Shown here: positions 1 through 64,000 of the stretch, piece after piece
How positions within the stretch are numbered: the first letter of the stretch is position 1
Layout: each line of letters starts with the position of its first letter
NCBI GenBank assembly: GCA_011048995.1
Contig: DSCS01000029.1
Span: 5,942 to 69,941 of the forward strand
From: Bacillota bacterium
GTDB lineage: Bacteria > Macinerneyibacteriota > Macinerneyibacteria > Macinerneyibacteriales > DSCS01
Length of the DNA stretch: 64,000 nucleotides
Direction: 5' to 3'
Program-made: the position numbers and the translations under genes
Notes under the pieces: model-generated
What the model was told of the DNA's origin: nothing
The model's database searches: none
The model's input: only the letters and a program-made list of their open reading frames with translations

Positions 1-134
1 CTCATTGATTTTTCTTACCCCTGGTGGCATACCACAGAGGATACCCCGGATAAATGCTCTCTTATGAATATTGACATGATCGTCTCACTTCTCTTTGATA
101 TTGCCGTCACTCCCAGCAAGTTTTATCCGTCGTT

Positions 135-1109
135 TTAATGGGAGAGAAGATAGTCGGCAGCGGCTAAAGCAGCCCGAGCTCCCTCTCCGGCAGCAATGAC
201 GATCTGCTTAAAAGGGACGTCGGTAACATCCCCGGCGGCGAAGACCCCTTCCACGGATGTCGCTCCATGCTTATCGACGATGATTTCTCCGTATTTGTTG
301 AGATCCACAAACCCCTGAAGGAATTCTGTGTTGGGGATCAGTCCGATCTCTACAAAAAGTCCCTCCAAGGGAAGTTTCTTCTCTTCACCGGTCAGGCGGT
401 TTTGAATGACCGCATGGGTGAGGGTGGTCTCTCCCTCGCAGCGGATCACAGCGGAGTTGAAAAAGATCTCCATTTTATCCCGGAAGGGATCGATTTTTCC
501 GCGCACGGCACGGTCAGCGGTAAAGTCTTCCAGAAATTGGATGACATAGATTTTTTTAGCGATTTTTCCCAGATCTACAATAGCCTCGATGGCTGAGTTT
601 CCCCCGCCGACGACGGCAACAGTTTTATCCCGGTAAAGAGGAGCATCGCATGTGGCGCAATAAGCGACGCCGCGCCCTGTCAATTCTTTTTCCCCGGGGA
701 CATCCATGGGCCGCGAACGTTTGCCTGTGGCCAAAATAATCGTTCGCCCCCTAAATGTTTTCCCGTCATCTGAATAAACTTTGAACAGGTCTTTCTCTTT
801 TTCAATTGACTTTACATGGACAAATTCATAGGTCTCCACATCGTATTGAAGCATGTGATTTTTCCAGCTTTCGGCCATGTCGGGACCGAGAATATGCGTC
901 GTTCCGATGTAATTCTCCACTTCGGAAGTGCTTAAGACCTGACCTCCCATGTCAAAAGTGATAAGGCCTGTCTTTAATCCTTTACGGGCCGCATAAAGAG
1001 CGGCGTTCATTCCTCCGGGGCCTCCTCCGATGATGATGGTATCGTATAATGTCTTCTCATCCATAGGCTCTGCTGTCTTAGAAGAGGGCAATTTAAAATC
1101 AAAAGGCAT
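135..1109 (-). CDS. trxB: Thioredoxin-disulfide reductase. The start was moved to the Met at 1109, which has an AGGAGG RBS; the tracked ORF extends further upstream.
   Basis: Translation carries the FAD-binding motif IIIGGGPGGMNAALYAAR, the redox-active CATCDA and the NADPH-binding site VVGGGNSAIEA. Length is about 325 aa. Confidence 0.9.
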   Translation of the reverse strand: MPFDFKLPSSKTAEPMDEKTLYDTIIIGGGPGGMNAALYAARKGLKTGLITFDMGGQVLSTSEVENYIGTTHILGPDMAESWKNHMLQYDVETYEFVHVKSIEKEKDLFKVYSDDGKTFRGRTIILATGKRSRPMDVPGEKELTGRGVAYCATCDAPLYRDKTVAVVGGGNSAIEAIVDLGKIAKKIYVIQFLEDFTADRAVRGKIDPFRDKMEIFFNSAVIRCEGETTLTHAVIQNRLTGEEKKLPLEGLFVEIGLIPNTEFLQGFVDLNKYGEIIVDKHGATSVEGVFAAGDVTDVPFKQIVIAAGEGARAALAAADYLLSH

Positions 1110-1371
1110 GATCTTCCTCCTTTGGGGGATTGAGAGTGAAAAGCAGTAAATCCTCAAAGAGCGCGAGTTCTTCCTCCTCATCTTCGTCTTTTGTCTCCAT
1201 AAGCGATAAAATGGCCAAAAGGTCTTCAATATCAGCCCGGCTCAGATGCAAAACCGCTTTTTTGCCGCGTTCTTCTTTTTTTTTGGAGAAATAGGATCGA
1301 CTTTCCGTAGAAAAGGCAATAACGTTTTCCCATATCCGTAATTCTTTTTTGTCAATTTCAATCTCTGGCAT
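1099..1371 (-). CDS. Small acidic hypothetical protein (90 aa). Its stop overlaps the trxB start by 11 nt.
   Basis: The ORF is positioned for translational coupling to trxB. The protein is E/D-rich with a predicted helical C-terminus. No family recognised. Confidence 0.35.
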   Translation of the reverse strand: MPEIEIDKKELRIWENVIAFSTESRSYFSKKKEERGKKAVLHLSRADIEDLLAILSLMETKDEDEEEELALFEDLLLFTLNPPKEEDHAF

Positions 1372-1513
1372 TCTTTCTCCTCTCTGCCCATATTATAAAC
1401 CCGGAAGATGTTCATGTCCAGTGTAAATATAATAATATAAGAAAAATCTTATATAGGAAAGATAATATTTTTCTCTTTCCGGGGAAGCATTCCCGCCTAA
1501 AACGAATTATATA

Positions 1514-1541
1514 TTGACAATAAGTGACATTGCCTTATACT
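1514..1541 (+). promoter_or_regulatory. Sigma70-like promoter for the membrane-protein operon.
   Basis: TTGACA at 1514-1519, a 16-17 nt spacer, then TATACT at 1536-1541. An AT-rich UP-like sequence lies upstream. A GGAGG RBS at 1569-1573 precedes the ATG at 1581. Confidence 0.5.
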
Positions 1542-1580
1542 TTTTTCGTGTTTTCGTTGAATCATCATCAAGGAGGTAAT

Positions 1581-2705
1581 ATGAAAAGGCTGCTGGTCAT
1601 TCTGCTCTTCCTTTCTGTTATTCCCTTTTCTTTGCAAGCGCAGGAGGGGGAAGCTATTTTTATCGCGGAAGATGTGAAATATGATTCCGGCGGGTCTATC
1701 AATCTGATATGGACCGTACCGGACCTGGAACAAAATTTGATATTAGAGATCTTCCGAGTATTTGGCGAAACAGAAGGAAAGATCATTCAAACTCCGGACG
1801 CGAGCGGACGTTTCACAGACAGAAACCTGGATTATAAAGGAAGTTATTATTATGTCCTGCGAGCTGTCAACCCGGAGGGAGAAATATTTCAGGAATGGAC
1901 GACAGAGACAATTATTCCCGCTGCGGCCTGGTTTGATTGGAGCAAACTGATCGTCCTTATCGCTCTTGTCATAATCTTTGCATTGATTACTCATTATATT
2001 AAAGCCGCCAAGAGGGGTGTCGAGTTTACCATCAGGAAGATCCCTGCGCTGGAATCAGTGGATGAAGCCATCGGACGGGCAACAGAAATGGGAAAACCCA
2101 TTCTCTTCGTTCCCGGGATCATGGATATCGACGATGTCCAGACTGTCGCCGGGATCATCATCCTGGGGGAAGTGGCCTCCAAGACGGCAGCCTATGATGC
2201 AATATTGAATGTCCCGGTCTCTCGTTCAATGGTCATGTCCACGGCCCGTGAGACGGTAAAGGAATCTTATCTGAAAGCCGGGCGTCCCGACGCCTTCAAT
2301 GAAAATATGATCCATTATCTGACCGATGACCAGTTCGGGTATGTCTCGGGCGTCGACGGGATCATGGCCCGTGAAAAGCCGGCGGCCATTTTTATGTTGG
2401 GGACTTTTTATGCCGAAAGCCTGATTTTGGCCGAGACCGGCAACTCCATCGGGGCCATTCAGATCGCCGGGACGGCTATGCCCTCCCAGCTGCCTTTTTT
2501 TATTGCCGCCTGCGATTATACTTTGATCGGGGAAGAGCTTTATGCCGCATCAGCTTATCTCAGCCATCAGCCTCATATGTTAGGCGCCCTGAAGGGGCAG
2601 GATATGGCGAAACTTTTGATTATGGTTATTCTTATCATCGGAACCATTCTGACGCTTCTTTTTCCTGAACTGGGAATCGTCGAGTTGTTTGCCAATATCG
2701 GCTGA
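1581..2705 (+). CDS. Exported or membrane protein of unknown function. It has a cleavable signal peptide, a roughly 100-aa Ig/FN3-like beta-sandwich ectodomain, a TM helix, a roughly 200-aa domain and a C-terminal hydrophobic segment.
   Basis: N-terminus is MKRLLVILLFLSVIPFSLQAQEG. Beta-rich segment runs SINLIWTVPD...YYYVLRAVNPEGE. TM segment is LIVLIALVIIFALI. C-terminal hydrophobic stretch is LLIMVILIIGTILTLLF. The real start is at 1581 behind an AGGAGG RBS; the tracked ORF starts at 1524. Confidence 0.6.
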   Translation: MKRLLVILLFLSVIPFSLQAQEGEAIFIAEDVKYDSGGSINLIWTVPDLEQNLILEIFRVFGETEGKIIQTPDASGRFTDRNLDYKGSYYYVLRAVNPEGEIFQEWTTETIIPAAAWFDWSKLIVLIALVIIFALITHYIKAAKRGVEFTIRKIPALESVDEAIGRATEMGKPILFVPGIMDIDDVQTVAGIIILGEVASKTAAYDAILNVPVSRSMVMSTARETVKESYLKAGRPDAFNENMIHYLTDDQFGYVSGVDGIMAREKPAAIFMLGTFYAESLILAETGNSIGAIQIAGTAMPSQLPFFIAACDYTLIGEELYAASAYLSHQPHMLGALKGQDMAKLLIMVILIIGTILTLLFPELGIVELFANIG

Positions 2706-2719
2706 CAGGAGGAGCTAAT

Positions 2720-3379
2720 ATGTTTTGGAAAAGACAATTTCCCATATTGATCACCGCATTCGTGGCTTTTGTCATGATTGCCGCTTTTTTTATCCCGAAA
2801 CCGAATATTGCCGTTGCCCGGGATAATCTGCAGCAGTGGTTTTTAATCGTCGTGACCTTTACCATGGTTTTGGGGCTGTTGAACCTTTTGCTTGTGAGTT
2901 ATCAGAAAGCCAGAAGGGGCCGCAAAGAGGACCGTTTCTACCAATGGGTGACCATTGCCGGCCTTTTGGGCACGATTATTGCGGGATTTCTCGGCGGTGG
3001 AATCGACGGGCCCGCCTTCGATTTTATCTTTGAACATATTTATAAACCATTGAGCGCCACGATCTTTTCTCTTTTGGCCTTTTATGTAGCATCAGCATCT
3101 TTCCGGGCTTTCCGCGCCAAATCGGTCATGGCGACGATTCTTCTCATCACGGCGTTTATTGTGATGTTGGGCCGCGTGCCTTTGGGAGAATGGGTCTCCG
3201 GATGGCTTGTGGGGACAAAGTTTGAGTTTCTCTATTTGCCGACTATTACTGACTGGATCATGGAAGTGATGAATATGGCCGGCCAACGGGCTGTCCTGAT
3301 GGGGGCGGCTCTGGGGCTTATCGCCACAGGCATCAAAATTATCCTGGGTATTGAGCGTTCCTACCTGGGCGGAGAATAG
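2720..3379 (+). CDS. Polytopic inner-membrane protein (219 aa, about 5-6 TM helices). Unknown family.
   Basis: Hydrophobic helices are present throughout. An AGGAGG RBS sits 14 nt after the upstream stop. It is the second gene of a coupled four-gene operon. Confidence 0.55.
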   Translation: MFWKRQFPILITAFVAFVMIAAFFIPKPNIAVARDNLQQWFLIVVTFTMVLGLLNLLLVSYQKARRGRKEDRFYQWVTIAGLLGTIIAGFLGGGIDGPAFDFIFEHIYKPLSATIFSLLAFYVASASFRAFRAKSVMATILLITAFIVMLGRVPLGEWVSGWLVGTKFEFLYLPTITDWIMEVMNMAGQRAVLMGAALGLIATGIKIILGIERSYLGGE

Positions 3380-3388
3380 GGGGGTATT

Positions 3389-4228
3389 ATGACATTTCTT
3401 GAAAAACTCGATCGATTGGACCGCCGCATCATCTTTTTGATCATCGGCATCGCCGTCTTTACTCCGCTGCTTTTCAAAGTCCCGGTGAAAGTCCCCGGGT
3501 CTCCCATTGTTCAAAGCATTTATGAGGGGATCGAAGCCTTGCCGGAAGGAAGCATCATCCTGCTTTCTTTTGACTATGACCCCTCCACATTGGCGGAATT
3601 GCAGCCCATGTCGGAAGCGGTGGTCTACCATTGTGTTCAGAAAAAACATAAAATGGTCTTCATGGGCCTCTGGCCCCAGGGACCGAAATTGGCTCAGGGG
3701 ATTATGGATGACGTGGGTCCCCGGAATAACCTGGAATACGGCGTGGATTATGTCAATCTGGGTTATAAGACCGGGGGGCTTGTCTTGATCAGCAGTATGG
3801 GATCGGCGATAACAGATCCTTTTCCCACAGACACCTACGGGGCTTCACTCAGTACCCTTCCCCTTTTTAAGGATTTGAAAACATTGAGGGATTTTGATTA
3901 TGTGGTCTCCATGTCTGCCGGGGATCCGGGGATCAAGCACTGGGTCATGATCGCACAAGACCGCTTTAAAGTGCCCGTGGGGGGCGGAGTGACGGCTGTC
4001 AGCGCTCCGGCCTTTTATGCCTATTACAACTCCGGGCAGCTTCAGGGTCTTATGGGAGGCTTGCGCGGGGCTGCAGAATATGAAACGCTGATCGATGTTT
4101 CCGGTTCCGCTTCCTTAGGGATGAGCGCTCAGAATTGGGCTCATTTGATGATTATTCTCTTTATCATTATCGGGAACACGACCATGTTGATTTTGAAACG
4201 AAGAAAAGAAAAAAGCAGGGGTAGGTGA
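3389..4228 (+). CDS. Bitopic membrane protein (279 aa). It has N- and C-terminal TM helices flanking a roughly 220-aa soluble domain, with a basic C-terminal tail. Unknown family.
   Basis: N-terminus MTFLEKLDRLDRRIIFLIIGIAVFTPLLF. C-terminus HLMIILFIIIGNTTMLILKRRKEKSRGR. A G-rich RBS precedes the start. Confidence 0.55.
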   Translation: MTFLEKLDRLDRRIIFLIIGIAVFTPLLFKVPVKVPGSPIVQSIYEGIEALPEGSIILLSFDYDPSTLAELQPMSEAVVYHCVQKKHKMVFMGLWPQGPKLAQGIMDDVGPRNNLEYGVDYVNLGYKTGGLVLISSMGSAITDPFPTDTYGASLSTLPLFKDLKTLRDFDYVVSMSAGDPGIKHWVMIAQDRFKVPVGGGVTAVSAPAFYAYYNSGQLQGLMGGLRGAAEYETLIDVSGSASLGMSAQNWAHLMIILFIIIGNTTMLILKRRKEKSRGR

Positions 4229-4908
4229 TGATGATGACATTTGCTGGAGCAATCGGAATTTTTCTGGCAGGAGCACTGACCCTTGCCATTTTTAGTTTTC
4301 TTTATAAGGACAATCCGGTCTACAAGTTCGCCGAACATCTCTTTATCGGGACTTCGGCGGGGTATTGGTTTGTCTATAATGTGTACAATGTCTTTTGGCC
4401 AAATGTAATTGTGGCTTGGGGGGAAGCGGAAGGTTTCTGGGCCTATTTCAATATTGTCATGCCTGTTTTGCTGGGTGTTTTCATGCTTATGCGTCTGATT
4501 CCCTCCATTGCCTGGATCTCACGCTGGGCCATGGCTTTTTCTGTGGGGATGAGTGTAGGGTTCAGTATTATTATGGAGCTTCAGACGAATATTTTACAGC
4601 AGATCGGTGCGACCTTGAGCCCCTTTGCCTCTCTTCACTTTAATAACGGAGGTACCGCAGCGGCAGTGAATGCTATTATAATTCTCCTTGCGGTTTTGTC
4701 TGCTTTGGTGTATTTTTTCTTTTCCAAGGAGCATACGGGTGCTTACGGGCATGTTGCCAAAGTGGGTATCTGGGTCCTGATGATCACTTTTGGGGCTTCT
4801 TTCGGATATACGGTCATGGCCCGTATTTCCCTGCTCATCGGACGCGTGCAGTTTTTACAGGAAGAGTGGTGGGTTGCCATCAAGCATCTCATCGGTCTGG
4901 GATCATAA
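4225..4908 (+). CDS. Polytopic inner-membrane protein (227 aa, about 6 TM helices). Unknown family.
   Basis: Its start overlaps the upstream stop in an ATGA arrangement. Hydrophobic helices, for example IGIFLAGALTLAIFSFLY and AIIILLAVLSALVYFFF. Confidence 0.55.
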   Translation: MMMMTFAGAIGIFLAGALTLAIFSFLYKDNPVYKFAEHLFIGTSAGYWFVYNVYNVFWPNVIVAWGEAEGFWAYFNIVMPVLLGVFMLMRLIPSIAWISRWAMAFSVGMSVGFSIIMELQTNILQQIGATLSPFASLHFNNGGTAAAVNAIIILLAVLSALVYFFFSKEHTGAYGHVAKVGIWVLMITFGASFGYTVMARISLLIGRVQFLQEEWWVAIKHLIGLGS

Positions 4909-4924
4909 AAAAGTGAGGTGTAAT

Positions 4925-6166
4925 ATGAAGAAGATAGCATTCATTTTAACATTTGTCTTAGGCATTGCGGGCCTTTTCATTTTGGCCGGCTGTTCCTCAA
5001 CACAGGAAGAGGATCCCTTCGGAGCGATCACTGAAAGAGAAGAGACTCCTCTCTATGTCGTGGCATATAACAAAGGTTATAACCAGGCGGCTGCGAGAAA
5101 CTGGGAAGGGGCTGTTCCTCACTATGAAGAGGCTGAAAAGCATCTTCGTAAACTCTCTGAAGCCGAGTTGAAAGATGAGGCGACAGAAAGAATCTTTCAG
5201 AGAACACTTATGGGATTGGCCCTGGCCTACGGGAATATGGACCAATATGATAAATCTTCAGGATATTTTAAAAAGTACATTCAACGCTGGCCTGAAGATA
5301 TTAACGGCTATTTGAATTATGGAGCTATATTGGAAAAAAGCGGGCAATCCGAGCAGGCCCATGCGCAATATACCAAGGCGATGGGGATAAATCCGGAAAG
5401 CGCTGTAGCAGAGTTCGCCCTGGCCAGTATTTACCGCCAAGACGGACGTCTTGATATGGCTATCAAATATTATACATACGGATTAAAAAAGGACCCCAAT
5501 TTCCGCGACGGAAACGGCTGGTTCCAGTTGGGGAAAACCTATGAAGAAAAAGGCGATTATGAAGGGCAGATCAAGGCTTATGAATCAATGGTCGAAATCC
5601 GGCCGGATGACTGGCAAGCCTATTACTATTTGGCTGATGCCTATCTGACCATGGGGATGTCTGTGGGTTCGCGCAAGGCCAGCCTTTCTTCCTCCGACAG
5701 GCAATTAAGAATCTCTTACTATGACAAGGCGATTGAAACAGATAAAAAGGGACTCAGCATCAGACCCGATTCAGGTCAGATTATGACTCATTTGGCCAGC
5801 TCCTATGTCCGCAAAGCTGAGATGTACAGTAAAGGAACATCACAATATGCTCAGAATGCACAGGAAGCGATCAAAGTGCTGGAGCAGTTTACATCGCTTT
5901 ATCCTGATAATGAAAAAGGATATGCCCTGTTGGCCGACGCCCAACAGAAACTGAGAAATTTCAACAGTGCGATTGCCAATGCCCGGAAATCTCTGGAGAT
6001 CTCAGATAATGAATACGCTCATTCTATTCTGGGGGATGTCTTCTTTACTCTGGAACGTTGGGGAGACGCTCAGACCCATTACCGGCGAATTGCAAATAAT
6101 CCCCAGTACTCTTATGTCCGGGGGCGTCTGGAGATCATTGAAGCCCGATTGCGCGGAGAGTATTAA
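4925..6166 (+). CDS. TPR-repeat lipoprotein (413 aa).
   Basis: Lipoprotein signal MKKIAFILTFVLGIAGLFILAGCSS with lipobox LAGC. Multiple 34-aa TPR-like repeats (AxxYxxxG patterns). A GAGGTG RBS precedes the start. The tracked ORF starts at 4790. Confidence 0.7.
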   Translation: MKKIAFILTFVLGIAGLFILAGCSSTQEEDPFGAITEREETPLYVVAYNKGYNQAAARNWEGAVPHYEEAEKHLRKLSEAELKDEATERIFQRTLMGLALAYGNMDQYDKSSGYFKKYIQRWPEDINGYLNYGAILEKSGQSEQAHAQYTKAMGINPESAVAEFALASIYRQDGRLDMAIKYYTYGLKKDPNFRDGNGWFQLGKTYEEKGDYEGQIKAYESMVEIRPDDWQAYYYLADAYLTMGMSVGSRKASLSSSDRQLRISYYDKAIETDKKGLSIRPDSGQIMTHLASSYVRKAEMYSKGTSQYAQNAQEAIKVLEQFTSLYPDNEKGYALLADAQQKLRNFNSAIANARKSLEISDNEYAHSILGDVFFTLERWGDAQTHYRRIANNPQYSYVRGRLEIIEARLRGEY

Positions 6167-6177
6167 GCCGGGTCAGC

Positions 6178-7560
6178 ATGATTTCATTTGACTTTTCAAA
6201 CCTTTTACAGGCCAATATCGGGGAAAAATTCGGGCTCAGCCCGAATTTCCCTGATATGTGGAATGAGATTTCCCGTAAAGGATACTTAAAGGTCGAAAAA
6301 GGCCGAGGCGGGTATCCGTATCATTTTATGGAATTGCCCTATGATGATCATGAAGATGTCAAAAAGTGGGGCGATTTACTGGGTAAATACAAGAATTTTG
6401 TGGTTGTGGGAATCGGAGGCTCGGCTTTGGGGGCCTATGCCCTGTTTAATGCGCTGAAACATCAATATCATAATCTGATCTCCGACCAAAAAGTCTTTTT
6501 TATTGATAACTCGGATCCTGCTACAATTCTCAATGTTTTTGATGTTGTTGACCTGAAGAACACCGTTTTTAATATTATTACAAAGTCGGGGAGCACGGCA
6601 GAAACCATGTCCGCTTTTTCCATGATTTTCAACTTGCTTAACGAGGAGGGGCTTCCCCTTCATGAGCATCTGATTGTGACAACCGATCGTGAAAAAGGGG
6701 ATCTCATCAAAATCGCCGGGGAATATCATCTTCCTACGATGTTTATCCCCGAAGGAGTCGGAGGACGTTACTCCATCTTCACCCCCGTTGGCCTTTTGCC
6801 GGCTCTTTTTATGGGAATCGATCTGGACGCGCTTCTGGAAGGGGCAAAAGATATCGACTCATATTGGCGGCGCACCCCTGTGGAAGAAAATCCTGTTGCT
6901 CTCAGTGCCTTGGCTAATTATCTCTATCATACGCAGTATGGGCGAAATATTTTTGCGCTGATGTGTTACAAAGACGCCCTGAAGGGATTGGGCTTATGGT
7001 ATCAGCAGTTATGGGCAGAAAGCCTGGGAAAAAAGTACGATCTGGACAGCAATACCGTAGAGACCGGGACAACACCGGTCGTTCTCAGGGGAGCCACAGA
7101 TCAGCATTCTTTACTACAGCTTTTTATCGAAGGGCCGAACGACAAACTTTTTGTCTTTTTTGAAGTAAAAAAACCCGACCGGGACAGGTCTTTTCATGTG
7201 GGAGAACTTGAAAAGTTTAAGAGTCTGTCTTACTTTGAGGGTAAAAGCTCCCATGACTTGATCACAGCTGAATTGGCCGGCGTCAAATACGCTCTGGCTT
7301 TCAACGGAAAACCGAGCTACACGATTTCTATGGATTCTCTGGATGCTTATCACCTGGGTGGGCTGATCTATGCCCTGCAGCTGCAGACAGTCTTTTCTTC
7401 TACTCTATACAATATCAACCCCTTTGACCAGCCCGGAGTCGAAGAGGGAAAGAAGGCGACCTATGCCATTATGGGGCGTGACGGCTATGATGAGAAACGC
7501 AAGGAAATGGAAGATAACATCAAAGAGGTTTTCATCCGGGAGATCCCGTCAAAAAAATGA
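6178..7560 (+). CDS. pgi: Glucose-6-phosphate isomerase (short 460-aa type).
   Basis: PGI motifs VVVGIGGSALG, TKSGSTAETM and GGRYSIFTPVGLLPA, followed by a sugar-isomerase C-terminal domain. Confidence 0.85.
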   Translation: MISFDFSNLLQANIGEKFGLSPNFPDMWNEISRKGYLKVEKGRGGYPYHFMELPYDDHEDVKKWGDLLGKYKNFVVVGIGGSALGAYALFNALKHQYHNLISDQKVFFIDNSDPATILNVFDVVDLKNTVFNIITKSGSTAETMSAFSMIFNLLNEEGLPLHEHLIVTTDREKGDLIKIAGEYHLPTMFIPEGVGGRYSIFTPVGLLPALFMGIDLDALLEGAKDIDSYWRRTPVEENPVALSALANYLYHTQYGRNIFALMCYKDALKGLGLWYQQLWAESLGKKYDLDSNTVETGTTPVVLRGATDQHSLLQLFIEGPNDKLFVFFEVKKPDRDRSFHVGELEKFKSLSYFEGKSSHDLITAELAGVKYALAFNGKPSYTISMDSLDAYHLGGLIYALQLQTVFSSTLYNINPFDQPGVEEGKKATYAIMGRDGYDEKRKEMEDNIKEVFIREIPSKK

Positions 7561-7567
7561 GAGAGAT

Positions 7568-7831
7568 ATGACGCCTTCAATTCTTCTTTATGAGACGTCT
7601 CTCCTGGCAGAAGCGGAGATTTTGCGCAGCTTTCTTGAAGCTAACGGCATAGATGTATCATTTCTTCATGATGATTGCGGGGGAGTCAGCCCCGGGTTGA
7701 CATTCAGCCAAGGTATCCGGGTATTCGTAGAAAAAAAGGATGAAGGAAGAGCGCGGGTATTGCTTGACGAATTTTTAAGCGGTAAAAGAGAGGAGGAGCA
7801 AGATGAAAGTGATTACGGAATGGAAGGGTAA
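7568..7831 (+). CDS. Small DUF2007-like protein (87 aa, putative signal-transducing or PII-like fold).
   Basis: The start immediately follows the pgi stop. Sequence is LLYETSLLAEAEILRSFLEANGIDVSFLHDD...RVFVEKKDEGRARVLLDEF. The tracked ORF 7370..7831 is over-extended through the pgi 3' end. Confidence 0.5.
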   Translation: MTPSILLYETSLLAEAEILRSFLEANGIDVSFLHDDCGGVSPGLTFSQGIRVFVEKKDEGRARVLLDEFLSGKREEEQDESDYGMEG

Positions 7832-8213
7832 TATGCTCTTCAAAGCTCACGGCAAAAATGGATATGCCGTTATGGATGCCTCCGGAGATGTCGGCGGGCA
7901 GGAATCGGCCCCGAGTCCTAAAGAGATGATCTTAGCGGGGTTAGCCGGCTGCACAGGGATGGACGTGGTCTCTATTTTAAAAAAAATGAGGGCTTTACCT
8001 GAAAAGATGGATATTGTCGTTGAGGCTTCACTTGCTGACGAGTTTCCGAAACCGTTTACCTCCTTTACTGTTCTTTTCCGGTTCTGGGGAGAAGCCCTGG
8101 ACAGAGAAAAGATCCATAAGGCTGTGACTTTGTCTCATGAAAAATACTGCGGGGTCTCAGCAACATTAAGCCGGGCCGCCGCTATAGATTTCCGTATTGA
8201 ATTGAATCCCTGA
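7803..8213 (+). CDS. OsmC/Ohr-family peroxiredoxin-like protein.
   Basis: N-terminal ITEWKGNMLFKAHGKNGYAVMDASGDVGGQESAPSPKEMILAGLAGCTGMDV. Conserved Cys residues and 136 aa length are typical for OsmC/YhfA. Confidence 0.75.
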   Translation: MKVITEWKGNMLFKAHGKNGYAVMDASGDVGGQESAPSPKEMILAGLAGCTGMDVVSILKKMRALPEKMDIVVEASLADEFPKPFTSFTVLFRFWGEALDREKIHKAVTLSHEKYCGVSATLSRAAAIDFRIELNP

Positions 8214-8362
8214 TATTGTAATCTTTTTTTTTTGCAGGCTGCATGGTTTTAAAAGATTTAATCTTTTCAACCTGTGAATCCCGATCACATAAAAAAGAAA
8301 GCCCCGCATTCTTTTCAGACGTGCCGGGTTTCGGCAGGAGGACAACGGGGCAAGATTTATCA

Positions 8363-8390
8363 TTGAATAGAATCTGTGAAATGCTATAAT
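8363..8390 (+). promoter_or_regulatory. Sigma70-like promoter upstream of pyrE.
   Basis: TTGAAT at 8363-8368, a 16-nt spacer, then TATAAT at 8385-8390. It lies about 40 nt before the pyrE ATG. Confidence 0.45.
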
Positions 8391-8429
8391 ACCATAGCTC
8401 CGGATACATCCCGGTGAGGCGGGCATGAT

Positions 8430-9035
8430 ATGAAGGACTCATTAAAGGAGGGAAAGTTGGAAAGGGAAGAATTACTCAGGATCTATGAATCAAAAGGGGC
8501 TCTTTTAAAAGGACATTTCCTCTTATCATCGGGCCGGCATTCCGATCAATATTTGCAGAGCGCTCTTGTCCTGCAATACCCTGATGTCGCCGAGCGTTTA
8601 GGGCGAAGCCTTGCCGAAAAGTTCCGATCAGAACAGATCGATGCCGTTGTAGGGCCCGCTATGGGGGGGATTATTGTCGCTCATGAAACAGCCCGGGCTT
8701 TAGGGGTGAGAGCTCTTTTTACAGAGCGTGTTGACGGGGAAGTGACATTGCAGCGCGGCTTTTCACTTTCTGAGGGAGAGCGTGTCATGATCTGTGAAGA
8801 TGTCGTGACTACAGGAAAATCCGTCAAAGAAGTCATTGCTCTTTTAGAATCATTGAAGGTCCATATTGTCGGGGTAGGTTTTCTTGTCGACAGAAGTAAC
8901 GGGGAAACCGTTTTCGGTTATCCGTCCAGGGCTCTTCTTACGTTAAACGTCACCTCATATGACCCTGCGAACTGTCCGCTATGCCGTGACAATGTTCCAT
9001 ACGTTAAACCGGGAAGCCGAAAAGAGGTCAGATGA
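8430..9035 (+). CDS. pyrE: Orotate phosphoribosyltransferase.
   Basis: PRPP-binding motif VMICEDVVTTGKS. Length is about 200 aa. Confidence 0.85.
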   Translation: MKDSLKEGKLEREELLRIYESKGALLKGHFLLSSGRHSDQYLQSALVLQYPDVAERLGRSLAEKFRSEQIDAVVGPAMGGIIVAHETARALGVRALFTERVDGEVTLQRGFSLSEGERVMICEDVVTTGKSVKEVIALLESLKVHIVGVGFLVDRSNGETVFGYPSRALLTLNVTSYDPANCPLCRDNVPYVKPGSRKEVR

Positions 9036-9787
9036 CTCACCGGTCTCTTATCATTGATGCAGGTAATTCAATGGTCAAATTTGCTTTTTTTAACGGCAGT
9101 GATATTGAAAATTATCAGACTTATCCCACACGCAGTATTATGACAAGACCTGAAATTGCCACAGAATCTGAATTAAACAAATTTTTTCAAAAGGGCGTCG
9201 ATTATGCCGCTCTTTCAAGTGTTGTACCCGAAGCTACCGGTGTGATCAAGTGCCTTATCAAGACTTTTGTCCGAAAGAAACTATTCAGTGTACAGGATCT
9301 TCATCTCCAAATGGAAATCGATTATCATGGCGTTTTAGGTGAAGACCGCATTATGGGGGGGTATGCAGCCCGTCATTTATACGGTTTCCCTGTTATTGTC
9401 GTGGATGTCGGGACAGCCATGACTTTCTCGCTTATTGACGAAAAGGGTGTGTTCCGCGGGGGGATGATTTCTCTTGGCCCGTATTCGTTGTTAAAGACGT
9501 TAGCGGAAAAAACATCGCAGATCGATATGATAGATCTGGAAGTCCCCGCCCGAAATGTCGGAAGGAATACTGCAGAGGCCGTCAATGCCGGAGTCTTTTG
9601 GACCGTACTGGGGGCATTGGAGTATTGCATTACCCGTATTGAAGAGTTTGTGGGCCGCCCCTGCCGGGTTGCCCTCACAGGCGGATATTCTCTCTTTTTC
9701 GCTGATTTTATCAAACACCCCGTTGAGTTAGATCCCTTTTTGGTTTTACGGGGCCTGAATGTCGCTTTAAATGAAAATATCAGATAA
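9032..9787 (+). CDS. coaX: Type III pantothenate kinase.
   Basis: N-terminal LIIDAGNSMVKFAFF matches the CoaX ASKHA-fold (acetate/sugar kinase, Hsp70, actin) start. Length 251 aa. ATGA overlap with pyrE. Confidence 0.75.
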   Translation: MTHRSLIIDAGNSMVKFAFFNGSDIENYQTYPTRSIMTRPEIATESELNKFFQKGVDYAALSSVVPEATGVIKCLIKTFVRKKLFSVQDLHLQMEIDYHGVLGEDRIMGGYAARHLYGFPVIVVDVGTAMTFSLIDEKGVFRGGMISLGPYSLLKTLAEKTSQIDMIDLEVPARNVGRNTAEAVNAGVFWTVLGALEYCITRIEEFVGRPCRVALTGGYSLFFADFIKHPVELDPFLVLRGLNVALNENIR

Positions 9788-9805
9788 TGATAAACGGAGG
9801 TATTT

Positions 9806-10195
9806 ATGGATCATGAGCGTATGGAAACATTCATCGGAGAGACATGCCGGATCGAAGGCACATTGAACGTCGAACACGGAATAACCATTTCCGGGAAATT
9901 TAAGGGTCATATTAAAGCCGGGGGTAAAGTCATCGTCTCTTCGACAGGAGATATCCATGCGGATATCGATGCCGATGAAGTTGTGACCGCCGGGAAGATC
10001 AATGGGAACGTGACAGCCAAAAAACGTGCCGTGATTCATGGGACAGGAGCCATTACCGGTAAATTAAAAACAGGAAAACTTCTTCTGGAAGAAGGAGGTA
10101 TTCTGAACGGTGATGTTAATATGGGGGCATCATCAAGCCAAGCTCAGGAATCCAAAAACCGCCCCCAGGACAATGAAGCCGGAAAAGATCTATAG
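9806..10195 (+). CDS. Bactofilin (DUF583 beta-helical cytoskeletal protein).
   Basis: Repetitive beta-helix segments: GTLNVEHGITISGKFKGHIKAGGKVIVSSTGDIHADIDADEVVTAGKINGNVTAKKRAVIHGTGAITGKL. Confidence 0.8.
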   Translation: MDHERMETFIGETCRIEGTLNVEHGITISGKFKGHIKAGGKVIVSSTGDIHADIDADEVVTAGKINGNVTAKKRAVIHGTGAITGKLKTGKLLLEEGGILNGDVNMGASSSQAQESKNRPQDNEAGKDL

Positions 10196-11351
10196 ATTTA
10201 AAGCGCTTCTCTTACTTTTTTTGATTCTCTTCCCGGCCTCTCTTTGGGGAGGGGCCGGTTTAAGAGGCTTTTTGCCTTTTTTCTTTCAATCCCACAGATT
10301 GTATGTGAATCGGCTCTGCTATCCTTCAGAGAGCCTTCAAGCCGCTATCGGCGGAGAAAAGCTCCTTTCTACAGCAGAGGAGAACTATTTAGTTTTTGAA
10401 TTGCCTCTTATGGTTCCCCCCGGAAGCGGAATCACCTTGTCAGGATATGGGCCCTCTTTCACTCTTCCTTTGCACGCCGATGATTTAATTTTGGGTTTTG
10501 TTTTTTTCCCTGATACTTGTGTGACAGGGAAGCCAGTAAAAATTATTTTGTCGCCTACGATCCCCCTTTCAGAATTAGCTGTGACAATTGATGAAAAACC
10601 GGCTCCTCTTCATTGGGGAAAGAATAATCAGCGTATTCTTTATCTTCTTTATCCTGTTCTTTTTTCTCGAAGCAAAAGCCATGTGACCGTAAAAGCTGTA
10701 TCCCGGGATAATCAGACAGTCACTCAGTCTTTTGACATCAGCGTCCGGCCCGGACCCTATGAAAAAGAGGAGATCTCTTTAGGAGCTGTCTTTACGGGAA
10801 ACGACGGGCTGGGGGATATACGGTCCTATCTTCTGTCCTATGAGAACAAAAAGGTGTCCCGCCTGCTTCGAAAAGAGAATCCTTTTTCCCGCAGGGGGTA
10901 TCACGATTTTGAGCTTCCTTTGAAAGGGCGTGTGACCTCTCCTTTTGGCAGGATCCGTTCATATAACGGCGGCCGCTACGCCGTTTACCATAAAGGACTG
11001 GATATCGGGGGAAATCCCGCGGGCACAGCGGTATTCGCTCCGGAAAAGGGTGATGTGCTGTGTGCCGAAGATTTTTATGCCCGGGGTATGACGGTGGTTT
11101 TGGATCATGGCCTTGGCGTGAAGTCCCTTTTTTATCACATGGATTCTCTGGCCGTAAAACCGGGAGATCGGGTCAAAAAGGGAGATCTGTTGGGATGTGT
11201 CGGGACCACAGGATTTTCAACCGGCCCACATCTTCACTGGGAAGTGCGAGTGAATAATATTCCTGCAGACCCGGTTTCTTTCCTTCAGTCCAAAGACTCC
11301 GTGCGTCTTTCCGGATTCCTTTTGAGATATGGCGAGGGTCTTCTTTATTGA
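10173..11351 (+). CDS. M23 (LytM-family) metallo-endopeptidase with an N-terminal signal or anchor.
   Basis: C-terminal motifs HKGLDIGG, LDHGLGVKSLFYHM and GFSTGPHLHWEV (HxxxD and HxH zinc ligands). N-terminus MKPEKIYRFKALLLLFLILFPASLWGG. The start was moved to 10173; its 5' end overlaps the bactofilin 3' end by 23 nt. Confidence 0.8.
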   Translation: MKPEKIYRFKALLLLFLILFPASLWGGAGLRGFLPFFFQSHRLYVNRLCYPSESLQAAIGGEKLLSTAEENYLVFELPLMVPPGSGITLSGYGPSFTLPLHADDLILGFVFFPDTCVTGKPVKIILSPTIPLSELAVTIDEKPAPLHWGKNNQRILYLLYPVLFSRSKSHVTVKAVSRDNQTVTQSFDISVRPGPYEKEEISLGAVFTGNDGLGDIRSYLLSYENKKVSRLLRKENPFSRRGYHDFELPLKGRVTSPFGRIRSYNGGRYAVYHKGLDIGGNPAGTAVFAPEKGDVLCAEDFYARGMTVVLDHGLGVKSLFYHMDSLAVKPGDRVKKGDLLGCVGTTGFSTGPHLHWEVRVNNIPADPVSFLQSKDSVRLSGFLLRYGEGLLY

Positions 11352-11686
11352 ATTTTTTTTAAAAAAAAGAGCATGATAAAATATCCGCCTACGGTGAGAG
11401 AGGCCGATAAGAGAAGGCTTATGAGAAAGGGGATCCTGGCTTTCAGGAAAAAAGGCAGAGTCAAAAAAAAGAGTAGCGAAGGAAGCACAAGCCAAAATAT
11501 TTGAGAAGAGAGGGACTCGATGGCGTGTGTCTTTTTTGTCTCAATATAGATCCATATGATAGCTAAAAGGGATGTGAGGGGCAGAGAGGCCAGTAAAGCA
11601 CCGATAAAAGTGTTTCGTTTCGAAATCTCGGAAATGAGGACAATGATCAGGGTCGTCAAAACTATTTTTACTGCATAGAAAAGCAT
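11345..11686 (-). CDS. Small integral membrane protein (113 aa, 3-4 TM helices). Unknown family.
   Basis: Hydrophobic throughout. Its 3' end overlaps the M23 gene 3' end by 7 nt on the opposite strand. Confidence 0.45.
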   Translation of the reverse strand: MLFYAVKIVLTTLIIVLISEISKRNTFIGALLASLPLTSLLAIIWIYIETKKTHAIESLSSQIFWLVLPSLLFFLTLPFFLKARIPFLISLLLSASLTVGGYFIMLFFLKKIQ

Positions 11687-11696
11687 AAAACTCCTT

Positions 11697-12641
11697 TTAA
11701 AATAATGCTTCTGTGACTAAATACCAAAGTGGTATAGTCAAAAGGGAGAAAGCTGTAGACAGGGTGATGACAGAAGCCTGAACTTTTTTATCAAGAGAAA
11801 TATGTTCTGCAAAAAAAGGAGCCATGGCGGCCGTGGGCATAACGGACTCCATAAGGATGACTTTTTTTGTAATCGGGTCCAGGGAAAAAAAGAGCGAAAC
11901 GAATGCGCATGTGGCAAGTCCTATGAGATAACCCAAAAAGAGGCGATGAATACAGGACAACAGGATGGTCGGAAGATCGGAACGTTTAAGAATAAAATGA
12001 AAAGAGAGCCCGATGGTGAAGAGGATCAAAGGAACGGTCATGGCGGCGAATTGGTTGATCAGCGTATTAAGCAAGGGCGGCGGATGAAAGGTAAAGAGGT
12101 TGCAAAGAAGGCCGGCTGCTGCTGAGAGCAGAGGCGGGGCGGAGTTTTTCCCCAAGATCAATAGAAGTCCGCGATGAGAAAAATCTTCTTTTTTGTTTAA
12201 AAGATAGATAAGGGCAAACCCGGCCAGGAGGAAGACCGGCCAGAAAAAGAGAGTGAAAAAAACGGCCCGCGTAAAACCGGCATCTCCGTAGAATTGATTC
12301 ATGACCCCCCAGCCCAGGTAGCCGTAATTCCCCACAAATGTAGAAAAAATAAAGGCGTGGCGGAGATCCTTATGATGCGGAAGAAAACGGCTTGCTCCCA
12401 ATGCGGTTGCGGAAAAAAGCACCGTCATAAGAATCATGGCAGTGACAGAAGGGAGGATCTGTGTCAGGCTTTCCAAATCTGCCTGAAGAAGATTGCGAAA
12501 GACAATGAAGGGGACGGTGACTTTGATAACGAATTTCCGTAGCGCTGTAGATTCTTCCTGAGTAAACCCGAAAAAACGAAAAAGTATACCCAAAGAGATG
12601 GGAAGAAGAATAGAGAGGACAACATGAAAAAGCGATATCAT
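11697..12641 (-). CDS. AEC-family (auxin efflux carrier / malate permease-like) membrane transporter.
   Basis: 314 aa with about 10 TM helices and the architecture typical of PF03547. Confidence 0.6.
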   Translation of the reverse strand: MISLFHVVLSILLPISLGILFRFFGFTQEESTALRKFVIKVTVPFIVFRNLLQADLESLTQILPSVTAMILMTVLFSATALGASRFLPHHKDLRHAFIFSTFVGNYGYLGWGVMNQFYGDAGFTRAVFFTLFFWPVFLLAGFALIYLLNKKEDFSHRGLLLILGKNSAPPLLSAAAGLLCNLFTFHPPPLLNTLINQFAAMTVPLILFTIGLSFHFILKRSDLPTILLSCIHRLFLGYLIGLATCAFVSLFFSLDPITKKVILMESVMPTAAMAPFFAEHISLDKKVQASVITLSTAFSLLTIPLWYLVTEALF

Positions 12642-12737
12642 AATGGACAGAAGTATAAACGAATGTATGACTTCCGCAAGCTTTTTCCCGGCAAAGGATA
12701 TCTTGAAATCTATTTGAAGTCCTGTATGATGTAATGC

Positions 12738-14651
12738 ATGAAAGAAAAGAAGGAACAGTATTTACAGGAAAGCACGGTGCGTGTATCCACAACGGCAAAG
12801 AAAAAGTTGCTGCATGACGGCTTCTCCGTTGAGGAGCTTCGTCAGCTGAGCTCTGATGAATTGACGGAATTATCACAGGAGATCCGTCAATGCATTATCG
12901 AGAAATGTCTGAAAAACGGCGGGCATCTTTCTCCGTCTTTAGGTGTTGTAGAGCTGACGCTGGCCCTTCATTATACGTTTCAAACACCTCAGGATCAGAT
13001 CATCTGGGATGTCGGACATCAGGCGTATGCCCATAAGATCATCACCGGACGGATCTCAGAGTTTGGGACTCTCAGATGCAGGGGCGGAATTTCCGGATTT
13101 CTTCGGAGGGCAGAATCGCCGTTTGATGTTTACGGAGCCGGTCATGCTTCTACGTCTGTAGCGGCTGCTGCAGGTTTTGCCAAAGCCCGGGATCTCAACA
13201 ATGAAGAGCATAAGGTCATTGCCGTGATCGGAGACGGGGCCATGACAGGCGGGTTAGCCTTCGAAGGCTTAAACCTCATCGGGTCGGAAAAGCTTAATGT
13301 CATGGTGATCTTGAACGACAATGATATGTCTATTGACAAAAATGTCGGGGGGTTGTCCAAATATTTTAACCGGGCGATTTCAGCCCGTTTTTATAACCGT
13401 ATCCGTGAAGATATGCAAAAATTCGTCAAAAGCCTGCCTGCGGGGGCTTCAATCTATGAATGGCTCAGGCGGTTGGAAGAATCCATGAAAAACATGATGA
13501 TCAAGGGAGCTTTTTACGAAGACCTGGGATTCAACTATATCGGGCCTGTCGACGGCCATAATATCAGAGAGCTGATCTCTTTGCTGAAAAAGGCCAAAGA
13601 GATCAAAGGGCCGGTCCTTCTCCATGTGAGGACGAAAAAAGGGAAAGGTTATCTTCCGGCTGAAGAAGATGCGGAGACCTATCATGGCATTTCGGGGCGG
13701 AACAGTAAAAAAAAGAAACAGACCTACACGAATATCGTTAAAAGAGAATTGAAAGACTTGGGAGAAAAAGATCCTGATATTATAGCCATAACAGCAGCCA
13801 TGCCTTCCGGAACGGGGTTATGCGCTTTTAAAGAGTCTTTTCCGGAACGCTATATCGATGTAGGAATAGCCGAAGAAGGGGCGGTGACAATGGCTACAGC
13901 CTTAGCCCTGTCAGGGAAAAAACCCTTTGTAGCCATTTATTCCACATTTCTTCAGAGAGCCTATGATCAATTGATCCATGATACGGCTTTGCAAAAAGCT
14001 CCGGTTCGTTTTCTTTTGGACCGGGCGGGCCTGGTGGGCGAGGATGGGCCCACTCATCACGGAGCTTTTGATATCGCCTATCTGCGGTCCGTACCGGGGA
14101 TGACTCTTTTAGCACCGGCTGACAGGGATGAGCTGAAAGCGATGGTCCGGTTTTGTTATGATTTTAAAAAAGGTCCCATTGCCCTGCGTTATCCCCGCGG
14201 AGAGTCGATTCCACGGCTTGACAAAAAAAAGATTCCTGTGGAATACGGACGAGGTGTCTTGCTTCGGGAAGGAAAAGACATTCTGATCCTGGCCTTAGGG
14301 CGTATGGTCGCCGAAGGGTTGAAAGCTGCTGAAGAGCTGGAGCAGTCGGGACTGTCTGCCGGCGTCTTTAATCTCCGTTTTGCCAAGCCTTTGGACGAAT
14401 CGGCAATATTGGCTCTTTCCAGCCGGTATCGGGCTGTAGTCACGCTGGAATACGGGACAATATCCGGCGGGATCGGAGAGGCTTTGGGGGGACTTTTATT
14501 GTCAAAAGGAAAATATACACAGGGTTTTCTTTCAATCGGTCTTCCCGATGCTTTTGTAGAGCATGGAGCCCAGGATGAGTTGATGACATTATGCGGGTTG
14601 AAAGGAGAAGCTTTGGCAAGGAAGGTCGAGGAATGGTTCCGCAGCGAATAG
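12738..14651 (+). CDS. dxs: 1-deoxy-D-xylulose-5-phosphate synthase.
   Basis: TPP-binding site GDGAMTGGLAFEGLN, GHASTS, and a transketolase-like pyrimidine-binding and C-terminal domain. 637 aa. Confidence 0.9.
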   Translation: MKEKKEQYLQESTVRVSTTAKKKLLHDGFSVEELRQLSSDELTELSQEIRQCIIEKCLKNGGHLSPSLGVVELTLALHYTFQTPQDQIIWDVGHQAYAHKIITGRISEFGTLRCRGGISGFLRRAESPFDVYGAGHASTSVAAAAGFAKARDLNNEEHKVIAVIGDGAMTGGLAFEGLNLIGSEKLNVMVILNDNDMSIDKNVGGLSKYFNRAISARFYNRIREDMQKFVKSLPAGASIYEWLRRLEESMKNMMIKGAFYEDLGFNYIGPVDGHNIRELISLLKKAKEIKGPVLLHVRTKKGKGYLPAEEDAETYHGISGRNSKKKKQTYTNIVKRELKDLGEKDPDIIAITAAMPSGTGLCAFKESFPERYIDVGIAEEGAVTMATALALSGKKPFVAIYSTFLQRAYDQLIHDTALQKAPVRFLLDRAGLVGEDGPTHHGAFDIAYLRSVPGMTLLAPADRDELKAMVRFCYDFKKGPIALRYPRGESIPRLDKKKIPVEYGRGVLLREGKDILILALGRMVAEGLKAAEELEQSGLSAGVFNLRFAKPLDESAILALSSRYRAVVTLEYGTISGGIGEALGGLLLSKGKYTQGFLSIGLPDAFVEHGAQDELMTLCGLKGEALARKVEEWFRSE

Positions 14652-15424
14652 ATGCCTACTTGACACAGAAAGGTTATTTTGAAAGCCGTGTTCGGGCTGC
14701 CAGGGCCGTGCGGAGTGGTTTTGTCCGGGTTAACGGACGTCTTGTCGGGAAACCTTCTTTATGTGTGTCGGGAGCCGATGAGATCCGTGTCTCCGGAGAT
14801 CCGGTCCCGTTTGTCAATAAAGCCGCTTTAAAAATGGATTTGTTTTTAGAAGAAACCGGGATATCCGTCAGCGGGTTCACTGTCTGTGACGCCGGAGCTT
14901 CAACGGGAGGCTTTACACAGATCATGCTGCAGCATGGAGCGTCTCATGTCTGGGCAGTAGACGTGGGTCGAGGGCAGTTTCACTCATCTTTGCGCGACGA
15001 AAGCCGTGTCACCCTGAAAGAACAGTGCGACATACGGGAATTCCTTAGAAAGAGCCCGGCGCATTTTGAACTTATTGTTGCGGATCTCTCCTTTATTTCT
15101 CTCAAACGAGTCGTGCCGGTGATGAGTGGAGCGTCCCGTCGTTTTCTTTTCCTCTTTAAACCCCAATTTGAGACTTCTCCCAACGCTAAAAACAAAAAAG
15201 GAGTCGTCACAGATCTTTCTCTTCATCAAAGTATTCTGGAAAGCTTCAGAGATTATCTGTTGAAAGAGGGATTGTTTCCTCTTATAATCAGAAGGTCTCG
15301 CCTTTTGGGAGGGGAAGGAAACAGGGAGTATTTTATTTTCTGTAAAAAAAAATCCGGAATGGTCATAACCCCAGACGATATTAAAAGGGAAGTGTTTAAA
15401 GATGAAGATTTCCTTGATCTCTAA
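14633..15424 (+). CDS. tlyA: TlyA-family rRNA 2'-O-methyltransferase / haemolysin-like protein (S4 domain plus FtsJ-like methyltransferase).
   Basis: N-terminal S4-like RIDAYLTQKGYFESRVRAARAVRSGFVRVNG. SAM-binding site VCDAGASTGGFTQ. Start chosen at MVPQRID; the tracked ORF starts at 14591. Confidence 0.75.
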   Translation: MVPQRIDAYLTQKGYFESRVRAARAVRSGFVRVNGRLVGKPSLCVSGADEIRVSGDPVPFVNKAALKMDLFLEETGISVSGFTVCDAGASTGGFTQIMLQHGASHVWAVDVGRGQFHSSLRDESRVTLKEQCDIREFLRKSPAHFELIVADLSFISLKRVVPVMSGASRRFLFLFKPQFETSPNAKNKKGVVTDLSLHQSILESFRDYLLKEGLFPLIIRRSRLLGGEGNREYFIFCKKKSGMVITPDDIKREVFKDEDFLDL

Positions 15425-16184
15425 TCCGAAAAGAAAAGAAAAATGGGCCGGAAAAACAGAACCTCTTGTACAGTGGTTTTCTCATCATACTGATGTTGTG
15501 GAAGACCCTGAAAAGGCGGATTGGATCGTTACTTTGGGAGGTGACGGAACATTATTGTATGCGCTGTCGCATTTCGGAACGAAGAAATCTTATTTTGGAA
15601 TCAATCTGGGGCATTTGGGTTTTTTGACTTCAGTGGATTTTTCGCAAACCGATACCGTATTGGAGCGTGTTTTTCTTCAAAACCGCTACAAAGTGGAGCA
15701 TCTCCGTTATTTACGCTATCAAGGTTCTGATTTAAAGGGAAGAGCGGTCAATGATGTCGTTTTGAAAGGGCTTCGTGTTCAGGATATGGTTCGGTATGAT
15801 GTTTTCCTCAATGGAGACTTTGTCTGTTCTCAAACAGGAGATGGTTTGATCGTATCATCGCCTGTAGGCTCGACGGCTTATAACCTTTCCGTGGGAGGCT
15901 CGATCATGCATCCTGAGACAGGCGGTTATATTTTAAATTCCATTGCGACCCATTCCCTGGGGATCCGTCCCTTGATCATGGGAGAAAAACATCTGCTCAA
16001 GATCGTTCCGCATCAGCCCATGTCCCTTATCATTGACGGCCGCCTTGAAGGAAAGACCACAGACCCTGTGGAGGTGTTCCCTGCTGAGGACGCTTTTTCT
16101 GTTATACGGACCGTGGATTGGGATTTCTATCAGGTGCTGCGGATGAAGCTTCACTGGGGAAAAAGGGGGGATGAAAGATGTTAG
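15402..16184 (+). CDS. nadK: NAD kinase.
   Basis: GGDGTLL motif, and NDVVL...DGLIVSSPVGSTAYNLSVGGSIMHP. Confidence 0.85.
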   Translation: MKISLISNPKRKEKWAGKTEPLVQWFSHHTDVVEDPEKADWIVTLGGDGTLLYALSHFGTKKSYFGINLGHLGFLTSVDFSQTDTVLERVFLQNRYKVEHLRYLRYQGSDLKGRAVNDVVLKGLRVQDMVRYDVFLNGDFVCSQTGDGLIVSSPVGSTAYNLSVGGSIMHPETGGYILNSIATHSLGIRPLIMGEKHLLKIVPHQPMSLIIDGRLEGKTTDPVEVFPAEDAFSVIRTVDWDFYQVLRMKLHWGKRGDERC

Positions 16185-17866
16185 AGAGGATTCATATGCA
16201 GAACTTTGCTATTGCTGAAAACCTCTCTATGGAATTCAGTCCCGACTTCAATGTGATTACCGGAGAAACCGGAGCGGGAAAGTCCATTATTCTCAATGCC
16301 ATTGCTATGGCTATGGGGGATCGGGCTGATCAGGAAATGATCCGACTAGGGGCCGACGAAGCTGTGGTCGAGGCGGTTTATACTAAAAGTCCTCTGTTAC
16401 AGTCCTGGCTGGCAGAGCAAGGGTTTCCTGACGAGGATGTCTGTATTGTCAAAAGGATCATCAAAAGAAACGGAAAGAACAGAGTCTTTATTAACGGCTC
16501 TTCTGCGACCCTGAATCAGCTTAAAGAAATCACAGAGCGCTTGCTTGACCTGAATAATCAGAGTGAACATCAGATGCTTATGGATCCGGCCAATCATTTG
16601 CGTTTTTTGGATTATTACGGTATGCCGTGGGAGGCTTTGGATGAATATCAAAAACTTTATAAGGAGCTTTACGTCCTTGTGAACCGCTTTGAGAATTTTA
16701 AAAAAGAGGAGCGGGACATCCGCCGAAAAATCGACACCTATCGTTTTGAGCTGAGTGAGATCGAAGGGGTGTCTCCCAGACCCGGAGAAGACGAATCTCT
16801 CTTAGATGAGGTGAGGTTGCTCGAAAAGTCTCGTTCGATCATGGAACACACGGCTCTCATTCACAGATTATTTAATGAAGATGATGATTTTACCGGTGCT
16901 CTTGATGATGTCCTGGGACGATTGGAAAAGCTCCGGGGTATCAGTGAGCCCATGGACGGTTTTGCAGAAAGGCTGACGGGGCATTTGAACGGTATGAGTG
17001 AGGAAGCCCGCCAGCTCCAGCGTTATGTGGAAGAGATGGAATTGGATGAAGAACGCCTGGACACTGTCAACGAGCGGCTGGCTTCCATTGAAAAATTAAA
17101 AAGAAAATACGGAGACTCGGTTGAAGAGGTGCTCGCCTATGCCGGGCGAATCAAAGGAGAATTGGAATCTTTTGAAGAAATGACTTTTGATGCGGAAAAA
17201 TTCGCTCAAAAGATCGACGCTTTGGGGCGAAAGCTTGTCGAAAAGGATGCAACGCTTTTTGAGAAGCGCCAAAAGGCAGCTGAATCCTTTACGGCCGCCC
17301 TTGAGGAAGAGATGAAGGATATCGCATTGGAAAAGGCCCGTTTTTACGTGGAGTTTCTTCCTGTCGAACAGGGCATGGAAGTCAGTAATCGACAATTTGG
17401 CCCGGAGGGAAGCCGCCGGGCAGAATTCTATATTGAGACGAACCCCGGAGAAGGGCGGCATCCTTTGGTGAAAACGGCTTCCGGCGGAGAATTGTCGCGG
17501 ATTCTTTTTGCCTTAAAATCTGTTATCGGACGGCATTTAGATATCGAGTGTATGATCTTTGATGAGATCGACAGCGGCATCGGCGGGGCCGTGGCCGGAA
17601 TGGTAGGATCTAAATTGGCCCGTCTTTCACAAAAATACCAACTCATTGTCATTACTCATCAGCCTCAGATCGCGGCGTTAGGGAAAAGGCATTTCCATGT
17701 CGAAAAAGTCTATGACGGACGCAGAACAGTGACGCAGGTCAGAGTATTAGAGGGAGAGGGTGTGGTCAAAGAGATCGCCCGAATGATTGCCGGCTCCCCT
17801 GAAGACCCTGAGGCCCTGTCAGTAGCCCGGCGCATGAGCCGGCTGCAGGAATCGGAGAACACATGA
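16178..17866 (+). CDS. recN: DNA repair protein RecN.
   Basis: N-terminus MLERIHMQNFAIAENL. Walker A GETGAGKS, a long coiled-coil middle, and C-terminal signature SGGELSRILFAL with Walker B MIFDEIDSGIGG. Confidence 0.9.
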   Translation: MLERIHMQNFAIAENLSMEFSPDFNVITGETGAGKSIILNAIAMAMGDRADQEMIRLGADEAVVEAVYTKSPLLQSWLAEQGFPDEDVCIVKRIIKRNGKNRVFINGSSATLNQLKEITERLLDLNNQSEHQMLMDPANHLRFLDYYGMPWEALDEYQKLYKELYVLVNRFENFKKEERDIRRKIDTYRFELSEIEGVSPRPGEDESLLDEVRLLEKSRSIMEHTALIHRLFNEDDDFTGALDDVLGRLEKLRGISEPMDGFAERLTGHLNGMSEEARQLQRYVEEMELDEERLDTVNERLASIEKLKRKYGDSVEEVLAYAGRIKGELESFEEMTFDAEKFAQKIDALGRKLVEKDATLFEKRQKAAESFTAALEEEMKDIALEKARFYVEFLPVEQGMEVSNRQFGPEGSRRAEFYIETNPGEGRHPLVKTASGGELSRILFALKSVIGRHLDIECMIFDEIDSGIGGAVAGMVGSKLARLSQKYQLIVITHQPQIAALGKRHFHVEKVYDGRRTVTQVRVLEGEGVVKEIARMIAGSPEDPEALSVARRMSRLQESENT

Positions 17867-20800
17867 AAAATCTTTTATCCCTTTCCCTGATGACTCTTTT
17901 TATCTTTTTGATTTCACCCGGGACTGAATTACTTGAACCTCTGTATTACGGCGTGGATTACTGGCCGTTAGCAGTCGATATGGATTTTGATTGGGATCTT
18001 TGGAAAACATCTACAGAAGAAAGTATGACATATCAAGGATATGAAGTCATGTCGGAAGGGTTAGTCCCCGATATTAAGATTGCAAAAGATTCGACCATCA
18101 AAATAACAGGACGCAAAAACATCAGTTTTGAAGTCAGTAAAAAGACCTATCCCAATGTTACCGAGCTGGCTGACCCGCTTTATCAGAATGCCGGGGGAAT
18201 CGATCCTGAGATCAAGCAACAGCTGCAGGTAAAAGTGGAGGGGATTATTAAAAACAGAATTTTTATTGATGTGGATTATGATGATACTCAACAATATGAG
18301 AACCGGGAACGTATTTCTGTGGTCTATAAAGGGACAGAAGATGAAATCGTCCGGGAAGTCGCCCTGGGGGATATAACATTAAGTCTTCCTCATACGGAAT
18401 TTATATCATTTAACAGGAATCTTTTCGGCGCTAAAGCGACTCTGGTCATGGGGCCGTATTCCTATTACGGCCTGATTACAAAAGAGGAAGGGGTCACACA
18501 AAGCAACAGCTGGTCGGCTGTCAACCCGATGATCCAAAAAACGACTTATGATACAAACTTCTCCACATCTCCGGTCCGTCTTTCTCTTCAGCAGGGGATC
18601 CCTGGGATTTCTTTGCCTCTTGTGGAAGGCGAGGTCTATCTTTATTACGATGACGGAATCTTCAACGAGGAGGACCAGGGGCGTATTCCCTGCGGGGAGT
18701 TTTATTTCGAACCTCTGATCCCTGTAACGGATTATATGGTGGATCATGAAAAAGGGGAGATCATCATCAAAAAGAGCATGGCGACCACAGGCACTGTGGC
18801 TATGATCTATACTGATGCCAATGCCGTGACCCACGGAAATCCCGATCCGGAAACATTTGATTACGGGGCACTCATTTATTCAAAAAGAAGCGAAGTCGAG
18901 TATCAGGAAATCAGACAATTATTCTTAAAAAGAAATATTTATTTTTTGGGGTCCTCGGACCTTGACGCTTCCGGATTGAGCCTGGAGATCCTCGATTTAG
19001 GGGGGAAGTCAGGTGTGACCGTGACAGCTGAGGATTTGAGTCAAAAGACCTACAGCTATATGCATCTATTCGGGATTGACAGAGATAATGACGGTACGGC
19101 GGATCTAACATTTTTAGATTTCGACTCAGGAGCTTTGGATTTTTCTTTTTATCAGGGAGGAGATGTAAGTCTTGAATCTCTTCAGCCTTTTAACACGCTT
19201 CAGTTTCTCTCAGAGAGCGAGCCATCGGGAATCACCGCTGACCTTCCGCTTTATTTATCGGAAATACGCGCGGAGATCGGAGATGTTCCTTTCATTGAGT
19301 TGATGCAAAGCCTGGACAATAGCGGAATCTATGAAGAGGGTTCTACAGCCCTTCGCAAGTATTCTATTTATACGGAATATTACTCATCGACCCCGGTTTT
19401 TAATTTAAATCAGTTTAATATCATCAGTGGAAGTGAGCGGGTCGTCGTCAACGGGGAGATTCTTTTCCGCGGAAGAGATTATCGTATTGACTATCTCACG
19501 GGGACTGTTGAGATCCTTAATGAGAATGTCATGTCGGCCAATGCTTCCGTGCAGATCACCTATGAATACAGGCCGCTGATGATGTCTAAAAGCAAAACAT
19601 TAGTGGGGAACCGAGTAGAATACAACCCAAATGAAAACCTGAGTGTCGGGGCGACTTACATGGATGAGTGGATGCCCGAATCCAATGATGTGGATATTCC
19701 TCATATGGGTGATGAGACGATGCGTCATCGCGTGTATGGAGCCAATGTCAAATACGATCATATCCGGGATGATTATCATATCAACATTTCCGCTGAAGCA
19801 GCCCGCAGCAATGTCGACCCCAATACCTATGGAAGTGTGTTTATTGAAGACATGGAATCAAGCCAACAGGTCAAAAGCTTGCCCATCGCCAAAGGCTCGT
19901 GGTTTATTGCTTCTCCTCCGGATGCCGTCGCTTCCGAAAACCGTTTTGTGCCGACTTTTTCTGTCAGCGACGGGTCGGTCTTTGATTCATACAATTATTT
20001 TGTTAATGAGTACGTCCCTTTGACAGAGATCAACTCCAATTACGGAACAGGGGATAATATGGTCCTGCGTTTTCGGCAAATGCCGGAAGCCGGTGAATTT
20101 TTTTCTTACGGAACGGTTGTTTCACAAAACGGGATGGATCTGACACAATACAGACAGATCGAGATCTGGTATAAAGCAAACAGCGGGGCTTCCGGGACGG
20201 TTTATTTGGATCTGGGTTATATCAGCGAAGACGCTGATGCAGACGGATTTTTGGATACAGAGGATTTGAATGGCAACATGGAGCTGAATGCGGGTGAAGA
20301 TATCGGCTGGGCCTTTGACCTGGCCGGAACCGTTTATCCTATCGGCAAAGATAATAATGTTCTGGATACTGAAGATCTGAATCGGAATGGAGTTCTTAAT
20401 ACCAATGAATCTGTCGTCCGCTATTCTTTTGACCTGGGTGAAGGAGAATCTCATGAGAGCAATGACTGGAGGGTTTTGACCATTCCGCTCAGTGAGGGCA
20501 CGGATTATGAGACTATTCTCAAAGTCGTCAAACACTTGCGTTTATGGGGAGAAGGATTCAGCAGCGGAACGGAATTTTCTTTAGGGCGTCTGGCTATTGT
20601 CGGCACCGTTTGGCAGGAAGACCAGGTCTACCCTGAGGCCGGCTCTCTGGAGATCAGTTCCATCAGTCAGTATGATGACCCCAATTATATTAACCTGCAT
20701 CATAAAGTCGACAAGGATACCGGCCGGGTTTTGAAAGATGTCTCTCTGGTTATGGACTTTGATATGGTTCCGGGCGTTAATGATGAAAGTTATGCCTTTG

Positions 20801-22881
20801 CACGCAAGGACCTTGGCTCCGGCCGCGATTTTTCTCTTTATAATAAACTGAGGGTCTACTTTTTCCCCAAGGAGACAAACGGTGATTATTCCTTCACGGT
20901 CAGACTGAAAACCAGTCAAGAGGACTATTTTGAAAAGAAACGAACTGTTCTGGCTGAAGACCTGGGGCGTTGGCATTATTTGGAATTTGATATTGCACAT
21001 ATTGACCGGACAGATGCAGAAAGCTCAATTGTGGGAGACCCCAATATTAATGTCATCAACTATATCCATATCGGAGTCACCGGGGAAGACGGCCCTTATA
21101 ACGGTGTGCTTTATGTTAATGATATCCGGCTTGTCGATTCCAGTATTCAGGAGGGGACAGCTAAAACAGGATCCGTTCAAGCCAGTTATAAGAATATCGC
21201 CGGGATGTATTATAAGTATATCGATCGGGACGGGCAGTTTGCCGCTATCGGGCAGTCTCCCGGATATATCAATTCTACCAATCATCTTTTCAGAACGAAC
21301 GTCGACTTAGCGTCCTGGCTTTTGAGTTCAAGCGGTGTCAATCTTCCGGTTAACTTTAATTATGGACAGACCCTTAGTGAGACGGATTCGGGAGTCCTTT
21401 CCGAAGTAAGTTACCGGACTTGGGGACGCACAGAAACAAGGACAATGGGTGTCAGTGCAAAATTTTCAAAGAGACAATGGCCGACTCTTTCTTACTCCTT
21501 TGACAGTTATCAACAGGATGTGGGAAATGAGACACGCCCGCTGGACCAACAGCGGCGCAGTCATAATATGGGCCTTTCTTATGTCCCGCCGAAAGCAGAA
21601 CTTTTAACAGTAAATTGGCTACCTTCGTCTGTTAATGTCAGTTTTAAAAGGGAGAAATCCCATTACCTGAATCTGCTTGAAGAAAATCAGAACAGTGATT
21701 ATAAAAGGCTGACGGAGAGATGGAATTTTAATATGAATTGGCTTCCTGTTCAAGGGTGGCGCACCAGTTTTTCCTTATATCAAACTGAACAATGGGATGA
21801 GTTTGAACATCTTTATACTAAAAATGACAGGCAATCGACTTTGGACAACACTTACAGCAGGACTTTTTGGATCCTTGATCTTTACGGAAAATACAGGGCA
21901 CAATTTCAGGAGAATTGGAGCTATGAAAAAGCGATCAATGCGGGAAACTATAATCTTCGAACCTTTAATCTGACCAGCCTCTATGAAACTCGCCTGACTA
22001 TTCATATGATCCGTTATGCCGGATTTTTGCCCTTTTTTCAAAAAAAATTGGATCTGGTGACGTCATATCAATACGATGAACGGGACTATTATGACATGAA
22101 AGAAGGGGAGGCCCGCAATGGAGTCTTCCTCGGATTGGCCGGCAGCCTTGACGTTGAAGGGGCTCCCGATCTGGAGACGGACGGAGAGCGGTTTTCTTTG
22201 GCAGCTAAAACAGAATTTATCACAGGGATCTCCTTCGATCTGGGCTATGAGAAAAACTTATCGGAGAGCTATAACAAGGGAAACGAAAGCAAGGAAGAAT
22301 CCGTGACATGGCCTGATGCCGTTCTCACTGTAAGCCGCTTTCAGCCAATTCCTTTGCTGAAACACTTCGACCGTCTGGTGGTTTCTCATACTCTGAAATT
22401 TCAGTATAAAGAAAAAGAGACGACGACATACGGTTATTATTCTAAAATTGTAAGTGATGAGACTCTTTTCAGCGAGTGGAGGGTGACCTGGAGCGGGGCA
22501 TTGTCTACGCGTTGTTATTTTCGCAAAAATGTTCAGAACCAGGCCACAGCCATGTATGAGAGGGTCAATGAGCGGGTGGAAGGTTATGTGGATTTCAACT
22601 ACCGTATCAGAAATTCAAAACTTTTGAAAGGTTTCCTGCGCAAAAAAGAGAGCACCGTGAATACTCTGCTGACGTTAGGAGGAACCTTCCGTTACATTGA
22701 TCAGTCTTTTACGACCGGAACGGATTATTACTCGTGGGAATCATCTGTCCGGGGACGGTATGATTTTGGTACGGGAATGTCTTTGGGGGCTCTTTTGGGG
22801 TTTAACCTTTACCGCAGTGAAGTTCCGACTAAGGATTATAATGAAATCAAGTTAGGGGGAGATTTTGAAATCCGTTTTTAA
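17863..22881 (+). CDS. sprA: Giant (1672 aa) secreted outer-membrane protein, most likely a SprA/Sov-family type IX secretion translocon homolog.
   Basis: N-terminal signal peptide. Repeated acidic D-T-E-D-L-N motifs (DTEDLNGNMELNAGED, DTEDLNRNGVLNTNE). Beta-rich C-terminal half ending ...GGDFEIRF with a terminal Phe, a beta-barrel signature. Size and context fit an FCB-group bacterium. Not confirmable without a profile search. Confidence 0.5.
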   Translation: MKNLLSLSLMTLFIFLISPGTELLEPLYYGVDYWPLAVDMDFDWDLWKTSTEESMTYQGYEVMSEGLVPDIKIAKDSTIKITGRKNISFEVSKKTYPNVTELADPLYQNAGGIDPEIKQQLQVKVEGIIKNRIFIDVDYDDTQQYENRERISVVYKGTEDEIVREVALGDITLSLPHTEFISFNRNLFGAKATLVMGPYSYYGLITKEEGVTQSNSWSAVNPMIQKTTYDTNFSTSPVRLSLQQGIPGISLPLVEGEVYLYYDDGIFNEEDQGRIPCGEFYFEPLIPVTDYMVDHEKGEIIIKKSMATTGTVAMIYTDANAVTHGNPDPETFDYGALIYSKRSEVEYQEIRQLFLKRNIYFLGSSDLDASGLSLEILDLGGKSGVTVTAEDLSQKTYSYMHLFGIDRDNDGTADLTFLDFDSGALDFSFYQGGDVSLESLQPFNTLQFLSESEPSGITADLPLYLSEIRAEIGDVPFIELMQSLDNSGIYEEGSTALRKYSIYTEYYSSTPVFNLNQFNIISGSERVVVNGEILFRGRDYRIDYLTGTVEILNENVMSANASVQITYEYRPLMMSKSKTLVGNRVEYNPNENLSVGATYMDEWMPESNDVDIPHMGDETMRHRVYGANVKYDHIRDDYHINISAEAARSNVDPNTYGSVFIEDMESSQQVKSLPIAKGSWFIASPPDAVASENRFVPTFSVSDGSVFDSYNYFVNEYVPLTEINSNYGTGDNMVLRFRQMPEAGEFFSYGTVVSQNGMDLTQYRQIEIWYKANSGASGTVYLDLGYISEDADADGFLDTEDLNGNMELNAGEDIGWAFDLAGTVYPIGKDNNVLDTEDLNRNGVLNTNESVVRYSFDLGEGESHESNDWRVLTIPLSEGTDYETILKVVKHLRLWGEGFSSGTEFSLGRLAIVGTVWQEDQVYPEAGSLEISSISQYDDPNYINLHHKVDKDTGRVLKDVSLVMDFDMVPGVNDESYAFARKDLGSGRDFSLYNKLRVYFFPKETNGDYSFTVRLKTSQEDYFEKKRTVLAEDLGRWHYLEFDIAHIDRTDAESSIVGDPNINVINYIHIGVTGEDGPYNGVLYVNDIRLVDSSIQEGTAKTGSVQASYKNIAGMYYKYIDRDGQFAAIGQSPGYINSTNHLFRTNVDLASWLLSSSGVNLPVNFNYGQTLSETDSGVLSEVSYRTWGRTETRTMGVSAKFSKRQWPTLSYSFDSYQQDVGNETRPLDQQRRSHNMGLSYVPPKAELLTVNWLPSSVNVSFKREKSHYLNLLEENQNSDYKRLTERWNFNMNWLPVQGWRTSFSLYQTEQWDEFEHLYTKNDRQSTLDNTYSRTFWILDLYGKYRAQFQENWSYEKAINAGNYNLRTFNLTSLYETRLTIHMIRYAGFLPFFQKKLDLVTSYQYDERDYYDMKEGEARNGVFLGLAGSLDVEGAPDLETDGERFSLAAKTEFITGISFDLGYEKNLSESYNKGNESKEESVTWPDAVLTVSRFQPIPLLKHFDRLVVSHTLKFQYKEKETTTYGYYSKIVSDETLFSEWRVTWSGALSTRCYFRKNVQNQATAMYERVNERVEGYVDFNYRIRNSKLLKGFLRKKESTVNTLLTLGGTFRYIDQSFTTGTDYYSWESSVRGRYDFGTGMSLGALLGFNLYRSEVPTKDYNEIKLGGDFEIRF

Positions 22882-24964
22882 AACCGTTATTCTTTTCTCT
22901 CTTCTGACTTCTGTTTTTCCGGTTTCAGGACTGGAATTGAAACTGTTTGTCCCTATGCCGCATACTGAGTTGACCTATGAGATCGCCCCCTTAGCCGAAG
23001 ATGAAGAGGCGCACCCTTACCCGGCGGCCTATTTAGGGTATGAGCGTCAGGTGGTCAGCGGGAACTTTAATGGGAGCGGCGATTTCAGCGGGGTTTTGAC
23101 TTTCGGATATACCTGTGATGTTCTCTCTTTTCTTTTTCGTGTCGATGATGACGACATATTGGAAGGGGATACTTTTACTCTGATCCTCTCTCTGGAAGGG
23201 TATGCCGATAAACAGATCAGCTGGAACAGTACCGGACAGATTGAAAAAAAGACAACAGCCGGGATGAACGTCGAATTGAAACAGAAAACACCACGGGGGC
23301 GTATTTACTACATTACACTCCCCTGGGAATCATGGCCTCTTCTTCAGCATAAAGCGTACAAAATGCAATTATGGGTTCAAGATAAGGATCATTGGGGAGA
23401 AAAGACACTTGTCCTTCAGGACAGACCGGCACGGTTGCTCCTGAATCCTTTTGTCTCTTGCGAAAATTTTATTTTGGCTGCCGACCGGTTTTATCTGTGC
23501 CCCGAAGAGACCCTGACTCTTTACGGAGAATGGGCATCTGAAAAAGACTTGCAGCGGACAGTCACCCTTCGGGTCAACGGGCATATCATATCCGAAACGT
23601 TTGCTCTTCATGAAGGCCGGACTCCTTTCGAGTTGGTCCTCGGCCCTGATGACTGGAGAGAAGACAATGTTGTTGAATGGATAACCCCCTCAGGGGGAAA
23701 AAGTTTTCTCTTCGAGGTCTCTCATGCGGGGGGAGATTATATCCCCGTGCGGAGCAAAAGAGACAATGAAAAAAACGAATTTTTACACCGGTTTTCTGCA
23801 CGATTTGAAGGCCCCCTCTTTCGGACGCCCTATGAATTCTTTTTCCTTCCCGGGAGAGATGCGCCTGCCCGCTTGATCGTTACGGATTCCTATGAGAAAG
23901 CTTATGAGATTTTAAAGGCCGGGGAATATGCATGTCCCGGGGACCTTTATGTCTATGTGTTTAGGGATAAGGCTCGTCCGCTGTTTGCTCATGACTTTTA
24001 CTTTTTCTGGGAAGAGAAGTCTATAGGGCTTCTTTTTATTGAAGGGAAAGCAGGGCGGCCCTTCATTGATCTGATCAAGAAAAATCCTCCGGTATTTCGG
24101 CCGGCTGTCCATCTTATCCATTTTGATAACCCGGGAGCCCTTATATATGACCCTGAAATCGACACATTGAGGAGTTACATCGTAACACTTTGGAAAAAGA
24201 GTACAGAGACAGGATTTTCTCTTCCGGATTTTTTCCGTATAAAAACGCTTCCCGACAATGGGACCCTTCAAACGCTTTTCATGTCTTATGAGGAGTCTTG
24301 TGAGCGTTCCGATTCTCTTTTTTTGCGCTCATACTCTTTGGGAAATAACCGGTTGGGCCCCCTGGACGTCTATGAGCTCCTTCACTATAACTTGAATTCT
24401 TTCTCTGTGAGTCTCAAAGCGAATAAGCTTTATGCAGAAAATATCCGTTACTTTACTCTGGTGGTGGACACTGATGTGACAGAGTTGTATCTCAATGGAA
24501 GGGCGTATCATGTTTTTCCGGGCCGGTTGAACCGTTTTGCCTGGGATGATCATAAGGATGTCTGGAGTGTTTTTGTGGGCGAAGGGTTGGCTTTCCCCTC
24601 GGTAAAGGATTTTTTCTCTGCTCCTGTGACAGCATTGGACCAAGAGACGGTTGAAAGGATGAGAAAGGCTATGGGAGCATCTCCTCCTCTGGGCCAGGGG
24701 AATCATCTTCTCTATTGGGGAAGGGAACTGCCGATCGAGGCCGTAAAGGATTTTGACATTACCGTCAAAGACGGACACGTTTTATCCATGAACGGAAACC
24801 CTGTATCCCTTCAGGAGCCGTTTTTAATGGTTTTTCAGAAAAACGGGAAAATGCTTTTATGGATGACGGCTTCTCCTTCGGGGTTTTACTCCTACCCCTC
24901 CAATTACATTGTTCTGGACGATAGTGGCCTGATCCGGAGGTTTGGGGAGGTGCTCCCCCGATGA
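22865..24964 (+). CDS. Exported hypothetical protein (699 aa). Translationally coupled to the upstream SprA-like gene.
   Basis: Signal peptide MKSVFKTVILFSLLTSVFPVSG. 17-nt overlap with the SprA-like 3' end. No recognisable catalytic motifs. Confidence 0.55.
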   Translation: MKSVFKTVILFSLLTSVFPVSGLELKLFVPMPHTELTYEIAPLAEDEEAHPYPAAYLGYERQVVSGNFNGSGDFSGVLTFGYTCDVLSFLFRVDDDDILEGDTFTLILSLEGYADKQISWNSTGQIEKKTTAGMNVELKQKTPRGRIYYITLPWESWPLLQHKAYKMQLWVQDKDHWGEKTLVLQDRPARLLLNPFVSCENFILAADRFYLCPEETLTLYGEWASEKDLQRTVTLRVNGHIISETFALHEGRTPFELVLGPDDWREDNVVEWITPSGGKSFLFEVSHAGGDYIPVRSKRDNEKNEFLHRFSARFEGPLFRTPYEFFFLPGRDAPARLIVTDSYEKAYEILKAGEYACPGDLYVYVFRDKARPLFAHDFYFFWEEKSIGLLFIEGKAGRPFIDLIKKNPPVFRPAVHLIHFDNPGALIYDPEIDTLRSYIVTLWKKSTETGFSLPDFFRIKTLPDNGTLQTLFMSYEESCERSDSLFLRSYSLGNNRLGPLDVYELLHYNLNSFSVSLKANKLYAENIRYFTLVVDTDVTELYLNGRAYHVFPGRLNRFAWDDHKDVWSVFVGEGLAFPSVKDFFSAPVTALDQETVERMRKAMGASPPLGQGNHLLYWGRELPIEAVKDFDITVKDGHVLSMNGNPVSLQEPFLMVFQKNGKMLLWMTASPSGFYSYPSNYIVLDDSGLIRRFGEVLPR

Positions 24965-25407
24965 AGGCTCTGATACAGCGGGTCAGAAGGGCGGATGTCT
25001 CGGTCGGGAAGAACTGTGTCGGTAAAATCGACAACGGACTTCTCATCCTCCTGGGAGTAGCTCCCGACGATACGGAAGGTGATAGTGCGTTTTTAGCACA
25101 AAAGATCGTGAATCTCCGTATCTTTGATGATGAAAAGGGGAAGATGAACCTCTCTTTAAAACAGAGTGACGGAAGTGTTTTGGTTGTTTCCCAATTTACT
25201 CTTTTTGCGGATACTTCAAAAGGCAACAGGCCTTCTTTTACGGGAGCCGCTTTGCCTGAAAAAGCTGAATCCCTGTATAATCTGTTCCTTCAAAAAATAA
25301 AAGAACAAGGGATTGTGGTAGAATCAGGGTGTTTCGGAGCCCATATGGAAATTGCCCTTGTGAATGACGGCCCTGTGACACTCATGCTTGAGAGCGTAAA
25401 ACGATGA
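24961..25407 (+). CDS. dtd: D-aminoacyl-tRNA deacylase.
   Basis: MKALIQRVRRADVSV...SGPVTL and the SQFTL motif. 148 aa. Confidence 0.85.
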   Translation: MKALIQRVRRADVSVGKNCVGKIDNGLLILLGVAPDDTEGDSAFLAQKIVNLRIFDDEKGKMNLSLKQSDGSVLVVSQFTLFADTSKGNRPSFTGAALPEKAESLYNLFLQKIKEQGIVVESGCFGAHMEIALVNDGPVTLMLESVKR

Positions 25408-25988
25408 CCCTTCATTTCATTTTAGGTTCGGCTTCTCCGCGGAGAAAAGAGCTTTTTGAGCGTATGGGACTCTCTTTCTCTGTTTATCCGGTCAATATTG
25501 ATGAAAGTGTTTCTTTTAACCGTAAGCGTCCGGCTGATGTTGTGAAGGAGCTGGCCCGCAAGAAAATGGATGCTCTGAAAAACGAAAATGAATATGATCA
25601 GGATATTTTAGTCACCGCTGATACTCTTGTCTTTTTGAAGGGGCAGGTCTTAGGCAAACCGTCGAACCGGCGCGAAGCGTATGAGATGTTGCGATCTCTT
25701 TCGGGGAAGACGCACTCTGTTTACACCGGAGTATGTATTTGTCCGGGAGCCGGGCAGGTCGCTTTTTATGAAAGGACACAGGTGGACTTTATGCCTCTTT
25801 CCGGAGAAGTCATTGAGCGGTATTTAGATTTCAACGAATATAAAGGGAAAGCCGGGGCTTATGCGATTCAGGGCCGGGGAGCTTTTTTTATTTCTTCGAT
25901 CTCAGGAGACTACTACAATGTTGTGGGCTTCCCCGTTAACGCTTTCATTCGAACCCTTTCCCGGGAATGGGGGATCTCTCTTTTATGA
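25404..25988 (+). CDS. maf: Maf-family nucleoside triphosphate pyrophosphatase.
   Basis: LGSASPRRKELF N-terminus, TADTLV and YAIQG motifs. Confidence 0.85.
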   Translation: MTLHFILGSASPRRKELFERMGLSFSVYPVNIDESVSFNRKRPADVVKELARKKMDALKNENEYDQDILVTADTLVFLKGQVLGKPSNRREAYEMLRSLSGKTHSVYTGVCICPGAGQVAFYERTQVDFMPLSGEVIERYLDFNEYKGKAGAYAIQGRGAFFISSISGDYYNVVGFPVNAFIRTLSREWGISLL

Positions 25989-27286
25989 AAGAGGAGCGTC
26001 TTTTACTGATCCGTCTTTTTTTGAAGTGGGAGAAGTCTCGTTTTCTCAGCCGTCTGATAGAAGGCGAAAACCTTTCTCCCTTTATTCTTTTCCATCTTCG
26101 GGGAGTCATTGAGAACCTTCTTTATATAGACTATGCCTTGAAACAGTATTTGAAAAAAAAGCCGGGGAAAGAAACACAGTGGATTCTTCGTCTGGCCTTT
26201 CACGAGCTCCTCTTCGGAGAGAAATCTCCTGATTATGCCGTTACACATGAAGCCGTCCGTCTGGCTTCACGCCTTGATCCCGGGAAAAAGGGACTCGTCA
26301 ACGCAGTAGTAAGGAATTTTATACGGGACGGGAAAGAAGTCACTCTCCCCGTTGATGAAATGCAAGCGTTATCACTCCGGATGTCACTACCCCTTTGGCT
26401 GACAGAGCTTTTAGAGAAGCAATACGGCCGCCCTTCTTTGGAAAAGGCCCTGCTCTCTTTAAGGAATCGCCGGGATTATGATATCCATATCAATGTTGAG
26501 AAGACTGATCCATTATCTTACAAGGCTCTTTTGGACAAGAGCCGTATTTCTTACGATGAATGGAATGTCGGAAAGGCTGCGGCTTTTCGTGTTCACAGTA
26601 GCATCAGGGCTGATGAGCTGCCGGGATATGAAGAGGGGCTCTTTTTTGTTCAGGACCTGGGTGCCCAGATCGCGGCTTCATTGGCTTTGCCGGTTAAAGG
26701 CCCTTTTTTGGATGTGGGCAGCGCCCCCGGGGGTAAACTGATGTTTTTGGCTCCCGATTTTCAAGGAGAAACCGTTGAAGCTTTGGATATTTCTTCCCGG
26801 CGCCTGGACCGCCTGACACATAATTTTGAGCGTATGGGTTATCCCCTCCCCGGCCTTATTGTGGAGGATTTTTTGAAATATGACCCGCCCGGTGCTTTTG
26901 AAAAGATCTTTTTGGATGTGCCTTGTTCAGGTTTAGGTGTCCTGTCAAAAAAATGCGATATTGCCTATCGCCTGACCCCGGAGAATCTGATGTCATTAAA
27001 AGAGATACAGCAGTCTTTTTTGGAGAAAGCCTTTTCTCTGCTTAAACCGGGGGGCGAATTGATCTATAGTACCTGTACTTTGAATAGGGATGAAAATGAG
27101 GGACAGATAACGGAATTTTTAAGCCGCCATAATTCGGAGGCCTCCCTTGAAGATCTTCAGCTGAGAAAACAATTGAACCATTTGCCCTTTCATGGTATAG
27201 TTTTCAGGCAGGGGTTTTATCAGGCTCTGCCCCCTGATTTCCCGGGTGACGGGATGTTCGGGGCTGTAGTCCGGAGGAGGGGCTGA
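25985..27286 (+). CDS. rsmB: RsmB/Sun-family 16S rRNA m5C methyltransferase (NusB-like N-terminus plus SAM-dependent methyltransferase).
   Basis: FLDVGSAPGGK SAM motif and DVPCSGLGVL catalytic Cys motif. ATGA overlap with the maf stop. Confidence 0.75.
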   Translation: MKEERLLLIRLFLKWEKSRFLSRLIEGENLSPFILFHLRGVIENLLYIDYALKQYLKKKPGKETQWILRLAFHELLFGEKSPDYAVTHEAVRLASRLDPGKKGLVNAVVRNFIRDGKEVTLPVDEMQALSLRMSLPLWLTELLEKQYGRPSLEKALLSLRNRRDYDIHINVEKTDPLSYKALLDKSRISYDEWNVGKAAAFRVHSSIRADELPGYEEGLFFVQDLGAQIAASLALPVKGPFLDVGSAPGGKLMFLAPDFQGETVEALDISSRRLDRLTHNFERMGYPLPGLIVEDFLKYDPPGAFEKIFLDVPCSGLGVLSKKCDIAYRLTPENLMSLKEIQQSFLEKAFSLLKPGGELIYSTCTLNRDENEGQITEFLSRHNSEASLEDLQLRKQLNHLPFHGIVFRQGFYQALPPDFPGDGMFGAVVRRRG

Positions 27287-27931
27287 ATGATGAATAAAAT
27301 ATCCGCCTCCATTTTGAATGCGGATTTTTCCCGTTTGAAAGATGATATCGACTCTGTTCTTCCTTTTATTGATGAAATTCACTGTGATGTCATGGATGGG
27401 CATTTTGTGGACAATATTTCTTTTGGAGCTCCTGTCATAGAACGGATTCGGAGCGCTTTCCCGGAAACGGTTATCGATACCCATCTGATGATTCGAGATC
27501 CCGAAAAATTTAGAACGGATTTTATTGCAGCCGGAAGTGATATTCTTGTTTTTCATTTAGAGGCGACACCCCACGCCTATATTACTCTGAAGCGGATCAA
27601 AGACGCTGGTATTCAAGCCGGGATCTCCCTGACCCCGGCCACGGATATCTCATTGTTGGAGCCTCTGGCATCCCTTTTGGACAGAATATTGATCATGACT
27701 GTTGAACCCGGGTTCGGGGGGCAGTCTTTTATTCCTGAAATGCTGAAAAAAATAAAAAAAGCCCGGACCCTTTTTAAGGATATTGATATTCAAGTCGACG
27801 GCGGGATCAACGAAAAGACATTGCCTTATGCCCTGGAGGCCGGGGCTAATGTCTTTGTCGTGGGCTCTTATCTTTTTAGTCATGAAAATAAAAGCGAAAG
27901 AGCTGCACAGTTGTGCTCTTTATTAGATTAA
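27287..27931 (+). CDS. rpe: Ribulose-phosphate 3-epimerase.
   Basis: SILNADFSRL, CDVMDGHFVDN and the VDGG motif. 214 aa. Confidence 0.85.
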   Translation: MMNKISASILNADFSRLKDDIDSVLPFIDEIHCDVMDGHFVDNISFGAPVIERIRSAFPETVIDTHLMIRDPEKFRTDFIAAGSDILVFHLEATPHAYITLKRIKDAGIQAGISLTPATDISLLEPLASLLDRILIMTVEPGFGGQSFIPEMLKKIKKARTLFKDIDIQVDGGINEKTLPYALEAGANVFVVGSYLFSHENKSERAAQLCSLLD

Positions 27932-27948
27932 CCATTAAAGGAGGGGTT

Positions 27949-29181
27949 ATGTTATCCGACATTGAAAGACTTTATTCTATCAACGCTATGAACATGAAAC
28001 GTTCTGTTATCAGGGATCTGCTGAAATTGACAGCCAAACCGGAGATCATCTCTTTCGCCGGAGGTTTACCGGCTCCTGAGACTTTCCCCGTTGATGATTT
28101 AAAACCGATTGTAGCGGAAGTTCTTGAAAAAGAAGGAACCAAAGCTCTCCAATACGGAACCACTGAGGGAGATGATATGCTGAAAGAGCAGATCATTAAA
28201 TTTATGGCAGCCGATGGAGTGTCAGGACTGACCAAAGAGAATATTCTGGTGGTCAGTGCTTCACAGCAAGCCTTGGATATGGTCTGTAAACTTTTTGTCA
28301 ACCCTAATGATCCTGTGATTATCGGGCTTCCCTCCTACGTGGGGACCATCAGCGCCATGCGGAGCTACAGTGCCCGTACGGTGGGCATTCCTCTTCAGGA
28401 TGACGGAATGGATATGGATAAGCTGGAGTCTGAGATAAAACGTCTGGTCAAGGAAAGCGGTCCTCCCAAATTCATATATGTTATCCCCGATTTTCAAAAC
28501 CCCGCGGGCATTACATTAACGTTAGAAAAAAGAAAGCGTTTGTTAGAGATCGCGTATAAGTATCAGGTATTGATTATAGAGGATTCCCCGTACCGCAGTC
28601 TCCGATATAACGGGGAGACAGTTCCTTCGATCTATTCTCTGGACACAGAAGGCCATACGGTGGGACTCTATACCTTTTCTAAGATCTTCTGCCCCGGATT
28701 CCGTTTGGGCTGGATCATCGGGCCCGCAGAGATTATTAACAAGTTCGTTGTCTCCAAACAGGCTATGGATCTTTGTACACCGCCCTTTTCACAGAAAATT
28801 GCCGCCTATTACATGGAAAAAGGCCTTCTGGAAGAACGGATCAAGAAAAACGTGGAGATCTATAAAGTCAAAAAAGATGCGATGCTGGCCGCTCTGGATA
28901 AATATATGCCTCGCAGGGATGACCTGACCTGGACAAAACCTGAGGGTGGAATGTTCCTGTGGCTGAAGATGCCGGAGTTCATCAATATGGATGACCTCTT
29001 TTATAAAGCTTTGGAAAATAATGTGGCGTATGTCATCGGAAGCGCCTTTTATGTCAATGACGGAGGAAAAAATACTTGCCGCCTGAACTTTTCCTATCCT
29101 TCCCTTGAGGCCATTGACGAGGGGACCAAAAGATTGAGTGAGGTTATTAAAGAGGCGCTTAAAGAGCATGAAGGGAAATAA
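27949..29181 (+). CDS. PLP-dependent aminotransferase (class I/II fold).
   Basis: Aminotransferase fold with PLP lysine context YTFSKIFCPGFRLGW. Strong AAAGGAGGGG RBS before the ATG at 27949. The tracked ORF begins at an upstream GTG. Confidence 0.7.
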   Translation: MLSDIERLYSINAMNMKRSVIRDLLKLTAKPEIISFAGGLPAPETFPVDDLKPIVAEVLEKEGTKALQYGTTEGDDMLKEQIIKFMAADGVSGLTKENILVVSASQQALDMVCKLFVNPNDPVIIGLPSYVGTISAMRSYSARTVGIPLQDDGMDMDKLESEIKRLVKESGPPKFIYVIPDFQNPAGITLTLEKRKRLLEIAYKYQVLIIEDSPYRSLRYNGETVPSIYSLDTEGHTVGLYTFSKIFCPGFRLGWIIGPAEIINKFVVSKQAMDLCTPPFSQKIAAYYMEKGLLEERIKKNVEIYKVKKDAMLAALDKYMPRRDDLTWTKPEGGMFLWLKMPEFINMDDLFYKALENNVAYVIGSAFYVNDGGKNTCRLNFSYPSLEAIDEGTKRLSEVIKEALKEHEGK

Positions 29182-29185
29182 TATA

Positions 29186-29214
29186 TTGACATTGCCTGTT
29201 TTTTTCCGTAAAAT
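29186..29214 (+). promoter_or_regulatory. Near-consensus sigma70 promoter.
   Basis: TTGACA at 29186-29191, a 17-nt spacer, then TAAAAT at 29209-29214. It sits directly after the aminotransferase stop and before the lipoprotein gene. Confidence 0.55.
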
Positions 29215-29241
29215 CTTAGAAAAATACAGAAGGGGGATTGT

Positions 29242-30126
29242 ATGAAAAGATTGTTTTTTCCTTTTATTTTCATATTAATAATGGCTGTTTTAGCCGGCTG
29301 TCAATCAGGAGGGAATGTTATCCTGGATAAAGCCGCTATCAGCAAAGCCCAGACGTCTATAAAGGACTTGGCAAAGATCGTTGAATCCTATAAAAGGTTG
29401 AACGACGGGAATTTCCCGCCTGAGGATCAGCCTCTTTTTGATTCTCTTGAGGGTTTCATTACTGACGTGAAAAAGGATCAGTTTATACCGACTTTTGAAA
29501 ACACTTATAACAAGATGATCCTTGAGATGCTGGAGAAAAAAGGCGGCATCAACTTTACACACAATGAGTTGGCAGATCTCTTCGCTCCGGTTGTCTTCTC
29601 CAAGGACGATGTCGACATGACTGAGGAAGAGATAAAGGAGTCGTTCATTGCTAATTTGGAGGCTTTGGAGATCCCCGATCCTACTGAAAGTGATATTTAT
29701 GATTCGCTGAATGCAATTTTCCCTAAAAGGAAAACAGAGATCGTTTCTTACAGCGAGATTACTACGCTTATGGACACAACAAAATTGAAAAAAGGTAAAG
29801 AAGAGATCCTGACTCCTGATCAGCTGACTAAATTGAAAAAAGATGCCAGAAGGATTTACGGAAGCTCTCTTCCTCCCTTTAATACGGACCCCGCCAAAGG
29901 CGGCTGGTCTCAGCCGAAATGGATTATTATCGAACCTGATGTCGATCTCATCGTAGAACACAGAGCTGAACGTTTTACCGAAAGAAACGGAAGAGCACCC
30001 AGAGCCAGAGAGCTGAATACCTGGCGTCGGGAAGCGGAGACCTATGCGTCAAACAGCAGAGTGGGCTACATTGTCTGGGTCGCCAATGACTCCAACAATT
30101 CACTTGTTTACGCCAAAGTTAACTGA
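29242..30126 (+). CDS. Lipoprotein of unknown function (294 aa).
   Basis: Lipoprotein signal MKRLFFPFIFILIMAVLAGCQSG. Acidic, helical mature part. Confidence 0.6.
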   Translation: MKRLFFPFIFILIMAVLAGCQSGGNVILDKAAISKAQTSIKDLAKIVESYKRLNDGNFPPEDQPLFDSLEGFITDVKKDQFIPTFENTYNKMILEMLEKKGGINFTHNELADLFAPVVFSKDDVDMTEEEIKESFIANLEALEIPDPTESDIYDSLNAIFPKRKTEIVSYSEITTLMDTTKLKKGKEEILTPDQLTKLKKDARRIYGSSLPPFNTDPAKGGWSQPKWIIIEPDVDLIVEHRAERFTERNGRAPRARELNTWRREAETYASNSRVGYIVWVANDSNNSLVYAKVN

Positions 30127-30137
30127 TCTTGAAAAGC

Positions 30138-30166
30138 AGGGGGAGTGTCTGCTCCCCCTTTTTTAT
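30138..30166 (+). terminator. Rho-independent terminator-like hairpin after the lipoprotein gene.
   Basis: Stem GGGGGAG, loop TGTCTG, stem CTCCCCC, followed by TTTTTTATT. Confidence 0.55.
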
Positions 30167-30167
30167 T

Positions 30168-30668
30168 ATGGAGCCTGATAGAATGAATGGCCGGATTGAA
30201 GCAGAGGGACGGGCCAAAACCCTCATAGAACTTATTTTTTGTGAATATGAAAAAGACAGAAAACAGGACCGCCTGTCCTACCGTATCTTTTCTTTTTTCA
30301 GGCGTCTTTTCAATAAAGAAGAAGAGATCCCGCTGACACATGGCGGGTATTTGGAAGACGAAGAAAGTGTGCGGATTTTGGAGAGCCTTAAATCAAAAGA
30401 GATCTCGGCCCCGGATGATAAAGTCCTGATCGTCTCCCGTGAAGGGGTCGTCTATGCTGATATCAAAGGAACTTTTGTCTATATCTCCGGAGAAGTCCAT
30501 GGTGATATCGCAGCCCGACATGTTTACGTCAAAGGGCTTGCCGAAGGAGATATAAAAGCGGCTCATGTGGAAATATTTACCGGAGGAGAAGTCTCAGGCC
30601 ATGTGGAGACATCCCGCCTTTTGCTGCATAAAAAGGGTGTTCTGCGAGGCCAATGCGATATAAACTGA
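30168..30668 (+). CDS. Bactofilin-domain protein; N-terminal start uncertain.
   Basis: C-terminal beta-helix repeats VYADIKGTFVYISGEVHGDIAARHVYVKGLAEGDIKAAHVEIFTGGEVSGHVETSRLLL. The track begins at a TTG at 30129. The first ATG at 30168 directly follows the terminator and has no good RBS. The next ATG is at 30183. Confidence 0.55.
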   Translation: MEPDRMNGRIEAEGRAKTLIELIFCEYEKDRKQDRLSYRIFSFFRRLFNKEEEIPLTHGGYLEDEESVRILESLKSKEISAPDDKVLIVSREGVVYADIKGTFVYISGEVHGDIAARHVYVKGLAEGDIKAAHVEIFTGGEVSGHVETSRLLLHKKGVLRGQCDIN

Positions 30669-30687
30669 ATGGAACGGAGGAGATCAT

Positions 30688-32769
30688 ATGACAATAGAAA
30701 TGGATAAAATCAGAAATATAGCTTTAGCAGGTCACAGCGGAACAGGGAAAACTCTCCTGACTGAGGCTGTGATGATGATAACAAAACAGATTAACAGAAT
30801 GGGGAATACAACAGAAGGAAATACGGTGTCCGATTATTCTCCTGAAGAAATCAAAAGGCAGATTTCCATTAATTCGTCTGTTTTGAGCTTCGATTGGAAA
30901 AAAACACATTATACCATAATCGATTTGCCCGGTTATAGTGACTTTATTACAGAGATGATGACCGGTCTCTTTGCGGCGGATCATATTGTCACGACTGTTT
31001 CTGCAGCGGCAGGTATCCAGATAGGAACAGAATCGGTGTGGGAAGAGGCCTCCCGTATGGGGAAAAAGGTTTATATTTTTGTAACCAAATTGGACCGGGA
31101 AAATACGGATTTTTACTCGACCCTGGAGGAATTGACTGCAAAATTGACACATCCGCGGCCTGTCGCAATGCAGCTGCCGATCGGGAAAGATTTGAATTTC
31201 AAGGGACTGGTCGATTTGGTCGGGATGAAAGCTTATGAATACGGGGAAGACGGTGCGGCTAAAGAGGTTGAGATCCCCGGGGGGATGAAGACTCAAGTTG
31301 ATGAATACCGGGAAAAACTTATGGAAGCCATCGCCGAAGAGGATGAAAGCCTCATGGAAAAAGTTTTGGAAGGGGAAGCTCTTACCGATGAAGAGATGTC
31401 CCGGGGGCTTGAAAAAGCTATGGCCGGAGGTAATATTGCCCCGGTTCTTTTAGGCTCAGCCGAAAAATTGATCGGTGTTTCTACTTTTCTGGAATTTTTT
31501 GCTGAAAACGTTTCTTCTCCTCTCAATGAAAATAATTATTATGAGATCAAAAAGGATGAGAAAGTTCCCGTCACCCTTGATCCCAATGCTCCTTTCTGTG
31601 CGAAAGTGTTTAAAACTCTGGTGGATCCCTATGCCGGCAAGATGAATTTTTTTAAAGTCCTTTCTGGAAAACTCAAAGCCGGAGATAGCGTTCATGTCCA
31701 GGAAAGCCGGAAGAGCGAGCGTATTGCGCATGTTTATACAGCCTTAGGAAAAAAGATCAACGATGTAGGTGAAGTGCCCACAGGAATGATCGGCGTCATT
31801 TCCAAAGTGGAGAGCATCAAAACCGGTGATACCCTGACAGCCGGTTCCGATGACAAGATCATCGAATTTATTCCGGAGTTGAGGCCGATTTATTCTTTGG
31901 CCATTTCTGCTGTTTCTTCTTCCGATCAGGATAAATTGGGAACGGGATTGGCTAAGCTGACTGAAGAAGACCCGTCACTGAAAAGCTGGCGCAATACAGA
32001 CACCCATGAGTCCATTATCTCGGGAATGGGAGATATTCATTTAGATGTCATGGTCGCCCGTCTAAAGGAGCGCTTCGGCGTCGATGTGACGACAAAGACT
32101 CCCAAAGTGGCTTACAAAGAGACCATAACAAAACCGGCTCAGTCCCAGGGAAAATATAAGAAGCAATCAGGAGGCCGCGGCCAATACGGTGATGTCCATG
32201 TCAAATTTGAGCCACTGCCCCGGGGGAAAGGTTTCGAGTTTGTGGATGCTGTGGTCGGCGGGGTCGTTCCCGGGAAATATATTCCCGCAGCGGAAAAAGG
32301 AATCAGAGAAGCCATGGAAAAAGGCGTTTTAGCCGGATATCAGGTCGTTGACATCAAAGCGACTCTTTATGACGGTTCTTATCATCCTGTTGATTCCTCA
32401 GAGATGGCTTTTAAGATCGCTGCCTCCATGGCTTTCAAAAAAGCCTTTGAAACGGCCGGCGGAGCTATCCTGGAGCCTGTCATGAAAGTCCAGGTTACCG
32501 TTCCCGAAGAGTCCATGGGTGATGTCATGGGCGGACTCAACAGCAAAAGAGGACGGATCCTGGGGATGAACCCGGCAGGAAAAGGACTGCAGCGTATTGA
32601 TGCCGAAGTCCCGGAATCAGAGATGCTCAGTTATGCGATAGATTTGCGTTCCGCTACAAGCGGTCGGGGGAAATTTACAACGGAGTTCTCCCATTATGAA
32701 GTTGCTCCTCACGAAGTCATGGAAAAAGTCATTGCCGAAGCCAAAGTGGAGGCTGAAGACGAGGAGTAG
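30688..32769 (+). CDS. EF-G-2-type elongation factor G paralog (EF-G-like GTPase).
   Basis: P-loop AGHSGTGKTLLTE, G3 DLPGYSDF, G4 replaced by TKLD. EF-G domain IV/V is strongly conserved (QGKYKKQSGGRGQYGDVHVKFEP, YDGSYHPVDSSEMAFKIAASMAFKKA). Overall it resembles Thermus-type EF-G-2 rather than canonical FusA. Confidence 0.8.
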   Translation: MTIEMDKIRNIALAGHSGTGKTLLTEAVMMITKQINRMGNTTEGNTVSDYSPEEIKRQISINSSVLSFDWKKTHYTIIDLPGYSDFITEMMTGLFAADHIVTTVSAAAGIQIGTESVWEEASRMGKKVYIFVTKLDRENTDFYSTLEELTAKLTHPRPVAMQLPIGKDLNFKGLVDLVGMKAYEYGEDGAAKEVEIPGGMKTQVDEYREKLMEAIAEEDESLMEKVLEGEALTDEEMSRGLEKAMAGGNIAPVLLGSAEKLIGVSTFLEFFAENVSSPLNENNYYEIKKDEKVPVTLDPNAPFCAKVFKTLVDPYAGKMNFFKVLSGKLKAGDSVHVQESRKSERIAHVYTALGKKINDVGEVPTGMIGVISKVESIKTGDTLTAGSDDKIIEFIPELRPIYSLAISAVSSSDQDKLGTGLAKLTEEDPSLKSWRNTDTHESIISGMGDIHLDVMVARLKERFGVDVTTKTPKVAYKETITKPAQSQGKYKKQSGGRGQYGDVHVKFEPLPRGKGFEFVDAVVGGVVPGKYIPAAEKGIREAMEKGVLAGYQVVDIKATLYDGSYHPVDSSEMAFKIAASMAFKKAFETAGGAILEPVMKVQVTVPEESMGDVMGGLNSKRGRILGMNPAGKGLQRIDAEVPESEMLSYAIDLRSATSGRGKFTTEFSHYEVAPHEVMEKVIAEAKVEAEDEE

Positions 32770-32820
32770 GATGACAATGTCGATCGTTCCCTTTGGGGGA
32801 TATAAAAAAGGAGGTCGGGT

Positions 32821-33528
32821 ATGAAACGAATAATGATGATGGCTCTGGTCCTTGTTGTTTCTGTTGTGGCCGCAGCTGCCCTTACTGTGGGTGAGGTCAT
32901 TGACATGGGAGCTTATGAAAACAAAGGGATATCTGCTGACATGACTCAGAATATCTCTGTGCCGGCTCAGAACATGAAAATGCGGTTTACCGGAAAGATT
33001 TACATGAAGGGAGACAACAGCCGCGTAGAAATGATCATTGCTCAGGACAGCTTTAATAATCCTGCTCAGTATCAGCAGGTCAAAATGATGAAAATGGATG
33101 AAATGATCATTATCAGTAATGAAAAAGACGGGAAATCCGTTAATATTTTGGCCTATCCCAAACTTAACGGATACGTGGAATCTACAGAAGATGAGATGGC
33201 CGGTGCAGGGGCCGAAATGGATAGTATTGCCAAGATGGCCAAAGAACTTGTTGAAAAAGTAGGGACAGAGACTTTTGCAGGTGTTCAGGCTATGAAGTAT
33301 CGCATTATTCCGGATCCGGAAGACGAAGATGCTGAAGAAAGCTTTTTCTATGTGAATCCTTCCAACAAGCTTATTGTCGGTTTTTCCTTTTCCAGTGAAG
33401 AAGGAAGCGTGGGAACCGTTGAATTCACACAGCTGAAAACCGGGGTTGAAGACTCGCTTTTCAATGCGCCGGCGAATATGAAAAAATTTGACAGCGTCCA
33501 GCAGCTGGCTATGAGCGGCATGATGTAA
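32821..33528 (+). CDS. Secreted hypothetical protein (235 aa).
   Basis: Signal peptide MKRIMMMALVLVVSVVAAAAL. A GGAGG RBS precedes the start. Confidence 0.55.
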   Translation: MKRIMMMALVLVVSVVAAAALTVGEVIDMGAYENKGISADMTQNISVPAQNMKMRFTGKIYMKGDNSRVEMIIAQDSFNNPAQYQQVKMMKMDEMIIISNEKDGKSVNILAYPKLNGYVESTEDEMAGAGAEMDSIAKMAKELVEKVGTETFAGVQAMKYRIIPDPEDEDAEESFFYVNPSNKLIVGFSFSSEEGSVGTVEFTQLKTGVEDSLFNAPANMKKFDSVQQLAMSGMM

Positions 33529-33555
33529 GATTTCAGCTTAAACTATTATTTGTTT

Positions 33556-33584
33556 AAAGGCGGCTTTCGGGCCGCCTTTTTTTT
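33556..33584 (+). terminator. Strong Rho-independent terminator.
   Basis: Stem AAAGGCGGC, loop TTTCGG, stem GCCGCCTTT, followed by a T-run. Confidence 0.8.
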
Positions 33585-33630
33585 GAAACAGTTCCTTCCT
33601 TTTGCCTGTCTCATAGGAAAAAGGAGAATT

Positions 33631-34614
33631 ATGCGTATCCTGATTCTTGGCGGAACACTTTTTTTGGGACGCCACCTGACTGAAGAATGCCTGAAACGGG
33701 GTTATCATGTCACATTGTTCCACAGGGGAAAACATCCTGCCCCTTCCGAATGGCCTGTTGAGATCATCCATGGAGACAGAAGAGAAGGGCTTTCCCCTTT
33801 GTCGGGACAAAAATGGGACCATGTCATTGATACATCAGGATATCTCCCGGATGATATCCTGCGTGCTGCCGCCTTCTTAAAGGGACAGACAGACCATTAT
33901 ACTTTTATTTCATCAATATCCGTTTACGAAGACTTTTCAAAAACACATTTAACAGAAGAAGCGCACCTTCTGCGTCTTGATAATCCTGAAGAAACAGATA
34001 TTAACGCCCATTACGGAGCACTGAAAGCTGCATGTGAAACCGTTGTCAGGGAACGTTTCCCTCAAAGCTTGATCGTGCGTCCGGGATTGATTGCAGGTCC
34101 TTTTGATTCCAGCGATCGTTTTACCTATTGGCCGGTGAAGCTGTTCACCCGGGAAAAAGTACTGGCTCCGGGAGAACCCGATCAACCGGTACAATTTATC
34201 GACGTGAGAGATCTTTCCTGTTGGATTCTGGACAATGCGGTTGTTCAAACATGCGGGACTTACAATTTGACAGGGCCTCGCGAGCCGATGACGATGAGAG
34301 AGATGCTGTTGAGATTGGAGAAGATGCCGGAGATAAAGGGCAAGGCCGTTTTTGCTCCTGAAGCGTTTCTTAAAAAAATGAAGGTCAATCCATGGACAGA
34401 CCTTCCTCTTTGGATCTCAGAAGAAATGGGGATTCCCGGGCATAATACAGTGCATATAGGAAAAGCTCTGGATAAGGGACTGGAAACACGCTCCTTGGAA
34501 GAGACCGCCGGCGATATATTGGAATGGTACCACAATAAAGGATGCCCTGGATTGGCTTGGGGCCTTTCTGAAAAGAGGGAAAAGGAGGTCATCGATTTAT
34601 GGGAAAGACAATAA
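33631..34614 (+). CDS. NAD(P)-dependent epimerase/dehydratase-family (atypical SDR) protein.
   Basis: Rossmann motif MRILILGGTLFLGRHL. AAGGAGA RBS before the ATG at 33631. The tracked ORF 33550.. is over-extended across the upstream terminator. Confidence 0.65.
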   Translation: MRILILGGTLFLGRHLTEECLKRGYHVTLFHRGKHPAPSEWPVEIIHGDRREGLSPLSGQKWDHVIDTSGYLPDDILRAAAFLKGQTDHYTFISSISVYEDFSKTHLTEEAHLLRLDNPEETDINAHYGALKAACETVVRERFPQSLIVRPGLIAGPFDSSDRFTYWPVKLFTREKVLAPGEPDQPVQFIDVRDLSCWILDNAVVQTCGTYNLTGPREPMTMREMLLRLEKMPEIKGKAVFAPEAFLKKMKVNPWTDLPLWISEEMGIPGHNTVHIGKALDKGLETRSLEETAGDILEWYHNKGCPGLAWGLSEKREKEVIDLWERQ

Positions 34615-35702
34615 CAATCACATTTATTCTTTTCGCAGTACTGGCAGCTTGTTCGGCTCCGACCGATACTATTGTCATTAATGAGACGGAGTCCCGTAGA
34701 CTATTTCAGGAGAAGTCTTTGAGCTTTGAAGGGAAATCCCTTTTTTCTTTGTCTGACACAGACGGACAACATCTGGCTTATGTTTACACTGATCAAGTGA
34801 ATAATCCGGAATCAGGCGTGGTCGAAGTGAGAGATTCTGAATTAGAGCTTGTCTCGTCATTTACATTGAATAGGGGAAAAGGCCCCGGGGAAGTTCTTTT
34901 TCCCGCTTTTTTGCTGCTAAGAGGAGATAAGGTCTTTATTTTGGACGGCTCCAAGAAAACGATTGAGATGATGAATACACAGGGGGAATACCGGGACACT
35001 TTACTGCTTCAGGGGAATTTTTCGATTTTCAAGTGGATTACACCCCTTGTGAGATACAGGGACACCTGGGCACTCGCTCCTGTTTTGCCCGAGCTGCTTG
35101 TCAAAGTGAATGAGAAGGGGGAAATCATCCGATCTGTTCCCAGCTGGCTGAAGGACAATAACGATGGCAGGATGTGGCAGGAGCATGCTTGCCGAATCAC
35201 CGGAGACCCTCAAGGGAACCTGTATCTTTCTTTTAATGAAGATAAATTTGAAATGCGTAAATATGATCAGGATCTGAATCTCATCTGGGCCAGAAAATAT
35301 AAAGACAAGACCAAACCCCTTCCGGGAATGACGATGACTGTGCTGGGGGACGCCAAACAGCCGGTGGGGACTTTTGTCCACTCATCTTTTTTCTACAACA
35401 GTGGTAAACTTTATATGCTCCGCGGGGTAGGTGGACAGGTCCGTTTTCGCATGAGCGGACGTGAAAAAGAGCGTTACATCACTCCCATTGAAGGAGTGTC
35501 GAATGCTTTTATTGACGTCTTCGATGCCCATGACGGCTCTTTTTTAAACCGTTTCGAGGCTCCCTTTGTCAGGACAGATTGCTGGAGTGAAGTGATGAAG
35601 ATCGGCGAAACTTTTTACTTTGTCATTCTTTCAGCAGGGTTGTCAGAAGGAGAAAACCGTCCCGATAATATTGTCATCAAGGCGGTTTTGAGAACGAAGT
35701 GA
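34599..35702 (+). CDS. Lipoprotein of unknown function (367 aa), beta-rich.
   Basis: Lipoprotein signal MGKTITITFILFAVLAACSAP with lipobox LAAC. Overlaps the upstream stop. Confidence 0.55.
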   Translation: MGKTITITFILFAVLAACSAPTDTIVINETESRRLFQEKSLSFEGKSLFSLSDTDGQHLAYVYTDQVNNPESGVVEVRDSELELVSSFTLNRGKGPGEVLFPAFLLLRGDKVFILDGSKKTIEMMNTQGEYRDTLLLQGNFSIFKWITPLVRYRDTWALAPVLPELLVKVNEKGEIIRSVPSWLKDNNDGRMWQEHACRITGDPQGNLYLSFNEDKFEMRKYDQDLNLIWARKYKDKTKPLPGMTMTVLGDAKQPVGTFVHSSFFYNSGKLYMLRGVGGQVRFRMSGREKERYITPIEGVSNAFIDVFDAHDGSFLNRFEAPFVRTDCWSEVMKIGETFYFVILSAGLSEGENRPDNIVIKAVLRTK

Positions 35703-35799
35703 AAAGACCCTGAGGAGAAGGGGCGGCCTGTGCCCCGCAAGGATCAGTCTTTGCCCGAGTGCTGATATTTGTGGGGGCTTTTAGGCCCCGACTCCTCCA

Positions 35800-35836
35800 T
35801 ATTATTCTTTACTTTTCCTCTGAATCTGGTATAATA
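35800..35836 (+). promoter_or_regulatory. Candidate extended -10 promoter for gyrB.
   Basis: TGgTATAAT at 35827-35835. It lies 135 nt upstream of the gyrB ATG, after two short GC hairpins (GGGGC...GCCCC). Confidence 0.35.
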
Positions 35837-35910
35837 TTTGCAGTTGAAAAGCGTTTATAATGTATGTATTCCGTAATAAAACAAGGCAATTTTAAGTTAA
35901 AGGCTTTTAA

Positions 35911-38385
<2,475 letters not shown>

Positions 38386-38412
38386 AGGGAAGAGTGTTCC
38401 GAGGAGGAATTC

Positions 38413-40842
38413 ATGTATATCGATAAAGAAAAAATACAGAATGTCAATGTCGAAGATGAGATGAAGCAGGCTTACCTGGATTATGCCATGAGTACGATCA
38501 TGGGGCGGGCTCTGCCCGATGTCAGGGACGGTTTAAAACCCGTACAGCGCCGCATCCTCTACGGGATGCAGGAACTGGGCCTTCGGTACAATAAACCCAC
38601 AAGAAAGTCGGTAAAAGTCGTCGGTGAAGTCATGGGAAACTATCATCCCCATGGTGATGCAGCGATTTACGATGCCCTGGCACGCCTGACCCAGCCCTTT
38701 ACGTATAATGTCCCTTTGCTGGACGGACAGGGAAACTTCGGTTCAATCGACGGGGACCGCCCGGCGGCTGCCCGTTATACAGAAGTCCGTTTAGCGCGGA
38801 TCTCAGAATATATACTTCAGGATCTGGATAAGGAGACTGTCGATTTCCGGCCGAACTTTGACAACTCCACAAAAGAGCCTGTCGTTATGCCGACGTTAGT
38901 CCCCAATCTGCTGCTCAACGGCTCTGCCGGCATCGCCGTCGGTATGGCCACAGAAATACCTTCTCATAATCTGAATGAGCTTATCGAAGGGCTGAAACTC
39001 CTCATTGATAACCCTGACACTGATACCAAGGCACTGATGGGGGTTATCAACGGACCTGATTTCCCTACATCCGGGGTCATCGTGGGGCGCAAAGGGATCT
39101 ATGATGTTTATACCACCGGAAGGGGAAAAATCCTTATTCGCGGTAAAATTATAAAAGAGGTCAACTCCAAGGGCAAGGTCTCCCTTGTCATCACAGAAAT
39201 TCCTTATAAAGAAAACAAGACAAAACTCATTGAATCTATTGTCGAATTGATTAAGAACGGAAAACTGGACGGTGTCAGAGACTTGCGGGATGAGACTGAC
39301 CGGAACGGCATCCGTATTGTCCTGGAACTGAAAAGTAAAGAGGATCATGATGCAGAGATCATCAGCAATAATCTCTTTAAAAGGACCAGGCTTGAATCCA
39401 GTTATTCCATGATCTTTTTGGCTCTGGTCAACGGCATACCCAAGACCATGGGATTGAAGACGATCCTGGGGCATTTTATTGAACACCGTAAAGAAGTTGT
39501 GACACGGCGGACGAAATATTTGTTGCGTAAAGCCGAAGAGCGGGCTCACATTCTGGAAGGATTGAAAATCGCATTGGCCAATATTGATGAAGTCGTCGAT
39601 ATCATTAAGAAGGCAGATGATGTCAATGAGGCGCGCTCCAAGCTCATGGAGCGATTCCTGCTCAGCGCCATTCAGGCCCAGGCCATACTAGATATGCGCC
39701 TGCAGAAGATCACCAGTCTGGAAGTGCGCAAACTGGAAGAAGAGTATTTGGAGCTGATTAAAAAAATCGCCTATTACAAAAGCGTTTTAAACAGCGAATC
39801 CTTAGTTCTGCAGATCATTAAAGAAGAGCTGGATGAATTTGGAAGTAAATTTAACATTCCCAGGAAGACCCAGATCATCGACAAGGTTAAAGAGCTTAAT
39901 GACCTGGATCTGATTCAGGAAGAGGATATGATTATTACAATAACAAACAGGGGATTTATTAAACGGGTCCCTGAATCGGTTTATAAGACACAGCGGCGCG
40001 GGGGCAAAGGCTTGTCGGCCCTTTCGACCATCGATGATGATTTTGTCCGCAAACTGTTTCTGGCCTCCAACCATGACATGCTTTTGATGTTTACCAATAA
40101 AGGGCGGGTCTATGCTCTGAATACATTGGATATCCCTGAACGAAGCCGGACAGCCCGAGGATCGTCTGTGGCGAATATTTTGACTTTAGAGAAAGACGAA
40201 TATTTATGTGACTATATCCCGGTCAAAGGGTTTAATGAGGACGAATTCTTGATCTTTGCGACCCGCCGGGGAGTCATCAAAAAAACAAGGTTAAGTGATT
40301 ACGCCAATATCAATAAAAGAGGGTTAATTGCTATCAATATTCGTGATGATGATCATCTTGTCAGTGTTATCAATGCCAAAAACGGCCAAAGCGTTATGCT
40401 TTACACGAAAAAAGCCCTGGCTATAAGAGTGAATATCGATACCATCAGGGAACAGGGCCGGGCGACCCAGGGTGTGAAGGGCGTGACTCTGGGCAAGGAT
40501 GATTATGTGATCAGCGCTGAAGGAATCAGCGATCATGACACGATTCTTTTCATCAGTGAAAAAGGGTTCAGCAAGAGGACAAAGGCAGCGGAGTTTAAAA
40601 TACAGAACAGAGGAGGAAAGGGCCTGATCGCTATGAAGCTGACACCCAAAACCGGACGCCTGGCCGGAGCCCTGGTCGTTTCCGACGGGGATGACCTTTT
40701 CGGCATCACCCAGAAAGGGCAAATCGTCAGGGTCAAACTTGAAGAAATCAAGATCCAGGGGCGTTCGACCATGGGGGTTAAGTTTATTTCTCTTCATGAT
40801 GATGATCTGCTGCGGGATATTTCCCGGTGTATGGAACGCTAA
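38413..40842 (+). CDS. gyrA: DNA gyrase subunit A.
   Basis: Active-site region GNYHPHGDAAIYDALARLTQ and the catalytic Tyr region RYTEVRL. C-terminal beta-pinwheel repeats. 809 aa. Confidence 0.95.
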   Translation: MYIDKEKIQNVNVEDEMKQAYLDYAMSTIMGRALPDVRDGLKPVQRRILYGMQELGLRYNKPTRKSVKVVGEVMGNYHPHGDAAIYDALARLTQPFTYNVPLLDGQGNFGSIDGDRPAAARYTEVRLARISEYILQDLDKETVDFRPNFDNSTKEPVVMPTLVPNLLLNGSAGIAVGMATEIPSHNLNELIEGLKLLIDNPDTDTKALMGVINGPDFPTSGVIVGRKGIYDVYTTGRGKILIRGKIIKEVNSKGKVSLVITEIPYKENKTKLIESIVELIKNGKLDGVRDLRDETDRNGIRIVLELKSKEDHDAEIISNNLFKRTRLESSYSMIFLALVNGIPKTMGLKTILGHFIEHRKEVVTRRTKYLLRKAEERAHILEGLKIALANIDEVVDIIKKADDVNEARSKLMERFLLSAIQAQAILDMRLQKITSLEVRKLEEEYLELIKKIAYYKSVLNSESLVLQIIKEELDEFGSKFNIPRKTQIIDKVKELNDLDLIQEEDMIITITNRGFIKRVPESVYKTQRRGGKGLSALSTIDDDFVRKLFLASNHDMLLMFTNKGRVYALNTLDIPERSRTARGSSVANILTLEKDEYLCDYIPVKGFNEDEFLIFATRRGVIKKTRLSDYANINKRGLIAINIRDDDHLVSVINAKNGQSVMLYTKKALAIRVNIDTIREQGRATQGVKGVTLGKDDYVISAEGISDHDTILFISEKGFSKRTKAAEFKIQNRGGKGLIAMKLTPKTGRLAGALVVSDGDDLFGITQKGQIVRVKLEEIKIQGRSTMGVKFISLHDDDLLRDISRCMER

Positions 40843-40906
40843 AAGCAGAAAGAACTTGAAGAGTGAGGGACAGCCCTTATAATGGAGAATAGACAAAGGG
40901 GGAACT

Positions 40907-41236
40907 ATGTGGCTGGTTAAAGCTTTTTTTTTCCTGTTGCTCTTGTTTGTTATCGTTTTTTTTAGTGTGCAGAATGCCTCAGATATGGTGATGCTGCGCT
41001 TCTTCGGTTATGAATCGGCTGAAATGCCTCTTATCGAAGCTCTTCTTTTCGCTTTTTTGGCCGGATTATCCGTTGCCGGGCTTTTTGCATTATGGAAGTA
41101 TTTCTCATTGCTCAAAAAGTATAAAGCAGCGCTGGAAGAAAATAATAAACTTGTCGATGAAATCGGTGCTTTGCGGAAAATAAGCTTTGATGATTCTGAA
41201 CAGGGAGATTCCGAAGAGCTTTCCCGCGGCAAATAA
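40907..41236 (+). CDS. lapA: LapA-like (DUF1049) inner-membrane protein.
   Basis: Two TM helices followed by a short coiled-coil (KKYKAALEENNKLVDEIGALRK). 109 aa. Confidence 0.6.
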   Translation: MWLVKAFFFLLLLFVIVFFSVQNASDMVMLRFFGYESAEMPLIEALLFAFLAGLSVAGLFALWKYFSLLKKYKAALEENNKLVDEIGALRKISFDDSEQGDSEELSRGK

Positions 41237-41247
41237 GGAGCGTCATA

Positions 41248-42414
41248 ATGAATCTTTTTCTCATTGGTGCCATCATTGTGGTGGGCGTGGTTCTTTTTGT
41301 CTTTTACGGGATGAAAAGAGAAGAGGAGAAAAATGAAAAGAGGGTGGCAAAACACAGACTCTCCCGCAACTTGATCAATGATTATTATTTGGATATCATT
41401 GAATATGTTACGACTCAGTTTTATGAAAAAGCCGGGGTGACGCTCCGTGAGCTTATAGACAAGAACCCGGATGAATATCCGGCGTATCTCATTCTCAGTT
41501 ATATTCTGCGTAAACAGGGAAAAGCGGATAAAGCTCTTCAGGTCGATAAAACTATCTTTGCCAATAAGACAGCGCTTTCCCGTCGAGGGCTTAAAGCCAT
41601 CGAAAAAAGCCTTCTCATCGATTATATGGAAAACGGGATGTACAAGACCGCTTTGAAAACCATTGAAGAGGATGAAAAGGAATTCGCCGGGGATGAGTTT
41701 ATTTATGCTTTGGGCCGCGATATTGCTTATAAATTAGGCCAGTTTGAAAAAGCCCTTTATTATGCCGATCGGCTTTTGGACATGCGCAAGATCAAAGACA
41801 AAAGCGAATTGGGGTATATTGCTGCTGACATGGCCGAAGAAGCTCTCTTTCGTCAAGAGTTTGACGGAGCCGCACGTTTGATCAAAGAGGGGAAAAAGTA
41901 TAATAAGGGGTGTGAGCGCCTTTATTATTTAGAAGGATACTATTACTACTTGAAGGGAGACAAAGAGAAGGGGCGCCATCTTTTTATTAAAGCCCTGGAG
42001 ATGAAACCGGGTACAATTTTTCATGTTAAAGATTATTTAAGGGAGGTCTTCGAAGAGGATGACACGGCAATAGAAGCTGCCGTTGCTCCTGTGTTGAAAA
42101 AACATGTAGAAAACGCTCCGCTGCATGTCTTTTACAGTATGATCCTGAAAAACCTGGGCCGTTATAACGAAGCTATTGAAGAATTGTTGGAGGCCATTCT
42201 TTATCAGCCCGATTCCCGATATATTCTCTTTCTCATGCTGGACCTGTACATCGAGAATGAAAATTGGGGAAAGGTCAAAGAGATCCGGGATGAACTGAAG
42301 GGATTGGAGACAAAAAGGAGCTTTTTCTGCACGCAATGCGGCGCAGAAACCGATAAAATGGCATGGCATTGTGATTCCTGTGGAAAATGGGGGGAGATCA
42401 CGGTTCATCTATGA
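41248..42414 (+). CDS. lapB: LapB/YciM-like TPR protein with a C-terminal rubredoxin-type zinc ribbon.
   Basis: N-terminal TM helix, TPR repeats, and C-terminal CTQCG...HCDSCGKWG (CxxC...CxxC). Confidence 0.7.
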   Translation: MNLFLIGAIIVVGVVLFVFYGMKREEEKNEKRVAKHRLSRNLINDYYLDIIEYVTTQFYEKAGVTLRELIDKNPDEYPAYLILSYILRKQGKADKALQVDKTIFANKTALSRRGLKAIEKSLLIDYMENGMYKTALKTIEEDEKEFAGDEFIYALGRDIAYKLGQFEKALYYADRLLDMRKIKDKSELGYIAADMAEEALFRQEFDGAARLIKEGKKYNKGCERLYYLEGYYYYLKGDKEKGRHLFIKALEMKPGTIFHVKDYLREVFEEDDTAIEAAVAPVLKKHVENAPLHVFYSMILKNLGRYNEAIEELLEAILYQPDSRYILFLMLDLYIENENWGKVKEIRDELKGLETKRSFFCTQCGAETDKMAWHCDSCGKWGEITVHL

Positions 42415-45002
42415 AGGGAATGAAAGATACACCCCTGAACAGGCAATATGCCGCAGCGAAGAGTCAGTACCCTGATGCTCTCATTTTTTTCCGTGTCGGT
42501 GATTTTTATGAACTCTTCTACGATGATGCCAAGACCGTTTCCCGCGAATTGAATCTTGTCCTGACATCCCGTCAGGAGGGGCAGCCCATGGCCGGAGTCC
42601 CTTATCATTCTGTAGAGCGCTACTTGAAAAAACTCGTCGAAAAAGGATTCAAGATCGCCATCTGTGAACAGCTGGAGGATCCCAAGACGGCAAAGGGGAT
42701 TGTAAAACGTGATGTTGTGAAAGTCATTACTCCCGGAACATGGGTCGATGAGGAAAAAGATACTTATCTGGCCGCTTTCTACTGTGATAAAGAAGAAACA
42801 GGCTATGCATATGTGGACATTGCTTTAGGAAAGGTCTGTGCGGGACAGGTATCCGACACTGCGGGACTTCTGAATGTGTTTAAAAAGATCGAACCGTCAG
42901 AGATCATTATCCCCGAGGGTGATTCTGCAGCTCTCGGTATTATCAAGACACATTTTCGGAATGCCTTTGTGACCACTTATCCGATCTGGGAATATGACCC
43001 GGAAATCGCCATCAACAGGATAAAACGTTATTTCAATGTGGTCTCTCTGGTCCCCTTTGGTATTCATCATTCTCTGTCAGTGATCGCCGCTTCATCAATT
43101 CTGTTGAAACATGTCGAAGCGACTCAAAAAGGCGTCATGACAAACATCAGTAAAATTGAAAATGAACAGGAAGAGAAATTTGTCGGAATCGATGCCAAGA
43201 CCTGGCGGAACCTGGAAATCTTTTCTCCCCTGCAGGAAGGCCCTGACACTTCTCTTTTTTTCGTACTCAAGGCGACGGAGACCAAGATGGGGGAGAGGAA
43301 CCTGAAAAAATGGTTCCGCAGGCCTTTGCGTGACCCGGCTGAAATGGAACGACGCTGGGTGGCGGTGGATTATCTTATTAATCATCGGCGCCAGCGGGAA
43401 TCGTTGGGGAAATTATTGGCAGATATACCTGATTTTGAAAAAGCGCTGGGAAAGATATCCTATAACCGGGGGCGTGCACGGGACCTTCTCCAGATCAAAT
43501 CCGGCCTGTGTCACTTAGGGCAGATAAAGGAGCAGCTTTATGAGTCAGATATTGCTCTTTTAGAAGAGATCGCTTCCCATATTGACCCGTTGTTTGCCTT
43601 GTATGACTTATTGGAAAAAAGCATCAATGAAGATTTAACGGCATCACCCCAAAACCTCAATTTGATAAAAAAGGGATATGATGAGCGCATTGATGAGCTC
43701 AAGGGTTTGAAAAGCCACAGCAAAAAAATACTTTTGAATATTCAAGAAAAAGAAAAAGAGAGAACCGGGATCCCTACGTTGAAGGTTAAATACAATAAAG
43801 TGTTCGGTTATTTTATTGAGGTCTCGAAAGCGTATACCGGCAAAGTCCCGGACACTTATGAGCGTCGGCAGACGCTGACCGGGTCTGAACGGTATATTAT
43901 TCCGGAATTAAAAGAGTGGGAAGAAAAGATCCTTTGTGCCGATGAAGAGATCGCTGCCTTAGAACAGGAAGCCTTTGACCGGATCCGTGAAGAGGTTTTG
44001 CGGTTTACAGCCGAACTATTGGAAAATGCCGGAGCTGTTGGAGAGACAGATACCCTTTACTCTTTCGCCGTAAAAAGTTTAGAAAGAGGGTATACGCGCC
44101 CACGGGTCACAGATACGGATCTTTTAGAGATTACCGGAGGACGCCATCCTGTAGTGGAAACTGTCCTGAAAGAGGAACCTTTTGTTCCTAACGAGCTTTT
44201 TATGGATGAGGAGAAAAGGATATATTTAGTGACCGGACCCAATATGGCAGGAAAATCCACCTATCTCCGTCAGAATGCCCTGCTTCTCCTTATGGCCCAG
44301 ATGGGCTGTTTTGTCCCCGCGGAATCAATGCGGTTTTCTCCGGTGGACAAGATTTTTTCCCGGGTGGGTGCTTCGGATAATCTGGCCGGCGGAGAAAGCA
44401 CATTTATGGTGGAGATGCTGGAAACCTCTCATATTCTCCGCAATGCGACAGAAAAGAGTTTTATCATCCTGGACGAGATCGGGCGTGGCACCAGCACTTA
44501 TGACGGCCTCTCATTGGCCTGGGCCATTACAGAGTACATACATAAGCATATTTATGCCCGGACCCTTTTTGCCACCCATTATCATGAACTGACAGAGCTT
44601 CCTGATCTCTATCCGCAAATCCATAATTTGAATATTCAGGTCAAAGAATGGAATGACCGCGTGGTCTTTTTACGAAAGATCGAAGAGGGCCGGGCTGATA
44701 AGAGTTATGGGATTCAGGTCGCCCGTTTGGCCGGCATCCCTGATTCAGTCATTGACCGAGCCCGTGAAATTCTTTTTAATTTGGAAAGTGAAAGTTACAA
44801 AGAAGGTGTCCCTTCCCTGGTGTATGATAAAGAACGAGCGGCAGGGGTTAATATCCAGGGAGATCTTTTCAGCCGTTCTTTTCATGAGCGCATTGTGAAT
44901 CAATTGAGATATCTCGATCTGAACACACTTTCTCCCGTAGAACTGATGTTCGAGGTCAAGAAGATCAAAAAAGAGATCGATGAAGCAGATACACGCCCTT
45001 GA
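42411..45002 (+). CDS. mutS: DNA mismatch repair protein MutS.
   Basis: N-terminal TPLNRQYAAAKSQYPDALIFFRVGDFYELF. Walker A GPNMAGKST. The ATPase STFMVEM motif. The ATGA start overlaps the lapB stop. Confidence 0.9.
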   Translation: MKGMKDTPLNRQYAAAKSQYPDALIFFRVGDFYELFYDDAKTVSRELNLVLTSRQEGQPMAGVPYHSVERYLKKLVEKGFKIAICEQLEDPKTAKGIVKRDVVKVITPGTWVDEEKDTYLAAFYCDKEETGYAYVDIALGKVCAGQVSDTAGLLNVFKKIEPSEIIIPEGDSAALGIIKTHFRNAFVTTYPIWEYDPEIAINRIKRYFNVVSLVPFGIHHSLSVIAASSILLKHVEATQKGVMTNISKIENEQEEKFVGIDAKTWRNLEIFSPLQEGPDTSLFFVLKATETKMGERNLKKWFRRPLRDPAEMERRWVAVDYLINHRRQRESLGKLLADIPDFEKALGKISYNRGRARDLLQIKSGLCHLGQIKEQLYESDIALLEEIASHIDPLFALYDLLEKSINEDLTASPQNLNLIKKGYDERIDELKGLKSHSKKILLNIQEKEKERTGIPTLKVKYNKVFGYFIEVSKAYTGKVPDTYERRQTLTGSERYIIPELKEWEEKILCADEEIAALEQEAFDRIREEVLRFTAELLENAGAVGETDTLYSFAVKSLERGYTRPRVTDTDLLEITGGRHPVVETVLKEEPFVPNELFMDEEKRIYLVTGPNMAGKSTYLRQNALLLLMAQMGCFVPAESMRFSPVDKIFSRVGASDNLAGGESTFMVEMLETSHILRNATEKSFIILDEIGRGTSTYDGLSLAWAITEYIHKHIYARTLFATHYHELTELPDLYPQIHNLNIQVKEWNDRVVFLRKIEEGRADKSYGIQVARLAGIPDSVIDRAREILFNLESESYKEGVPSLVYDKERAAGVNIQGDLFSRSFHERIVNQLRYLDLNTLSPVELMFEVKKIKKEIDEADTRP

Positions 45003-46692
45003 CAAACATACTGTTAATAAGATTGCAGCCGGTGAAGTGGTGGAGCGCCCCCGTTCTGTGGTTAAAGAGTTGGTTGAGAATGCCCTGGACGCCGGCGCTG
45101 ATACTGTCACTGTGACAATAGGAGCTTCTCCTTCAGACTTTTTAGAGGTGTCTGATAACGGTGACGGGATACCCTTTAAGGATATCCCCCTGGCTTTTCA
45201 GCGCCATGCGACCTCTAAAATAATTTCCATCGATGATCTGGAGTCATTGAACAGCCTGGGCTTCCGGGGCGAAGCCCTCCCCAGTATTGCTTCTGTCTCC
45301 CGCTGCACCTTGATTACACGCAGCAAAGAGGAGGCGCATGGGGGAAAAGTAGAGATCGTCGGGGGGAAACAGACATTGTTCGAAGCTGCAGGAAGGGGAT
45401 ATGGTACCACAGTCCGTGTTGAAAACCTTTTTTATAATGTCCCGGCCCGGCGAAAATTTCTGAAGACAGCTGCTTATGAGGCTCGCCTCATACGGCAGTT
45501 TATGGAATCGACGGCTCTTTTGACTGCAGCCGGTGGAGTGGAATTGATTTTAAAGCAGGAAGAAAAAGAGATCCTGCATGTCAGAAAAGAGGAAGGGTTG
45601 CATGAGCGGATTGAAGCTCTCTTCGGGGAAGCAGTAGCCCGCTCGCTGACCCCTGTCCAGCGCCGCAGCGGAGAATCAGCTGTTTCCGGTTTTGTCAGTA
45701 ATTCGGATGCTGTCAACCGAAATTCGGCCCATATGTATTTTTTTGTGAATGGACGGCCCGTCAAAGATAGAAGCTTGGTCTTTACAGTCAAAAATGCCAT
45801 GCAGGAATTGCTTCCGCCGGGCTATTACCCTTTTACGTTTCTCTTTGTGCTGCTGCCGCCCGATAAGATAGACGTGAATGTCCATCCTCAGAAAAGCGAG
45901 GTCCGTTTTGCCGAAGAGAGGCATGTTTACGGGAATATCCATAAGGCCATCAGAGAAGCCTTCGCCGCTATTGAAGGGATACCCGGAGCGGACGGTGTCG
46001 CTGAAGAATTACAGGCCTGGCATGACGATATCCGGGACGAATCCTTTTATAATCGAAGCGGTGAAGCGGGGCAAACCTCTTTCCCGGAAATGGAGGGGAG
46101 CGCTTTTTTCTCCGCGTCCCGGGAGATCACCTTGGGAAATTATCTCTTCACTGCAATATTGTTTCGAAGGTATCTTCTTTTTAGTGCGAAAGAATCGCTT
46201 CTTCTGATTGATTTTCACGCTTTAAATGAAAGGCTTGTCTATGACAGGCTGAAAGGAGAAGCAGGACAATGCGGCCGTGCGAAAATCATTCCGGAAGCGC
46301 TTTCTTTGGGGGCGGCCTATACAGCTCTTATTTCATCCTATCAAAAAGAACTTTTTGAGTTAGGCTTTCTCATACGCCCCTTTGGAGAGGATACTGTCGT
46401 CGTGGAGGAAATCCCTGATGCCTTTTCTGCTCCTCCCGATCTTGAGGCTTTGATCCGGGACTTATGCCAGGTTTTGGAGGAAGGTGGAGAGCCGTCTCAT
46501 TACCGGGATGCTTTAGCCAGACGGGCTTGCAAAGCCTCTCTCCGTACGGGAGACCGGCTGAGTTCAGAGGACATCCGCTTTTTTGCATCGGCTTTGGAAA
46601 CTGGCGGATTTACCATGACCTGCCCCCATGGTCGTCCTGTTGCACGGATTCTTGCACAGGAAGAAATCGACAGGTATTTCAAAAGATCGTAG
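44980..46692 (+). CDS. mutL: DNA mismatch repair protein MutL.
   Basis: GHKL motifs IAAGEVVERP and ELVENALDAGA. C-terminal dimerisation domain. 570 aa. Confidence 0.9.
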   Translation: MKQIHALDKHTVNKIAAGEVVERPRSVVKELVENALDAGADTVTVTIGASPSDFLEVSDNGDGIPFKDIPLAFQRHATSKIISIDDLESLNSLGFRGEALPSIASVSRCTLITRSKEEAHGGKVEIVGGKQTLFEAAGRGYGTTVRVENLFYNVPARRKFLKTAAYEARLIRQFMESTALLTAAGGVELILKQEEKEILHVRKEEGLHERIEALFGEAVARSLTPVQRRSGESAVSGFVSNSDAVNRNSAHMYFFVNGRPVKDRSLVFTVKNAMQELLPPGYYPFTFLFVLLPPDKIDVNVHPQKSEVRFAEERHVYGNIHKAIREAFAAIEGIPGADGVAEELQAWHDDIRDESFYNRSGEAGQTSFPEMEGSAFFSASREITLGNYLFTAILFRRYLLFSAKESLLLIDFHALNERLVYDRLKGEAGQCGRAKIIPEALSLGAAYTALISSYQKELFELGFLIRPFGEDTVVVEEIPDAFSAPPDLEALIRDLCQVLEEGGEPSHYRDALARRACKASLRTGDRLSSEDIRFFASALETGGFTMTCPHGRPVARILAQEEIDRYFKRS

Positions 46693-46711
46693 CATAGGAA
46701 TAAGGAGGATG

Positions 46712-47272
46712 ATGGAAAGCCGGGACCTTATGACAAAAGAACGCATTGAAAGAGCCGCTGTTGCGCTCTTTTCACGTTTAGGATATGACGGCGTCGGGAT
46801 GAGGGCAATTGCGGATGAGGCGAATATCGCTGTCTCTGTCATCTATTATTATTTTAAAAACAAAGAAGTCTTGTATCGGGATGTCGTTCTTTCTTTTTTT
46901 GAAAGGGTCATGGAAGAGGCAAAACATTATATTGAAAGCCGTCAGGGAGAGGAATTAAAGGTCCTCGCTTTCGGCCTGCTTGAATCGGCCCTGAATTTAT
47001 CGGTTGAGCAGAAAAGCCGGCTGAAGATCGCTGTCTATGAGATCATGGGTTTCGGGAAAACGAATCTCTTAAGAGCGGAACTTAACGCTCTCTATAAACA
47101 ATATGAGATGATATTTTATTCTTTTTTTTGGGAAAAACTGAAAAGGAAAGAAGAGAGTTTCGCATCATCTCGCGTGCTTTTCTCTTATCTATCAGGAAAA
47201 GTCGCCGAAACCGTCATCAAAGGAACATTGCCTATGGATACCATTGAAAGCGATCTGTCCGTCTTGTGTTGA
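46712..47272 (+). CDS. TetR/AcrR-family transcriptional regulator.
   Basis: HTH region AAVALFSRLGYDGVGMRAIADEANIAVSVIYYYFKNKE. AGGAGG RBS. The start is ambiguous between the tandem ATGs at 46709 and 46712. Confidence 0.75.
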   Translation: MESRDLMTKERIERAAVALFSRLGYDGVGMRAIADEANIAVSVIYYYFKNKEVLYRDVVLSFFERVMEEAKHYIESRQGEELKVLAFGLLESALNLSVEQKSRLKIAVYEIMGFGKTNLLRAELNALYKQYEMIFYSFFWEKLKRKEESFASSRVLFSYLSGKVAETVIKGTLPMDTIESDLSVLC

Positions 47273-47297
47273 GGCCGTTTTTGGTTTTAATATTTGC

Positions 47298-47326
47298 TTG
47301 ACACCCTATTCATTGTGTGGTAGTTT
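47298..47326 (+). promoter_or_regulatory. Sigma70-like promoter for rplU-rpmA-obg.
   Basis: TTGACA at 47298-47303, a 17-nt spacer, then TGgTAGTTT extended -10 at 47318-47326. Confidence 0.4.
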
Positions 47327-47350
47327 CTTTTTGCAGAAGAAACAGGGGGT

Positions 47351-47665
47351 ATGAAGATGTATGCAGTAATCAAAACTGGCGGAAAACAGTATCTTGTCAG
47401 GGAGAACGACAAGATTTTTATTGAAAAGATCGATAAAGCCGTTGGTGAATCTGTAGAGTTCACCCCGATTATGGTCAATGACGGTACAAAAATGATTTCA
47501 GATTCAAAAGGACTGGAAAACGCTAAGGTAGTCTGTAAAGTCAAAGAGCATTTTCGCGGCAAAAAAGTCAAAGTGTACTATTTCAGACGCAGAAAAGACT
47601 CGGACAAGACCATCGGACACAGACAAAATATGGTGACTTTGGTCGTCGAGTCCATTACCAAATAG
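47351..47665 (+). CDS. rplU: 50S ribosomal protein L21.
   Basis: MYAVIKTGGKQYLV... is the classic L21 N-terminus. Confidence 0.9.
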   Translation: MKMYAVIKTGGKQYLVRENDKIFIEKIDKAVGESVEFTPIMVNDGTKMISDSKGLENAKVVCKVKEHFRGKKVKVYYFRRRKDSDKTIGHRQNMVTLVVESITK

Positions 47666-47677
47666 GGGAGGTGGCAT

Positions 47678-47929
47678 ATGGCTCATAAAAAAGGGGTTGG
47701 AAGCAGTCGAAACGGCCGTGACAGTGAATCCAAACGCCTTGGAATCAAACGTTACAGCGGGCAGAATGTCTTAGCCGGCAATATTATCGTTCGCCAAAGG
47801 GGAACGAAATACAAACCGGGCCTTAATGTCGGCCTGGGGAGAGATTACACCATTTATTCTCTTATTGACGGAGTCGTAAGCTTCTCAACGCAACGCGGAA
47901 GAAGCGTCGTTAACGTTGAATCCAAGTAA
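47678..47929 (+). CDS. rpmA: 50S ribosomal protein L27.
   Basis: [29 protein letters not shown]. 83 aa. Confidence 0.95.
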
Positions 47930-47938
47930 TTTCATCAC

Positions 47939-49198
47939 ATGTTCATAGATCGTGCTAAGATTTACGTCCGGGGCGGTTCCGGAGGCCCCGGATGTCTTAG
48001 TTTTAGACGGGAAAAGTATATTCCCAAAGGAGGCCCCGACGGCGGGAACGGCGGACGGGGAGGGAATGTCATCTTTACTGTCAGCCCGTCAGTCAAGACT
48101 CTTTATGATGTCCGCTTTCATCCGCATATCCGTGCAGGGAACGGGGCTCCCGGTGAGCCTTCTCACCGTTTCGGCCGGGACGGGAAAGATCTGAAGGTCT
48201 TAGTCCCTCCCGGAACCATGGTCTATACGGAAGAGGGAGAACTTTTGGCTGATCTCTACGGGGAAAATGATTTTTATATCGCGGCCAAAGGTGGCCGGGG
48301 AGGGCGGGGCAATGCCGCCTTTCTTTCTAACTCCAACCGCGCCCCTTATATCAGGGAGTTGGGGGAGCCGGGTGAAGAGCTGACACTTATTCTTGAGTTG
48401 AAGCTGATCGCCGATGTCGGCCTTATCGGACTTCCCAATGCCGGGAAATCCACTCTCCTGTCTGTTTTGAGCCGCGCTAATCCGAAAATCGCCGCGTACC
48501 CTTTTACAACCATCGAACCCAATTTGGGTGCAGTTGTCTCGGAAAGGGGCTTTAGTTTTGTCGTGGCCGATTTGCCCGGTCTTATTGAAGGAGCCAGCCG
48601 CGGGACAGGACTGGGGGACCGTTTTCTCAAGCATGCAGAACGTAACCGGCTGCTTGTACATCTGGTAGACATGGGGGCCGTCGAGGGGCGGGACCCTGTG
48701 GATGATTACCGGGTCATTCAAAAGGAACTGTCTCATTATGATGAAACCCTGGCGGAAAAGACTTTTCTTGTCGTTGCCAATAAAATGGATGTGACAGGAG
48801 CAGACGAGAATTTAAAAAGGTTCAAAGAGAGTCTCGGAATAGACCCTTTCCCTGTCTCTGCAGCAACGCAAGAAGGAATCAAAGAATTAAAAAATCACAT
48901 TATCACAGCATTGGAGGCTTTGCCGCCGGTGACTGTAAAAATTCCTGAGAAGATCATTGTGTATGAAGATAAAAGAAAATTTACCCTTTCCAAGGAGGAT
49001 GATGTCTTCTTTGTTGATGGTGTTTATATCCGGAAAACCATACAGATGACAGATTTTCATTTAGAAGCCAGTGTCCGGCGCTGTACAGATATTATGGAGA
49101 AAATAGGTATTTTCCAAGCTCTAAAAGAGGCTGGGGCCCGTGAAGGCGATACTGTGGTGGTTGCCGGCTCCTACGAGTTTTTTTACCGGGCCGATTAA
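47939..49198 (+). CDS. obg: GTPase Obg/CgtA.
   Basis: Gly-rich N-terminal Obg fold GGSGGPGCLSFRREKYIPKGGPDGGNGGRGGNV. G motifs GLPNAGKST and DLPGLIEGA. C-terminal OCT (Obg C-terminal) domain. Confidence 0.9.
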   Translation: MFIDRAKIYVRGGSGGPGCLSFRREKYIPKGGPDGGNGGRGGNVIFTVSPSVKTLYDVRFHPHIRAGNGAPGEPSHRFGRDGKDLKVLVPPGTMVYTEEGELLADLYGENDFYIAAKGGRGGRGNAAFLSNSNRAPYIRELGEPGEELTLILELKLIADVGLIGLPNAGKSTLLSVLSRANPKIAAYPFTTIEPNLGAVVSERGFSFVVADLPGLIEGASRGTGLGDRFLKHAERNRLLVHLVDMGAVEGRDPVDDYRVIQKELSHYDETLAEKTFLVVANKMDVTGADENLKRFKESLGIDPFPVSAATQEGIKELKNHIITALEALPPVTVKIPEKIIVYEDKRKFTLSKEDDVFFVDGVYIRKTIQMTDFHLEASVRRCTDIMEKIGIFQALKEAGAREGDTVVVAGSYEFFYRAD

Positions 49199-49296
49199 AT
49201 CATTCTTGAAGATTATCCCCTTATATGCTATATTTCAAAGTGTACTGAGATAATCATCCCTTAAAAGTGACCTTATCGGGAAGCTGAGGAGGAAAT

Positions 49297-50397
49297 ATGA
49301 AGCCAGTTATCGCTGTTATTGTCTTTTGTGTTCTGTTGAGCAGCTTGGCCGTCGGGGCTGTTCCGCCTCCGTATCCGGGCCCCAGGGGGACGGAGATGGC
49401 CGGAGAAAATATTTATGTGGTAGTGAAAGGGGATACCCTTTGGGATATTTGTCAGGCCAAATTGCAAAATCCCTGGCTTTGGGTTCAGGTCTGGGAACAA
49501 AACCCGCACATTACCGATCCGAATTGGATTTATCCCGGAGACCGCATTTCTTTAGCTTTAGATGCCCCGGTTCCCGGAACCTATGTCAAACCTGAGAATA
49601 AGGACCTTTATGCTGAAGAGGATTCTGCTATCAAAGAGTTTGTCTTTAAGCAAAAAACGCAGGAGGCGGGAACTCAGGAAAAGCCTACGAAATCATCTAT
49701 TGTCAATGTCGATCCTCTGGAGGGGAAAGACATGGAGGACAAGCTTTTAGGCGGCTTCATCCTTGAGGAAAGCATGAAACCGTTCGGGGCCATCGTCGAA
49801 CTTGAAAAAAAGAAAGACTTTGGCGTGTACGGCGAAGAGGTCTATATCAACAAGGGCAAAAAAGACGATGTCATGCCCGGGGATGTTTTTATCATCTATA
49901 CCGTCGAAGAAAAGGTCAGCCATCCTGTAACCTATAAATCTCTTGGTTCTATGGTCAAACCCCGTGGGGTGATGGAAGCCCGTGAAGTCTATGATGACCT
50001 GACCAAGGGTGTTATCACCTCTCAGCGGGATGCTATCCGTAAAGGCTATTATGTGGGGTACGAATACCCCCGGATCGTCCTGAATCAAAAGAATATCAAG
50101 CCTGATTATAACGGCTATATTGTCTATTTTATGAACGGGACGACCATGGCAGCAAAAGGGAATGTCGTCTATATCGACAGAGGGTTGAAACAGGGCGTCA
50201 AGGCCGGAATGCACTTTGCTGTTATGGGGGAGCCCCGTAAAGTGAAGGATCCCCAGGGAGGTATATCACAACTGCCTGCTGCTATGAAAGGGCGTATCCG
50301 GGTTCTCAACGCCCGGGAAAACGTTTCGACTTGCCTGGTGGTCTCGAGCATGGGAGATGAAGTCATCAAATTAGGAGACAGAATTGAAATTCTCTGA
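49297..50397 (+). CDS. LysM-domain secreted protein.
   Basis: Signal peptide, then the LysM motif YVVVKGDTLWDICQA...WIYPGDRISL. AGGAGG RBS. Confidence 0.65.
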   Translation: MKPVIAVIVFCVLLSSLAVGAVPPPYPGPRGTEMAGENIYVVVKGDTLWDICQAKLQNPWLWVQVWEQNPHITDPNWIYPGDRISLALDAPVPGTYVKPENKDLYAEEDSAIKEFVFKQKTQEAGTQEKPTKSSIVNVDPLEGKDMEDKLLGGFILEESMKPFGAIVELEKKKDFGVYGEEVYINKGKKDDVMPGDVFIIYTVEEKVSHPVTYKSLGSMVKPRGVMEAREVYDDLTKGVITSQRDAIRKGYYVGYEYPRIVLNQKNIKPDYNGYIVYFMNGTTMAAKGNVVYIDRGLKQGVKAGMHFAVMGEPRKVKDPQGGISQLPAAMKGRIRVLNARENVSTCLVVSSMGDEVIKLGDRIEIL

Positions 50398-50400
50398 AAA

Positions 50401-51507
50401 ATGGAGTCCCGTCGCGCCTATTTAACTCTTTCGTTGATCGGGGTTTTTTCTCCCGAAACGGCTCATCGTCTTATAGCGGCTGCAGGAAGTGCAGCCGCTC
50501 TTTTAAAGGCCCCGCTGTCTTTTTTTTCTTCTTTTCCGGGCTTACGGAAGTCTACGATTCATTCTTTTATGAACAAGCGCGAACGGATTCATATTGAAAG
50601 AGAAGTGAGAACTCTTCAGAAGAAAAAGATCGGATGGGTGACGTTTGCTGACCCGGCTTACCCTTCTCCCCTGAGGCATATTCATTCTCCGCCTTTGGTG
50701 ATTTACATTAAGGGGCGTCCTTTGAACATTGATTCCCGTTTTTTGGCTGTGGTGGGGACGAGAAAATGCAGTTTTTACGGGCGCAGGGCTGCAGAAGAGA
50801 TCATCGGCGGGCTTCCGGGCTCTTTCACTGTTGTCAGCGGGCTTGCCGCAGGGATTGACGGATGGGCTCATAAGGTTGCATTAGAGCGCGGACTCTTCAC
50901 AATAGCTGTGTTGGGGACAGGAGTGGATGTCATCTATCCTGCTGTCAACAGGAGGATTTACTTTGATATTGCGGATAAGGGGGCGTTGATCAGTGAGTTC
51001 CCTCCGGGGACAAGACCGCAAAAACACCATTTCCCCTTGAGAAACCGGATTATCAGCGGTTTGTCCCGGGGTGTGCTTGTGGTCGAATCTTCTCTGAAAA
51101 GCGGTTCGCTCATCACCGCATCTTTTGCCCTGGAACAGGGAAAAGACCTCTTCGCTGTTCCGGGTTCGCTTTTCAAGAAGAGCTGCCAGGGGACAAATGC
51201 ATTAATCAAAGAGGGAGCCTTTCCAGTAACGGAAAGTGGTGATATACTTCACCTGTGGGGCATTTCTCCGGAGGAAAAGGAGCAAAAGGACCGTCTTTGC
51301 CTTTCCTTGACACAAGAGGAAAAGTGCGTTATAAATCAGCTGAGCCCCGAGGAGCCCCGGAATATGGAAGAGATTTCCGAAGCTTTGAACGGAGAATTAT
51401 CATTGGGGCGTCTTTCAGCTGCCTTGTTAGGCCTGAAAGTCAAAGGAGCGGTTGCGGAACTTGCCGGCAGACGCTTTGTTCTTACCAAAGAGGGAAAAGA
51501 AGGATGA
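50401..51507 (+). CDS. dprA: DNA-processing protein DprA/Smf.
   Basis: Rossmann-like region LAVVGTRKCSFYGRRAAEE...GLAAGIDGWAH...VLVVESSLKSGSLITA. C-terminal winged-helix-like tail. Confidence 0.8.
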   Translation: MESRRAYLTLSLIGVFSPETAHRLIAAAGSAAALLKAPLSFFSSFPGLRKSTIHSFMNKRERIHIEREVRTLQKKKIGWVTFADPAYPSPLRHIHSPPLVIYIKGRPLNIDSRFLAVVGTRKCSFYGRRAAEEIIGGLPGSFTVVSGLAAGIDGWAHKVALERGLFTIAVLGTGVDVIYPAVNRRIYFDIADKGALISEFPPGTRPQKHHFPLRNRIISGLSRGVLVVESSLKSGSLITASFALEQGKDLFAVPGSLFKKSCQGTNALIKEGAFPVTESGDILHLWGISPEEKEQKDRLCLSLTQEEKCVINQLSPEEPRNMEEISEALNGELSLGRLSAALLGLKVKGAVAELAGRRFVLTKEGKEG

Positions 51508-51929
51508 AAAAAAAAGATAACTTGATCGGAAAACTTGTCGAAGCGCTGACCGGAGAGAAGGCGGACCTTTCACGTGAAAGGCTGGTCCGCTATTTAACGG
51601 AGCGGGGCATGGACAGGGATTCTGTTAATACTTTAGTCAAACGTGTTCAAGAACGCAGCGGGGATGAGGATATTTATCATACGGCTCATGTTTTGGACGG
51701 GGTCCGTCTTTTCAACGCGTTGGAGCGCATGCTTTTCACCGAAGAGGCTCTGGATAAATTGACATTATGCAGATATCTTGGGCTAATTGACGAGAATGAT
51801 GTGGAAGAGACCCTTGATATTGCCCTGGGTATGGATGCCCTTCCCGTTGATGCCGGGATGATCACTAAAATAATCTCATATATTTCAGGAATCGATCTGG
51901 ATACGGATGACCTGAACTTTTACCATTAA
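51504..51929 (+). CDS. smg: Smg-like (DUF494) protein.
   Basis: About 140 aa and acidic. Immediately downstream of dprA with an ATGA overlap, which is the conserved dprA-smg arrangement. The tracked ORF 51255.. is over-extended. Confidence 0.5.
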   Translation: MKKKDNLIGKLVEALTGEKADLSRERLVRYLTERGMDRDSVNTLVKRVQERSGDEDIYHTAHVLDGVRLFNALERMLFTEEALDKLTLCRYLGLIDENDVEETLDIALGMDALPVDAGMITKIISYISGIDLDTDDLNFYH

Positions 51930-52963
51930 GTCTTTTTTCTTCCCAATATTTTTTCACCGATCGCAATAAAGCCGTCAATATCATCGGAAGATGTATCATA
52001 AGCTGTCATCCAGCGGACTTCACATGCCTCTTCATCCCACACGTAAAAAAATGACTCTTTTTGAAAAGGAACAATAGACTCCCGGGGAAGCCTTACAAAG
52101 ACCCCGTTGGTCTCAACCGGCTGGAAAAGTTCTACTCCGGAAAGGGAGAGGGCTTTTTGGGCAAGAACCCGAGCCATGGCATTGGCTTTTTCCGCGTTTT
52201 CAAGCCATAGGCCGTTACTCAAATAGCCAATAAATTGGGCTGCCAGGTAACGCATCTTCGATCCAAGCTGCATTCCCTGTTTTCTTCGGTATTTGAAAGC
52301 AGCCGCATGTTCAGGATTGAAAAAGATGACCGATTCTCCGAACATCATGCCGTTTTTTGTGCCTCCGAAAGAAAGGATATCGACACCGGCGTCTGCGGTC
52401 ATGGATTTCAGAGAGGCCTTCAGGAAAGCTGCAGCATTGGCCAGACGGGCGCCGTCCATGTGAAGGATAAGTCCGTGATGATGCGCAAAATCTGCTAACT
52501 CGCGGATCTCCTCTGTGGTGTAAACCGTGCCAAGTTCTGTCGGCTGGGTTATAGAAATGGCCCGGGGCTGGGCATGATGCTCCACTCCCAGGGCATGAAG
52601 GAAGGGGCGGACTTTCTCTGAAGTCAACTTTCCGTCTACAGAAGGAACGGTAATGAGCTTGGCCCCTGTAAGGTTCTCCAAAGCCCCGCATTCATCGACA
52701 TGAATATGAGCTGTGTCGGGTGCAATGACGCTGTGGTAAGACTCTAAGACAGTGGAGAGGCCCAAGACATTGGCTGCTGTCCCGGTAAAGACAAGAAAGG
52801 GCTGAGATCTCTTTCCAAATGTTTTTCTCAAAAGGGTTTCCGCCTGTTCTGTATAGGGGTCGGCTCCGTACGAAACATAATCCCCACAGTTTGCATCTGT
52901 CATGGCCTGCATGATGAGAGGATGAACAGGTGTGTTGTTATCACTGGCGAAACTCTTTCCCAT
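51926..52963 (-). CDS. ltaE: Low-specificity L-threonine aldolase (beta-eliminating lyase family, PLP-dependent).
   Basis: N-terminal SFASDNNTPVHPLIMQAM. PLP-Lys context FGGTKNG. Confidence 0.75.
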   Translation of the reverse strand: MGKSFASDNNTPVHPLIMQAMTDANCGDYVSYGADPYTEQAETLLRKTFGKRSQPFLVFTGTAANVLGLSTVLESYHSVIAPDTAHIHVDECGALENLTGAKLITVPSVDGKLTSEKVRPFLHALGVEHHAQPRAISITQPTELGTVYTTEEIRELADFAHHHGLILHMDGARLANAAAFLKASLKSMTADAGVDILSFGGTKNGMMFGESVIFFNPEHAAAFKYRRKQGMQLGSKMRYLAAQFIGYLSNGLWLENAEKANAMARVLAQKALSLSGVELFQPVETNGVFVRLPRESIVPFQKESFFYVWDEEACEVRWMTAYDTSSDDIDGFIAIGEKILGRKKT

Positions 52964-53011
52964 ACTGAACCTCCTTGTTTATCGACAGCATAGCCAAAAA
53001 GTGTCGAGTGG

Positions 53012-53905
53012 TCAATCGATGAAGAAAAAAAGTGACACAGCCCCCAAGGCAGTCAAAGACCCGACGACAGCTCTGAGTGTTATTTTTTCCTTGTCAACAA
53101 AGTGTGCAACGGGAATCAGGATCAAGGGGGAGAGAGAGGTCAAGGTCAATGCAACTCCGACATAGATCGTTTTAACGGCATAGAGGGCCAAAAGGACTCC
53201 TAATACAGGCCCGACAAGAGTGCTGGAGGAGACAAACAGGACCGCTCTTTTATCTTGAAAGAATTTAACAAAATCCCGGGAAAAGCGTTTCGTCAAAAGG
53301 GTGAACAGAAAAAAGGCTGTCAATCCGAAAAGAGCCCGGACCAGGTTTGACGTAATAACCGGAAGATTCTGCGCCATTCCCATTTTAGAGAGGACCATCC
53401 CCAAGGCCTGGCCCAATGCTCCCCCCAAGGCAAATAAGAGTCCCTGAATATTATGCGGTTCTTTCCCGCCGCTGCCATTGTCCTTTTTTTCACTGACGAC
53501 CCACCCGATAGCCCCTGCAGCAATAATAATGGCAGCGAGTTCAATGAGAGAAGGATGTTCGTGAAGCATAAAACGGGAAAGAAGAGTTCCGATGACAGGC
53601 CCCAGGCTCATTATCAGCATTGTCAGCCGTGGTCCCAATTGAACGAAGGCTTCAAACAGGAGAATATCCCCTATAAAAAACCCTATCAACCCGGAAAGAC
53701 CCAGATATAGCCAGCCGGTTCCTGAAACAGAAGCGAAATTATTGCCGTAAAGGGCAAGGTTCAAAATAACAAGAAGAGGGAAGGCGATCCACATGCGTAT
53801 GTGTGAGACAGTAAAAGAGCCGATCCGTTTTCCGGCTTTTCCGAAAAAAATGGCATTATATGCCCAACACAATGAGGCTCCCAGTCCTGCTAATTCACCG
53901 AACAT
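53012..53905 (-). CDS. EamA/DMT-superfamily transporter (10 TM helices).
   Basis: 297 aa, two EamA-like halves, hydrophobic throughout. Confidence 0.65.
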   Translation of the reverse strand: MFGELAGLGASLCWAYNAIFFGKAGKRIGSFTVSHIRMWIAFPLLVILNLALYGNNFASVSGTGWLYLGLSGLIGFFIGDILLFEAFVQLGPRLTMLIMSLGPVIGTLLSRFMLHEHPSLIELAAIIIAAGAIGWVVSEKKDNGSGGKEPHNIQGLLFALGGALGQALGMVLSKMGMAQNLPVITSNLVRALFGLTAFFLFTLLTKRFSRDFVKFFQDKRAVLFVSSSTLVGPVLGVLLALYAVKTIYVGVALTLTSLSPLILIPVAHFVDKEKITLRAVVGSLTALGAVSLFFFID

Positions 53906-53934
53906 AATATTATCTCCTCCCTGGGTAAAAGTAA

Positions 53935-57161
<3,227 letters not shown>

Positions 57162-57183
57162 AAGAGGCATCATACTTGTGATA

Positions 57184-57211
57184 TTGACATCATTTCAAAT
57201 TATGGTATAGT
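57184..57211 (+). promoter_or_regulatory. Sigma70 promoter with an extended -10.
   Basis: TTGACA at 57184-57189, a 16-nt spacer, then TGgTATAGT at 57203-57211. It lies 27 nt before the ATG at 57238 and its GGAGAG RBS. Confidence 0.5.
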
Positions 57212-57237
57212 ATAAAGTAAAGAAAAGGAGAGTCGCC

Positions 57238-59235
57238 ATGGATTTCAAAAAGGATATCTACCAGGATCCGGATATCAAGAAATATGTCAAAGTCATCTCT
57301 CGCGACCCTCGGGCTTTTGCCTCCTTAGCCAATGCCCTTCTCAATAAAGGTTATCTTGAGGAAGCTATCGATATTTGTCAAGAGGGCTTAGAAGCAGATC
57401 CTGATTTTATCGCAGGGCGTGCTGTTTTAGGGAAATGTTACGTTAAAGACGGACGTATCGATGAAGCGCGTGAAGAGTTTGAAGCGATTTTAGAACAAAA
57501 TCATGATAATGTCGTGGCTCTTATCGGATTGGGGGAGATCTATTATTCCAGGGAAGAGTATGATGCTGCAAAAGAGATGTATGATAAACTTCTCTTTATA
57601 GATCCGATGAATGAAGAGTTCCAGGAAATGGTTGAAAAGATCAAAGATCTGCAAAGCGGAAGAGTACCCCGTCCTCCCCGGCAAGAGATTCCTGCTTCGG
57701 AATCGCCTGTTCAAAAAGAAGAGGGGAGCGGGGATGTTGATTCTGCAGATATCGATTCAGACATTTCTTTGCAGCCTGAAGCAGAGCCTTCCTCCGATGC
57801 TGTTTCGCCTCCTGCTCCAGAAGGGGTTTATGTCGCCAAAGAATCGGCTTATCAATTATTGCAGCTTCTTGAAGAGACAGCCGCTCAGGCTCGGGATGTT
57901 CTGTCCAGGGGTTTTGATGAAAGCAACCAACCGATCTTCAATATGCTGGCTTCCGGAGTGGATACTTCTCTCATGGAAGAGGCCCGCCGACGTTTCTCCG
58001 CCTATTTGAAACAAGAGGCCGGGGAGGGTGAGATCATCCCCATTGAGCGGGGTGTTTCCCCGCATAAATCTGATGATATCGAGATCGACGGTACTGAGAA
58101 TATCGGTATCGCCAGCAAGCAGGAAGTCAAAATAGATCAAAATGTCGTATCTTATGACAATATCGTCTCTAATGATCAAATTGCCTATCAGGAGTCTGTC
58201 CAGGAAGAGGAGGAGGGCGAAAGGCCTGATTCCGGAGAATCCGAAGCACCGCAGACGACATTGAAAGGGCCGGATGACATCGATATGGAGATGAGACAGG
58301 AGCCGGAGAACGGGGATGAAGCCGATGAGCTGATTCCCGAGAATGACCTGAATGAGATGATTGAAGAAGAGATGGCTTCAGAAGAAATGCCTATCCCGGC
58401 AGAAGAGCCGGAAACCTTAGAGGAAGAGCCGGCGGCTTCGGTGCCCCCCCCCTCCTCCTTTGGCGGAGATCAGGCCCCCGAGGACCAAGTGGAGAACGTG
58501 CCTCTTTCTTCGGACGAAGAGATGCTTGAAGACGAAGAGATCCTGGATGAGACATTGGATGATCTTCAGGAGGAAGCTCTGGAAGAGATTCCCGGAGAGG
58601 GTTTTGCCGAAGAAGAGAACGAAGATATGTCACAGCTCAAAGAGGAAGAGGGATTCCGGGAAGATTCTTATCCCTCTTTGGAGGAAGACCTGAATAATCC
58701 TCAGGACTTAAACAGCCTGATGGCAGAAGCGGAGAAAAGTCTTTCCGGTGATGCTCTGGAAGTAGATGAGGATCTTGATGACGATATTATGAATGAACTG
58801 GAGGAGGAATCCAGGGCTTTGCAGGAAGAAAAGAGCAACGAAGCCTTTTCAGGGGAGTCTTTGGTCCGCCTTGATGAGGAGACGCAGGTCGGGGAAGATG
58901 AAAAGGACCTTTTTGCGGGACATCGGGAAATCGATGTGAACGCCGGCGAACCTGCCGCCGGGGAGATAAATCCCGATCGCTTCAAAGGACGTGAAGAGTT
59001 AGACATGTCCGGTGCCGCTGTTCCTCCCCCTGTGTCGTCTGAGGAAGAGATTTGCCCCGACTCTATCGCGCCTTCGGATTTAGATTTGGGAGAGGAGCCT
59101 CTTCCCGGCTCAAATGTTTCACAGGAGGAGATTTCCATTGACGAAGACCTGAAAGGTAACGATAATGCGGATGAGCTGGTCGACGCTGATGAAGAGACCC
59201 TGGATGATATCGGAAAATGGCTCAGTGATCTATAA
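57238..59235 (+). CDS. TPR-repeat protein with a roughly 500-aa polyacidic low-complexity C-terminal region (665 aa).
   Basis: N-terminal TPRs (AxxLxxxGxxxEAI patterns). From about residue 150 the protein is dominated by E/D/P/S (for example EEEGERPDSGESEAP, DEEMLEDEEILDETLDDLQEEALEE). Confidence 0.65.
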   Translation: MDFKKDIYQDPDIKKYVKVISRDPRAFASLANALLNKGYLEEAIDICQEGLEADPDFIAGRAVLGKCYVKDGRIDEAREEFEAILEQNHDNVVALIGLGEIYYSREEYDAAKEMYDKLLFIDPMNEEFQEMVEKIKDLQSGRVPRPPRQEIPASESPVQKEEGSGDVDSADIDSDISLQPEAEPSSDAVSPPAPEGVYVAKESAYQLLQLLEETAAQARDVLSRGFDESNQPIFNMLASGVDTSLMEEARRRFSAYLKQEAGEGEIIPIERGVSPHKSDDIEIDGTENIGIASKQEVKIDQNVVSYDNIVSNDQIAYQESVQEEEEGERPDSGESEAPQTTLKGPDDIDMEMRQEPENGDEADELIPENDLNEMIEEEMASEEMPIPAEEPETLEEEPAASVPPPSSFGGDQAPEDQVENVPLSSDEEMLEDEEILDETLDDLQEEALEEIPGEGFAEEENEDMSQLKEEEGFREDSYPSLEEDLNNPQDLNSLMAEAEKSLSGDALEVDEDLDDDIMNELEEESRALQEEKSNEAFSGESLVRLDEETQVGEDEKDLFAGHREIDVNAGEPAAGEINPDRFKGREELDMSGAAVPPPVSSEEEICPDSIAPSDLDLGEEPLPGSNVSQEEISIDEDLKGNDNADELVDADEETLDDIGKWLSDL

Positions 59236-59249
59236 TTTGAGGAGTTGGT

Positions 59250-59612
59250 ATGGATTATAAAGTAATGCTTGACGGAACCTTAAAAAAAGTCGAAGGGGCT
59301 CTTATCGTGAGTTTTTGCGGCGTAGACGGTCTGGGAATCGCCAGTTCGACTTATCCTGTCCTCCCTCCTAATTTGGAATTGGGAGATGCGCAAGTGGCGA
59401 CTTTTCTTGTGCATAAACGAGATTCGCTGAAACAGATCGGCATCGAAGGTTTTGTCGAAGATATAACCATTGCCGGACGGTATGTGGTTCTCATCAGAAT
59501 GGTGAGCGAGGACTATTTTGTGAGTATGACCTGTTCACAGGTCGTTAATGTGAAAAAGGCCCGATACTATCTTTATCTCCTGGCCGAACAGCTCAGACAG
59601 GAAATCACATAG
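59250..59612 (+). CDS. Roadblock/LC7-domain (MglB-like) protein.
   Basis: VEGALIVSFCGVDGLGIASS matches the Roadblock G-x-x-G-A-x-L/I-V-x-x-D-G-L-x-I-A pattern. 120 aa. Confidence 0.55.
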   Translation: MDYKVMLDGTLKKVEGALIVSFCGVDGLGIASSTYPVLPPNLELGDAQVATFLVHKRDSLKQIGIEGFVEDITIAGRYVVLIRMVSEDYFVSMTCSQVVNVKKARYYLYLLAEQLRQEIT

Positions 59613-59626
59613 AAAAAGGAGGAATC

Positions 59627-60193
59627 ATGGCCGTGATAGGGATCAATGATTTAAGAAACGGAATGGCGCTGGAACGAGACGGTAAATTGTATTGGGTTGT
59701 GAAAGCGGAGCATGTCAAACCCGGTAAAGGTAATGCCTTTTGCAGAGCCAAATTAAAAGAGGTAGAAACGGGCAAAAGCATGACGGAGACGTTTAAATCT
59801 TCAGACAAACTGAATGAAGTCCGTTTGGAAATGAAAGAATGTCAGTACCTTTACAGCGATGAACATAATTTCTTTTTTATGAATATGGAGACTTTTGAAC
59901 AATTCGGCCTTTCCAATGATTCTCTGGAGGATGAAAAGAAGTTTTTAAAAGAAGACATGATCGTCTATATTCTGATGTATGGAGACAAGCCTGTGGGCAT
60001 AAACCTGCCTAATTTTGTTGAACTTCGGATTGTAGAGACTGAACCGGCAATTAAGGGAGACACTGTTTCCGGGGCTACAAAAACGGCTGTTTTAGAGACC
60101 GGCCATACGATTCAGGTCCCTCTTTTTGTGAACCAGGATGAAGTGATCCGGATAGATACACGAAGCGGAGAGTATTTGGAAAGGGTCAAATAA
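59627..60193 (+). CDS. efp: Elongation factor P.
   Basis: KPGKGNAFCRAKLKEVETGK loop with the conserved Lys in KPGKG. 188 aa. AGGAGG RBS. Confidence 0.9.
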   Translation: MAVIGINDLRNGMALERDGKLYWVVKAEHVKPGKGNAFCRAKLKEVETGKSMTETFKSSDKLNEVRLEMKECQYLYSDEHNFFFMNMETFEQFGLSNDSLEDEKKFLKEDMIVYILMYGDKPVGINLPNFVELRIVETEPAIKGDTVSGATKTAVLETGHTIQVPLFVNQDEVIRIDTRSGEYLERVK

Positions 60194-61287
60194 TGCAGCT
60201 CTTTGATATGTTGCAAAAAATGGTAGAAAATGAGGCTTCCGACCTTCATTTTAAAGTCGGAAGCCCTCCCATGATGCGTTTAGACGGTGTTCTGCAGCCT
60301 GTCGGTGATTTTAAGTTATCCCCGGAGCAGACGTTAGCCATCGCTAAACAATTCATGAACGAGAATCAATTCACCCGTTTTGAGGAAGAGCATGAGCTTG
60401 ACTTTTCTGTAGGGATCCGGGGAATGGGGCGTTTCAGAATCAACTGTTTTATTGCCCGGGGGGCTGTTGCCATAGCTTTAAGGCGGATTTCAACACAGAT
60501 ACTTTCGATAGATGACTTGAATCTTCCGGACAAACTGAAAGATATCGCTCTTCTGCCCCGGGGTATGGTCCTTGTCACGGGAACTACCGGAAGCGGGAAG
60601 TCCACAACGTTGGCAGGAGTCATCGATTTTATCAATTCCATGGAACGAAAACATATTATAACGGTAGAAGACCCTATTGAGTATCTCTTTTCAGACAAAA
60701 AAAGTATTATCAACCAAAGAGAGATCGGGTCAGATACGGAAAGTTTTTCTCAGGCTCTTCGAAGGATTTTAAGGCAGGACCCCGATGTGATCATGATCGG
60801 AGAGATGAGAGATCTGGAAACGATACAAACGGCCATTACGGCAGCTGATACAGGACATCTTGTTATGAGTACCCTGCATACCACAAATGCCATGCAGACG
60901 ATCAACCGGATTATTTCTCATTATCCGCCCCATCAGCACGATCAGATCAGAATCCAGCTGGCTTCGACTCTTCAGGCCATCATTTCTTTGCGCCTGATTC
61001 CCAAAGCCACCGGATTCGGGCGTGTTCCGGCTGTGGAGATCCTGGTCAATACACCTTATATCTCGGAGCTGATCACTGACCAGACCCAGACATTCCTTGT
61101 TGCGGAAGCCATTGAAAAAGGAGAGCAGTACGGAATGCAGAGCTTTGACCAATCGATTATGAAACTCTACAAAAGCGGACTGATCACATTGGAAGAAGCG
61201 TTAAAGCGGTGCAGCAACCCCGATGATTTCAAGCTGAAGATCCAGGGCATAGACTCGTCCAGCGTGTCAGATATGTGGAATATGTAG
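60193..61287 (+). CDS. pilT: PilT-type twitching-motility / type IV pilus retraction ATPase (PilT/PilU family).
   Basis: N-terminal SDLHFKVGSPPMMRLDG. Walker A GTTGSGKSTT. Asp box and Walker B VIMIGEMRD. His box STLHT. 364 aa. ATGA overlap with efp. Confidence 0.85.
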   Translation: MQLFDMLQKMVENEASDLHFKVGSPPMMRLDGVLQPVGDFKLSPEQTLAIAKQFMNENQFTRFEEEHELDFSVGIRGMGRFRINCFIARGAVAIALRRISTQILSIDDLNLPDKLKDIALLPRGMVLVTGTTGSGKSTTLAGVIDFINSMERKHIITVEDPIEYLFSDKKSIINQREIGSDTESFSQALRRILRQDPDVIMIGEMRDLETIQTAITAADTGHLVMSTLHTTNAMQTINRIISHYPPHQHDQIRIQLASTLQAIISLRLIPKATGFGRVPAVEILVNTPYISELITDQTQTFLVAEAIEKGEQYGMQSFDQSIMKLYKSGLITLEEALKRCSNPDDFKLKIQGIDSSSVSDMWNM

Positions 61288-61296
61288 GGGTGAAAA

Positions 61297-64000
61297 ATGG
61301 CTGCGGATCTCGATAAAAAACTTTTACAAGTATCAAAATTTATCCAGAAAGGCCAATTTGAACGGGCTGTAAAAGAGTACAAAAAACTAGCCACCATTCA
61401 TAAAAAAGACCCTAAGATCCTTAACTCTCTGGGGGATACCTACATCAAGATGAAAGAAGTGGATCTTGCCATGGAGGTCTTTAATGATGTAGCCGACAAA
61501 TATATCAAAGACGGTTTTTATCCCAACGCTATTGCCATTTTTCGGAAAATGCTTCGGTTCAAACCTGATGAGATCGAAGTCAAATTGCGTCTGGCGGACC
61601 TCTATGTCAAAGTGGGTATGTTTTCCGATGCGGAGTTTTACTATAATCAATTTGCAGACCATTATGTTCATCGGGGAGAGATCATTAAAGCGATACCGGC
61701 CTTTGAAAAGATCTGCTCTATCAATCCGGAAAATATCGAATTGAGAAAGACTTTGGCCGGACTTTATTTCCGTGTAGAGAATATTGATAAAATGTTCTCC
61801 ATGTATAAAGAGGTCTTTGATTATCTGATGCAAAAAAAAGACAATGAAGGATTGGCGGATGTCTTTAATACGGTTACCGCGATATCCAATAAAAATAACC
61901 TCTTAACGAGTCCGACCTATTTTACGATTTTTGAGCAGTATATTACTTATCTTCATAAAATGAATGAAGGAAGCCTGGCCAAAAAGAGCGCCATGGATAT
62001 GGCGGCAATTTATATGGGCTTGGGCAATCAAAGATGGGCCCAAGCACTTTACAATAAAGTCTTAGAGCTTGACCCGGGGGAGATGAGCGCGCGGATCAAG
62101 CTTATTGAGTTTTACAAAGAGCTGGGTGAATCGAAGCTTCTCGTGGAAGAATACTTAAAAATGGCCCAATACCTAAAAGAGACGGATCCTTCACGGGCCA
62201 ATGTGATTTATTCGGAAGTGCTACAGTTGGACCCGGACAACGTGGAAGCCCGGACGGCTCTTCATAAGGAAGAAAAAGCGGAGAAGCCGCAAGTCGCTAA
62301 GGAAGAAAAGAAAATCAAAGAGCCGGCGGCGAAATCCCCTTCAGCCGAGGAAAGCGAAACGCCGGCGGATCTTGTGGAAACACCTGAAATCGAGACACAG
62401 ATCTACAATGAGGAAGAAAAGGACACCGGCATCGACCTGTCAGTAGAATCAGTCGAAGCTTCTACGGGAGATGATTTTAAGGAAAAACTTCAATCGGTGG
62501 ACCTTGCTCCGGAAACCGCTGATGATGAGCCTGAGATCACTGTTGAGATCGAAGAAGAGAAAGAAGAAACACAAGAGGCATCGCCGATTGAAACGGAATC
62601 TGTACAGCGTAAAAAAGGCTATTTTGACGATGATGAAGAGATGAATATTGAATTTGAGGTAGAAGTAGGGTCTCAGGGGCAATTGGAGGTTAAAGAGAAG
62701 CCGGATCAAAACGAAAGCCTGGAGACAGCCTTATCCGATATCTTTTCACAATACAGCGACAAATTGGGGAATGAAGAGAGCCTTTTGACAAAGATCAACG
62801 AGATGGATAGTGAAGAATTCATTCCCTCCGTTGATGAGATCGTCAATACCTTCAAAAAAGGGCTTGAAGAACAATTGGGAGGAGATCCCCAGGCGCATTA
62901 TGATATGGGGATCGCTTACAAAGAGATGGGGCTTTATGACAGTGCTATCGGAGAATTCAGAAGATTAGCCCTGCTGCCCCAATTCCGTTTTAAAAGCCTC
63001 AATCTTTTGGCTCAATGCCTGGTGGAAAAGGGCGACTACCAGGAAGGGGTCGATGAATTTCTGGAAGTACTCGGGGATGAAGAATTATCCGTCGAAGAGC
63101 GGGACGGAGTCCTCTATAATATTATGGTCGCTTATTACCGGGCTGAAAAATACGCAGAGTCTTTCGATTATTATCAAAAACTCAGCAGTGTTCAGATTTT
63201 CAAAAAAGATGAGTTGTTCAATGAGATCAGGAAAAAACTGATGACCTTATTCAGTGACAGCATGAAAGAAGAGGATAAGGAAACAGCGGATCTGACAATT
63301 GAGCATGATGAAAACCCCTTTGGAGAAAGTGAGGCTGAAGAGGTTGTGATTTCCGCGGATGAACCGGACGAAGGAACTCATGACGAAGAGGAGATCTATG
63401 AAGAATCTCATGAGGAGTTTCTCCAGGAGAAGCCTGCTCAAGAATCTTTTGAAGCCTCTTCTGTCATAACGCAAAACTTGCTTTCAGAAATCGAAGAGTT
63501 GAAAGAATCTGTTGCCACAAACGAGGACTTGATCAAAGATAACTCGGAACTCATTACCTTATTGCTGCAATCCCGCGAAGAGATGCTGCAGTTAAAAGCT
63601 GATGTCGAAACTCTGGCCAGACGGCTGGAACGATTCGACGATTATCTCTCCCGTCTGGATGCTTTAGAAGAGAAGGCCGACCACGTCAGCCGCCTTCCCT
63701 CTTTGGAGGAGGATGATGCCATTTCTTTAGAAGAAAAACGCCTTTTGATCAGGGATTTGAAAAGTTTGAAAGCAGAGATTGAAAAGCAAGAGTTTACGGA
63801 GACTTTAGATTTTATACGCCGTTTGAAAGACGGCGGCGGAGATGATTTTATCCGTAATCTCTCTGTTGGGACAGAAAGGCTGACAAGGGAGCTGGAAGAA
63901 GCCCGGCGGACTCTTCAGAACCTTTCTTCGGAGGCGGGCAGAAAAGGATCTGATGAGAAGTCTTCTGCGGAATTATTGTTGACGCCTGAAGAAGAGGCGG
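61297..64000 (+). CDS. Large TPR, polyacidic and coiled-coil protein, truncated by the window end (more than 900 aa).
   Basis: N-terminal TPRs, then an acidic tract (EEKAEKPQVAKEEKKIKEPAAKSP...EIEEEKEETQE), a second TPR block (AHYDMGIAYKEMGLYDSAIGEF), and C-terminal heptad-like repeats. The frame stays open to position 64000. Confidence 0.7.
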   Translation, partial: MAADLDKKLLQVSKFIQKGQFERAVKEYKKLATIHKKDPKILNSLGDTYIKMKEVDLAMEVFNDVADKYIKDGFYPNAIAIFRKMLRFKPDEIEVKLRLADLYVKVGMFSDAEFYYNQFADHYVHRGEIIKAIPAFEKICSINPENIELRKTLAGLYFRVENIDKMFSMYKEVFDYLMQKKDNEGLADVFNTVTAISNKNNLLTSPTYFTIFEQYITYLHKMNEGSLAKKSAMDMAAIYMGLGNQRWAQALYNKVLELDPGEMSARIKLIEFYKELGESKLLVEEYLKMAQYLKETDPSRANVIYSEVLQLDPDNVEARTALHKEEKAEKPQVAKEEKKIKEPAAKSPSAEESETPADLVETPEIETQIYNEEEKDTGIDLSVESVEASTGDDFKEKLQSVDLAPETADDEPEITVEIEEEKEETQEASPIETESVQRKKGYFDDDEEMNIEFEVEVGSQGQLEVKEKPDQNESLETALSDIFSQYSDKLGNEESLLTKINEMDSEEFIPSVDEIVNTFKKGLEEQLGGDPQAHYDMGIAYKEMGLYDSAIGEFRRLALLPQFRFKSLNLLAQCLVEKGDYQEGVDEFLEVLGDEELSVEERDGVLYNIMVAYYRAEKYAESFDYYQKLSSVQIFKKDELFNEIRKKLMTLFSDSMKEEDKETADLTIEHDENPFGESEAEEVVISADEPDEGTHDEEEIYEESHEEFLQEKPAQESFEASSVITQNLLSEIEELKESVATNEDLIKDNSELITLLLQSREEMLQLKADVETLARRLERFDDYLSRLDALEEKADHVSRLPSLEEDDAISLEEKRLLIRDLKSLKAEIEKQEFTETLDFIRRLKDGGGDDFIRNLSVGTERLTRELEEARRTLQNLSSEAGRKGSDEKSSAELLLTPEEEA

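What the first reader, a model, noticed from the sequence alone, without database searches (positions are those of the whole stretch)
1514..4908. Four-gene operon of tightly coupled membrane proteins with no recognisable family.
Four consecutive genes sit behind their own promoter (TTGACA...TATACT). Spacing between them is 14 nt, 9 nt and a 4-nt overlap, each with an RBS. All four encode integral membrane proteins. The first has a cleavable signal peptide, an Ig/FN3-like beta-sandwich ectodomain, a TM helix, a roughly 200-aa domain and a terminal hydrophobic segment. The second and fourth are polytopic (about 6 TM each). The third has N- and C-terminal TM helices around a roughly 220-aa soluble domain. 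None shows motifs of any transporter, secretion or respiratory family I recognise; there is no Walker box, no ABC/MFS signature and no Sec, Tol or Exb motif. This stoichiometric-looking membrane complex is the most plausible undescribed system in the window. It is flanked by redox and central-metabolism genes (trxB, pgi) and a TPR lipoprotein.
Basis: seen in the sequence. Interest (0 to 1): 0.65.

Follow-up and report, generated by a model that had tools for sequence, protein, structure and literature searches.

The report
Conserved four-protein membrane complex, function unknown
Four tightly packed genes encode an inner-membrane protein complex that is conserved gene-for-gene across many mostly uncultured bacterial phyla, yet matches no characterised protein family, so it is a real and widespread piece of unexplored cell machinery.

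Summary
Genes A (1581-2705), B (2720-3379), C (3389-4228) and D (4225-4908) sit behind a near-consensus promoter, spaced 14 nt, 9 nt and a 4-nt overlap. A has a signal peptide, an FN3 ectodomain, a TM helix, a cytoplasmic DUF6754 domain and a final TM. B has 6 TM. C has a periplasmic Rossmann-like domain between two TM helices. D has 5-6 TM.

Only A matches any library family, and that family (DUF6754) is uncharacterised. B, C and D match nothing in Pfam, NCBIfam, PADLOC or PDB sequences. No searched paper mentions DUF6754.

The A-B-C-D order is intact in 40 of 49 genome loci, spanning Mcinerneyibacteriota, Fermentibacteria, WOR-3, Cloacimonadota, Zixibacteria, TA06, Ignavibacteria, Poribacteria and Planctomycetales. 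Natural C-D fusion proteins exist, and some genomes carry 2-3 tandem copies. The periplasmic parts vary (FN3, beta-propeller, HEAT-like inserts). The cytoplasmic half of A is almost invariant.

Recurrent neighbours are a GlmL-like ASKHA ATPase with a barrel-sandwich protein, and TonB-system genes.

My best guess, held at low confidence, is an ion-coupled importer of a new type. The function is not established. The window lies in a Ca. Mcinerneyibacteriota genome.

The parts
1514..1541 (+). Sigma-70-like promoter: TTGACA, 16-nt spacer, TATACT
   Evidence: 11 of 12 consensus positions. It lies in the intergenic gap between the divergent trxB-like gene and gene A. This is a consensus match only.
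1570..1576 (+). Ribosome-binding site AAGGAGG of gene A
   Evidence: Read directly in the sequence, 4 nt before ATG 1581.
1581..2705 (+). Gene A (374 aa). Signal peptide (res 1-22), periplasmic FN3 domain (about 23-118), TM (about 120-141), cytoplasmic DUF6754 alpha/beta domain (about 145-341), C-terminal TM (342-364).
2720..3379 (+). Gene B (219 aa). Polytopic membrane protein with 6 TM, N-in/C-in. Conserved helix SLLAFFVASAAFRAFRA.
   Evidence: Family-averaged hydropathy and K/R-rich loops at 60-74 and 129-135. Invariant residues. No family hit.
3389..4228 (+). Gene C (279 aa). N- and C-terminal TM helices around a periplasmic Rossmann-like alpha/beta domain. Strongly basic cytoplasmic C-tail.
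4225..4908 (+). Gene D (227 aa). Polytopic membrane protein with 5-6 TM and a periplasmic N-terminus. Conserved motifs SFLYKDNPxYKFAEH and YFFFSKEHxG. Invariant Arg200 lies in the last TM.
   Evidence: Alignment, hydropathy. No family hit. Natural C-D fusions P0486 and P0503 carry an extra linker TM.
4925..6166 (+). TPR lipoprotein (lipobox LAGC), probably co-transcribed. Linked to the module only in Mcinerneyibacteriota relatives.
   Evidence: TPR Pfam hits. Lies 16 nt after D with RBS GAGGTG and no terminator. Conserved downstream of D in L001-L004 and L061 only.
6178..7560 (+). pgi (glucose-6-phosphate isomerase), 11 nt after the TPR gene. A lineage-specific neighbour.
   Evidence: Pfam PGI at E 1e-47. 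Synteny in L001-L004 and L061.
135..1112 (-). Divergent thioredoxin-reductase-like gene (flank, not part of the module)
   Evidence: Pfam Pyr_redox_2 at E 2.5e-45. CATC motif is visible in the translation.

Best explanation
Supported by the data: A, B, C and D are subunits of one autonomous cytoplasmic-membrane complex that reaches both sides of the membrane.
- On the periplasmic side sit a variable ectodomain on A (FN3 in this window) and a Rossmann-like domain on C, which has a conserved crevice.
- In the membrane lie about 15-16 TM helices. They carry invariant polar or charged residues: D-Arg200, and C-Gln248, His252 and Asn263.
- On the cytoplasmic side sits the almost invariant DUF6754 domain of A.

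Inferred: the complex is an ion-gradient-coupled translocator of a new type, most likely an importer. In this model C, helped by the ectodomain of A, captures a periplasmic ligand. B and D form the path through the membrane. The DUF6754 domain receives or processes the ligand in the cytoplasm. In many lineages a co-encoded GlmL-like ASKHA ATPase and a barrel-sandwich protein could act as the cytoplasmic partner or energiser.

The substrate is unknown.
For: One functional unit.
- A-B-C-D order is intact in 40 of 49 loci over about ten phyla, with median gaps of 3, 6.5 and -4 nt.
- No other gene is shared by all loci.
- C-D fusion proteins exist.

Topology.
- Signal peptide plus FN3 on A.
- Basic stretches follow A-TM1 and C-TM2.
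- The extra TM in the C-D fusions places the N-terminus of D in the periplasm.

Ligand-site-like conservation.
- The invariant residues of C lie after the beta-strands of a confidently modelled Rossmann-like fold.
- A residues 251-335 have 46 of 85 columns at least 90% conserved.

Transport-like traits.
- No ATPase is encoded in the window.
- Two polytopic subunits accompany a membrane-tethered periplasmic domain.
- Tandem arrays of 2-3 complete modules occur in L021, L044 and L059; in L021 the two A copies differ in length (377 and 296 aa).
- TonB-dependent receptors or ExbB-ExbD-TonB genes lie within 8 kb in Fermentibacteria, WOR-3 and L059.

Cytoplasmic partners. The GlmL-like ATPase and the roughly 374-aa barrel-sandwich protein lie directly next to the module in Fermentibacteria, Ignavibacteria, Cloacimonadota and L059. 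The barrel-sandwich gene alone does so in Latescibacteria, and a truncated ATPase gene lies upstream of the modules in Zixibacteria (L044).
Against: - No sequence or fold similarity to any transporter family was found.
- The DUF6754 core was poorly modelled (pLDDT below 50 at residues 252-315). The fold searches on A returned only FN3 hits.
- The variable periplasmic modules (FN3, beta-propeller, HEAT-like repeats) are protein-interaction modules, which are more typical of envelope machines than of solute importers.
- Extreme conservation of a cytoplasmic domain is unusual for a transporter accessory part.
- The TonB and ASKHA neighbours are absent from the window and from many loci. The TonB linkage is seen mainly in two possibly related lineages, so it could be inherited synteny.
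- No riboswitch or regulator points to a substrate.
Confidence: 0.35

Rival explanations
1. Envelope-biogenesis or trans-envelope machine working outwards. The cytoplasmic DUF6754 domain would bind or make a precursor (lipid-linked glycan, lipid or lipoprotein). B and D would flip or extract it. C and the ectodomain of A would hand it to periplasmic or outer-membrane partners such as the co-operonic TPR lipoprotein.
For: - The variable periplasmic modules are protein-interaction domains: FN3, PQQ/BamB-like beta-propeller, HEAT-like repeats and helical inserts.
- A TPR lipoprotein is co-operonic in the window and in L001-L004 and L061.
- Cloacimonadota loci lie beside glycosyltransferases and a peptidoglycan transglycosylase.
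- L061 nests the module in a MoxR-DUF58-BatA cluster.
- The window places the module in a housekeeping region.
Against: - No glycosyltransferase, flippase, polymerase, Lol, Lpt or Mla signature was found.
- Tandem arrays of 2-3 modules are unusual for core biogenesis machines.
- The envelope-related neighbours differ from lineage to lineage.
Confidence: 0.25
2. Ion-translocating energy-converting complex built like an Rnf/Nqr membrane core. It would have two roughly 200-aa 6-TM subunits, one bitopic subunit with a periplasmic domain, one with a cytoplasmic domain, and a soluble barrel-sandwich partner. It would couple a cytoplasmic reaction to Na+ or H+ movement.
For: - The architecture is parallel to Rnf/Nqr.
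- The accessory ~374-aa protein carries an RnfC_N/NqrA_N-type barrel-sandwich domain (28.5 bits against a cut-off of 25.6 in P0344).
- Invariant Arg, His, Gln and Asn residues lie in TM helices, and there is an acidic cluster in A.
- Many carriers are amino-acid fermenters; the ASKHA/barrel-sandwich genes follow glycine-cleavage genes in L005, L009, L057 and L059.
Against: - No Rnf-Nqr, FMN-binding or Fe-S domain hit in any subunit.
- No conserved Cys motifs; the only invariant Cys is A-Cys311.
- B and D are not detectable paralogs.
- The module also occurs in aerobic Poribacteria and Planctomycetales.
- The barrel-sandwich partner is absent from the window.
Confidence: 0.12
3. Sensor or signalling platform linked to polarity or motility. 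The variable periplasmic modules would sense a cue. The conserved DUF6754 domain would dock cytoplasmic regulators such as PATAN and Roadblock/LC7 proteins or the ASKHA ATPase.
For: - In 13-14 WOR-3-type loci the module is followed directly by a PATAN (DUF4388) protein, two Roadblock/LC7-domain proteins, two small membrane proteins and ExbB-ExbD-ExbD-TonB.
- In Edwardsbacteria the same PATAN/Roadblock set follows the ASKHA and barrel-sandwich genes.
Against: - No kinase, cyclase, receiver or HAMP-type output domain was found.
- Four subunits with about 15-16 TM helices are excessive for a sensor.
- The PATAN/Roadblock linkage is limited to one or two lineages and is absent from the window.
Confidence: 0.08
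4. The four genes are unrelated hypothetical membrane proteins that only happen to be adjacent. On this reading there is no functional module.
For: None beyond the lack of any annotation.
Against: - 40 of 49 loci from about ten phyla keep all four genes in order with overlapping or near-zero gaps.
- C-D fusions exist.
- Whole-module tandem duplications exist.
Confidence: 0.01

Closest known systems
Pfam DUF6754 (PF20539)
   Same: Residues 114-360 of protein A match the family model at E 5e-121 and 403 bits. All 120 listed relatives of A carry the same domain.
   Different: The family is only a catalogue entry with no known function or structure, and no searched paper mentions it. It covers one of the four proteins. 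B, C and D are in no library.
Tripartite secondary transporters (TRAP DctPQM, TTT TctABC)
   Same: The parts list is similar: polytopic membrane subunits plus a periplasmic alpha/beta ligand-binding component, and no ATPase.
   Different: There is no sequence similarity. C is a single-lobe Rossmann-like domain tethered by two TM helices, not a soluble two-lobe binding protein. A fourth subunit carries a large, highly conserved cytoplasmic domain.
Membrane core of Rnf / Na+-NQR
   Same: Two roughly 200-aa 6-TM subunits accompany bitopic subunits with a periplasmic domain and a cytoplasmic domain. In many lineages the accessory neighbour has an RnfC_N/NqrA_N-type barrel-sandwich domain.
   Different: No Rnf-Nqr, FMN-binding or Fe-S hits were found and there are no Cys motifs. 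B and D are not detectably related to each other. There is no RnfD/NqrB-like subunit.
GldF/GldG-type ABC-2 systems
   Same: C has the GldG-like topology, with N- and C-terminal TM helices around a periplasmic domain, and sits next to a roughly 220-aa polytopic partner.
   Different: There is no ABC ATPase in the operon. There is no ABC2_membrane or ABC_transp_aux match beyond noise (2 of 47 B members at E 0.02).
MTH0777 (PDB 1kjn), an archaeal protein deposited only under its locus name

Membership tests
Pfam DUF6754 (protein A) | Match to the family HMM above its gathering score (27 bits) | tested here: met
   403.1 bits, E 5.2e-121, residues 114-360.
Fibronectin type III domain (ectodomain of A) | FN3 beta-sandwich fold and sequence profile | tested here: met
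Rnf / Na+-NQR complex | RnfA/E-NqrD/E family match in the 6-TM subunits | tested here: not met
   No Rnf-Nqr hit at E up to 1 for the window proteins. None appears among the families listed for 47 B and 44 D members (for B only the top 25 of 46 families are shown).
Rnf / Na+-NQR complex | Cofactor sites: FMN-binding domain on the periplasmic subunit and Fe-S Cys motifs | tested here: not met
   C has no FMN_bind hit. The only invariant Cys in the four families is A-Cys311.
ABC transporters, including ABC-2/GldFG | ABC ATPase subunit encoded with the permease | tested here: not met
   None of the four proteins nor the TPR protein has an ABC_tran hit. A small ABC ATPase lies directly upstream of A only in L031 (confirmed by Pfam) and apparently in L023.
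ABC transporters, including ABC-2/GldFG | ABC-2 permease or GldG (ABC_transp_aux) profile match | tested here: not met
   ABC2_membrane_5 is hit by 2 of 47 B members at a best E of 0.021, which is noise. C has no hit.
MotA/ExbB/TolQ with MotB/ExbD/TolR stators | MotA_ExbB and ExbD/MotB profile matches | tested here: not met
   No hit in A-D. True ExbB/ExbD genes in WOR-3 loci were detected by the same method at E 3e-25 and 4e-15.
TRAP / TTT tripartite transporters | DctQ/DctM/DctP or TctA/B/C profile matches | tested here: not met
Bat / MoxR aerotolerance cluster | vWA/BatA, DUF58 or MoxR domains in the proteins | tested here: not met
   No such domains in A-D. The module is adjacent to MoxR, DUF58 and BatA only in L061.
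Anti-phage defence systems | Match to a PADLOC model | tested here: not met
   0 families for A-D and for the two accessory proteins.
Any family with a solved structure | Sequence or profile match to a PDB chain outside the FN3 domain | tested here: not met
   Searches found only FN3 hits. The folds of B and D were not modelled. The fold of the DUF6754 core remains unresolved.

The most novel reading that the evidence does not exclude
The A-B-C-D module, together with the GlmL-like ASKHA ATPase and the barrel-sandwich protein that accompany it in many phyla, is a previously unrecognised class of membrane transport or energy-coupling machine. It would be unrelated to ABC, MFS, TRAP, Rnf/Nqr or Ton/Tol/Mot systems. 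It is used by a large part of the FCB and PVC candidate phyla, possibly as the inner-membrane step behind TonB-dependent uptake.
Probability: 0.35. Interest if true: 0.85.

Novelty: categorically new. Interest (0 to 1): 0.66.

Why it matters
The module is very widespread. It occurs in Mcinerneyibacteriota, Fermentibacteria, WOR-3, Cloacimonadota, Zixibacteria, Latescibacteria, Marinimicrobia, TA06, Ignavibacteria, Poribacteria and Planctomycetales. These lineages dominate many anoxic sediments, digesters and sponge microbiomes, and few have been cultured.

Parts of the complex are conserved at a level usually seen only in core enzymes. Even so, three of the four proteins are absent from every family library I searched, and none of the four has a solved relative outside the FN3 domain of A.

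Identifying its function would annotate thousands of genes. It could also reveal a new architecture for moving matter or energy across the bacterial inner membrane.

Tried and rejected
1. A and C, or B and D, as ancient paralogs. A and C share the layout of a TM helix, an alpha/beta domain and a second TM helix. hhalign finds nothing (probabilities 3% and 0.8%).

2. The accessory barrel-sandwich protein as a relative of A or C. It is not, and it has no PDB relative.

3. Cofactor-regulated uptake, such as B12 suggested by the GlmL-like 'reactivase' and the TonB receptors. No riboswitch or other Rfam family reached threshold in the window or in eight related loci.

4. Lipoate or glycine link. 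Lipoate-protein ligase (LplA) genes lie within a few genes of the ASKHA/barrel-sandwich genes in L057 and L059, and glycine-cleavage genes precede them in L005, L009, L057 and L059. None of these is in the window or in most loci. I treat this as possibly inherited synteny.

5. Defence system. There are no PADLOC hits.

7. The afdb50 fold library was not available.

8. Literature. No searched paper contains DUF6754 or PF20539. Searches on GlmL with Cloacimonadota, on Mcinerneyibacteriota and on PATAN with Roadblock gave nothing relevant.

9. Homologs of the accessory genes (ASKHA ATPase, barrel-sandwich protein, PATAN, Roadblock proteins) were sought in the window. None was found at E below 1e-3.


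Full report
**What is in the window**

Four same-strand ORFs lie at 1581-2705 (A, 374 aa), 2720-3379 (B, 219 aa), 3389-4228 (C, 279 aa) and 4225-4908 (D, 227 aa).

Upstream, in the 210-bp gap to a divergent thioredoxin-reductase-like gene, is a promoter-like site. It reads TTGACA, a 16-nt spacer, then TATACT (1514-1541), matching 11 of 12 consensus positions. The RBS AAGGAGG follows, and then ATG 1581. As a class, such promoter-like matches are no more frequent here than in shuffled sequence, so the promoter is plausible rather than shown.

- A to B: 14 nt, with AGGAGG.
- B to C: 9 nt, with GGGGG.
- C to D: the C stop overlaps the D start by 4 nt.

No terminator follows D. A TPR lipoprotein gene (ATG 4925, lipobox LAGC) starts 16 nt later and pgi starts 11 nt after that. 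In this genome the transcription unit is probably A-B-C-D-TPR-pgi.

The region is housekeeping DNA: trxB-like, pgi, OsmC, dxs, recN, gyrB, gyrA and mutS.

The closest genome is a Ca. Mcinerneyibacteriota MAG, with 77-86% amino-acid identity across A to pgi.

**Anatomy of the proteins**

- **B** has six TM helices. K/R-rich loops at 60-74 and 129-135 indicate an N-in/C-in topology.
- **C** has TM helices at 12-35 and 247-268 and a very basic C-tail (5.6 K/R in 11 residues on average across the family). Its 211-aa domain must therefore be periplasmic. AlphaFold2 models it confidently (pLDDT 90.6) as a six-stranded Rossmann-like sandwich.
- **D** has five clear TM helices plus a short hydrophobic patch.

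**No known family**

- Pfam and NCBIfam give no significant hit for B, C or D.
- Scanning all 47 B and 44 D family members one by one gives only scattered hydrophobic noise.
- PADLOC gives nothing.
- PDB sequence and profile searches give nothing except FN3.
- The A model is poor precisely in its most conserved part (pLDDT below 50 at residues 252-315). Both fold searches on it returned only FN3 domains. The DUF6754 fold is therefore unresolved.
- No searched paper mentions DUF6754 or PF20539.

**It is a conserved unit**

A scan of one genome per species found 49 loci encoding an A relative.

- In 40 of them A, B, C and D are all present, colinear and compact, with median gaps of 3, 6.5 and -4 nt.
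- The other nine are contig ends, tandem copies that confused best-hit assignment, or ORF-calling problems.
- The loci come from Mcinerneyibacteriota, Fermentibacteria, WOR-3, Cloacimonadota, Zixibacteria, TA06, Marinimicrobia, Ignavibacteria, Poribacteria and Planctomycetales. Protein hits add Latescibacteria, Coatesbacteria and Stahlbacteria.
- Clustering all neighbouring ORFs shows that only A-D are shared by all loci.

The families are very large. A exceeds 8000 clusters at 90% identity, which was the scoring cap. C has 2488 clusters at 90% identity and 5246 representatives at 50% identity, of which 1295 score E at or below 1e-30.

Two further observations tie the genes together.
- Natural C-D fusion proteins exist (P0486 and P0503, 598 aa). 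They carry an extra TM in the linker, which places the N-terminus of D in the periplasm.
- Whole-module tandem arrays occur: two copies in L021 and L059, three in L044.

A and C are not detectable paralogs, and neither are B and D.

**Conservation pattern**

- The periplasmic parts vary.
  - The ectodomain of A is FN3 here, a PQQ/BamB-like beta-propeller in L023, something else in Planctomycetales, and absent in one Cloacimonadota group.
  - C homologs carry inserts after helix 2. These include HEAT-like repeats (P0443, E 5e-86 to alphaRep proteins), repeats that look Ig-like by eye only (P0401, no PDB hit), and helical inserts.
- The cytoplasmic C-half of A (residues 251-335) is conserved at 90% or more in 46 of 85 columns across these phyla. 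Its motifs include REKPAA, FYAESLILAETG, IQIAGTA, QLPFF and ACDYTLIGEEL.
- Invariant polar residues sit in or at the edge of TM helices: D-Arg200, C-Gln248, C-His252, C-Asn263 and B-Arg129.
- The invariant residues of C cluster after the beta-strands of its Rossmann-like fold, the usual ligand site of such folds. That last step is inference.

**Recurrent neighbours** (none of them is in the window)

1. A GlmL-like ASKHA ATPase and a ~374-aa partner.
   - The ATPase matches Pfam 'MutL' PF13941 at E 1e-122 but scores below the NCBIfam GlmL cut-offs.
   - The partner is a highly conserved protein of about 374 aa. Its N-terminus is a barrel-sandwich hybrid domain of the RnfC_N/NqrA_N/lipoyl type. 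Its family exceeds 8000 clusters.
   - The pair lies directly before A or after D in Fermentibacteria, Ignavibacteria, Cloacimonadota and L059. The ~374-aa gene alone lies directly before A in Latescibacteria, and a truncated ATPase gene lies upstream of the modules in Zixibacteria L044.
   - It is also found without the module nearby.
2. TonB-system genes.
   - A TonB-dependent receptor follows D in six Fermentibacteria-type loci.
   - ExbB-ExbD-ExbD-TonB lies downstream in 13-14 WOR-3-type loci.
   - A receptor follows the second module in L059.
3. A regulatory set in WOR-3. A PATAN protein, two Roadblock/LC7-domain proteins and two small membrane proteins sit between D and ExbB. The same set follows the ASKHA/barrel-sandwich genes in Edwardsbacteria.
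4. Other contexts. In Ca. Mcinerneyibacterium aminivorans the module plus TPR plus pgi is nested in a MoxR-DUF58-BatA cluster. Elsewhere the neighbours are unrelated metabolic genes.

No riboswitch is present.

**Interpretation**

It is well supported that A-D form one autonomous inner-membrane complex with domains on both faces of the membrane.

How it works is inference. I favour an ion-coupled translocator, most likely an importer (confidence about 0.35). In that model C and the ectodomain of A capture a periplasmic ligand, B and D form the path through the membrane, and the DUF6754 domain receives or processes the ligand. The ASKHA/barrel-sandwich pair would be an optional cytoplasmic partner.

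The reasons for this choice are:
- the absence of an ATPase in the window;
- a tethered periplasmic alpha/beta domain;
- buried invariant polar residues;
- tandem paralog arrays; in L021 the two A copies differ in length (377 and 296 aa);
- the links to TonB systems.

The reasons against it are:
- the protein-interaction nature of the variable periplasmic modules;
- the extreme conservation of the cytoplasmic domain;
- the complete lack of homology to known transporters.

Rival readings are an outward-acting envelope machine (0.25), an Rnf/Nqr-like ion-translocating energy converter (0.12) and a sensing or polarity platform (0.08). Mere chance adjacency is excluded.

**Comparison with known systems, and novelty**

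A is a member of the uncharacterised family DUF6754. The FN3 domain is ordinary.

The system resembles TRAP/TTT transporters, the Rnf/Nqr membrane core and GldFG systems only in its parts list. Every membership test by profile search was negative.

Three of the four proteins are in no family library that I searched. Outside the FN3 domain of A there is no solved relative. No searched paper mentions DUF6754, and no searched paper describes a module of this kind. I therefore rate the system as lying outside all known kinds, with one caveat: its function, and the folds of B, D and DUF6754, remain to be determined.

Noticed in passing
window 17863-22881 and 22865-24964 (+): Two large overlapping-end ORFs (1672 aa and 699 aa) directly after a recN-like gene have no Pfam hit at E up to 1e-5.
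   Followed up: no
L061 7132-18950 (Ca. Mcinerneyibacterium aminivorans, GCA_008086245.1): The A-B-C-D-TPR-pgi block lies between a MoxR AAA ATPase and DUF58-BatA-(482 aa)-DUF4159. It is thus nested inside a Bat/aerotolerance-type cluster. The window does not share this arrangement.
   Followed up: partly
L009 4782-7801; L059 8132-11125; L031 12237-15189; L053 6888-8009: A GlmL-like ASKHA ATPase (about 600-630 aa, PF13941) is paired with a very conserved protein of about 374 aa. That partner has an RnfC_N/NqrA_N-type barrel-sandwich domain and no other family or PDB match, and its family exceeds 8000 clusters. The pair itself looks like an undescribed system.
   Followed up: partly
L010 3147-8461; L057 12748-16278: A conserved cluster comprises a PATAN (DUF4388) protein, two Roadblock/LC7-domain proteins and two small 2-3-TM proteins. 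In WOR-3 it is followed by ExbB-ExbD-ExbD-TonB. It is linked to the module in WOR-3 and to the ASKHA/barrel-sandwich genes in Edwardsbacteria.
   Followed up: partly
L005 1-3847, L009 3-3988, L059 2824-7244 and 18735-19535, L057 3817-5298 and 11934-12695: Glycine-cleavage genes (gcvT/H/PA/PB) precede the ASKHA/barrel-sandwich genes in L005, L009, L057 and L059. A lipoate-protein ligase gene lies a few genes downstream of them in L057 and L059. This may be inherited synteny or a functional link.
   Followed up: partly
L008 and L023: Module-bearing contigs are labelled 'Ca. Methanocomedens' (an archaeon) and 'Bacillota'. L008 is colinear with Fermentibacteria locus L006. These labels are probably MAG binning contamination.
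   Followed up: no
L031, L033, L034, L046 (Cloacimonadota subgroup): In these loci A lacks an ectodomain, B carries a roughly 90-aa insertion and D a roughly 260-aa insertion. Both insertions are Lys-rich and look helical.
   Followed up: no
P0486, P0503 (C-D fusions); P0365 (630 aa): Single polypeptides fuse C and D through an extra TM helix. P0365 appears to contain two C-type periplasmic domains in tandem.
   Followed up: partly
window 1-64000: No Rfam family reaches its gathering score anywhere in the 64-kb window.
   Followed up: no

What the first reader, a model, noticed from the sequence alone, without database searches (positions are those of the whole stretch)
17863..22881. SprA/Sov-like giant outer-membrane protein embedded in a housekeeping super-operon.
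A 1672-aa secreted protein is start/stop-overlapped with recN upstream (ATGA) and with a 699-aa exported protein downstream. It has repeated D-T-E-D-L-N acidic motifs and ends in a beta-barrel-type terminal Phe. This matches what I know of the SprA/Sov family, the type IX secretion translocon of Bacteroidota and related FCB phyla. No other T9SS genes (porK/L/M/N, gldK-N, porV, CTD substrates) lie in this 64 kb. It sits in one chain of coupled genes tlyA-nadK-recN-X-Y-dtd-maf-rsmB-rpe-aminotransferase. The tlyA-nadK-recN trio is widely conserved, but insertion of a giant OM protein into it is unusual.
Basis: partly seen in the sequence, partly recalled or inferred. Interest (0 to 1): 0.5.

Follow-up and report, generated by a model that had tools for sequence, protein, structure and literature searches.

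The report
Compact SprA translocon outside Bacteroidota
[quoted passage not shown] It sits in a candidate phylum (Mcinerneyibacteriota) where this system has not been described, and is translationally coupled to a lineage-specific partner protein of unknown role.

Summary
ORF X (17863-22881, 1,672 aa) overlaps recN (ATGA) and a 699-aa exported protein Y (17 nt). It carries two DTEDLN motifs and ends in Phe.

The SprA reading is supported:
- TIGR04189 scores 207.7 bits (cutoff 200).
- A family profile hits F. johnsoniae SprA (6H3I) at E 1.6e-83.
- hhalign gives 100% probability end to end.
- An AF2 model of residues 473-1672 (pLDDT 84) matches only SprA chains strongly (Foldseek E 2e-52 to 7e-39; next hit 7e-6). 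A TamB/AsmA fold is excluded.

X belongs to a compact (~1,630-1,930 aa) clade that Pfam SprA_N mostly misses. It occurs in Mcinerneyibacteriota (this window), Elusimicrobiota, Coatesbacteria, Firestonebacteria, Sumerlaeota and FCPU426, all outside the FCB superphylum.

In 21 of 81 sister-clade loci, PorV-family barrels and/or proteins with type-A T9SS C-terminal sorting domains lie within 10 kb. The clade therefore most likely acts as a T9SS-type export pore.

No other T9SS gene occurs in the window or in 7 kb beyond it, and the rest of the genome could not be examined.

The housekeeping context is not unusual, since Flavobacterium has ruvA-sprA-gcvH.

Y is an orphan (8 cluster representatives in 1.84 billion proteins) with a CBM9/DOMON-like domain and a non-catalytic alpha/beta domain.

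The parts
17863..22881 (+). X: a compact SprA/Sov-family outer-membrane translocon homologue (1,672 aa). It has a Sec signal peptide (about aa 1-22) and a terminal Phe beta-signal.
   Evidence: TIGR04189 scores 207.7 bits vs cutoff 200. The A1 profile hits PDB 6H3I SprA at E 1.6e-83. hhalign gives probability 100 over X 1-1672 aligned to SprA 1-2403. The AF2 model of aa 473-1672 has pLDDT 84.2. Foldseek gives SprA chains at E 2e-52 to 7e-39.
20230..20400 (+). Acidic, Ca-binding-like repeat region of X containing the two DTEDLN motifs (nt 20254-20271 and 20365-20382). It is a family hallmark shared with canonical SprA.
   Evidence: It is conserved in the compact-clade consensus (ISEDADGxGxLDTEDxNxDG...DTEDLNxNGxLD) and in the canonical SprA consensus (PDxEDLNxDxxLNT). 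It aligns to SprA 1156-1185.
22865..24964 (+). Y: a lineage-restricted exported protein of 699 aa, translationally coupled to X. Its domains are a CBM9/DOMON-like beta-sandwich, an Ig-like domain, an alpha/beta-hydrolase-like fold without a conserved nucleophile, and a beta-rich C-terminal domain.
16178..17866 (+). recN, the upstream gene, whose stop overlaps the X start (ATGA).
   Evidence: Pfam gives SMC_N and AAA_23.
12738..29181 (+). The gap-free 11-gene chain dxs-tlyA-nadK-recN-X-Y-dtd-maf-rsmB-rpe-aminotransferase, a putative single operon.
   Evidence: Pfam annotations are. Junctions run from -61 to 0 nt. The best promoter-like sites flank it at 12703-12730 and 29186-29214. The same order holds in L001-L004, L008 and L009.

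Best explanation
X is the outer-membrane protein-export pore of a type-9-like secretion pathway. It is a compact orthologue of SprA/Sov.

Proposed mechanism:
1. X is exported by Sec (signal peptide) and inserted by BAM (terminal Phe).
2. It forms a very large single-chain beta-barrel with an extracellular cap that includes the acidic DTEDLN repeats.
3. By analogy with F. johnsoniae SprA, Sec-exported cargo carrying a C-terminal sorting domain enters the barrel from the periplasm.
4. The cargo leaves laterally, bound to a PorV-family shuttle.

The roughly 730 residues missing relative to canonical SprA are seven loop or insert segments of 26-74 aa plus many small trims. No part of the core architecture is lost.

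Y is co-translated from the same mRNA and restricted to this phylum. It is most likely a periplasmic or surface accessory of the pore, such as a lid, plug or glycan-binding adaptor. It is not an enzyme and not a classical CTD cargo.

Expression from a constitutive housekeeping operon fits a permanently installed envelope machine.

Shown: homology, fold, operon structure, conservation, and PorV and CTD genes beside sister-clade homologues.
Inferred: actual cargo transport in this organism, the existence of PorV, CTD cargo and a motor elsewhere in its genome, and a physical X-Y interaction.
For: Family membership and fold:
- TIGR04189 is matched above cutoff. All 27 clade members match it, with best E 1.1e-151.
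- Single-sequence phmmer against 6H3I_A gives E 1.2e-14 with four colinear segments. The profile gives E 1.6e-83.
- hhalign gives probability 100 with 1,523-1,619 aligned columns through to the C-terminus.
- The Foldseek top four hits are all SprA chains (8gl6_A 2.1e-52, 8gl8_A, 6h3i_A, 6h3j_A). The next hit is 6.8e-6.
- The model shows more than 30 long antiparallel strands.

Functional context in the sister clade:
- A PorV/PorQ-family protein scores above cutoff (NF033709, 130.7 vs 90 bits). Its best PDB hit is PorV of the SprA complex, 6h3i_F.
- A C-terminal domain ends 0-1 aa from the stop on at least 6 unrelated protein families in 18-20 loci.
- It reaches the TIGR04183 type-A sorting-domain cutoff in 4 of 10 tails tested, at 26.6-32.0 vs 23 bits.
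- 21 of 81 loci carry a PorV-like and/or CTD gene within 10 kb of the SprA-like gene, and 17 carry both.

X-Y coupling:
- The genes overlap by 17 nt with a Shine-Dalgarno sequence.
- The pair is conserved down to 31% X identity.
Against: - No PorV-family gene, CTD-bearing protein, GldK/L/M/N, PorU or PorZ was found in the 64-kb window, in 7 kb beyond it, or in any Mcinerneyibacteriota locus.
- No motor or hub gene appeared in any of about 80 homologue neighbourhoods.
- The TIGR04189 score clears the cutoff by only 7.7 bits, and Pfam SprA_N is silent.
- The N-terminal 472 residues were not modelled, so barrel closure, strand number and the lateral opening are unverified.
- Published surveys place the T9SS only in Bacteroidota/FCB (PMC4793230, PMC9127263).
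- Y resembles no known T9SS subunit.
Confidence: 0.7

Rival explanations
1. X-Y is a self-contained, motor-independent outer-membrane translocon. It would be a reduced or ancestral SprA pore that works with the lineage-specific protein Y (as lid, plug or carrier) in place of PorV, PorU and GldKLMN. It would export a different set of substrates that lack a classical CTD.
For: - No T9SS partner of any kind is present in 71 kb around X or in the other Mcinerneyibacteriota loci.
- Y replaces the PorV and CTD neighbourhood seen in the sister clade, and is strictly coupled and co-conserved with X.
- No GldKLMN-like gene is seen near any compact-clade member.
- X lacks about 30% of canonical SprA.
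Against: - T9SS genes are normally scattered in Bacteroidota, so absence from about 3% of a genome means little.
- The sister clade does keep PorV and CTD cargo.
- The deletions in X are loop trims rather than loss of defined modules.
Confidence: 0.17
2. X is an SprA-derived barrel recruited to outer-membrane biogenesis or lipopolysaccharide handling rather than to protein secretion.
For: - In 51 of the homologue loci the gene lies next to divergently transcribed lptF/lptG. Often lolCDE is a few genes away.
- In the window it sits in a constitutive housekeeping operon.
- Y carries a carbohydrate-binding-module-like domain.
Against: - The fold and sequence match SprA about 40 or more orders of magnitude better than they match LptD or any other barrel.
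- PorV-family and CTD-cargo genes share the same neighbourhoods.
- lptFG is not adjacent in the window lineage.
- Canonical sprA is also flanked by unrelated housekeeping genes.
Confidence: 0.08
3. Y is a dedicated cargo of X, secreted or surface-displayed through the pore, and not a subunit of it.
For: - Y has a signal peptide, no lipobox and no membrane segment.
- It has a multi-domain, adhesin-like or binding-protein-like architecture with CBM9-like and Ig-like modules.
- Cargo genes neighbour the pore gene in the sister clade.
Against: - The Y C-terminus shows no similarity to the CTD profile (hhalign probability of 1.5% or less, vs 98.6% for a control).
- Strict 1:1 translational coupling is more typical of stoichiometric partners.
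Confidence: 0.25

Closest known systems
SprA (Fjoh_1653) of Flavobacterium johnsoniae and Sov of Porphyromonas gingivalis, the T9SS outer-membrane translocon (PDB 6H3I, 6H3J, 8GL6, 8GL8; TIGR04189)
   Same: - Homology is colinear from end to end.
- The giant beta-barrel fold is the same.
- Both have a signal peptide, a terminal aromatic residue, and the acidic D-x-E-D-L-N repeats.
- Both sit directly behind a DNA-repair gene among housekeeping genes: recN here, ruvA in Flavobacterium.
   Different: - X is about 730 residues shorter (1,672 vs about 2,400 aa).
- The missing SprA (P0044) segments are 34-61, 334-409, 1058-1087, 1459-1491, 1926-1971, 2088-2115 and 2117-2175, plus many small loop trims.
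- Pfam SprA_N does not hit.
- Identity is about 16-19%.
- The host phylum is outside FCB.
- X has a lineage-specific coupled partner, Y.
- PorV, PPI, Plug, SprE and GldKLMN partners are not seen.
Compact SprA-like proteins of Elusimicrobiota, Coatesbacteria, Firestonebacteria, Sumerlaeota and FCPU426 (for example P0008, P0014, P0021; annotated 'hypothetical protein')
   Same: - Sizes are similar (1,628-1,926 aa).
- They have 21-25% identity to X over the full length.
- They form the sister group in a rough NJ tree.
- All match TIGR04189.
   Different: - The gene context is lptG-lptF | sprA-like - comF-like. PorV-family barrels, M6 proteases and other type-A CTD proteins lie upstream.
- There is no Y homologue and no recN linkage.
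Other large or partnered outer-membrane barrels: LptD-LptE, SusC-SusD, TonB-dependent transporters, Deinococcus SlpA
   Same: They pair a large barrel with a co-encoded soluble partner. They give weak Foldseek matches (E 1e-5 to 1e-3, TMq 0.14-0.24).
   Different: Their scores are about 40 or more orders of magnitude weaker than SprA's. There is no sequence homology, and they have far fewer strands.

Membership tests
SprA/Sov translocon family (TIGR04189) | Score at or above the curated cutoff of the family HMM | tested here: met
   207.7 bits vs cutoff 200, E 2e-61, in 5 colinear stretches. The margin is small. All 27 clade members match at E<=1e-5.
SprA/Sov translocon family (TIGR04189) | Pfam SprA_N (PF14349) N-terminal domain | tested here: not met
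   X has no Pfam hit at E<=1. Of the 27 aligned clade members, only P0015 carries PF14349.
SprA/Sov translocon family (TIGR04189) | Full-length colinear homology to experimentally characterised SprA | tested here: met
   The profile hits 6H3I_A at E 1.6e-83. hhalign gives probability 100 over X 1-1672 aligned to SprA 1-2403, with 1,619 aligned columns.
SprA/Sov translocon family (TIGR04189) | Giant single-chain beta-barrel fold (36 strands in 6H3I) with cap and lateral opening | tested here: inconclusive
   The model of aa 473-1672 (pLDDT 84.2) has more than 30 long strands. It matches SprA chains at E 2e-52 with TMq 0.44. The N-terminal 472 aa were not modelled because of the 1,200-aa limit, so strand count, closure and lateral gate are unverified.
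SprA/Sov translocon family (TIGR04189) | Sec signal peptide and C-terminal aromatic beta-signal | tested here: met
   The N-terminus is MKNLLSLSLMTLFIFLISPG and the terminus is ...FEIRF. F1672 is invariant.
Complete type 9 secretion system | PorV/PorQ-family carrier barrel encoded in the genome | not testable with these tools
   It is absent from the window, the 7-kb extension and all Mcinerneyibacteriota loci. It is present next to sister-clade homologues (NF033709, 130.7 bits vs 90). The rest of this genome could not be reached.
Complete type 9 secretion system | Cargo proteins with a type-A (TIGR04183) or type-B (TIGR04131) C-terminal sorting domain | not testable with these tools
   There are none in the window, and Y has no CTD. 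They are present beside sister-clade homologues, where 4 of 10 tails score above the TIGR04183 cutoff.
Complete type 9 secretion system | GldK/L/M/N (PorK/L/M/N) motor and ring, PorU sortase, PorZ | not testable with these tools
   They were not found in the window or in about 80 homologue neighbourhoods. These genes usually lie elsewhere in T9SS genomes, so a whole-genome search is required.
Complete type 9 secretion system | Host belongs to Bacteroidota or the FCB superphylum | tested here: not met
   The closest GTDB genome is a Candidatus Mcinerneyibacteriota MAG at 65% identity. A Y homologue is labelled Mcinerneyibacteriales. NCBI lineage places the phylum among candidate phyla incertae sedis, not in FCB.
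   There are no such Pfam or NCBIfam hits. No TamB or AsmA structure appears among the Foldseek matches.

The most novel reading that the evidence does not exclude
In Mcinerneyibacteriota, the compact SprA barrel and its orphan partner Y form a minimal two-protein outer-membrane export device. It would work without PorV, PorU or the GldKLMN proton-driven motor. This would be either the ancestral core from which the elaborate Bacteroidota T9SS was built, or a radical reduction of it.
Probability: 0.15. Interest if true: 0.75.

Novelty: new variant of a known kind. Interest (0 to 1): 0.5.

Why it matters
The papers I could search describe the T9SS as confined to Bacteroidota or the FCB superphylum (PMC4793230, PMC9127263, PMC10994853).

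This work shows a coherent, roughly 30% smaller SprA subfamily in at least six non-FCB candidate and minor phyla. In several of them it sits beside PorV-family barrels and type-A CTD cargo.

Three consequences follow:
- It widens the likely phylogenetic range of type-9-like secretion.
- It provides a natural minimal SprA, showing which inserts of the 2,400-residue pore are dispensable. That is useful for structural and mechanistic work.
- It flags an orphan, tightly coupled partner (Y) that could be a new kind of translocon accessory.

For annotation, most clade members are currently labelled 'hypothetical protein'.

Tried and rejected
- Pfam on X and Y gave nothing.
- Rfam and tRNA scans of the window gave nothing.
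- A TamB/AsmA fold was rejected by the fold search.
- Y as a type-A CTD cargo was rejected: hhalign probability was 1.5% or less, against 98.6% for a control.
- Y as a serine hydrolase was rejected: the alpha/beta-hydrolase-like domain has no conserved Ser/His.
- I searched for PorV and CTD genes in the window and in Mcinerneyibacteriota loci with custom HMMs over six-frame ORFs. None were found.
- Extending the contig to the right showed efp-pilT-like-TPR-AAA_22-secDF-recJ and no T9SS genes. The left extension failed because the protein is not on record.
- A neighbour census for GldKLMN and PorU found none among the recurrent families.
- The Fidelibacterota SprA context was uninformative, and the look-up of P0044 failed.
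- The AFDB50 fold library was unavailable.
- The Mcinerneyibacteriota genome paper is not held. Literature searches for T9SS in Elusimicrobiota or Mcinerneyibacteriota returned nothing relevant.
- Apparent 'tandem X X' in some loci in my ORF census is an artefact. Long antisense ORFs in high-GC genomes clustered with over-extended N-termini.

Full report
**Observation**

The window carries an ATG-initiated ORF at 17863..22881 (+) encoding 1,672 aa. Its start overlaps the recN stop as ATGA, with a GGAGA ribosome-binding site 5 nt upstream.

The next ORF, Y (22865..24964, 699 aa), starts at a TTG preceded by GGGGGAG and overlaps X by 17 nt. Y opens with a Sec-type signal peptide without a lipobox.

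DTEDLN occurs twice in X, at aa 798-803 and 835-840. X ends in ...FEIRF.

Pfam confirms the neighbours as dxs, tlyA, nadK, recN, dtd, maf, rsmB, rpe and an aminotransferase. All ten junctions from dxs to the aminotransferase are overlaps or abutments. The best promoter-like sites lie just outside the block. Composition across X is unremarkable.

**What X is**

- Pfam finds nothing in X. NCBIfam TIGR04189 (T9SS outer-membrane translocon Sov/SprA) scores 207.7 bits against a cutoff of 200.
- Alone, X hits F. johnsoniae SprA (PDB 6H3I chain A) at E 1.2e-14 in four colinear segments. One segment aligns the second DTEDLN motif to SprA 1156-1185.
- A profile of 27 homologues raises this to E 1.6e-83.
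- Profile-profile comparison with 20 canonical, PF14349-bearing SprAs gives probability 100. The alignment runs to the C-terminus. A global hhalign pairs X 1-1672 with a Flavobacterium SprA 1-2403.
- The length difference of about 730 aa is spread over seven SprA-only segments of 26-74 aa and many smaller trims. X has no insert of its own of 25 aa or more.
- Foldseek against the PDB returns four SprA chains from T9SS translocon structures at E 2.1e-52 to 7e-39. A gap follows to 6.8e-6, and then generic barrels (SusC, TonB-dependent transporters, LptD).
- The N-terminal 472 residues were not modelled. The strand count and lateral opening are inferred from homology only.

**Whose gene it is**

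- The database search found full-length relatives at 65%, 46%, 36% and about 30% identity. Beyond them lies a large set of 1,630-1,930-aa proteins at 21-26%, almost none with the Pfam SprA_N domain. Only then come canonical 2,000-2,500-aa SprAs of Fidelibacterota, Cloacimonadota, Gemmatimonadota and Flavobacterium.
- A scan of GTDB species genomes found 274 genomes with a relative. The best (65%) is a Candidatus Mcinerneyibacteriota MAG.
- The remaining top 78 are mostly Elusimicrobiota. Also present are Coatesbacteria, Firestonebacteria, Sumerlaeota, FCPU426 and a few MAGs labelled Clostridia.
- A Y homologue is labelled Candidatus Mcinerneyibacteriales.
- Neither Mcinerneyibacteriota nor Elusimicrobiota is in the FCB group in NCBI taxonomy.
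- A rough neighbour-joining tree places the window lineage as a monophyletic group. It is sister to the Elusimicrobiota-type compact clade, and both are apart from canonical SprAs.
- All 27 compact-clade members match TIGR04189. Those that carry a source name are called 'hypothetical protein'.

**Context**

- Within Mcinerneyibacteriota the order dxs-tlyA-nadK-recN-X-Y-dtd-maf-rsmB-rpe-aminotransferase is kept even where X is only 31% identical.
- In the sister clade the core arrangement is lptG< lptF< | SprA-like> comF-like>. lptFG is present in 51 loci and comF-like in 46.
- In Coatesbacteria the gene follows glyQ-glyS.
- In a Flavobacterium the canonical gene lies in ruvA-sprA-gcvH.
- A housekeeping setting, even directly behind a DNA-repair gene, is therefore normal for this family.

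**Evidence for function**

The window itself holds no other T9SS gene:
- About 50 ORFs were scanned with Pfam or NCBIfam.
- The contig extension to the right shows efp, a pilT-like ATPase, TPR proteins, secDF and recJ.

The sister-clade neighbourhoods are informative:
- A recurrent 470-aa protein matches the PorV/PorQ family model above cutoff (NF033709, 130.7 vs 90 bits). Two other recurrent barrels match it below cutoff. Its best PDB hit is the PorV chain of the SprA complex.
- A recurrent M6 metalloprotease carries a C-terminal Ig-like domain.
- An HMM of that domain finds it on at least six unrelated protein families in 20 loci. Its confident matches end 0-1 residues from the stop codon. 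Three consecutive genes in a Firestonebacteria locus carry it.
- Four of ten isolated tails reach the TIGR04183 type-A T9SS sorting-domain cutoff (26.6-32.0 vs 23 bits). Four others score 19-21 bits. They also match the CTD ends of PorU and PorZ.
- Of 81 non-Mcinerneyibacteriota loci, 21 carry a PorV-like and/or CTD gene within the flanks held, and 17 carry both.

This is the genomic signature of a T9SS-type export route built around the compact SprA.

No GldK/L/M/N, PorU or PorZ gene recurred in these neighbourhoods. These genes are normally elsewhere in T9SS genomes, so that absence is uninformative.

The same PorV and CTD HMMs find nothing in the window or in any Mcinerneyibacteriota locus.

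**The partner Y**

- Y has no Pfam, NCBIfam or PDB sequence match.
- An exhaustive HMMER search of 1.84 billion cluster representatives found only eight, all about 700 aa and full length. Y is always adjacent to X.
- Its AF2 model is confident (pLDDT 84.1, pTM 0.71).
- The alpha/beta domain has no conserved Ser/His. The invariant residues cluster in the CBM9-like domain and the C-terminal domain.
- The C-terminus is unrelated to the CTD profile (hhalign probability of 1.5% or less, vs 98.6% for a control).
- Y is therefore neither an obvious enzyme nor a classical cargo. A stoichiometric accessory of the pore is the most economical reading, but this is an inference.

**Comparison with the literature**

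TXSScan found T9SS in 60 of 97 Bacteroidetes genomes and in no other clade (PMC4793230). Later reviews extend it to the FCB superphylum (PMC9127263; PMC10994853). Searches for T9SS with Elusimicrobia, Elusimicrobiota or Mcinerneyibacteriota returned nothing on the subject.

**Verdict**

X is a real SprA-family translocon homologue, and I have high confidence in the homology and the fold. It belongs to a compact, mostly unannotated subfamily outside the known taxonomic range of the T9SS.

It most likely works as a T9SS-type export pore (confidence about 0.7). Whether its own genome supplies PorV, CTD cargo and a motor is open. The alternative is that X and Y form a reduced stand-alone device. 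A whole-genome HMM scan would decide this directly.

Noticed in passing
L005-L087 (for example L005:6915-9058 and 10001-15924): Across Elusimicrobiota, Firestonebacteria and FCPU426 the compact SprA-like gene is flanked by divergently transcribed lptG-lptF (51 loci) and followed by a ComF-like DZR_2+Pribosyltran gene (46 loci). lolCDE and asnS are often just downstream. This deeply conserved synteny links the pore gene to envelope-biogenesis genes. Whether the link is functional is unknown.
   Followed up: partly
L015:5518-6927 (family also in L019, L038, L064, L081): This PorV/PorQ-family barrel scores above the NF033709 cutoff. It is fused to a C-terminal LpoB/CsgG-like periplasmic lipoprotein-type domain, an architecture I do not know from Bacteroidota PorV.
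   Followed up: partly
L030-L033, L039 (GTDB MAGs titled 'uncultured Clostridia bacterium'): MAGs labelled Clostridia encode the SprA-like barrel, lptFG, PorV-like barrels and CTD proteins. These are hallmarks of a diderm, which suggests mislabelled taxonomy or bins.
   Followed up: no
window 60193-64000 (continues in L090:11105-13933): A PilT-like T2SSE ATPase is followed by a 942-aa protein with TPR repeats and long, very acidic, coiled-coil-like stretches that runs off the window end. Beyond it lie an AAA_22 protein and two unannotated genes before secDF.
   Followed up: partly
window 1524-6166: A DUF6754 membrane protein (403 bits) is followed by three tightly packed ORFs with no family match (2720-3379, 3389-4228, 4225-4908) and then a 458-aa TPR protein. 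This is an uncharacterised, possibly envelope-related cluster.
   Followed up: no
window 29242-30126: This conserved 294-aa ORF has no family assignment, only a faint pseudopilin-like N-terminus (GspG, 13 bits). It has its own strong promoter-like site (29186-29214, 11/12 matches) and sits directly upstream of a bactofilin gene. The pair is conserved in L001 and L004.
   Followed up: no
window 9806-11351 and 30129-30668: There are two bactofilin genes in the window. One is immediately upstream of an M23 peptidase, judging by homology with the L001 annotation.
   Followed up: no
window 14591-14651: The longest tlyA ORF overlaps dxs by 61 nt. The true start is probably a downstream ATG (the MVPQRIDAYL... 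region), since L001 and L004 call shorter overlaps.
   Followed up: no
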